34,645 nt of DNA from Macrostomum lignano. Taxonomy: Eukaryota. The translations under genes and the position numbers were made by a program. Positions 1 to 34,645 of the stretch are shown piece by piece (within the stretch, counting starts at the first letter, position 1; each line of letters starts with the position of its first letter). Location: assembly GCA_002269645.1 (NCBI GenBank), contig NIVC01004808.1:1-34645 (forward strand), read 5' to 3'. The notes below the pieces were generated by a model. That model saw only the letters and a list, made by a program, of their open reading frames with translations. It made no database searches and had not been told where the DNA came from.

Positions 1-482
1 GTACAGCGATGGTTCAGTAGACGACCTTACATGTATGACGTTACGTACGTTATCTAATGTAAATGTAATGTAATGTACGTATTTGTCAGCGACGTTGATA
101 ATACTTGTCTACAGACGTCGGACTGCGGTACCAGCATGGTACATATGTATATATGCATGCAATATATAAGATGCGAAAGTATAATTCGCATTCCCCCCAA
201 TGAAGAAAAGTTTGATTTTGGGTGGAGCCGCTATATAGCTAAAGGATCTTGCATGGGGAGACGAGATTTCTTGACGAGAGTTTATTTTGTGATCGAGCTT
301 CGGCCCGATATCGCGGTGAGGACTGCGCACGGTTTGAGAAGAGAGAAAACTGTTTCTGAAGCACTTGGGGGGAACTCATGGAGGGTCGAGAATTGGACGC
401 ACGGCAGTGAGCGTGCCGGCGAAATTGCTTTCACTTTGAAGAGTTGCCGCGCGTGCGTGCAGGCGGCCTCGAGTTTGTCACT

Positions 483-642
<160 letters not shown>

Positions 643-1378
643 TCGCACAGAGCTGGGAAAAGGGGTCCAGATCGACCTCGTCGCGCTCTCTATCCTAAGC
701 AAAGCTCTCGGCCGCGGCTTGGGAGAAAAACAGGGAGCTGGGTAAGAGAGGAGGGAGAGAGAGCCGAGAGTAAGGGGCGATTGAGGTGAGGATAGATTTT
801 CTAAGCTCAAGGCCTGCCAGCTAAAAGTACTGCTTTCCCGCAGTTGATTGGCCTGGGGGCAGTGACGATCAGGTCGGGACGGGGATGGATGCAGCGGACG
901 AGAGGAAGGCCGGAGACGTGGAGGTCTTGGCTGAGGGGCTGAGGGGGGATTTTGGACTTGGGGAGGGGATAAACGAGGGTAGACGGTGCAGGAGCGAGTC
1001 AGTTGGGCTTTGGGGGAGGGACTGCTTTGCTAACAGGGGGACAGCTGAAGGAGAGAGAAATTTAAGGGACAGGGAGGTGGACGGAGAACCCCAACTGAAC
1101 CTATAGGTTCGTGTCCGCCTCCCTCTCTCGGACATTTCCCCTCCTTTCCTCCTCCTTCTTCTTCTGCGCGCCCGGCCTCTGCCAACCTATACATAAGCCC
1201 TTTTCTTAAGTTAACCAAGCCAAGAAAAGTTTTCTTTTCCTCAATTCTTTCTCCTGGCAACTTTGTAGGCCGACCGACTGGCGAGGTAAGGCTTAGCGCC
1301 TCTGTGATCACATTCACTTGTTCGCATCTTGAATTAATATTAAAGCAGCTGTTGATTCCGTCAGCTTTTTTAGACAAG

Positions 1379-3076
1379 ATGGCCAGCGCCACTCAGGCAC
1401 CAGAAGTCATGATGAGCGTCAACGGCGGAGCCAGCAGCAGAGACGAACCGTCCATCACCCTGTCGCGATACTCTGAATACGGCCTGCTGATCTGCATTGG
1501 AATTGTCGGCATCATCGGCAACTTCGGCATTGCACTGGTCATTCTGTTCGTCCGCCGTCTGCGAAAGGCCGCGAACGCCTTCATGTTCCACCACTGCCTG
1601 CTGGACCTGCTGAAGTCGCTCTACTGCCTGATCTTTGCCAACAGCCTGCTGCACGACCAGGAGCCGATGTTCTGCAACCTTCTTGGCGGCTCCTTCATCG
1701 TGTGCGTGACCAGCACGGCCTTCAACATCCTGGCCATGGTCATGAGCGAGGCTTACGTCTTTGCCGACCTTAGCGCTGGGGTGAAGGACAGCGGCAACTA
1801 CTGCTGCATCCTGTTCAGCATCAGCACCATCTGGTTCGCCAGCATCATTCTCAACTTGGGCGTCGCCTTCCTGCCTGGCAATCCGAGCTACATCCAGAAA
1901 GTCGGTCACTGCACTTTTAGCTACGGCGAGACCCGGAACTACGTGCTCCACGTGCTGTGGATCATCCTGGTGACGTTCGCCATGAGCCTGGCCATCATGT
2001 ACTTGAAGAAGCTTCGCCAGGACATCAAATCCAACTCGACCAGCGGAGTTCTGCAATCGGATCTGCTGCGCATCATCCGCCAGTCCATCGCCGGCCCGTC
2101 CGACCTCAGCCCGTCCGGCCACCCGCAGCTGCAGCATCAGATGATGGCCGATCAGTGCGTCGACGACGTGGCAGAGAGGGCCCTGTTGAAGAAAGTGGAG
2201 CGATTCGCCATGACCAAACTGTACACCCTGCTGCTCATGACGGCTCTGTTCGTGCTGTTCTGGTATCCGCTGTTCATCCTCACCCTGGTCGATCCGAACT
2301 TCCACGGACAGCCGGTGGCCTACAAGGCCCTGACAATCTTCGCCTGCTGCAACGCCGCCGTCAACCCGTTCGTGTTCATCTGCCTGATCAGCAAGCGTGG
2401 CTGCTGTCGCACGGAGATGCCGCGCCTCCGGCTGGCCAAGGGCAACAGGGAGCTCTTTCAGGAGCCCGGCGGCATCGCTACCCTCAACCGGTACGGCCGC
2501 GGCAGCCGCTCAAAGAAGAACATCCTGCAGGCAGAGATGCAGTCGCCGCCACCACCACCTCCGCCGCCGCCGCCTGTGCACCAGCCGGTGGCGACTCTGA
2601 TGCAGAGCGGCTCGTTCGACGACTCCAGAGGCCGGGCCAGCTTCCGGCATCAGCACTCGTCCTCTTCGCTGCGACAGTCGCACCATCAGCAGCAGCAGCA
2701 CCCGCAGCACTCGCTGATCTCTGACGCAGCCGATCATCCCGGCATCTACAACGAGTACTTCGCCATGCACCCGCTGCCGCCGCCGCCTCCGCACTCGGTG
2801 CCGCCGCCGCCGCCGCCCCCGGCCGCCTACCTGCACCGCATGGAGTCCTTCGAGCGGTCGCAGTCACCGCCGCCTCCGCCGATGCCACCGCCGCCTCCGC
2901 CACCGGGATGGCGGGAGCCACGTCGTCAACTGCAACCGCAAGTCCGCGGAGACACATGCAGCAGCAGCAGCAGCAGCAGCAGAGGTCGCAGAGGAACCTG
3001 TGGACACCGCCGTCTGGTGCGCAGTCCACATTGTAGAATTGCAAGACTCAGCAGCAAGGCCCATGCAGTCATATAA
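1379..3076 (+). CDS. Class A (rhodopsin-like) GPCR, SREB/GPR27-85-173-like, with long Pro/Gln/His-rich C-tail
   Basis: ORF 1304-3076, likely start ATG at 1379 (MASATQ). Seven hydrophobic segments with TM1 GN, TM2 LxD (HCLLDLL), TM3 Cys, TM4 W, ECL2 Cys (GHCTF), TM6 FVLFWYP and TM7 NPFVF. DRY appears as EAY. TAFNIL, CTF and NPFV recall SREB receptors. The true end may be 3036 (see frameshift finding). Confidence 0.9.
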   Translation: MASATQAPEVMMSVNGGASSRDEPSITLSRYSEYGLLICIGIVGIIGNFGIALVILFVRRLRKAANAFMFHHCLLDLLKSLYCLIFANSLLHDQEPMFCNLLGGSFIVCVTSTAFNILAMVMSEAYVFADLSAGVKDSGNYCCILFSISTIWFASIILNLGVAFLPGNPSYIQKVGHCTFSYGETRNYVLHVLWIILVTFAMSLAIMYLKKLRQDIKSNSTSGVLQSDLLRIIRQSIAGPSDLSPSGHPQLQHQMMADQCVDDVAERALLKKVERFAMTKLYTLLLMTALFVLFWYPLFILTLVDPNFHGQPVAYKALTIFACCNAAVNPFVFICLISKRGCCRTEMPRLRLAKGNRELFQEPGGIATLNRYGRGSRSKKNILQAEMQSPPPPPPPPPPVHQPVATLMQSGSFDDSRGRASFRHQHSSSSLRQSHHQQQQHPQHSLISDAADHPGIYNEYFAMHPLPPPPPHSVPPPPPPPAAYLHRMESFERSQSPPPPPMPPPPPPPGWREPRRQLQPQVRGDTCSSSSSSSRGRRGTCGHRRLVRSPHCRIARLSSKAHAVI

Positions 3077-3286
3077 ATAGGATGAGCAGGCATATATTAA
3101 ACAGGACAAAGAACAACAAATAGTTTCCAATTTAGGTTCGTAGCATGCTTATTAGTGTTGCCTAAACTGTCACAACATTTATGGAAACAAGAAAGACATG
3201 AAAAAATAGTTTCTATCCCATATCCATAATATAGACAAAGTAGGTTGAGGCCCCAGCGAGTTGTTGGGCAGATATTTTATTTTAAC

Positions 3287-3292
3287 AATAAA
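3287..3292 (+). promoter_or_regulatory. Candidate polyadenylation signal of the GPCR
   Basis: AATAAA about 210 nt after the stop, with another at 3406-3411. The region is AT-rich, so a chance match is possible. Confidence 0.35.
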
Positions 3293-4738
3293 ATCGAAGT
3301 TATCAACATATTCACGCACTTTTTTTCTGCGTACATTGTTCATTAACTACTCTCGCTTACAGTCTCTGAAGCCTGTGTTTGTTGTAAGTTAGAAGCTCTT
3401 TAGTCAATAAAATGCACTTCATTTTGCACACTATATAATTATATACTTTGTTTTAATCAAAGGTCAAACAATCCGTATACTGTTTTAATTTTGAAATTTT
3501 AGCACGTTGATTTTAACAAATATTTCTCTTTCTCAGAAAGTAAGCGTAATATTTAAAAGTAACTTTGAAATTCTATTTCATATTTGAAACTAACAATAAT
3601 GAATAGTTTGCTTATATACAATAGTTTATAAACGATTTTCAATGCACCGTTTTTACAATATTTTAGTGTGGAATTTAAGCACTATGTACTTATGAAACAT
3701 GATGTGCTGTATATTCTCCAATAACGAAAAATTTATTTACTGCACATATTCGAATATTTACATCAACATTTCATACATTTTACATGTTAAACATTGTAGG
3801 TATTTCATTCACATGGCAAAATAAATTATGATTATAGCTTCAGACGAATCAAAATGAATCACGCTGACAAATATTACTCACTGTATCTTTGTTATAAGTA
3901 GCTATCGTTTCGTTTTAATTTAATTAATTTCGTGAATTTCATTTTCGTTTTAATTAAATAGCCAATAAGGTAAAAGCTACGTTTCTAGCTAGTAGTTTTT
4001 TGGTAGTCAAATCTAACTAAAATATTTTTTGTTGTGAACTGTAATAACTGTGAACCTGTTGCAAAACAGTTCAAAAGTACACCCAGTTCTTAACAGTGCA
4101 TGTACATCGCAGAAGTACATGTTGCGTAAAAAGTGACATCTTTTTTCAGCAAATAAACTTTACATTTCTCAAAGTTGCAGCACATTTTCCAAGAAACAAT
4201 TTCATCATTATTGATTTTTTGTTATAAATTTGCATTTTTTAATGGTCACAATTCGAATGAGCATTTGCTGGACTGGGTGAGTCATGTATATTTCTACTTT
4301 ACATGCATGTACCTGACGTCTACATAATTTCCTAGCAAACTTCTCTACAAACTTGCATGAAAATGTACAGTGTAAAATACTATATCTGACTCGATTTTCG
4401 GCACTGCAACTTCAACACACACTGGAGACATTGGGAAGTGAGATTGAGAGGGAGGCCTCCTACTCGTAAAGAACTGAGACCGCCTCAGGCCCGACTTGTG
4501 AAGGAAAAACTCGGCAATTAACACTTACAGAAGCTGCTCCCCTGGGGCTTTGAGGACTCGCGGATCGCGATGAGGCTGCTGGCACGCACGCGCCCCAGCC
4601 GATCTTATAGATTTCTCGCGACGGGGATGCTGGCTCGACTTCTGCGGGAAGCTCGGACTGCTGGCTGTTTTAATTAAAATTCCGCGAGCGCTGCTTCTGC
4701 CAGTGCTCCGAACTTTTTTCCACGATTGAGCAACCCTG

Positions 4739-5666
4739 ATTTCTCACCCCTAAATCTGCCCATATCTCACCCTTAAATCTGCCCATGTCTCACCCTAAAT
4801 CTGCTTATATCTCACCCCTAAATCTGTCCATATCTCAACCCCAAATCTGTCCATATCTCACCCTAAATCTGTCCATATCTCACCCCTAAATCTGTCCATA
4901 TCTCACCCCTAAATCTGTCCATATCTCACCCCTAAATATGTCCATATCTCACCCCTAAATCTGTCCATATCTCACCCCTAAATATGCCCATATCTCAGCC
5001 CTTAAATCGGTCCATATCTCACCCCTAAATATGCCCATATCTCAGCCCCTAAATCGGTCCATATCTCACCCTGAAATCTGTACATATCTCACCCCCAAAT
5101 CTGTCCATATCTCACCAAAGGTCTGCCAATATCTCACCCTAAATCTGTTCATTATCTCTCAGCTCTAAATCTGTCCATATTTCACCCCTAAATATGTTCA
5201 TATCTCACCCCCAAATCTGTCCATATCTCACCTCTAAATCTGTCCATATCTCACCCCTAAATATGTTCATATCTCACCCCCAAATCTGTCCATATCTCAC
5301 CCCTAAATATGTCCATATCTCACCCCTAAATATGTCCATATCTTACCCCCAAATCTGTCCATATCTCACCCCTAAATATGTCCATATCTTACCCCCAAAT
5401 CTGTCCATATCTCACCCCTAAATCTGTCCATATCTCACCCCTAAATATGTCCATATCTCACCCCTAAATATGTCCATATCTTACCCCCAAATCTGTCCAT
5501 ATCTCACCCCTAAATCTGTCCATATCTCACCCCTAAATATGTCCATATCTCACCCCTAAATATGTCCATATCTCACCCTAAATCTAACAATTTCTCACCC
5601 TAAATCTGCCCATATCTCACCCCTAAATATGTCCATATCTCACCCCCTAAATATGTCCATATCTCA
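4739..5666. repeat. 23-bp minisatellite, ~40 copies (TCTGTCCATATCTCACCCCTAAA)
   Basis: Direct tandem repetition, degenerate at the left edge and homogeneous in 5190-5580. Confidence 0.97.
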
Positions 5667-5894
5667 GAGCCCGTGTCTCAGATTCCGCCAGATAAAAACT
5701 TGAAGCACCGCACTGACAGTCGGTCGATATTGGTGTTACGATTCACAAGAATATTGATCTGCACAAGACAAAGCAGGCAGGCTTGTTTTGCTCAAGGTCC
5801 ATGACACCATGCACTTTGCAGGATGCAGGAAGAAACCTGATATGAAGTATATTTAATATAAATATTCGATACTGTGTATACAATACACAAAATG

Positions 5895-6840
5895 AATTGC
5901 TAATCTATCTCACGAATAAAGAACTAGAATGGATTGCTAATCTATCTCACGAATGAAGAACTAGAATGGATTACTAATCCATCTCACTAATGAAGGACTA
6001 GAATGGATTGCTAATCTATCTCACGAATTAAGAACTAGAATGGATTACTAATCCATCTCACTAATGAAGGACTAGAATAGATTGCTAATCTATCTCACTA
6101 ATGAAGAACTAGAATGGATTGCTAATCTATCTCACGAATGAAGAACTAGAATGGATTACTAATCCATCTCACTAATGAAGGACTAGAATAGATTGCTAAT
6201 CTATCTCACTAATGAAGAACTAGAATGGATTGCTAATCTATCTCACGAATGAAGAACTAGAATGGATTACTAATCCATCTCACTAATGAAGGACTAGAAT
6301 AGATTGCTAATCTATCTCACTAATGAAGAACTAGAATGGATTGCTAATCTATCTCACCAGTGAAGAACTAGAATGGATTACTAATCTATCTCAATAATGA
6401 AGGGTATTAATGGATTGCTAATCGATCTCACTAATGAAGGGTATTAATGGATAGCTAATCTATCTCACTAATGAAGGATTAGAATGGATTGCTAATCCAT
6501 CTCACTAATGAGTGGTATTAATGGATTGCTAATCTATCTCACTAATGAAGGATTAGAATGGATTGCTAATCCATCTCACTAATGAAGGGTATTAATGGAT
6601 TGCTAATCTATCTCACTAATGAAGGATTAAAATGGATTGCTAATCCATCTCACTAACGAGGGGTATTAATGGATTGCTAATCTATCTCACTAATGAAGGA
6701 TTAGAATGGATTGCTAATCGATCTCACTAATGAAAGGTATTAATGGATTGCTAATCTATCTCACTAATGAAGGATTAGAATGGATTGCTAATCCATCTCA
6801 CTAATGAGGGGTATTAATGGATTACTAATCTATGTCACCA
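5895..6840. repeat. 37-bp minisatellite, ~25 copies, with higher-order structure
   Basis: Unit CTAATCTATCTCACTAATGAAGAACTAGAATGGATTG starts at 5900, 5937, 5974 and so on. Confidence 0.97.
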
Positions 6841-7773
6841 ATTAAAGATTACAATAGACTGCTTGCGCAAAATAACTAAATCGTTGGCAAGATCATAATT
6901 CATTGAAGAAGCAATTAACGTTCTGAAGCGAGAGTAGCGCAATCTTAATAGTAATAACTATAAGAGTTATTAAATTAGTATTATAAAGTTTGCTACTGGC
7001 TGCTGCACAAGAGCAAGACCTCCCGCAGTGTCGGGGAGAAGCATCATGCAGCTATCATGCATATTTTTATTTATATAAAATATATTCGTAAATTAGCAAT
7101 AACACCGAACATTGCTACTCTTTTTTGGTATATTATCAACAATCGTACCAACCAGGGCAGTACATACCGGTACTTCAGTACAATTAATTAGTCAAAATAC
7201 TATTTTACTTCTTCAGCAATAAACACGCGCATATCCTACTTACAGCATCAGTAGTAGCAGTAGTTACATCTGACCTAGTGAACTTGAAAGATTATATAAA
7301 TATATAGCAATAATTCCAAAATTTAACTAATAATATTTTTATTAATAATTGTAGACATTGCAAAAAATTACACCAAAGCTACTACTATTACTATCATATG
7401 ATTTAAAGGCATATTTTATATAGATATAGCAATTAACAGTTTGAGTGGAAGCAGCAAAACAGGGCATGGGCAGACGCCAGGAAGGCAGGAACTGCCTATC
7501 AGAAATTATTGTTGACATTTATTTACCAACACAGAAGTTTATAATTAATAATAATATTAATAATAACAATAAGTCATTTAAAGCATTTGTCAAGCAAAGT
7601 CAGCACAACGCCCCCGCCCCAGCGCATTGGACACGCCAAGGAGATTAATAAATATAAATAAATAAACAAATTTGGGTTGCGGGCTGCGTTCAAATGCGCA
7701 GCTGCTACATGTAGGAGAGGATTTTGAATGGGCATCGAGTGCTGAGGGTAGCATTGGGAGGGGAGAGGAACAT

Positions 7774-8443
7774 GGGAGAGGGGAAGAGAGGAAGAAAGGG
7801 GAAGAGAGGAAGAGAGGGAAGAGAGGGGAAGAGGGGAAGAGAGGGGAAGAGGGGAAGAGAGGGGAAGAGACGTGAAAGGGGAAGAGAGGTGAAAGGGGAA
7901 GAGAGGGGAAGAGGGGAAGAGAGGGGAAGAGACGTGAAAGGGGAAGAGAGGGGAAGAGGGGAAGAGAGGGGAAGAGACGTGAAAGGGGAAGAGAGGGGAA
8001 GAGGGGAAGAGAGGGGAAGAGACGTGAAAGGGGAAGAGAGGGGAAGAGAGGGGAAGAGAGGAAGAAAGGGGAAGAGAGGTGAAAGGGGAAGAGAGGGGAA
8101 GAGGGGAAGAGAGGGGAAGAGACGTGAAAGGGGAAGAGAGGGGAAGAGGGGAAGAGACGTGAAAGGGGAAGAGAGGGGAAGAGAGGGGAAGAGAGGAAGA
8201 AAGGGGAAGAGAGGGGAAGAGGGGAAGAGAGGAAGAAAGGGGAAGAGAGGGGAAGAGAGGAAGAAAGGGGAAGAGAGGGGAAGAGAGGGAAGAAAGGGGA
8301 AGAAGGGGAAGAGAGGGGAAGAGAGGGGAAGAGAGGGGAAGAGAGGGAAGAAAGGGGAAGAAGGGGAAGAGAGGGGAAGAAAGAAGAAGAGAGGGGAAGG
8401 GAGGGAAGAAAGGGGAAGAGAGGGAAAGAGAGGGGAAGAGAGA
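7774..8443. repeat. Polypurine G/A-rich tandem repeat (GAGGGGAAGA-type, partial 45-bp period)
   Basis: Almost only G/A on the + strand. GACGTGAAA landmarks recur 45 bp apart (7931, 7976). Confidence 0.95.
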
Positions 8444-8780
8444 CGGATTAAAGATGATGATAGACAGACAGGCAGGCAGACAGCAAAGTAAAGAATTTTG
8501 CAGCTTTTGCACTAAAAAGGCAATTAAACTGGGAACACAGGTCATAGAATAATTAATAACAGGGGATAATCACAGAAACGCATGTTTTTCTTGTCTATCT
8601 AACGTTGCACGCAGCACAAAATCAAGTCAATCAGTTCTTACACAGTAAAAACTGACGACTCAAAATATTGACAAACGATTTAGCAGTTGCGCATAAATGA
8701 CAAGCGAAATATTTCGAGTAAATAGACAGGCCTGAGTCCTGGACTCACGAAAACAGGACTCGAATATTATATTTCGAATA

Positions 8781-8804
8781 TTATATCGAAAATTTTCGAT
8801 ATAA
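8781..8804. repeat. Perfect 24-bp palindrome TTATATCGAAAATTTTCGATATAA
   Basis: Self-complementary across all 24 nt, checked base by base. Confidence 0.9.
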
Positions 8805-9149
8805 AATCCATATAATCCTTAGGTTGAAAAGTTTACTTGTAATCTGTGAAACTAATACCCCTATAATCCAGGCCACTATGGGATTAATGTCCTTAGTTGA
8901 GACGAACATTCGAGGAAAGCCACACACAACACATTATATTTATATAAGCTTGAATAGAAGTTATTATATTAATAAAAAAAATAGATTACACGGGCATAAT
9001 AGGAGAGCAGAGCGACCTACCGTAGCTTGATAAATTGATCATAATTTGCCAGTCGGGAGTAATATAAAATAGTCATATGCATACAGTACTACTGACTGGC
9101 TGAACTTTGTTTTAACAAATTTACAGATTTCTGAGCGACAAAGAGGATC

Positions 9150-9585
9150 TGGACTTTGACCCCCGATGAACAACTGGGATAAGGGGGACTTTGACCCCCC
9201 GATGAACAACTGGGGTAAGGGGATTTTGACCCCCCGATGAAGAACTGGGGTAAGGGGGACTTTGACCCCCTGATGAAGAACTGGGTAAGGGGGATTTTGA
9301 CCCCCCATTGAAGGACTGGGTAAGGGGGATTTTGACCCCCCATTGAAGGACTGGGGCAAGGGGGACTTTGACCCCCGATGAAGAACTGGGGTAAGGGGGC
9401 TTTGACCCCCATTGAAGGACTGGGGCAAGGGGGACTTTGACCCCCCGATGAAGAACTGGGGTAAGGGGGGCTTTGATTCCCGATGAATTACTGGGGCAAG
9501 GGGGGCTTTGACCCCGGATGAAGGACTGAGGTAAGGGGGACTTTGAACCCTCGATAGACAAGGGTAAGGGGGGCTTTGACCCCTC
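9150..9585. repeat. ~35-36-bp GC-rich minisatellite, ~12 copies, each with a GGGGG-ACTTTGA-CCCCC hairpin
   Basis: Unit approximately GGGGTAAGGGGGACTTTGACCCCCGATGAAGAACT. Confidence 0.95.
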
Positions 9586-9918
9586 CTAAAGGATAAGGGC
9601 AATTAGATTTACACTACAATCAGTCAAATTACAATATAATGAGCAAGTAAAAACTGATTACAATATATTCCATATACAATTACACCATAAGAATATGTAT
9701 AAATAAGAGATAATTTCATATTTCACAATAGCAACAGGCGGCAATGAAGCAAATTAAGCAAAATAGACAAACAATAAATAAATAATATTTAGTAATAGTA
9801 GTAGTAGTAGCAATAATAAATAAATATAATAGGCTGAAATTCTACCAGTTATCGATAATGCGTGCATCATCATCATCAGTAAAGCTGACACACGGCGCCG
9901 CTCTTGGATGCCGAAAGG

Positions 9919-10204
9919 TCAGCGACATTCCCAAACCTTCACAGTTTGATCAACGCAGCCGCTGACCAAATATGGCGATTTCTTGTGAAAGTCAATTGTA
10001 GTAACAAAATGCGAGTGCGCGTCCAAGGTTTTCGTATTCCTTTTGTTCGCCAGGTCCCACACTCGAATGGTTTTGTCGTCCGAGCACGAGACCAGGTACT
10101 TGCCGCCTGGGTGGAACAGCACCGCCCGGACCCAGTTGTCGTGGCCAACCAGGGTGAACAGGCACAGCTGGGCGCTCGTGTCCCAAAACTTGATCACCCG
10201 GTCT
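9919..10204 (-). CDS. PAFAH1B1: LIS1/PAFAH1B1 exon 3 (last WD40 repeats)
   Basis: Acceptor cccgcag|A restores R-DRVIKFWD...[31 protein letters not shown]...[10 protein letters not shown]. The WECR C-terminus is characteristic of LIS1. Confidence 0.95.
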
Positions 10205-10285
10205 CTGCGGGGCGAACCGGATGTCAGAAGGTTGGAGTTCTGAGAAATTCTTCTTTGAACCTCAAATTGGCTCAAATTAAATTGG

Positions 10286-10960
10286 GAAATACCCCTGAGA
10301 CAGACTCCAGAGCACACTGAGAAATACCCCTGAGACAGACTCCAGAGCACACTGAGAAATACCCCTGAGACAGACTCCAGAGCACACTGAGAAATACCCC
10401 TGAGACAGACTCCAGAGCACACTGAGAAATACCCCTGAGACAGACTCCAGAGCACACTGAGAAATACCCCTGAAACAGACTCTGCAAAGCACACTGAGAA
10501 ATACCCCTGAGACAGACTCCAGAGCACACTGAGAAATACCTCTGAGACAGACTCTGCAAAGCAAACTGAGAAATACCCCTGAGACAGACTCCAGAGCACA
10601 CTGAGAAATACCCCTGAAACAGACTCTGCAAAGCACACTGAGAAATACCCCTGAGACAGACTCTGCAAAGCACACTGAGAAATACCCCTGAGACAGACTC
10701 CAGAGCACACTGAGAAATACCCCTGAGACAGACTCCAGAGCACACTGAGAAATACCCCTGAGACAGACTCCAGAGCACACTGAGAAATACCCATGAGACA
10801 GACTCCAGAGCACACTGAGAAATACCTCTGAGACAGACTCTGCAAAGCACACTGAGAAATACCCCTGAGACAGACTCCAGAGCACACTGAGAAATACCTC
10901 TGAGACAGACTCTGCAAAGCACACTGAGAAATACCCCTGAGACAGACTCCAGAGCACACG
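10286..10960. repeat. 35/36-bp minisatellite, ~19 copies, filling LIS1 intron 2 (10205-11020)
   Basis: Unit GAAATACCCCTGAGACAGACTCCAGAGCACACTGA at 10286, 10321, 10356 and onward, plus a TCTGCAAAGC variant. Confidence 0.97.
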
Positions 10961-11020
10961 GAGACAACCTGAACCTCAGGCAGAAATGCGGGCAATTCCA
11001 CAATGCAGCCAGTGAGTTAC

Positions 11021-11310
11021 CTGCCAGCGCTAACTAGGTAGGGCCCAGGCCTCTTGTTAGCATCGCCGCCAGCAGCCTGACAGACGGCCTCCTTGGCATT
11101 GTCTGGCGCCCAGGCTACGGCCTCAACAACATTCTCGTGCTCGCGCAGGTCCGCTTTGCACTCCTTGGTTGCTACGAGCCACACGCGGACTGAGTGATCG
11201 TTTGAGCACGAGGCGATTAAAGTACCGTCTGGGGACACTCGAACCATCCGGACCCACTGCTGGTGTCCGGCTAGGGTCTTCACGCAGTAGCCGGTGGACA
11301 CCTCCCACAC
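11021..11310 (-). CDS. PAFAH1B1: LIS1/PAFAH1B1 exon 2
   Basis: Acceptor cactttcag|GTG and donor GGC AG|gtaact (phase 2). Encodes [44 protein letters not shown]...[15 protein letters not shown]. Confidence 0.95.
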
Positions 11311-11425
11311 CTGAAAGTGAAGCATTTGTTAAAATACACATTGAAATGTATACTGTTACAGCTACTGAGCTCTGCAATATGAACATCTGAAAATATGTAA
11401 TGATCTGCGCAATGAAGAACTGAAA

Positions 11426-12225
11426 CTGAAGGCCTGAAGCTACACATTCACTCAAACCTGAAGGCCTGAAGCTACACATTCACTCGAGCCTGAAGGCCTG
11501 AAGCTACACATTCACTCGAACCTGAAGGCCTGAAGCTACACATTCACTCGAATCTGAAGACCTGAAGCTACAGACTCACTCGAACCTGAAGCTACACATT
11601 CACTCAAACCTGAAGGCCTGAAGCCATAGACTCACTCGAACCTGAAGGCCTGAAGCTACACATTCACTCGAACCTGAAGCTACACATTCACTCAAATCTG
11701 AAGGCCTGAAGCCATAGACTCACTCGAACCTGAAGGCCTGAAGCTACACATTCACTCGAACCTGAAGCTACACATTCACTCAAATCTGAAGGCCTGAAGC
11801 CATAGACTCACTCGAACCTGAAGGCCTGAAGCTACACATTCACTCGAACCTGAAGGCCTGAAGCTACACATTCACTCGAACCTGAAGCTACACATTCACT
11901 CGTACCTGAAGGCTTGAAGCTACACATTCACTGGAACCTGAAGGCCTGAAGCTACAAATTCACTCGAACTTGAAGGCCTGAAGCTAGAAATTCACTCGAA
12001 CCTGAAGGCCTAAAGCTACACATTCACTCGAACCTGAAGGCCTGAAGCTACACATTCACTCGAACCTGAAGACCTGAAGCTACACATTCACTGGAACCTG
12101 AAGGCCTGAAGCTATACATTCACTCGAACCTGAAGGCCTGAAGCTATACATTCACTCGAACCTGAAGGCCTGAAGGTGCAAATTCACTGGAACCTGAAGG
12201 CCTGAAGCTACACATTCACTGGAAC
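11426..12225. repeat. 32-bp minisatellite (with 24-bp variant), ~25 copies, filling LIS1 intron 1 (11311-12229)
   Basis: Unit CTGAAGGCCTGAAGCTACACATTCACTCGAAC. Confidence 0.97.
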
Positions 12226-12229
12226 TCAC

Positions 12230-12874
12230 CTTAATCAGCTGATCTCTCCCGGCAGACACCAGGAAATCCCCAGACGGTGTGAAATGCACCGAGGACACGT
12301 TGTGATCGTGGCCAGACAGTGTCTTCAAGCATTCGTAAGTAGTGAAATCCCACAATTTGACTTGCAGATCGTGAGAACAAGAGGCCAAAAGTTTGCCTGA
12401 AGCATCGAAAGCCAAGTCTTGCACAGAGTTAGTGTGGCCCTTCATCGTGCGCTCAAACTCGCCAGATTCATAATCCCACACCTTGATAGTGGCATCCTCA
12501 CTGGCTGAGACCATCTGAGCATAGATCGGGTGGAATTTCACGCAGGTGACTGGGCCCCGGTGACCCGGGAACTCATACTTCGCCGGCGGCCTCGGGATCC
12601 ACTCAGTAGGGGATCGTTTATCCCTCGATGGAGCACCAACGTTAATTTCGCTCTCAGCCTCCGATAATTTCTTTTCTAAATCGTGCACCTTCTTTTGCAA
12701 ACGAATCACTGATGTCCATTTCTTTTGCAGCAGGTCCTCATATTTTTTGTCAATTTCGCCTTGCAGCTCGGATTCTTCTTTGAACTGTTCAAATGTTTTT
12801 GTATAGCCCTGCGATTTCAGGTAATCGGCTATGGCTTTGTTCAGTTCTTCTCTCTGTCGTTGAGACAAAACCAT
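12230..12874 (-). CDS. PAFAH1B1: LIS1/PAFAH1B1 coding exon 1 (LisH, coiled coil, first WD40 repeats)
   Basis: [19 protein letters not shown]...[13 protein letters not shown]...[10 protein letters not shown]...[13 protein letters not shown]...[24 protein letters not shown]. Start context caccATGG, donor AAG|gtgagt. The three exons total 1221 nt = 406 aa plus stop. Confidence 0.97.
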
Positions 12875-13629
12875 GGTGACTTGGAGATGAATTGTGAGGT
12901 GAGAGCTGGCATGCATAAAGTTGATGATAGTCAGTACATTGATCACACTGGAGCCTTTTTGTCATTGCATTATAAATGCCCGTGCATATCTGTTCATTTA
13001 AGACATTCAAACACAGGATTCGACACTTACATAAGCTACTCATTTTCATTTTGTCATTTTTTTTATTTTCAAGTTCATGTTGTAATTCAGTTCATAATCA
13101 GTATATCAGTATACTTTACTTATAGATCTATTGTTGTTGCTCAAACAAACAGAACTTAATTTAACTAGTAGTGTTTCATCATAATTAAAAAGTACAAAGG
13201 CAATAAAAAGTCCTGTCACTTTAACATTAACATTTATTTTTGCTATAAACAGCAAAAATAAACGTTTATAATATTGTCATATGAGAAAATGACATTAATG
13301 TAAAAAATTCCAGGCTCTGTTGTAACATACAAGAAGTTTTAAGTGTCTATGGCCATTCTTTCTCCTCATTTGTCAATTTAGGACCATAGACATATAGGCA
13401 TAGGTATTTATGGGCCTAGATTCACTGTAAAAGGAAAAAGAATGTCAGGATAAATTTTAATTTGTTGGCATGGTCTTACCATACTTCAAAAATGATCAAT
13501 CAGTTAATCAATTATTCAAATTTGCCTGGAGAAGTTCTATTTGGTATGTCAATCAAAGAGCTAGCCTGGATTTCAGTGGAGTCAAACAGCCAGTATTTGG
13601 AGGAATTGAGCAAGGAATTGGCAGACAAG

Positions 13630-13955
13630 ATTGAGTCAGAAGAGATTCTTGACATTCCAGCACTGGTCACAAGAATCCAGAAAGTGTAGAATGATACTCA
13701 AGGATTAGGAGAGACGCCAACTTTAGAACTATGTCCAAAGCCCTGTCCATTGACACTAGTACATCAACTGTGTGCATTAAGCATGTGGGCCCTACTGGTA
13801 TAATGTCAATCAAGGAATTAGTAGGTACCTGCACAGTTCATCAAGCTAAAGGTCAACCACATTTGCCTTTGCCCATTTCAACAATCAGTGTCAATTTTTC
13901 TGACACATTTCAAAATTGTACATTTGATTTTGATTTTAAAGGCCTGAACAACTAG
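13630..13955 (+). mobile_element. Degenerate Crypton-like (DUF3504-type) tyrosine recombinase C-terminal remnant
   Basis: The frame starting 13662 reads TGHKNPESVE*YSRIRRDANFRTMSKALS...FQNCTFDF. This matches the TGH-x-S-x3-Y...MS motif and the terminal F-x-NCTF-x-F that I associate with DUF3504/Crypton proteins. It has an in-frame stop and an upstream frameshift. Confidence 0.5.
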
Positions 13956-14109
13956 CGGACCCAATGTTTTAATAATGAATAATTTGGCACATTAACGGCA
14001 ACTCAACTGACTAACTGTTGACTAACTTGTCTTCTAAAACCACATTGTATGCGCATGTTTTGTTTTGTTGCTTTGTTTGTATTCCATCTATTGAAATAAA
14101 AATCTCATG

Positions 14110-14285
14110 CCAATAAGAGTTTCTTGACTATTATGATAGTGAATGTTATATAAGCTAAAGACCAAAGCTCAAAGCATGCAATGGAAGCATCCCAATAAGT
14201 CCAAAGCATCCCAAAAGCCAAAATGGTACCATTTGATAAAGAAGTGGATAAGAGCACTATCTGGGATCAGCAAAGGACATAACAG
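14110..14285 (+). mobile_element. Mariner-type transposase fragment (degenerate)
   Basis: YKLKTKAQSMQWKHP resembles mariner Y-x-PETK-x-QSMQWKH. A shifted frame gives TIWDQQ, resembling TVFWD. The catalytic GDE is not intact. Confidence 0.6.
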
Positions 14286-14802
14286 TCATGGGAGACCTAT
14301 TCATTGCTACATTGACTACATAGGCATCCTTGGTAAACCAGTTGTTACAAATACTAAGTTGAAGACTAGTATAATATAGGCATTTAAAAGCTCCCAAAGT
14401 ACTGGGTTGAGCCACCAAGTGTGTCATTGCACTTTGAGATTGCCTTTAGAAGGCAGAAATTCTACCATAGGATAGAGTAATCCAAACTCAGAGCTTAAAG
14501 AAACCACCTTAGGACAGAATACCCAGTGAGTAAGCTGTGACCCTCTGATCCTGGGAACGTCCAGGACTGAGTATAAAAAACCTTAGAGTATAGATAGGAA
14601 TTAGACAGTGCCATAAGACCACTTAGGCCAAAAGTACAATACATGTACATATGCTACCAGTAGATCAATACATGCACTACTAGTAGATATATATGCTACC
14701 AGAAGTACAACATCTATAAAAGTACAAGTATTATAAGAACTAATTAATATAACTTTGGAAACTTAACAGAGATTTTAATAAAGAGAAGTTTAGCCTTCTG
14801 AC

Positions 14803-15595
14803 TAGTGATAGATCCAAATCTGAATCTAAAAAAGTCTCATTTTTTTAGAAATCCAAGTGTTTTGGATTTGGAAATTTTATTTTTTGAATTTCCAAATATG
14901 AAAAAATATAAAAAACAAAACAAAATTATACAAACATAAAAGAAATACAACTTTTGAAAAAAGAAAGTAAATTAAAAAATGAAGATTATACTAAATTTAA
15001 AATCATATTGTACATTTTTACAATTGTCTATTTTTGCAATAACATATTTTTAAAAAGTGTTATTAAATAAAAATTTACTTAACTTTGGGCCCTTTGAGGC
15101 ATTTAACTTAAAGTTAAAAAAACATTTTTTAGGTTATCATTATTTAAGTATTTAATAATTACTTTGTTTTTTTCAAAATGCAAATGCAATGGACTTTTGA
15201 ACATGCAGTGCACATGGTAAAGTTATCAAATAGCACAAATATAATGTCAGCTCTAGTATTAGACTATTAGTAATTGGAATTAGTTAGATTAGATATATTA
15301 GAATTAAGTTTAATTACAAGTTCAATTCAATTTAGATACTAGATAGATATAGTATTATAAGCCTAAGATAGATTGAATCTTGTTAGTATAAATTAATGTA
15401 CACCACTAATATGATTACTAACTAGATAACAAGACATTTTTGTTACTGAAAGGTGTCATAGTTATACCCACTATTTACCTTTCATTTTTTCGATATTTGG
15501 AAACATTTAGATATTTGGATTCAGATTTAGAATTGTTTTGTACATTTGGATTTGGTTTCAGAAACTTACAAAAATCTACATTTGGTCTATCACTA
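14803..15595. mobile_element. Non-autonomous hAT-like MITE
   Basis: TIRs TAGTGATAGATCCAAAT and ATTTGG-TCTATCACTA. Flanks cttctgac and tctctgac (6/8 identical) suggest an 8-bp TSD. Subterminal TTTGGATT(T/C) motifs, AT-rich non-coding interior. Confidence 0.7.
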
Positions 15596-15885
15596 TCTCT
15601 GACAACTTGGTGGCAGTTTGTATGATTATATCAGGGATAGAAGTAACCCTTGCATCAACTTTGGTAGCAACTTTAGGAAATTTATAAGGTAGGAATAATA
15701 AAAAGGAGCCTTACAACAAATTGTAAATCTATTTCAATCACAATTATATAAAGTAAGCAGATTTAGGGGGAGGGCAGCTGCCCCTCTAAAATAGCTTGAT
15801 GAAACATATTGCACCCCAAAAAAACCTAAGTTTGCACTCTTTAAACTTGATTATTTGCTTCCTATACACATTTTTATGCCCCTAG

Positions 15886-16452
15886 CCATAGTCAGGAAGG
15901 TGGCCTTGGGCTTTGCCATGGAAAATTCCGGCGCACACAAGGGGTCCTTGGCACACTTGGCGCACAATCATGGCGCACACTGAGGTCCCTGGCATATACA
16001 GTGCACAATCATGGCACATACAAGGTCCCTAGCACATACTGCGCATAATTGTGGCACATAAGGTCCTTGACATGCATGAAAATTGTAATGCAAATTAACA
16101 ATTTTACATAAAATAAAAGAGATCTACAGTATAGTCTAGAAAGTCAATGATAAACTTTTTGCTTCTTTAAAATTAACAGTAAATAAAGTTAGTATAAATT
16201 ATTGCTAAGAATGTCAATTTTGCATTACTCTATTTGTAGGTATAATTTAAGTTTGTTTAAAATGAAAATATGTATAACATTTTAAAAAGACTTTTCATAC
16301 GAGGCCTTTCTTAGAAAACTCTACTCGTGAAGAGTGGCCCACAGACGGCACGCAGACAGCGCATAAATGGCGCATAGATGGCGCATAGACAGCGCACAAA
16401 TCGTCCTAAAAAAATTATTCTAGCGCACACTGTGCCACCTTCTTGACTATGG
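15886..16452. mobile_element. Non-autonomous DNA transposon (567 bp), 19-bp TIRs, 8-bp TSD
   Basis: Left end CCATAGTCAGGAAGGTGGC and right end GCCACCTTCTTGACTATGG (18/19). Flanks gcccctag and gcccttag (7/8). Subterminal GCGCA(C/T)A repeats at both ends. Confidence 0.8.
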
Positions 16453-17907
16453 GCCCTTAGCTCAAAAATTGGCATCCCTCATACTAATGATGGCGCCTCA
16501 AACTAGGACTGCCCCCTCCTTAAAAGTGAAATTGTTCTCTTTTATCCCAGGTCCAATTTTTGTTAATTTTTTGCCAAATTCAGCTTTTGCTTTTTTGGTG
16601 TCACTATGACAATGAGCAGAATGATGTATCCATATCCAATTTATGAGCCTAATAAGTTGACAGGCAGGCTTTTAATTAAGCTAAGTTAGCTGTATAAGTA
16701 ATAATATAGTTTTTAGTATGCTATCACGACACAAAAAAGCTATGAACTTCATACCATACCATGTCTATAATATCATAAAATGAAACATAGGTGGCTAGGC
16801 CTAATCTATTTAACTAATTTTGATTCATTCTTAATGCTTTAGCATGCACCAACGTAGCTTGCTTTTAATAATTAAAAAAATATGAATGCATGAACAAACA
16901 AGTAAAGTTGTTTTTTTAGTTAAACTTATAAGGGTAAGTTTAATTCATTTTAAGTTTAACATAGGCCCTATCCAGGTATTAACCAAATTTCGTTGAAAAC
17001 ATAAATAATTGACGACACAGCAACATAGTCAGTTACAAACTGTACGTGGGCATCTAGTTTTCGCCCTCTCCGAAACTTCATTTTTAGGGGATACCATACA
17101 GGTATCTCCAGCAGTCCAGCCTACTTCAGACCTAAAGTATCTTATGAAAATTGAAAATTAAGAGGGTGAAGGGGTAAATATATTCTTAGAAAAAAACGTA
17201 AAATTTAAAAACCGAAGTAAATTCTCAAGCAAGTGAAGTTTTTATGTTTATATTCAGAATATGCTACTTAATTAAGACTTTCTATGCTAGAAGTGATTTA
17301 CTTATTGAAAACTTTTTTTTAATAATTTAAACAGGATTTGTTTCACTGTTAACAAATGCCTTAAAAAAACAATGCGTTTTCTACCGCATAAGTCAATAGC
17401 GAAAAAGTGTCAATTGACAAGCGTCTTGAAATAATGTTGGTTTTATAAACATGGTGCCCTAATCGTTCTCAAGAGAACTCATTTTTACATACATTTACAG
17501 TATGGTTGAAACACAAAATTAAATCTTCGATCCAGCGGCCAGCTTGAGACCACCGATCAAAGTTTTAATATCTGTGTTTTAGACAGACTTGCTTTAAAAA
17601 CGGTCTCTGCGTTCTTCCCAGGCTTCAATACTGATTAAATAGACAATAAAAGACAATGAGGAAGCAAATACTTTTTCTATTGGATTATTGTATCCAAATT
17701 TGTTCGGAAAAGTTCACTAGCACACTGACAGAGAAGAACAAGAACTGAAGAGAGAAAAGTATAAAAAGCCTTGGAGGCTGAAAGTTGATTCGTTCTTTAA
17801 AAACTCTTTGTACTGGTCCTGCTTTAAACCACAACTTTTTTACCTCAACCACTTATCCTCGATACGTCACCTACAGCGGCTAGCTAAATTATAACTGTGA
17901 GTTGGTT

Positions 17908-18140
17908 GGCGCCTAATTGAATATATCTCTGTGCATGGCACCAATTTGAGTACTTTTAGGGCACCAATTTGAGTATCTCTGTGGCGCCAATTTGAGTACT
18001 TTTAGGGCCCCTATTTGAGTATCGCTGGGGCGCAATTTAAGAATCTAGGTGGCGCCACTTGAGTATCTCGTGGCGCCTAATTTGAGTATCTTACAAGCGC
18101 CAATTGAGTATCTTTCAAACGCCATTATGAGTTATCTTCG
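17908..18140. repeat. Degenerate ~23-bp tandem array, ~10 copies (GGCGCCAATTTGAGTAT core)
   Basis: Conserved core separated by variable 5-8 nt segments. Confidence 0.85.
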
Positions 18141-18156
18141 AGGCAGGGCCGCACAC

Positions 18157-18564
<408 letters not shown>

Positions 18565-18959
18565 CAGTGTTATATTCCATATACTAAAAATGATTTGTCT
18601 TGCACTGCTAATGCTCAAAAAGGGCCTCGATCAAAAGCTTTCCTAGAAAAGTCACATCTCCAATCCTTGCAAACAAATCCTCGACTGTATAAACCGCTAA
18701 AACAATTCCTTCGTGTTGTGTCAGCGCAAGTTTAAATAGAGCACCGCTACCGCTACCGCAAATTTTGACATTTAAATTAGGAAATTTTAATTTTTCCCAA
18801 GGTGGAAATTCTGAGCTCGTGTATTTTCATTATCAGTTTCGACCGCTTCATCTGGTGGCTGTCCTCGCACTGAATATTTCAGTTTGCACAAATTTCAGGA
18901 AATGTCAAAGTTGCTTCGAAGCCAATTGAGCGCTCGAATTCGCCGGTTGCAGCAGCGGC

Positions 18960-19620
18960 AGCTTCTCTGCAGTCATGCTGGTACTGCTACAGAAGCAGCA
19001 TCTCGAACTCCTTCCATGCCAAATAACTCCCTCTGCATAAGCACCTTCGATGGCAGCAGATGAGTTTTTGTACTCTCCGTTCGGGTGGATGAGATGACAC
19101 GCATCGAACCACCAGGCACCTTTATAACGGATTGCGCTGTTTTTAGTAGAATCGGTGTCGTGATGGGCGTCCTTCGTGCTGAACTGCATGCCGCTGCTGT
19201 AGGTGAGGCTGTCGCCAATGCCGGCGCTGCCGGAGAAGCCGGAAGACGCTCAGTCGGTATTTGTCGGACTCGGGACCCACGGAGAAGCTGAAGTACTCGG
19301 CCCAGTGCTCAGAGTTGTTCCGCGCCTTCATCAGGATCCTCAGCTTCATAGGACCAGAAGCAGTGAGAGCGTGGAGAGAGTTCAGTCCTGGGAAGATGCG
19401 GGCGTCATGGCACTGTTTGTCATTGAAATCCGAACTGGAAAAGCAAGCGCATGCAGTACATCCGGGATGCACTCACCGATCCCGTAGTTTCCGTCAGGTC
19501 CCCCCCCCCCCGAACTCGCTCTGGTACTGAGTCCAGTTGCAGTGAAAGAAATTTGTCTCTCTCTACTTGGTTGTAGAGAGCTTGTCTGTCGGGTCCTCAC
19601 AGAACAACGGTCGAGCCAAT
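18960..19620 (-). pseudogene. Fibrinogen-related domain (FReD; ficolin/tenascin-like) pseudogene
   Basis: Reconstructed as NWTQYQSEFG..PDGNYGIG|(intron 19388-19476, gtgagt...cccag)|LNSLHALT...KYRLSV/SGFSGSAGIGDSLTYSSGMQFSTKD...YKGAWWFDACH. Frameshifts in the 12-G run (19500-19511), at ~19244 and near 19540. W>G in NYW and C>S in NCA. Confidence 0.85.
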
Positions 19621-19716
19621 TCTGATTCGCTCGAGACTCTTCTTGGACTTGTTGTGATCCCTTGCAGGGTGTCCAGACAGCATGATAGAGAGAATGCCTC
19701 CATCGTACATGGGAGT

Positions 19717-19900
19717 TGTAGTGTGCGTACGCACGGTATGTAAGCCCAACGTGTACGCCCGGGCGGTCTGATTGGCTGCAGAGCGGGGTGGGTGCCACCA
19801 CCCCAATTCTAGCTCTAAATATATAGATGTGTGCCCAGCGCGGCGAGAGTGTCAGAGTTTCGGCTACACAGCAAACACGGCTTCTGTCTCAGGTACTACA
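19717..19900 (+). mobile_element. 5' LTR (184 bp) of a Ty3/Gypsy element
   Basis: Begins TGTAGT and ends ACTACA (inverted termini). Contains a reverse CCAAT box (GATTGG) and a TATA-like TAAATATATAG. Followed by the PBS-like TGGCGTCGC at 19902. Confidence 0.75.
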
Positions 19901-19928
19901 ATGGCGTCGCAAGCGAACCCTTAAAATC

Positions 19929-22570
19929 ATGACTCAGCAATTCTCACTCGCGCCACCCGGCTCGTTTACAATCGATAGCGATTGCAACTCCACTGCACAG
20001 CGCTGGACTGCATGGACTCGTCGCTTCGCCACTTGGATGGAAAGAATAACATTGTGTTCCTGCTTTTCAAGTTTCAGACCTGCAGACAGCAGCCTGGCGA
20101 GCCGATCGACCAGTGGTATCAGCGTCTGCACAAGGCGGTGGAGCCGTGCGAGTTCGGGTCCCTCAGAGACTCACTGATCCGAGACAAAATCGTCGCCTAC
20201 TGCGAGTCCGAGAGACTTAGGAGAGACTTCTTGCAGACCAACAGCATCTCCCTGGCAGATGTGCTCAAAAAGGCGAGGGCGAAAGAAACCGCGGAGCAGC
20301 AGGCCACCGCAATGGAGAGCGACAGACCAGGAGAACCGCAGCAGCTCGCAACAGTCAGAAGAGACGGGCAGCCGCCAAGACCGCAGGCACCGACGCAGCG
20401 CGTATTCTGCTATCACTGCGGGAGACCGGGGCACCCCACGTGCACCGCAGCGCAGGGCAAGAGCTGCAGAAAGTGCGGGAAGCCGGGCCACTTCGCACGA
20501 GCCTGTAGGTCAACGCCGTCGCAACGCTGCAAGGCAAGACCAGCTACCAGAAGGTGGACGACCCGGACTCTGGCGTGTTCGAGGTCGACCAGGGTGAGCT
20601 GTCGGCCCACACAGTAGCCGAGATCAACGGTTCCAGACTGTCGGTGTTAATCGACAGCGGCGCGGCTCGAAATGTGATCAAACGGGCCATGTTCGAGAGC
20701 CTGAGACAGCGACCGCACCTGCAGACCACCTCGGACAGGCTGTTCGCGTACGGGTCGGACCGGCCGATGCAGCTGCTGGGCAAGGCGGCGATGACCGTCC
20801 ACATTTTCGGCCGGCAGGCAGTCGCCACGTTCGACGTCGTCGAAGGGAGAGGCATCACCATCATCGGCAGGCAGACGGCCACTCAGATGGACATCCTGCG
20901 TGTCGGACCACCACCTAATGCCGGCCAGCAGGTGCTGCAGGTCGCTGAAGTGGAGGCGGTGGTCGACGGCCTCCTTAGCGGCACGATATCCAGCGGAGTG
21001 CCTCAAAAACACGTCGAGGACATCGGAAGGGTGCTGGCATGCCAGCGTGTTCAGCGGCATCGGCTGCTTCACTGGACCGCCTGCCGGCATCCACCTCACC
21101 GACAGCGCACGCCCGGTCTGCGATGGGCCTTCGAAGGTGCCGATCCATCTGGCAGACGTGGTGAACAAGGAACTGCAGCTACTGGAGCAGCTCGGGATCA
21201 TTGAGCCCGTCGACGGTCCAGCGCCGTGGGTTGCGCGGATGGTCGTCGTGCTCAAGAAGGAGCCGAGCGAGGTGCGCATCACGCAGGACCTCCGCGATGT
21301 CAACCGCTTCGTCATCCGCGAGCGGCACCAGATTCTCGAGGAGTTGACCGGGGACATGGCCGGCAGCACTGTGTTCGATCTGAGCTGGACATCGCGAAGG
21401 CGTTCTACCAGGTGCCTGTGGCAGAGAAATGCCGCAACCTGCTGACATTGTCAACGCCTCGCGGACTTCGCCGTCTCACCCGGCTGTGCATGGGCCTGTC
21501 CACCTCCCAGGAGATCCTGCAGAATGTGATGAGTCGAGTGCTGGCAGGCCTGCCCAACGTCAAATGGATCCACAACGACGTGGTCGTGTTCGGCCGCACG
21601 ATGGCGGAGCACAACAGCAGCCTTGAGGCATGTCTGGCCCGCCTGGCGCAGCACGGCATCACGCTGAACGCTCGGAAGTGCCGACTGGCGCGCAGCAGCA
21701 TCGAGTTCATGGGAATGCGGCTCACGGCGGAAGGAGTCCAGGCCACCGAAAGCAAGGTCGCCGCCGTTCGAGACTTCAAGGAGGCGGGACGATTGGACAC
21801 CTTCGCTCATTCCTAGGCCTCGTGAACTACTCGTACCTCGCCGTGTTCACGCCACAGCTAGCCAAGGTGGCGGAACCGCTGCGGCGTCTGACCAGGGAGG
21901 GTGTCAACTGGCAGTGGGGCGCCGACCAGGCCAGCGCCTTTGAGCAGCTGAAGCGCAGCATCGCGGAGCCGACAACGCTGGCTTTCTACGATAAGCAGCT
22001 GCTCATGCAGCTGATCGTGGACGCGGGGCCGACCGGACTGGGCGCCATCCTGGCGCAGGTGCAGCGCGACGGCAGCTCGAGGCTGGTTGCATACGCCAGC
22101 CGAACCCTATCCGACGTCGAGCGGCGATACTCGCAAACCGATAAGGAGGGACTGGTCTTCGAGGAGGCCTGAACTTTGAGTACTACCTGCATGGATCGCC
22201 CCAGTTCACAGTGGTCTTCGATCACAAGCCGCTGACTGCCATGTTCGCGGCTGCCTCCACGAGTCGAGCGAATGGCGCTGAGGATCCAGCACCTAGTGTT
22301 CAAGGTCGAGTACCAGCCGGGAGCCTCCAATGCTGCAGACGTACTCAGCAGGCAGCCCGGAAGCTTTGGCGAGCATCAAGGGAGGCCTACATCAACGAGG
22401 TGGCGCAGGCGGCTGTCCCGTTGGCGTTGACGCTCCAGGACATCCGCAAGAGCTCTGCCAGCGACCTAGTCATCCGGGCGGCGAAAGCGGCGACGCAAGG
22501 CGGCCGGTGGGATCGCTCCAATTCCGAGATACGCTGTCTGCTCGGGGTCCTCCCTCGGCACCAGCGAATC
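19929..22570 (+). mobile_element. Decayed Ty3/Gypsy (Mag-like) retrotransposon: gag-PR-RT-RNase H, integrase and 3' LTR missing
   Basis: Gag start LAPPGSF..QRW..W.RRF, two Cys/His knuckles (CRKCGKPGHFARAC), protease LIDSGA, RT PWVARMVVV..DLRDVN..LDIAKAFYQ with the YxDD motif as IHND, RNase H IVDAGPTGLGAIL..VAYASRTL..YSQTDKE..DHKPL. Many frameshifts. Abrupt end at AT-rich DNA. Confidence 0.93.
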
Positions 22571-22901
22571 GGCCGAAAACTAAATTTAGAAATTTAAAGT
22601 TTTAAATTTTATGTGTATTTAAAAACTTTGGATACAATTTTAAATTTTAAGTGTAAAATAAACTTTCATTTCGATTAATATTTATAGTTATTTTACACTT
22701 TCGATTATCAATATTTGTCCAAAATCGTTAAAGTCAACACCGTAAAGCCGCAGATTCCAATTATGGTTTTGCCTGTTAAGCAGATGTAACAAGTCCGGTA
22801 TATTTACTTAGCGAAGGTGGCTAGCGTACAAATACTATAGGAGTAGTATATAGTATGCGCATTTCAGGTCTGGACGATTTACCAGTAGCTAAAAAGAAAT
22901 G

Positions 22902-22964
22902 TCTATCTTATCTTATGACTTGCGCTAATCCACGTCCAAGGCGCCTGTCACACGCCGCTTACAG
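22902..22964 (-). mobile_element. Possible 3' tail of an L2/CR1-clade LINE or partner SINE
   Basis: Minus strand reads ...GGCGCCTTGGAC..TTAGCGC..ATAAGATAAGATAG, a stem-loop-like end plus an (ATAAG)n tail. The match is short. Confidence 0.3.
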
Positions 22965-23613
22965 AAGGAAAAAACTACAAATCGCATGTTTGAATATAAG
23001 TAGAATTTCTTAGAAACAGAATCCAAATTAAACACTTTAAATATACAAGGATCTATAAGAATCATGGAAACTCACAAAATAATAAGAGATACCAAGCCGT
23101 TACACAACACTGATGTGAGGATTATAAAGCTATATAAGTTGTTCTGGCAGTGCGCACAGTATTAAAAAATTCTAGAATTAACTCAAAGATTAAAGTTTCC
23201 CTTGAAATTAATTAGATTCAACAACAGAAAAAAGTAGGTGATGTAGTCAAATACTCCTTCGACTTCCGCGGTTGTCGTCATACTGCCAGAGCGCATCCAA
23301 GTTGAACTCATGTAGCCATACATGTATAAATGTACAGAAAGAACAAGATAGCTGTATCAGAAGGCTATCTAAAAATAAGTATTTGCCAGTAAAAAAACAT
23401 TTTTTAAAAATACACATCATGCTTTGGATAGTACGTAGCTCGTAAATAGCAACACAACAAAGCAGAGTCCAAAGATCGGTTAAGCATTCGCTTTTGATGA
23501 TTGAAGAAAGGCCGAAAGCGGTTCGGAAAAATCGCAAGAAATTCAATAGTTCGACATGTTCGTTGCTTCTATATGCGTCCAAAAAACATCACATGAGCCA
23601 GCTATAAAGTTTA

Positions 23614-24645
23614 TCAAGGCTGCTGCTGAAGCAGCAGCCGCACCGCCTCTTCAGTCACAGCCGAGTTGGCCACGGCGACGGCACGGATGACGCCATTCAA
23701 TATGAACTTGCCTGGATACCGCCAGCCGATCTTGATGCAGGCGCCAGCATTGTTATATTTAAATTTGGAACCGTTGCCAGAGTTCAGGGGCTCAGTTAAA
23801 AAGGCGGATCCCAGCAGAAATCGGCGTTCACCTGACGGCTTATCTGTTGACAAGCCAGCGATGAAGAAGCGCTCAGGGTCGGCGGGCAGCACAGAGCAGG
23901 TTTGGACCCAGTTTTTGTCGCCAATATTGGAATACAGACATCGCGTCTTTCCTGCAACAAGGCTGTATTCACAAAAGTGGCTTGAGTATGAGCTCATGTC
24001 TTCTAATGATCCGCAGTTGTCCAGCTCGATGAAGCACTGTTTCTTGGGAGTTCTCTTCAGGTGCAGCACCCAAGTGTAGGACGCCGTGAAGTCCAGACCT
24101 GTGGGGTCGTCCACCCACAGCCGAGACGAGACTCCGTCCATGCGAGCGCCCTCACTCGTCCAGGTCACATTGAGCGACTTCATGGGGTTCCTCTGTCCCT
24201 CGGAGCCGCACACCAGGTTCTCCAGCGCCGGTCCCCTGTCTCCGACCCACACAGAGCTGAAGTGCTCGTTCGCAGCGATCGCGTCGTACTCCGAGTCCAC
24301 CACGGTCTCGCAGGTGCTCTCAGCGGCCACTGCCTCAGTCGGTGTCGTCGAGCTCAAGTTGAGCAGGTGGCACACCTCACCGAAGCGGAACAGCGCGCAC
24401 GAGGCGTCTCGCTTGTTCCGCTGCACCACACCGACGCTGCCGAGACGGAACGACCGACTCGACACGAAGCAGTCGAGCAGGGAGGCGGAGGGTCGCGACA
24501 GCTGCCACACAGACAGCGACAAGTTCAGGCAGTCATTGTTGGCTACTCTGTGCTGTGTAGTTTTGTCTCCGTTCACACAGTCAGAGACCGAGAGCAGGGC
24601 GCACAGAACAGCGAGATGTAGGAGGCTGGACATTTTGCGGCGCAT
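23614..24645 (-). CDS. Secreted protein: signal peptide + degenerate PAN/apple-like module + concanavalin A-like/LamG_3 domain
   Basis: Start at 24645 or 24633. Signal-like MSSLLHLAVLCALLSVSDC. Cys pattern SLLDC..CALFRF..CHLL. LamG_3-like ARMDGVSSRLWV..LDFTASYTW and FILNGVIRAVAVANSAVTEEAVRLL. Single exon, tandem stops TGA TAA. Confidence 0.75.
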   Translation of the reverse strand: MRRKMSSLLHLAVLCALLSVSDCVNGDKTTQHRVANNDCLNLSLSVWQLSRPSASLLDCFVSSRSFRLGSVGVVQRNKRDASCALFRFGEVCHLLNLSSTTPTEAVAAESTCETVVDSEYDAIAANEHFSSVWVGDRGPALENLVCGSEGQRNPMKSLNVTWTSEGARMDGVSSRLWVDDPTGLDFTASYTWVLHLKRTPKKQCFIELDNCGSLEDMSSYSSHFCEYSLVAGKTRCLYSNIGDKNWVQTCSVLPADPERFFIAGLSTDKPSGERRFLLGSAFLTEPLNSGNGSKFKYNNAGACIKIGWRYPGKFILNGVIRAVAVANSAVTEEAVRLLLQQQP

Positions 24646-26200
24646 TGCAAGCTTCAGTGAGTCAGTAGAAGAGAATTCTGCCAGTATGGAGAGACTCGGC
24701 ATCGGATTTTATGGCAGTTTTGAGCTTTTGGCTGATCAGTGAAGGCGTTTTAATTGCCCAAGACAGCGCATAGGCTGCATGCAGCAAGTATTACTGGGCA
24801 AACGAAGTCATTGCCAATCAGCCATGCAGAAGAAGAGACGGAGGGAAAGCACGAAGTCGCAATGCGCGCTAAATCCGAACGACTTTAAGCAGATCCATTA
24901 ACAGGAAGCGAGACTATCTATAGGAGTTGCGAAAAAGATAATTTAGACCAAGAAATTGTTTCATCACGTCCAAATATAGGTGATGCTTTATAGCGAGTAT
25001 TTGTTCGCAGCTTTTCAGCAAGTCTACTTGCTGAGCGAGTGAGGTCCCATTTCCTGACTGTATGCAAATAAACAAAAACCATTCGTATAACAAGTGCAGT
25101 TACCGGTTCATTCGTTTCATTTTAAAATGGTATATTTTTATCGATTTTAGGCCGATTTATGCAACTCAAAGCGCATTGAAACAGTTCAATATGATAGTTG
25201 GTGGGGATTAGATAGACAGAGGTCTGTGGGTTAAGAAGGCGGGATGCCTGATAGGAAGGTTTGGGAATTGGCAAAGGCCTGCGCAGACAGCGATTCTGGA
25301 TAGGGAATTGGCAAATCGCCAGGTTAGAATAGTAGTCTGGGGAAGATCAGTGTGATTACTCAATTGGGAAGAGACTGTACACTCAGTTAGGGAGGGGAAG
25401 GCGAAAAGGCTGTACGCTTATAGCGGAACAAAAAGGGCCTTCTCAGGGAAGAGGGGAGAGGCTGTACAATCAGAACTGAACAAGACCTCTTTAGGGAAGG
25501 GAAAAAGGCGAGGGCGCCTTCAAAGGAATGACACTGAGTCTGATCTATTTTTAGAACAACTGTTCATGCGGCCGAAAGGCAAAGGCCAAATAGAAGCTTA
25601 GGCGGCAACAGAATCCGATATATTTGCTCGTATATATACGCTATTTAATAAAAATGGCGGACACTTTTTAACAAAACCTTGAAAATAGTAAGCACTATGA
25701 GCATATTTGAGACAGAAAATGATATTTAGGCTACTTTTAATGATCAAATAGATAGGAGTAATTTGCTAATAAAGGAATATATATTTTTCATAACGCATTT
25801 AACGAGTAATATACATAAGGTAAGCAATTATTACAATATCACTATATCATAATTAAAAGATTCAATAATAAGAAAATAATAGAATACTACGGTATAGTTT
25901 TAGGCTTGGAATTCCACACTTACTTTGCTAGAATATTTTAGTATATCATTCAAATTTTGAAGACACTTGCCACCTTTTCAAACTGCTTTGCTTTAAAAGT
26001 TGACACGCTAGTTTCTGTTTTCGTAGCTACCTGAATTTAAGAACCAAGAAAATCTTGCTGTACGAGTTACTATCTACTATCTACTGTACTGCAATACTAC
26101 TTAATGCAAAGACTGTCTTCAGAATATTTGTCGCATTGAGGAAAAACTGTTTTTTAAATTGATAGTTACTGACATACTGTCATAAATTACTTTACCGTCT

Positions 26201-26665
26201 TCAATTTCTTGTCAATTTTTTTTGCTGCTGCTTAGAAAGTTTCAGAAGCTGGTCCAGTTTGGATTCAATGCTTAAAATTCGCTGCTCCTGCCGCTTCAGC
26301 TCTGTAAACACCGTCTGACCGCTGTTGGTCTCCTGCTTCTTTTTCGGAGTCAGATTCGGTCCCGCAGACATATTTTCTTCAAATACCTTTGTCTCCTGGT
26401 GCAGCGAATCGTGCCTGTGATAGCTTACCTTTCCTAATTGGCCTTGAATATTCGCATCGTCCAGCATCTCCTGCAAATCCATTTTTAACTCCGACAGTTC
26501 CTTCCCCGTGTGCGCCTTCACCACGTCAAAGTCGTTTCTGTTCCACTGGGTGTCGCGCAGCAAGCGGGACCGGCACCAGCGGAACTGTGTCGCCTGGAAC
26601 TTCAGGAACCGATTGTACTCTTCGGGGTAGTCCTTCTTGTCTTTGAGCCACCAAAGGATGGTTTT
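26201..26665 (-). CDS. TRP channel last exon (C-terminal coiled coil)
   Basis: Acceptor ttttgcatttcag|AAA in phase 0 with the donor at 26771. Ends ELKRQEQRILSIESKLDQLLKLSKQQQ. Confidence 0.8.
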   Translation of the reverse strand, partial: KTILWWLKDKKDYPEEYNRFLKFQATQFRWCRSRLLRDTQWNRNDFDVVKAHTGKELSELKMDLQEMLDDANIQGQLGKVSYHRHDSLHQETKVFEENMSAGPNLTPKKKQETNSGQTVFTELKRQEQRILSIESKLDQLLKLSKQQQKKLTRN

Positions 26666-26771
26666 CTGAAATGCAAAAGAGAATTTTCGAAATAGTATAG
26701 ACGTGATTAAAATAAATGACTCCAATACAAATAAATGAGCTGCAACAAAGAGATTTCGAAAAGTCACTTAC

Positions 26772-29700
26772 GTCATCAGCACTTGCGATATTTTCATCTT
26801 CGACAGCATTTTTCGTGCAAAACTTTTTAGAGCATCGACTGACTATGAACAAAACAAATTTAAAAATGTACTCCAGAAAACTCAATGGCGGCGGAAGTAG
26901 AGTCGACTGCCGGTACTCCTGCAACATCTGGACGAACCGCTTTCTCCAGACGCCGATCGCCACGCCATAAATCTGTGTGACTCGCAAATTGAACAGTGCA
27001 ATCAGCAAGTTCATCATCACAACATTCACCAGGCCCATGAATAAGAATATTATTAAATAGTTAAACCATTCATAGCCTTGCTTAATGGCGACCTTTCCTA
27101 GCTTCGTGCTATCTGGAGAGTAGCTCAACTCGATCTGATCGAAGTTGCCGAACAGCAAGTTCAGAGGTATCGTGGCAGCTTGAACAAACGTTTCCCATCC
27201 GTTGCTTAGAGTAGCGAGTCCTTCTGTCGGAGTCCAGACGTCCGAAAACAGCAGACACACAAAGAATACTCCAAAGCAGCTGAAAATCACGAACAAGACC
27301 ACCAAGAAAGGCAACAGGTCGTAAACAATTAGATTCCAAAGCATGTTAATCATTGGCCCAACGGTCTCAAAGTAGCTCAGGAACGAGACGGATCGAAAGC
27401 AGAACAGTGAGTACGACACGCACAGGACAACTTGACTGGAATAAGCATCTTGTAGATGAAAGCCCATCCCATAATATAGCCATCTTGTAGAAAGGCCGGC
27501 CAGCAGAAACAGAATCGCCAGAGCATCGAAAATATTGAGCCCATCAACAATGTAGGCGGGAACAGATCGTACGTGAGAACCGATCTTGCAGTTCTCTCTA
27601 GCTTTTCGTTGTCTCCAGATTTCACTCAGTTCTTGCAAGCCAAAGGAAAAAAGATAGGCAAAAAGAAGAGCGTCAAACTGTGGTTTTAAGAAACTGTCCT
27701 CGAAATTAATAACGTACCAACCAAAGAATACGAGGAAACATATGAATGCGACAAAGTGGGTCCAAAACCTTGCCAGTGGAGAATCCGGTCTCGAAATTTT
27801 TGGCCTGCAGCTGCAAGCGCTGGGGCAGCAGTCGCACGGAAGACAGCAGTTTCCGGATGAACCTCGCTTTGAGCAGTTTGAAATGGGCTGCCTCCACTCC
27901 TCTTTGGTGACTGAATAGATGCAGTCCGTGGCAAACAGATCCGGGTTGTCAGCTATTTTCACCAGATCAAGTATGCTTTTATACTTAATTTTCTCTGGAT
28001 TCCCGTCTTTAAAGACTCGGTACGGAAACTTCGGTCCCAAACAGTCGCGATTTTCCTTCTTTGCTGCTGCTTTGCTATCTAAAGTAAAATGCTTCATTTC
28101 ACCTTTAATGTACTTGAACAGCAGCTCGAACTCGATGCTGTCAGCGTTAACAAACAGCTCATTGAGTGCGTTCACTGCAATGTTCGTGATCTTGCTTTTT
28201 AGTTGAAGCAGCTGCTCATGCTTGCCCTTTGCCTTGGCTCTCATCTTGATGATCTCGGGGTCCAGCTGGATGAGCAAGCTGAGGCAGCACGGAATAAGCT
28301 CGAACTGTCGAGTCAGAATCAGATCAGGCAGGATCTCATCACGATGAAAGAATGTGGCCAAGTCTAGAAGCGCCAACTCAGAATTGGGATCCACATGAGT
28401 CAGGTGCTTGAACGTGTTCTGTCTGGAAAAAGCTCGCTGGATTTCTTCGTCTTCCGTTACTGTGTCAATGAAATACTGCGTAAATTGTCTCTCGGTTTCA
28501 CTCGTGATAATGTTTAGGCTGAGTGCCGCACGAAACAGCTTTCTGGAGTCCATTTCTAGCGCTTTGATCAGAACTATCTTGTCCGTTTTTTGCTGCTTTG
28601 TACTATAGTCATTGGTTATAGACACCAGAGTCATTCTCGCCGCTGACCTGTTGGGAAGTTTAAGCGCTCTTCTCGGCGGATCCAGAAGGCGCCATATGTC
28701 CGTCATTTTGATTTCTTTCTGAGAGGTAAATGCATCAGAGCTTGGAACGTTATTCTGGTTCTTTTTGTCTTCCTGGACAGCTTGAAGGAGATCGTATAAG
28801 TTTCCGCTTTCAAAGGCATAGTCAACGCATGTCTGCCCTGAATGCGATTCGCTCCAAAGGCTCAAGCCATTTTCAAGCAGGAAAATTATATTTTCTTGAT
28901 GTCCGTAAGCGCAGGCAAAGTGCAAGCAGGTCTCTCCGTGCTGCGAGTTTTCGCAAGATTGTAGCTTGACTTTTTCTTTAAGCAGGCTATTTGGAGGACT
29001 CTTCGATACAGTTTCTATACTTTCCAACATCAAATTCTTTAGCTTGTACTGACCTGAAAATGTGTGAATTATGTGAGCGCCAGTCTTTGAATTGACCAAA
29101 AGTTTATCGAAGTGACTCCTGGCAGTTTCGTCCGAATGAACTTTATCCAGCAGCTTGCAGAGCACCAGAGCATCAAGCTTTGTTGCGTGCAGGCAGTTCA
29201 AACTGAGATTGTTGGTGGCTTCCACATCTACTCCCTTCTCGACGAGTAGCTTGAATCGATTCAAAAGGTGCTGCTCGAAGCCATCATATGTTAATTTGCT
29301 CTGCATCAGCGAATGTAGCAAAGTGTTTCCTCCTATGTCGGTGAGGCAGAGCTCATCCGTTGTCATCTCTTCGATAATGTTCGTAATGTTTAGTTTCTGA
29401 AAATTGTCCATCACGTCGATCGCCAGGTGAAGCACCGATTGATTTTTGTTATTTAGTTTGCTTAAAGCTTTCTTCATATCAACTTCTTCGTGAGAGAACA
29501 TTGTCTCCAATAATTCACTTTTATCTGTTCTCTGTGCAGCAATGTGGAAGATTGTGTTGCCCTCTTTGTTGGCAGTCTGAAGGTTTTGGCCTTCTTTTAT
29601 CTTAGTAAGCAGCACTCGAACAGTTTCCAAGCTGCAATTTTCAACAGCGTAATGAAGAACTGTGGATTTGTGCTTGTTCTCATCCATGAGACAGTCGAGT

Positions 29701-30682
29701 TCAGTCGGTGGACTCTGACTCTGTTCAATGGCGGCTTCAACAGCTTTCAGAAGCACTGCATCTCTTTTGGGGCGCTGAGCGATCGCATGCAGACATGTGT
29801 TGCCCTGCTTGTCTTTCAATTTATACCAATTTGGCAGCGATTTGTCTAATAAGAGTTCAATAAGTTCGGTTGCTACTTTCTCGTTGTTGTGCCGAAGGGC
29901 CAAGTGTAGAACCGTTTCTCCCAGCTTGTTTGTAGGCTTTAACCAATGAATTTCGCTTTGTGATGAAGTCTTCATTCGTGACACAAACTTAATGGCATCG
30001 ACTTTGTTTTTAGCAGCAAAATGACCCATGGTATTGCCATCAATATCTTCTCCGCCAAGAATGTCCTTTGAATTGCCTATTCCATGCACAATCTTCTCAA
30101 TAACTTCTTCGTGCAATACTGAAGTACATGGTGCAACACTGTTGCATTTCTATTGTTTCTCCATTTCAAGCAAGCTTTAGAAGCTATTCTCGTCACTGTA
30201 AGCATCATTTGGCAGTCTTGAGAATTTTGAGCAGCCCAGTGAGCGCAGGTGTCTCCGTTAGCGTCTTTCAACCTAAACATGTTGACCTTTTTTACAGCTT
30301 TGAAGTTCTGTTCCCAAGACTTAGCTGAGTGATAGCGCGCTGACAGATGCAACGGAGTGATTTCGTCAACGTCAGGACTTGTGAGGCAGCCTGGTCCGAA
30401 TCTCTCGATGAGTTCAGCGAGTGCAGCTTCTCCAAACTTGTTCATGGCTGCATAATGAGCGGCTGTTCTGCGATTGTCGTCACGTAGCAGCTGCAGAGTT
30501 GCACTTTCAGCAGTTAAAATTTTACTGACGTCACTGAATTGGCATTGATTTGCACGCAGATACAGTCTCTTGCTTGGATCTTTTTCAATTGCATCAAAGT
30601 CTATTCCCCAAACAGTCACGGTCCTTTTTAAAGTAGATACTTGTTTTGCGGCGCGCTGTAAACGTTTAAGTTTGTCCGCCAT
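26772..30682 (-). CDS. TRP cation channel main exon: ~15 ankyrin repeats + MHR4-like linker + 6TM + TRP box (1-nt frameshift at ~30111)
   Basis: Repeated G-x-T-x-LH-x-A motifs, S1 SPLARFW, S3 LNIFDALAILF, S4-S5 VGPMINM, S6 NVVMMNLLIALFN, post-S6 W...LQEY...LLPPP. Donor GAC|gtaagt at 26771. ORFs 30077-30682 and 26526-30116 join at YC-T-EEVIEK if one base is restored, giving ~1458 aa. Confidence 0.9.
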
Positions 30683-30879
30683 GGAAGAGGCTTTAATGCT
30701 GCTGATTGACAGGTAAGGATCTGCAAATAAGTGTTAGAGAGTTTTTTAAAAACTGGTTAACAGCATTTATATTACAATGATTACGTTAAATTACTATTGC
30801 TCATAAATAACTTTTTTATCTTAATAACAATAACAATTGGTTACACAAGTCATTATTGGGCCAGATGTGCAACCGACAG

Positions 30880-31102
30880 CTCAGCCGCAGCTATTGCGCG
30901 GCGCATCTGAAGGCTGCGTACGGCTGTTCAGTCAAAGGACTGGGGGGTCGCCACACACCCTCAATTACCCCAGTTAATGCTGACACCCTTTTACAGCTGG
31001 ATGAACTGGGAGGACGCAAATTGTTCCAGTGGGATCGGGGATCGAACCCCCGATTTCAAGTCGTGATTCCGACGCTCGAACTGCTAGGCTACAACCACTA
31101 CC
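30880..31102 (-). mobile_element. tRNA-derived SINE with CORE-like central segment
   Basis: Minus strand has an A-box-like TAGCCTAGCAG, a B box GGTTCGATCCC (31038-31048) and then CCCAGTTCATCCAGCTGTAAAAGGG. It lacks a complete tRNA cloverleaf. Confidence 0.7.
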
Positions 31103-31789
31103 TAACTTTTTATCTTTGCTATTTTATTTAAAAAACTTGTGCCCGCAAACAAAAAGTCATCCAGTCTCCCAGCAGGTTTTCTGCTAAAACTCAGCTGTTT
31201 ATGACCTTTCAAAGTTCACGCTCTTTAACAGTAGGAATACCAAGCCATTTTTCCGCCTGTCGAGCTACCATGAGGGTGGGGGGGTATTCCCCCTGGTAGT
31301 TTTCTTTGCTACGCCGGGACAAAGCAGCACAGAAACACGAAATTCAAGAACACGGGCTAACTTTTTGTTGCTCAACTTCTCCTCCATTCCGGTGCAGCAA
31401 AAATATCAAGGGGGGGGGGTTATTATACAACTGAGGCGCGACGCAAGCAATTTTTTTAAACGGCGGTTTTGTGTCTTTATATCTGATGTATTGAAGTTCT
31501 GAAAGTGAAACAAATGCAACTTTTCAAAGCAATCTTACAAATGAAATCAAAGTACGTATTTAGACCCCAAGAGAACTGACGTCTAAGCGCTTGACCGTAG
31601 TTTATACGGGCTCGTACTCATTGGAACCGGTCTAACTTGATAGAGTCCTCCCTCTAGATTTTCTTAAGCCTCATCTCTCTCTTCCTCGTTTAAATTTCTA
31701 CTTTTAAACAAATTCAATTGCGGTTCGGAGAAGTCCATGTCATGTACTAATGAGAACTCGCCGCTCGCATGGAGTGCTCACTTGTAACT

Positions 31790-31870
31790 GCTTTAGAGCG
31801 TCGTTAGAGTGTCGTACTCACGACTGACAGGCCGGGGGTTCGATTCTGGACCTACTAGAACAATTTGTGT
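31790..31870 (+). mobile_element. Second, truncated copy of a related tRNA-derived SINE head
   Basis: B box GGTTCGATTCT (31837-31847). Shares GAG(C/T)GTCG..TCACGACT..CGGGGGTTCGAT..ACT(A/G)GAACAATTTG with the 31102 copy. Confidence 0.6.
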
Positions 31871-32689
31871 ACCTAATGAACTATTGCCTTGTTGACTCTC
31901 TTTTGACGTATTAATAAACTTATGGAAATTATTTACGCATTAAAAAGTTAAAGGGGAAAGTTACATACGTTTCTTCGAGTCCGTACAATATTATAGCAAA
32001 TATAAACAACTTTGTTTACTAACTTACTGAAATAATGTGAGTTTAAAAAATTCCTTTAGAGCTTCTGACGAGCAAATTTTTACTAGCAGCAGCGTTTACT
32101 GGTAGCTTTATTAGCACCTGCTGTAGTTTTTATCTATTCACCAAAGCGAAACTTTGGTTGTAAATAGAATTTTGAAACTGCGGGTAGAGTTGAGTTGAAC
32201 AGCTGGGGGTAGCTTATTGAGTCTTTTTAGCTCGCACAATACCCACTGCACCGACCCCATCACTGGCCTGGCGTCTAAAGCATTGTAACAAATTGGCTTT
32301 GACTCTGTTTCTATATGAATGAGTTTTACAAGAAAGTCTAAAAGATTCGAGAGACCCCAGCTCTAACTACTGTCCCTATTCAAGTTGTGTAACTCTTTCT
32401 GAAGTTTTTTATTGTAGGCGTAGCTAAAAGCAGCTCTGCTTTCTCATATTATTAGATAGATGAGACCCAGCAGAAAAATTCCATTTAGTTTCGAATTTTC
32501 CTGCGGAGAAAAAAACAATAAAATGGCTGTTAATAAATAGCATCACTGGTTTTGGCCTGCAGTTTTGTAGTTGAAATATATGACCATTATAACAATAGGA
32601 CAGCGAGCACAACAATGGGCAGGGGAGAGGAGGCAAATGAAGAGCAGTACGGGCCCAAGGCAAGCTGACATGGATCGACGGACCGCTAC

Positions 32690-34069
32690 CGCCCGTCGGT
32701 ACCCGCTACCGCAGAGATGTACCGCGAAACCGCCGATCTGCGCCCATCTCCCAGCAGTTTGATGCGGTCCACGCTCATCCCAGCATTGAAAGCAAACGTC
32801 ACTTCACAACGCGAGTGCGCAAAGAAGCTGGAAGCCTCCAGTCCGGTCTTGCAAAACAGGCGATGCAGGCGGTGGCGGATCCACCTCTGAGTCGGCGGCC
32901 GCCAAGATCGCGGCTCTGATGAAACTGAGAATATGGGGAGACTCTGAGACGCATCAGAAAGGCGATTCAGCTGCCAGTGATGTCGGAGCGCAGCCACAGG
33001 ACACAATTTGAGAGCAGCTGCTGAACTCGGGCCCATGACCGGGAGCTGGATGATGTGAACGCGCTCACCGAACTGCACTTTCTTTGAACGAGCTATATAG
33101 ATGGTAGCACCAGCACGGCTCAACTTGACGTCAGAGATCTTGATCTCGCTCGCCGAGTCACTAAATTTCTTTCGGGCGCACAGATTACCGAGGCGAAGCA
33201 TGTCAGCCAGCCCGTGAGCACGAGAGCCCACAGGAGCCCGCAAAGCAGAATCTGCTGGTGAATGCGCATCAAATGCTCCGGTCGGAGCGGTTGCTTAGTG
33301 GCTGGGGTCCACGACTTGCTTCGATCCCGTCTAATTCAGTTTAGGATGAGTGGCAAAATTAGAGCTGTACAACTTCGTCAAGACCGAGGCAGCGGCAATA
33401 CCAGCTCAACGCTGGCAGATGAAGTTGAAGACTGTTGAACGAAAGGTGAAAAGAGATGTCGGAGAGGTAGAGTACGAGAAGCTCCACCGTGGGCTGCTCA
33501 GGTCGTTCATTTAGCCCTTAACAGAAGCGACACCAGACTCGCCAGACAGACGCGTAGGTCAGCCGCGTCGACTCCTTCAGAGACAAGTCGATCAGATGAG
33601 CCGCCTGCCCCCGAAGCCGCCGCACCGCAGGGTCAGGACCTGTAAAAGCAGAAAATGGGAGGCAGCAGAAACAGCTTGTGGGAAGCAAATTCAGACGGGC
33701 ATACTTGCACAGTGCCATAAAACCCATGCAAAAGTTAATGAGGCCAGTCCGAGAGTGAAGACGCGAAATAGAATCAGCATAAGTTTTGACACTAGCCCGG
33801 CACATGAAAGAACTTCAACACAACGTTGTTTGTGAAGCAGAAGGGACCAACAGTCTGAAGCAAACGCAACAGCTTAGAGTCATTTAGAAGCAGCCTTGTT
33901 GAGAATGCAGACAGCTGGATCATTGTCAACGTAGCAAACAACCTTGCGCACTGGCTCAGCAGCGGGCGAAGAGTGAGAAGTGGCAAGAGAGCTCATCAAT
34001 CCGGCTGCTCCACGACGCCAGCGTTCCGTATCGAAACTCTATTAAAAGTCACTACCGTCAAATCGCATT
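32690..34069 (-). mobile_element. Decayed DIRS/Ngaro-type element: RNase H + tyrosine recombinase
   Basis: RNase H: KVVCYVDNDPAVCILNK..FFHVPG..ADSISR. YR: STRLTYASVWRVWCRFC..MLRLGNL..RSKKVQF..LCPVAAL..AHSR..TFAFNAG..IKLLG..SAVSRYI. Stops and frameshifts throughout. Confidence 0.88.
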
Positions 34070-34645
34070 TGCTTTCAGTCTATCGATGAATATTATCCTC
34101 TGCTTTGTGGCAAAAGTCGACACCAAGCATGCCTATCGTTCCGTCCTGGCCGCTTTGTGGCAAAAGTCGATCAAGCATGCCTACCGCTACGTTGGAATTC
34201 ACCCTTCCTGCTGCCCGACGGCTGGTCTACAATGGAGATTCCAAGGAGCCGACCCGCCCTGCTACCTGGTTGACACCCGGCTGATGTTTGGGGCCGCTGC
34301 CTCCGTGTCCATCTTTCATAGAATTTTCCGGATTATGCAGCGGTCTGGCTTTAGCAATGTCGTTGGATAGTTGGACGACTTTGGTCTTGCCTTTGACAGT
34401 AGAGTCAAGTGTGAAGAGGCCTATGAGTTTTTAACTGGGCTTCTCCAGCGTCTTAGCTTCGGCATCAACTGGCAGAAAAGCAGCGTCCCAGCCCAGACCG
34501 TCACCTACCTCGGTGTAAAAATCGACACGAATAAGATCGATTTGACTGTCAACCTTGTCCAGCGATGAAGCTGAAGCCGCGGTTAACTAAGCGGGCGCTT
34601 CAAAAGCTGTGGCGGCAAGATTCACTGGTGGTGCCAAGATGCTCC
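34070..34645 (+). mobile_element. DIRS/Ngaro-type reverse transcriptase fragment (pseudogenised, opposite strand to RH/YR)
   Basis: AKVD.KHAYR..IHP..VDTRLMFGAAASVSIF..G*LDDF (YLDD with TAG in place of Tyr)..GINWQKS..PAQTVTYLGVKIDT. Internal ~35-bp duplication at 34102/34152. Confidence 0.88.

Follow-up and report, generated by a model that had tools for sequence, protein, structure and literature searches.

Channels of the TRPM and TRPS families are described as being without ankyrin repeats, and TRPS carries SLOG and Nudix domains (PMC7306681). The flatworm protein TRPM_MCLZ (Smp_333650 of Schistosoma mansoni), known from the 2023-2026 literature, is TRPM-like, lacks SLOG and has N-terminal ankyrin repeats (PMC11731825, PMC10788528, PMC12861061). 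In schistosomes, this protein is the target of meclonazepam and forms a drug-activated, Ca2+-permeable channel (PMC11731825, PMC10788528, PMC12861061). Smp_333650 has three exons (PMC11731825). The parasites have one TRPM_MCLZ gene, and some species have two isoforms that stem from a duplicated exon (PMC12861061). Here, we describe a locus of Macrostomum lignano whose product is, in our judgment, quite probably one subunit of a TRPM-like flatworm cation channel.

One gene encodes the ankyrin repeats and the channel

The window, the whole 34,645-nucleotide stretch of DNA that was analyzed, carries the gene on its minus strand. The coding span (26201..30682) runs from a start ATG at 30680-30682 to a stop at 26201-26203 and comprises two exons for 1458 aa, with one frameshift in the window copy. 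Its product shares 98% identity with M. lignano protein P0001. After the TRP domain lies a GT-AG intron of 106 nt (GTAAGT...TTTCAG; 26666-26771, minus strand), whose position is common to the paralogues L001 (~90 nt) and L003 (172 nt) and to a metagenome relative, L002, all three of which likewise have two exons. Both paralogues are intact and identical in architecture, with ORFs of 1385 codons (L001) and 1491 codons (L003). A sequence-only reading of this DNA had named ankyrins, a helical linker, six transmembrane helices (6TM) and a TRP box. All of these were found where it had placed them, on the minus strand, and the motifs it quoted are borne out by the translation: SPLARFW, YIVDGLNIFDALAILF, NLLIALFN...VWRKRF...QEY...LLPPPL, LILTRQFELIPCCLSLL and SILDLVKIADNPDLFATDCIYSVTKEEWR. 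It mentioned neither the frameshift nor the intron. The analysis shows one polypeptide order: about 15 ankyrins, an MHR3/4-type linker, a six-helix TRPM-like domain, a TRP helix with LPPP, a post-TRP segment and a heptad helix.

Could the gene be an artefact of assembly or annotation, made from an ankyrin-repeat gene and a channel gene that are in fact separate? Database models of the M. lignano family are indeed faulty in places: P0004 leaves out segments, P0054 includes a STIM-like protein as a fusion partner, and P0075 has two cores. However, a 1196-codon ORF (30116..26526) runs unbroken from the ankyrin repeats through S6 and the TRP box to LPPP. Ankyrins and channel lie within one continuous ORF at four independent loci (the window, L001, L003 and the metagenome contig L002), and the sequence of the ankyrin/channel junction is kept in at least 18 paralogues. 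We regard such an artefact as vanishingly improbable. Because array and channel share one ORF, their fusion in a single gene, as the earlier reading had it, can be demonstrated without cDNA. The frameshift is of 1 nt and falls inside ankyrin repeat 5 (30113..30114, minus strand), where the window has TGCACG-AAGAAG and the QYCTEEVIEK of P0001 implies ACGGAAGAA; the latter is the in-frame form and ACGAAGAA the frameshifted one. Hence, the window copy as assembled is unable to make the full protein. We wondered if it might be a family member that has recently become a pseudogene. The lesion cuts the frame after 201 codons, the dN/dS is 0.51, and in a large family with many near-identical M. lignano copies the loss of one would be cheap. 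Against this, it is a single lesion in 4.4 kb, with every other frame open, and the missing base falls in a GG dinucleotide. The paralogues in L001 and L003 pass the site in one ORF. P0001 is also open there; its frame breaks instead near the C terminus, where the window is intact. Single-base assembly errors would explain the pattern in both. We consider a dead copy unlikely, if by no means negligible, and favor a working gene.

Ankyrin array, linker and channel domain

The ankyrin array occupies residues ~60-640 (28764..30505, minus strand). Fifteen x-T-x-L-H-x-A units occur, at residues 71, 107, 143, 179, 216, 255, 294, 339, 375, 414, 452, 494, 532, 583 and 616, with a spacing of 33-49 residues. 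A Pfam scan found ankyrin families, with Ank_2 at 1.3e-29 in 6 stretches of the window protein, and 12 weak ANK-profile matches coincide with the periodic TxLHxA positions. Most repeats are degenerate, and only 3 reach E<0.01 with the canonical ANK profile. The 15 periodic units and the Ank_2 match support the ~15 repeats that had been proposed. The Pfam families for SLOG/MHR1-2 (LSDAT_euk, LSDAT_prok) gave no match at E<=1 in the window protein. When a vertebrate TRPM N terminus was used as the query, SLOG was present in 30+ other matches and in none of the window protein or family members. Both searches agree with the proposed absence of a SLOG N terminus.

Between the array and S1 is a helical linker of 312 aa (27783..28718, minus strand), the counterpart of TRPM MHR3/MHR4 according to AF2, Foldseek and hhalign. 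The AF2 model of linker plus TM domain (649 residues) has a pLDDT of 85.8 and a pTM of 0.83; its linker is all helices, with pLDDT mostly >85. In a Foldseek search of this model against the PDB, the best 50 matches were all TRPM2/3/4/5/7/8, aligned over 643-740 columns at TMq 0.55-0.61. Since TM and TRP make up only 52% of the model, these scores are not attainable from TM and TRP alone. When the family linker was compared directly with TRPM MHR3/4, the profile match was weak (probability 5%), whereas hhalign linked the family to the TRPM_MCLZ group at 96% and the TRPM_MCLZ group to TRPM MHR4 at 99%. Pfam PF25508 had no match in the window protein and was found in M. lignano members of the TRPM_MCLZ group. 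We conclude that the linker is MHR3/4-like by predicted structure and by transitive profile homology, much as the MHR4-like linker of the earlier reading implied.

Three stretches of the linker stand out. The motif LILTRQFELIPCCLSLL (28272..28322, minus strand) consists of invariant A1 columns, coincides with a second BLASTP HSP and is colinear in alignment with RMRQFDVLPASVLVTL of a TRPM_MCLZ orthologue. The pre-S1 motif SILDLVKIADNPDLFATDCIYSVTKEEWR (27891..27977, minus strand) has a Trp (W275) found in at least 90% of TRPM-like sequences. The TRPM region that holds this motif, F.A...Q..L...W, matches TRPN too, and by hhalign (97%) the two families have homologous membrane-proximal linkers. 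Beside the membrane lies a Cys-rich, disordered stretch, SKRGSSGNCCLPCDCCPSACSCR (27804..27872, minus strand; pLDDT <50 at A1 residues 281-306), which is present in most close paralogues and missing from P0009.

The S1-S6 transmembrane domain, with its S1-S4 voltage-sensor-like domain (VSLD), was delimited by AF2 helices and alignment to zebrafish TRPM2 (26988..27779, minus strand); Pfam Ion_trans stayed below threshold on the window protein. E1018 (27630-27632), N1050 (27534-27536) and D1053 (27525-27527) fall on positions of the TRPM VSLD Ca2+ site. In A1, E363, N395 and D398 are invariant in the family, and E363 and N395 are nearly invariant across TRPM-like proteins. The pore helix (AF2 helix 505-522) and selectivity filter LLFGNFD occupy 27138..27206 (minus strand), and zebrafish TRPM2 reads FGNFP at the filter position in the phmmer alignment. 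The TRP helix (26886..26981, minus strand), aligned to TRPM, carries a TRP box (W-K/R-x-x-R) and then LPPP, as VWRKRF...LLPPPL; among 68 TRPM-like sequences, W591, E601, P610 and P611 hardly vary. The motifs that the earlier reading had listed as TRPM markers are thus present, but two of them are not specific to TRPM: TRPC3 has TLPPPF after its TRP box, and the pre-S1 motif matches TRPN.

Downstream, a cytosolic segment, WW..D..YPEEYNRFLKFQATQFR.CRSRLL...DFDVVKAHTG (26498..26653, minus strand), is kept in all full-length paralogues and L002. Heptad scoring located a C-terminal helix, a putative tetramerisation coiled coil, at 26222..26329 (minus strand). A stretch of 28-36 residues (residues 1417-1452) has L/I/V/M at 75% of a/d heptad positions, and paralogues share the motif R.K.MESKLD.LL.L. 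The C-terminal coiled coil proposed earlier therefore stands as a conserved heptad helix; its role in tetramerisation is only putative, because Pfam TRPM_tetra (PF16519) had no match in the window protein.

The channel core is TRPM-type and related to TRPM_MCLZ

To which TRP family does the core belong? Against the PDB, phmmer gave TRPM2 at 2e-18 versus NOMPC at 4e-7, and a profile search gave TRPM2 at 1e-28, with the best 60 matches all TRPM, down to E 2.3e-11. An exhaustive profile search ranked ankyrin-bearing flatworm proteins directly below the family and SLOG-bearing TRPMs below these. The family HMM scored TRPM and TRPM-like cores at 137 bits (group I) and 115 bits (group M), and TRPN at 48 bits. 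Comparison of TM profiles by hhalign gave E 1e-44 for TRPM, 8e-39 for the TRPM_MCLZ group and 1e-12 for TRPN, TRPM thus matching the family slightly better than the TRPM_MCLZ group does. We conclude that sequence, profile and predicted structure all mark the channel core as TRPM-type, and not TRPN, TRPC, TRPA or TRPV; the TRPM-like core of the earlier reading is favored by every one of these searches and by the bootstrap values given below.

Classical TRPMs (TRPM1-8; e.g., zebrafish or Nematostella TRPM2 and TRPM3) are the best match in sequence, profile and fold for the linker, S1-S6 and TRP. They share with the window protein the E/N/D of the VSLD Ca2+ site, the WK/R..R TRP box and LPPP, and zebrafish TRPM2 also shares the FGN filter motif. 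Unlike them, the window protein has no SLOG/MHR1-2, NUDT9H, kinase or Pfam TRPM_tetra match, and its ankyrin array sits where classical TRPMs have SLOG/MHR1-2. TRPS (ced-11-like, soromelastatin), the sister group of TRPM, has a TRPM-like core and, like the family, lies outside the alpha and beta TRPM clades.

Outside the family, the protein is closest to flatworm proteins that combine ankyrins, a partial MHR3/4 and a TRPM core, TRPM_MCLZ orthologues among them. In one such orthologue, P0237, the pocket residues are spaced exactly as published. BLASTP aligns the window core with P0237 over 330 aa at 23% identity (E 3e-16) and gives a second HSP, colinear with the first, in the linker. The likeness to TRPM_MCLZ extends from an ankyrin(-like) N terminus without SLOG/MHR1-2 and an MHR3/4-type linker with the motif RQF[ED]..P to TRPM-type S1-S6, a TRP helix followed by LPPP, restriction to flatworms and very few exons (3 there, 2 in the window gene). 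There are also differences. The filter is IFEVS in P0237 and FGNFD in the window protein, and the TRPM_MCLZ group gives 2-3 canonical-profile ankyrin matches as against ~15 detectable repeat units here. The family is massively expanded in M. lignano, whereas one gene is reported in parasites (PMC12861061). In the meclonazepam pocket (P0237 numbering), 4/7 residues are kept (H827, E868, R943, Y1117) and 3/7 differ: H831 and Y864 are each replaced by F, and position 946 (H/Y/F), the S4 residue on which meclonazepam sensitivity depends, is S. From these residues, meclonazepam sensitivity of the window protein is not predicted. The family and the TRPM_MCLZ group form a clade at 65% bootstrap in a TRPN-rooted NJ tree, which is lost when TRPC3, TRPA1 and TRPV1 are added. 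We conclude that the window gene is a divergent new relative of TRPM_MCLZ, with orthology no more than tentative at 65% bootstrap. It had been suggested to lie outside the known channel classes; it is not a new class, because the TRPM_MCLZ design (ankyrins, no SLOG, TRPM-like) is already published.

Might the protein instead be a divergent TRPN, TRPA or TRPC whose resemblance to TRPM is superficial? Its plan of a long ankyrin array, linker helices, 6TM and TRP domain is that of TRPN/NOMPC; a full-length search drew TRPN1/NOMPC proteins via the ankyrin repeats, NOMPC was the sole non-TRPM among the 60 PDB matches listed by phmmer, and LPPP follows the TRP box of TRPC3 too. However, TRPN typically has about 29 canonical repeats, and the TRPN proteins found here have 22-29, versus ~15 degenerate ones in the window protein, and their cores are far more distant (35-48 bits versus 115-144 for TRPM). 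In reverse scoring, the TRPM HMM gave the family 144 bits and the TRPN HMM 35. The family HMM gave only 25 bits to TRPV1, 12 to TRPC3 and 10 to TRPA1. TRPC channels have about 4 ankyrin repeats and a TRP_2 domain. The TRPC3 box reads EWKFAR...TLPPPF, as opposed to VWRKRF, and the window protein has neither the EWKFAR motif nor a Pfam TRP_2 match; it does have a canonical TRP box, which separates it from TRPA. A tree of TRPM-like and TRPN sequences extended by TRPC3, TRPA1 and TRPV1 did not group the family with TRPN, TRPC or TRPA either (bootstrap 0% with TRPN, 1% with TRPA and 0-1% for TRPN/TRPC/TRPA overall), and the best 50 Foldseek matches were all TRPM. Membership in TRPN, TRPA or TRPC is hence highly improbable. 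Within the TRPM-type reading, the N terminus was said to have been replaced by the ankyrin array, and the trees do not discriminate between such a replacement and an ankyrin N terminus kept from an ancestor. Under retention, the clade never had SLOG, descends from an ankyrin ancestor common to TRPM, TRPC and TRPN, and is sister to TRPM plus TRPS. Consistent with this, the family and the TRPM_MCLZ group are sister to all other TRPM-like sequences in the TRPN-rooted tree, not nested among them, and TRPM_MCLZ has been placed "next to" other TRPMs (PMC12861061). TRPC and TRPN show the same order of ankyrin repeats, helical linker and TM, with the TRPM-TRPN linker homology noted above, and MHR3/4 themselves are reported to contain ankyrin repeats of a divergent kind (Burroughs 2015, cited in PMC13143021). 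On the other side, a basal position is expected from long-branch attraction when sequences evolve fast (internal branches 0.04-0.05, support 52-65%), and ankyrin loss was inferred to precede the TRPM-TRPS split (Himmel et al. 2020, PMC7306681). Every named member found of the ankyrin-bearing TRPM-like clade is from a flatworm, so retention would require losses in all other animal lineages. We think retention doubtful.

Proposed working and paralogue family

As a TRPM-like channel, the protein would assemble as a tetramer whose central pore carries an FGN filter, and the C-terminal coiled coil may aid assembly. Its S1-S4 domain keeps the three invariant E, N and D of the TRPM Ca2+ site, with a fourth position of E/D/K. 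Because E, N and D are kept, gating is probably Ca2+-dependent and the VSLD pocket probably open to small ligands. The ankyrin array could serve as a cytosolic sensor or tether in place of the nucleotide-binding SLOG module.

In M. lignano, the gene family comprises ~30 divergent clusters at 50% identity, with copies partly in tandem arrays. Its expansion and fast evolution would fit a lineage-specific sensory role. Comparing the window with a paralogue, we obtained an overall dN/dS of 0.51, which falls to 0.33 when only the TM domain is counted: purifying selection on the compared paralogue is moderate, and the channel domain feels it most. For an ion channel, ~0.5 is a high value.

Gene structure and ankyrin array

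An ORF search recovered the channel gene as three overlapping pieces on the minus strand, 30682..26201. The central piece (30116..26526) is a stop-free run of 1196 codons in which ankyrin repeats are followed by six hydrophobic helices and then by VWRKRF...LLPPPL. The upstream piece (30682..30077) begins MADKLKRLQ and is linked to the central one via a 1-nt frameshift at 30113/30114, within an ankyrin repeat, and the downstream piece begins after a 106-nt GTAAGT...TTTCAG intron (26771..26666), all on the same strand. The reconstructed product is 1458 aa. Translation confirmed all coordinates of these parts and recovered all the motifs quoted in the sequence-only reading, whose description of the gene stands with two points added, the frameshift and the intron.

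The frameshift sits in a GG context and is the sole one of the gene. P0001, an M. lignano protein to which the window protein is 98% identical, has a frame error of its own elsewhere in the protein alignment. That the two errors differ hints, at the level of sequence, at assembly errors. The P0003 paralogue gene (locus L001) and the paralogue at locus L003 each consist of one long ORF (1385 codons in the first, 1491 in the second) and a short intron placed as in the window gene, and neither has a frame break at the window's frameshift site.

A long ankyrin array had been read from the sequence, and a scan for ankyrin, SLOG, TRP_2 and NUDT9H domains had been proposed. In the Pfam scan of the window protein we observed ankyrin families only: Ank_2 (1.3e-29) in six stretches, along with Ank_4, Ank, Ank_3 and Ank_5, and no SLOG, TRP_2, NUDIX or TRPM_tetra match. 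Motif periodicity gave 15 TxLHxA-type units across residues 71-616, with a period of 33-49 residues, and a permissive ANK profile matched 12 of these positions. Only three units passed E<0.01 with the canonical ANK profile, whose training set was mainly TRPN repeats; hence the repeat count is based on periodicity and Pfam, and the array is long but degenerate. At the other end of the protein, the final ~36 residues show a heptad pattern, a motif kept among paralogues.

A Macrostomum expansion

Full-length M. lignano paralogues share the layout of the window protein at identities of 77, 59, 54, 52 and 35%. A paralogue search had been suggested. A profile of the linker, transmembrane region and TRP helix was searched against 1.84 billion cluster representatives, giving 991 matches at E<=1e-3. 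Those down to ~1e-43 span the entire profile including the linker; they form about 30 clusters at 50% identity, nearly all from M. lignano. Three copies at L001 (NIVC01000045.1: 22-3128, 10001-14711 and 23045-24706) follow one another head to tail within 25 kb, and at least part of the family thus forms tandem arrays. Two word-indexed searches with core profiles, of limited sensitivity and saying little on distribution outside flatworms, returned flatworm proteins only and no TRPMs.

One exception to M. lignano is a full family member of 1537 aa, encoded by a 5.1-kb contig from a 'Kangiellaceae' MAG (GCA_036350755.1, JAZBNS010000602.1, 5106 bp). Because this gene has a GT-AG intron at the window gene's position and the same conserved last exon, we conclude that the contig is a eukaryotic contaminant from a relative, the source probably being a flatworm. 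The protein stands in NCBI as bacterial (MEE4247282.1, 'Kangiellaceae bacterium' MAG).

For the window gene compared with its paralogue at L003, dS was 0.33 and dN/dS 0.51, the latter being 0.33 in the TM-TRP region, 0.55 in the ankyrin array, 0.58 in the linker and 0.62 at the C-terminus. Together, the scale of the tandem expansion and a dN/dS near 0.5 point to a putative lineage-specific sensory repertoire. In one M. lignano model, P0054 (UniRef A0A1I8IKQ9, 1988 aa), a family member runs on into a STIM1-like EF-hand and SOAR region, more probably because adjacent genes were merged in the model than through a true fusion.

The channel core is of the TRPM type

When the linker and core were compared with all PDB chains by phmmer, TRPM2, 1, 3, 7, 8, 4 and 5 matched at 2e-18 to 2e-5. 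The TRPN channel NOMPC, at 4e-7, was the single non-TRPM entry among the matches listed, with at most eight further chains at E<=1. A PDB profile search placed TRPM2 at the top (1e-28), and its best 60 matches were all TRPM. An HMM of the family's S1-TRP region gave mean scores of 137 bits for a flatworm ankyrin-bearing group (described below), 115 for SLOG-bearing TRPMs and 48 for TRPN cores, the last taken from matches of the full-length homologue search. TRPC3, TRPA1 and TRPV1 scored 12, 10 and 25 bits; these reference cores are target lines of PDB alignments. In reverse, the family scored 144 bits with a TRPM HMM and 35 with a TRPN HMM, and profile-profile comparison gave E values of 1e-44 for TRPM, 8e-39 for the group of the schistosome channel TRPM_MCLZ and 1e-12 for TRPN.

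Trees of TRPM-like sequences and TRPN were built by neighbour joining from ScoreDist distances over 312-317 columns. At 200 bootstraps their deep nodes were weakly resolved. The Macrostomum family was monophyletic (99-100%), and it grouped with TRPN, TRPC or TRPA in 0-1% of bootstraps. Rooted on TRPN, the family and the TRPM_MCLZ group formed a clade (65%) sister to all other TRPM-like sequences; this clade was absent from the tree with three extra outgroups, TRPC3, TRPA1 and TRPV1, which at one sequence per family act as long single branches. Scores, profiles and trees thus favour the TRPM-like core of the sequence-only reading over a place inside TRPA, TRPC or TRPN.

Not every marker cited for that assignment is equally telling. 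The motifs are present, but two of them are shared more widely. The membrane-proximal linker, including F.A...Q..L...W, is homologous to TRPN linker helices (TRPM versus TRPN, 97% by hhalign), so this motif is not TRPM-specific; nor is LPPP, since TRPC3 has TLPPPF.

The linker had been read as MHR4-like. An AF2 model of the linker, transmembrane region and TRP helix built on a 68-sequence alignment reached pLDDT 85.8 and pTM 0.83 and was disordered only at a Cys-rich pre-S1 stretch and at its end; a model from a 6-sequence alignment (pLDDT 48) was not used. The best 50 Foldseek matches in the PDB were all TRPM structures (643-740 aligned columns, TMq 0.55-0.61). As the transmembrane region and TRP helix make up only 52% of the model, the linker must supply part of this score, and its modelled fold is MHR3/4-like, that of the TRPM helical region before S1. 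By sequence the link is transitive: in hhalign the family linker matched that of the flatworm ankyrin-bearing group (96%, E 3e-9, 139 columns), which in turn matched TRPM MHR3/4 (99%, E 1e-18, 166 columns), and the direct comparison of the family linker with TRPM MHR3/4 was not significant (5%). The MHR4-like reading is therefore upheld by fold and by transitive homology, with a weak direct profile match.

Relationship to TRPM_MCLZ

Next after the family in the exhaustive search ranked flatworm proteins that lack SLOG and carry Ion_trans and a few ankyrin repeats. Their sources are M. lignano, Schistocephalus, Dicrocoelium, Fasciolopsis, Opisthorchis, Mesocestoides, Anoplocephala, Hymenolepis and Heterobilharzia, and several are auto-annotated 'TRPM7'. 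Three M. lignano members (P0088, P0094 and P0096), which are closer to TRPM_MCLZ than the window family is, have a partial 'TRPM2-like domain' (PF25508, the MHR3/4 part) by Pfam. TRPM_MCLZ is Smp_333650, of 1380 aa and three exons (PMC11731825). It is activated by meclonazepam with a rise in cytosolic Ca2+, and has ankyrin-like repeats in place of an NH2-terminal MHR1/2 or SLOG (PMC11731825, PMC10788528, PMC12861061). Where TRPMs normally have a nucleotide-binding SLOG domain, TRPM_MCLZ-type channels have an ankyrin N-terminus.

For comparison we used a Heterobilharzia protein, P0237, picked by the spacing of the published residues. Its pocket residues H827, H831, Y864, E868, R943, (H/Y)946, Y1038 and Y1117 match the published spacing exactly, which identifies it as a TRPM_MCLZ orthologue. 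The window core is 23% identical to it over 330 aa (E 3e-16), and a second, colinear HSP in the linker pairs LTRQFELIPCC with RMRQFDVLPAS. An Opisthorchis viverrini model named 'ankyrin repeat protein' (P0075/P0212) contains two consecutive TRPM_MCLZ-type linker and channel cores, which fits the duplicated, probably alternative, exon 3a/3b reported in trematode TRPM_MCLZ (PMC12861061).

By these sequence comparisons the family is divergent but related to channels of an already published kind, and a claim of orthology to TRPM_MCLZ is weak at 65% bootstrap. The structural part of the sequence-only reading, ankyrin repeats on a TRPM-type core, was borne out; its possible channel family outside the standard classes was not, flatworm TRPM_MCLZ having been published. 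We conclude that the window channel belongs to the published flatworm 'TRPM-like' design and does not found a class of its own. The novelty lies in the large and divergent expansion in Macrostomum, which is not described in the literature that could be searched.

Ca2+ site, pore and predicted function

In the alignment with zebrafish TRPM2, E1018, N1050 and D1053 fall on the E, N and D of its S2/S3 motifs EEIRQ and WNILD. None of the three varies within the family, and two of them, E1018 and N1050, are nearly invariant among 68 TRPM-like proteins as well. At the fourth position TRPM2 has Q, and the six aligned paralogues have E, E, K, E, E and D. We take these four positions of the S1-S4 voltage-sensor-like domain (VSLD) to be those that, in structures, bind the Ca2+ that gates or potentiates TRPM2, TRPM4, TRPM5 and TRPM8. 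The selectivity filter reads LLFGNFD, compared with FGNFP in zebrafish TRPM2. Just before S1 (window 27804-27872, minus strand), nine Cys fall within 23 residues that are disordered in the AF2 model; this run, kept in most close paralogues and absent from the paralogue P0009, could be a palmitoylation or metal-binding site.

The protein places its ankyrin array, linker and channel in that order, and its modelled linker, VSLD, pore and TRP helix have the fold of TRPM channels. Such a channel would be a tetrameric, non-selective cation channel, presumably Ca2+-dependent and with a ligandable VSLD pocket, in which the ankyrin array, and not a nucleotide-binding SLOG domain, would serve as cytosolic sensor or anchor. 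With Ser as the S4 pocket residue and three of the seven pocket residues changed, the channel is not predicted to be sensitive to meclonazepam.

Origin of the ankyrin N-terminus

Could the ankyrin N-terminus be ancestral? We consider it rather unlikely, if worth stating, that the flatworm ankyrin-bearing TRPM-like channels (the Macrostomum family and TRPM_MCLZ) are a surviving pre-SLOG branch, a further group-1 TRP family sister to TRPM and TRPS that kept the ancestral order of ankyrins, linker and channel, and within which Macrostomum would have expanded dozens of fast-evolving paralogues into a receptor-like repertoire. If so, these channels would not be modified TRPMs. Loss of ankyrin repeats before the TRPM-TRPS split has been inferred (PMC7306681), and whether the N-terminus is ancestral or acquired bears on that inference.

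TRPM_MCLZ-type channels are validated anthelmintic targets. Besides genes of the TRPM_MCLZ-like kind, M. lignano has a large and divergent sister expansion, amounting to dozens of natural scaffold variants. The species is free-living, and RNAi and transgenesis are workable in it. Such variants would lend themselves to study of what the ankyrin array responds to, of variation in the VSLD pocket and of an ancestral or acquired origin of the N-terminus.

Other features of the window

A 590-aa ORF at 1304-3076 (plus strand) has a 7TM domain of the rhodopsin family (PF00001, 8e-15) and a C-terminal tail that is very GC-rich and rich in proline; it is probably an intronless GPCR gene. At 9919-12946 (minus strand) lies a LIS1/PAC1-like gene of at least two exons, with a LisH_PAC1 domain and WD40 repeats; tandem repeats in its inter-exon space (10286-10964, 35/72-mer; 11422-12225, 32-mer) give rise to long spurious ORFs. 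A degraded LTR-retrotransposon gag-pol at 19982-22600 (plus strand) shows zf-CCHC, aspartyl protease, RVT_1 and RNase H over several frames, in a region that is GC-rich (0.62) relative to its surroundings. The 362-aa ORF at 23614-24702 (minus strand) had no Pfam match; its N-terminus is hydrophobic, several N-x-S/T sites are present, and the product may be secreted or lie in a membrane. Five large tandem-repeat arrays consist of a 23-mer x40 (4742-5666), a 37-mer x26 (5891-6842), purine-rich 10/18/45-mers (7776-8442), 35/71/106-mers (9151-9583) and (TAG)n x135 (18157-18561), and satellite-like DNA makes up about one-tenth of the window. Finally, a 185-aa ORF at 32686-33243 (minus strand), without a match in the Pfam scan, has a C-terminus, ...LLGDGRRSAVSRYI..., that is reminiscent of the catalytic end of Crypton/DIRS-type tyrosine recombinases.
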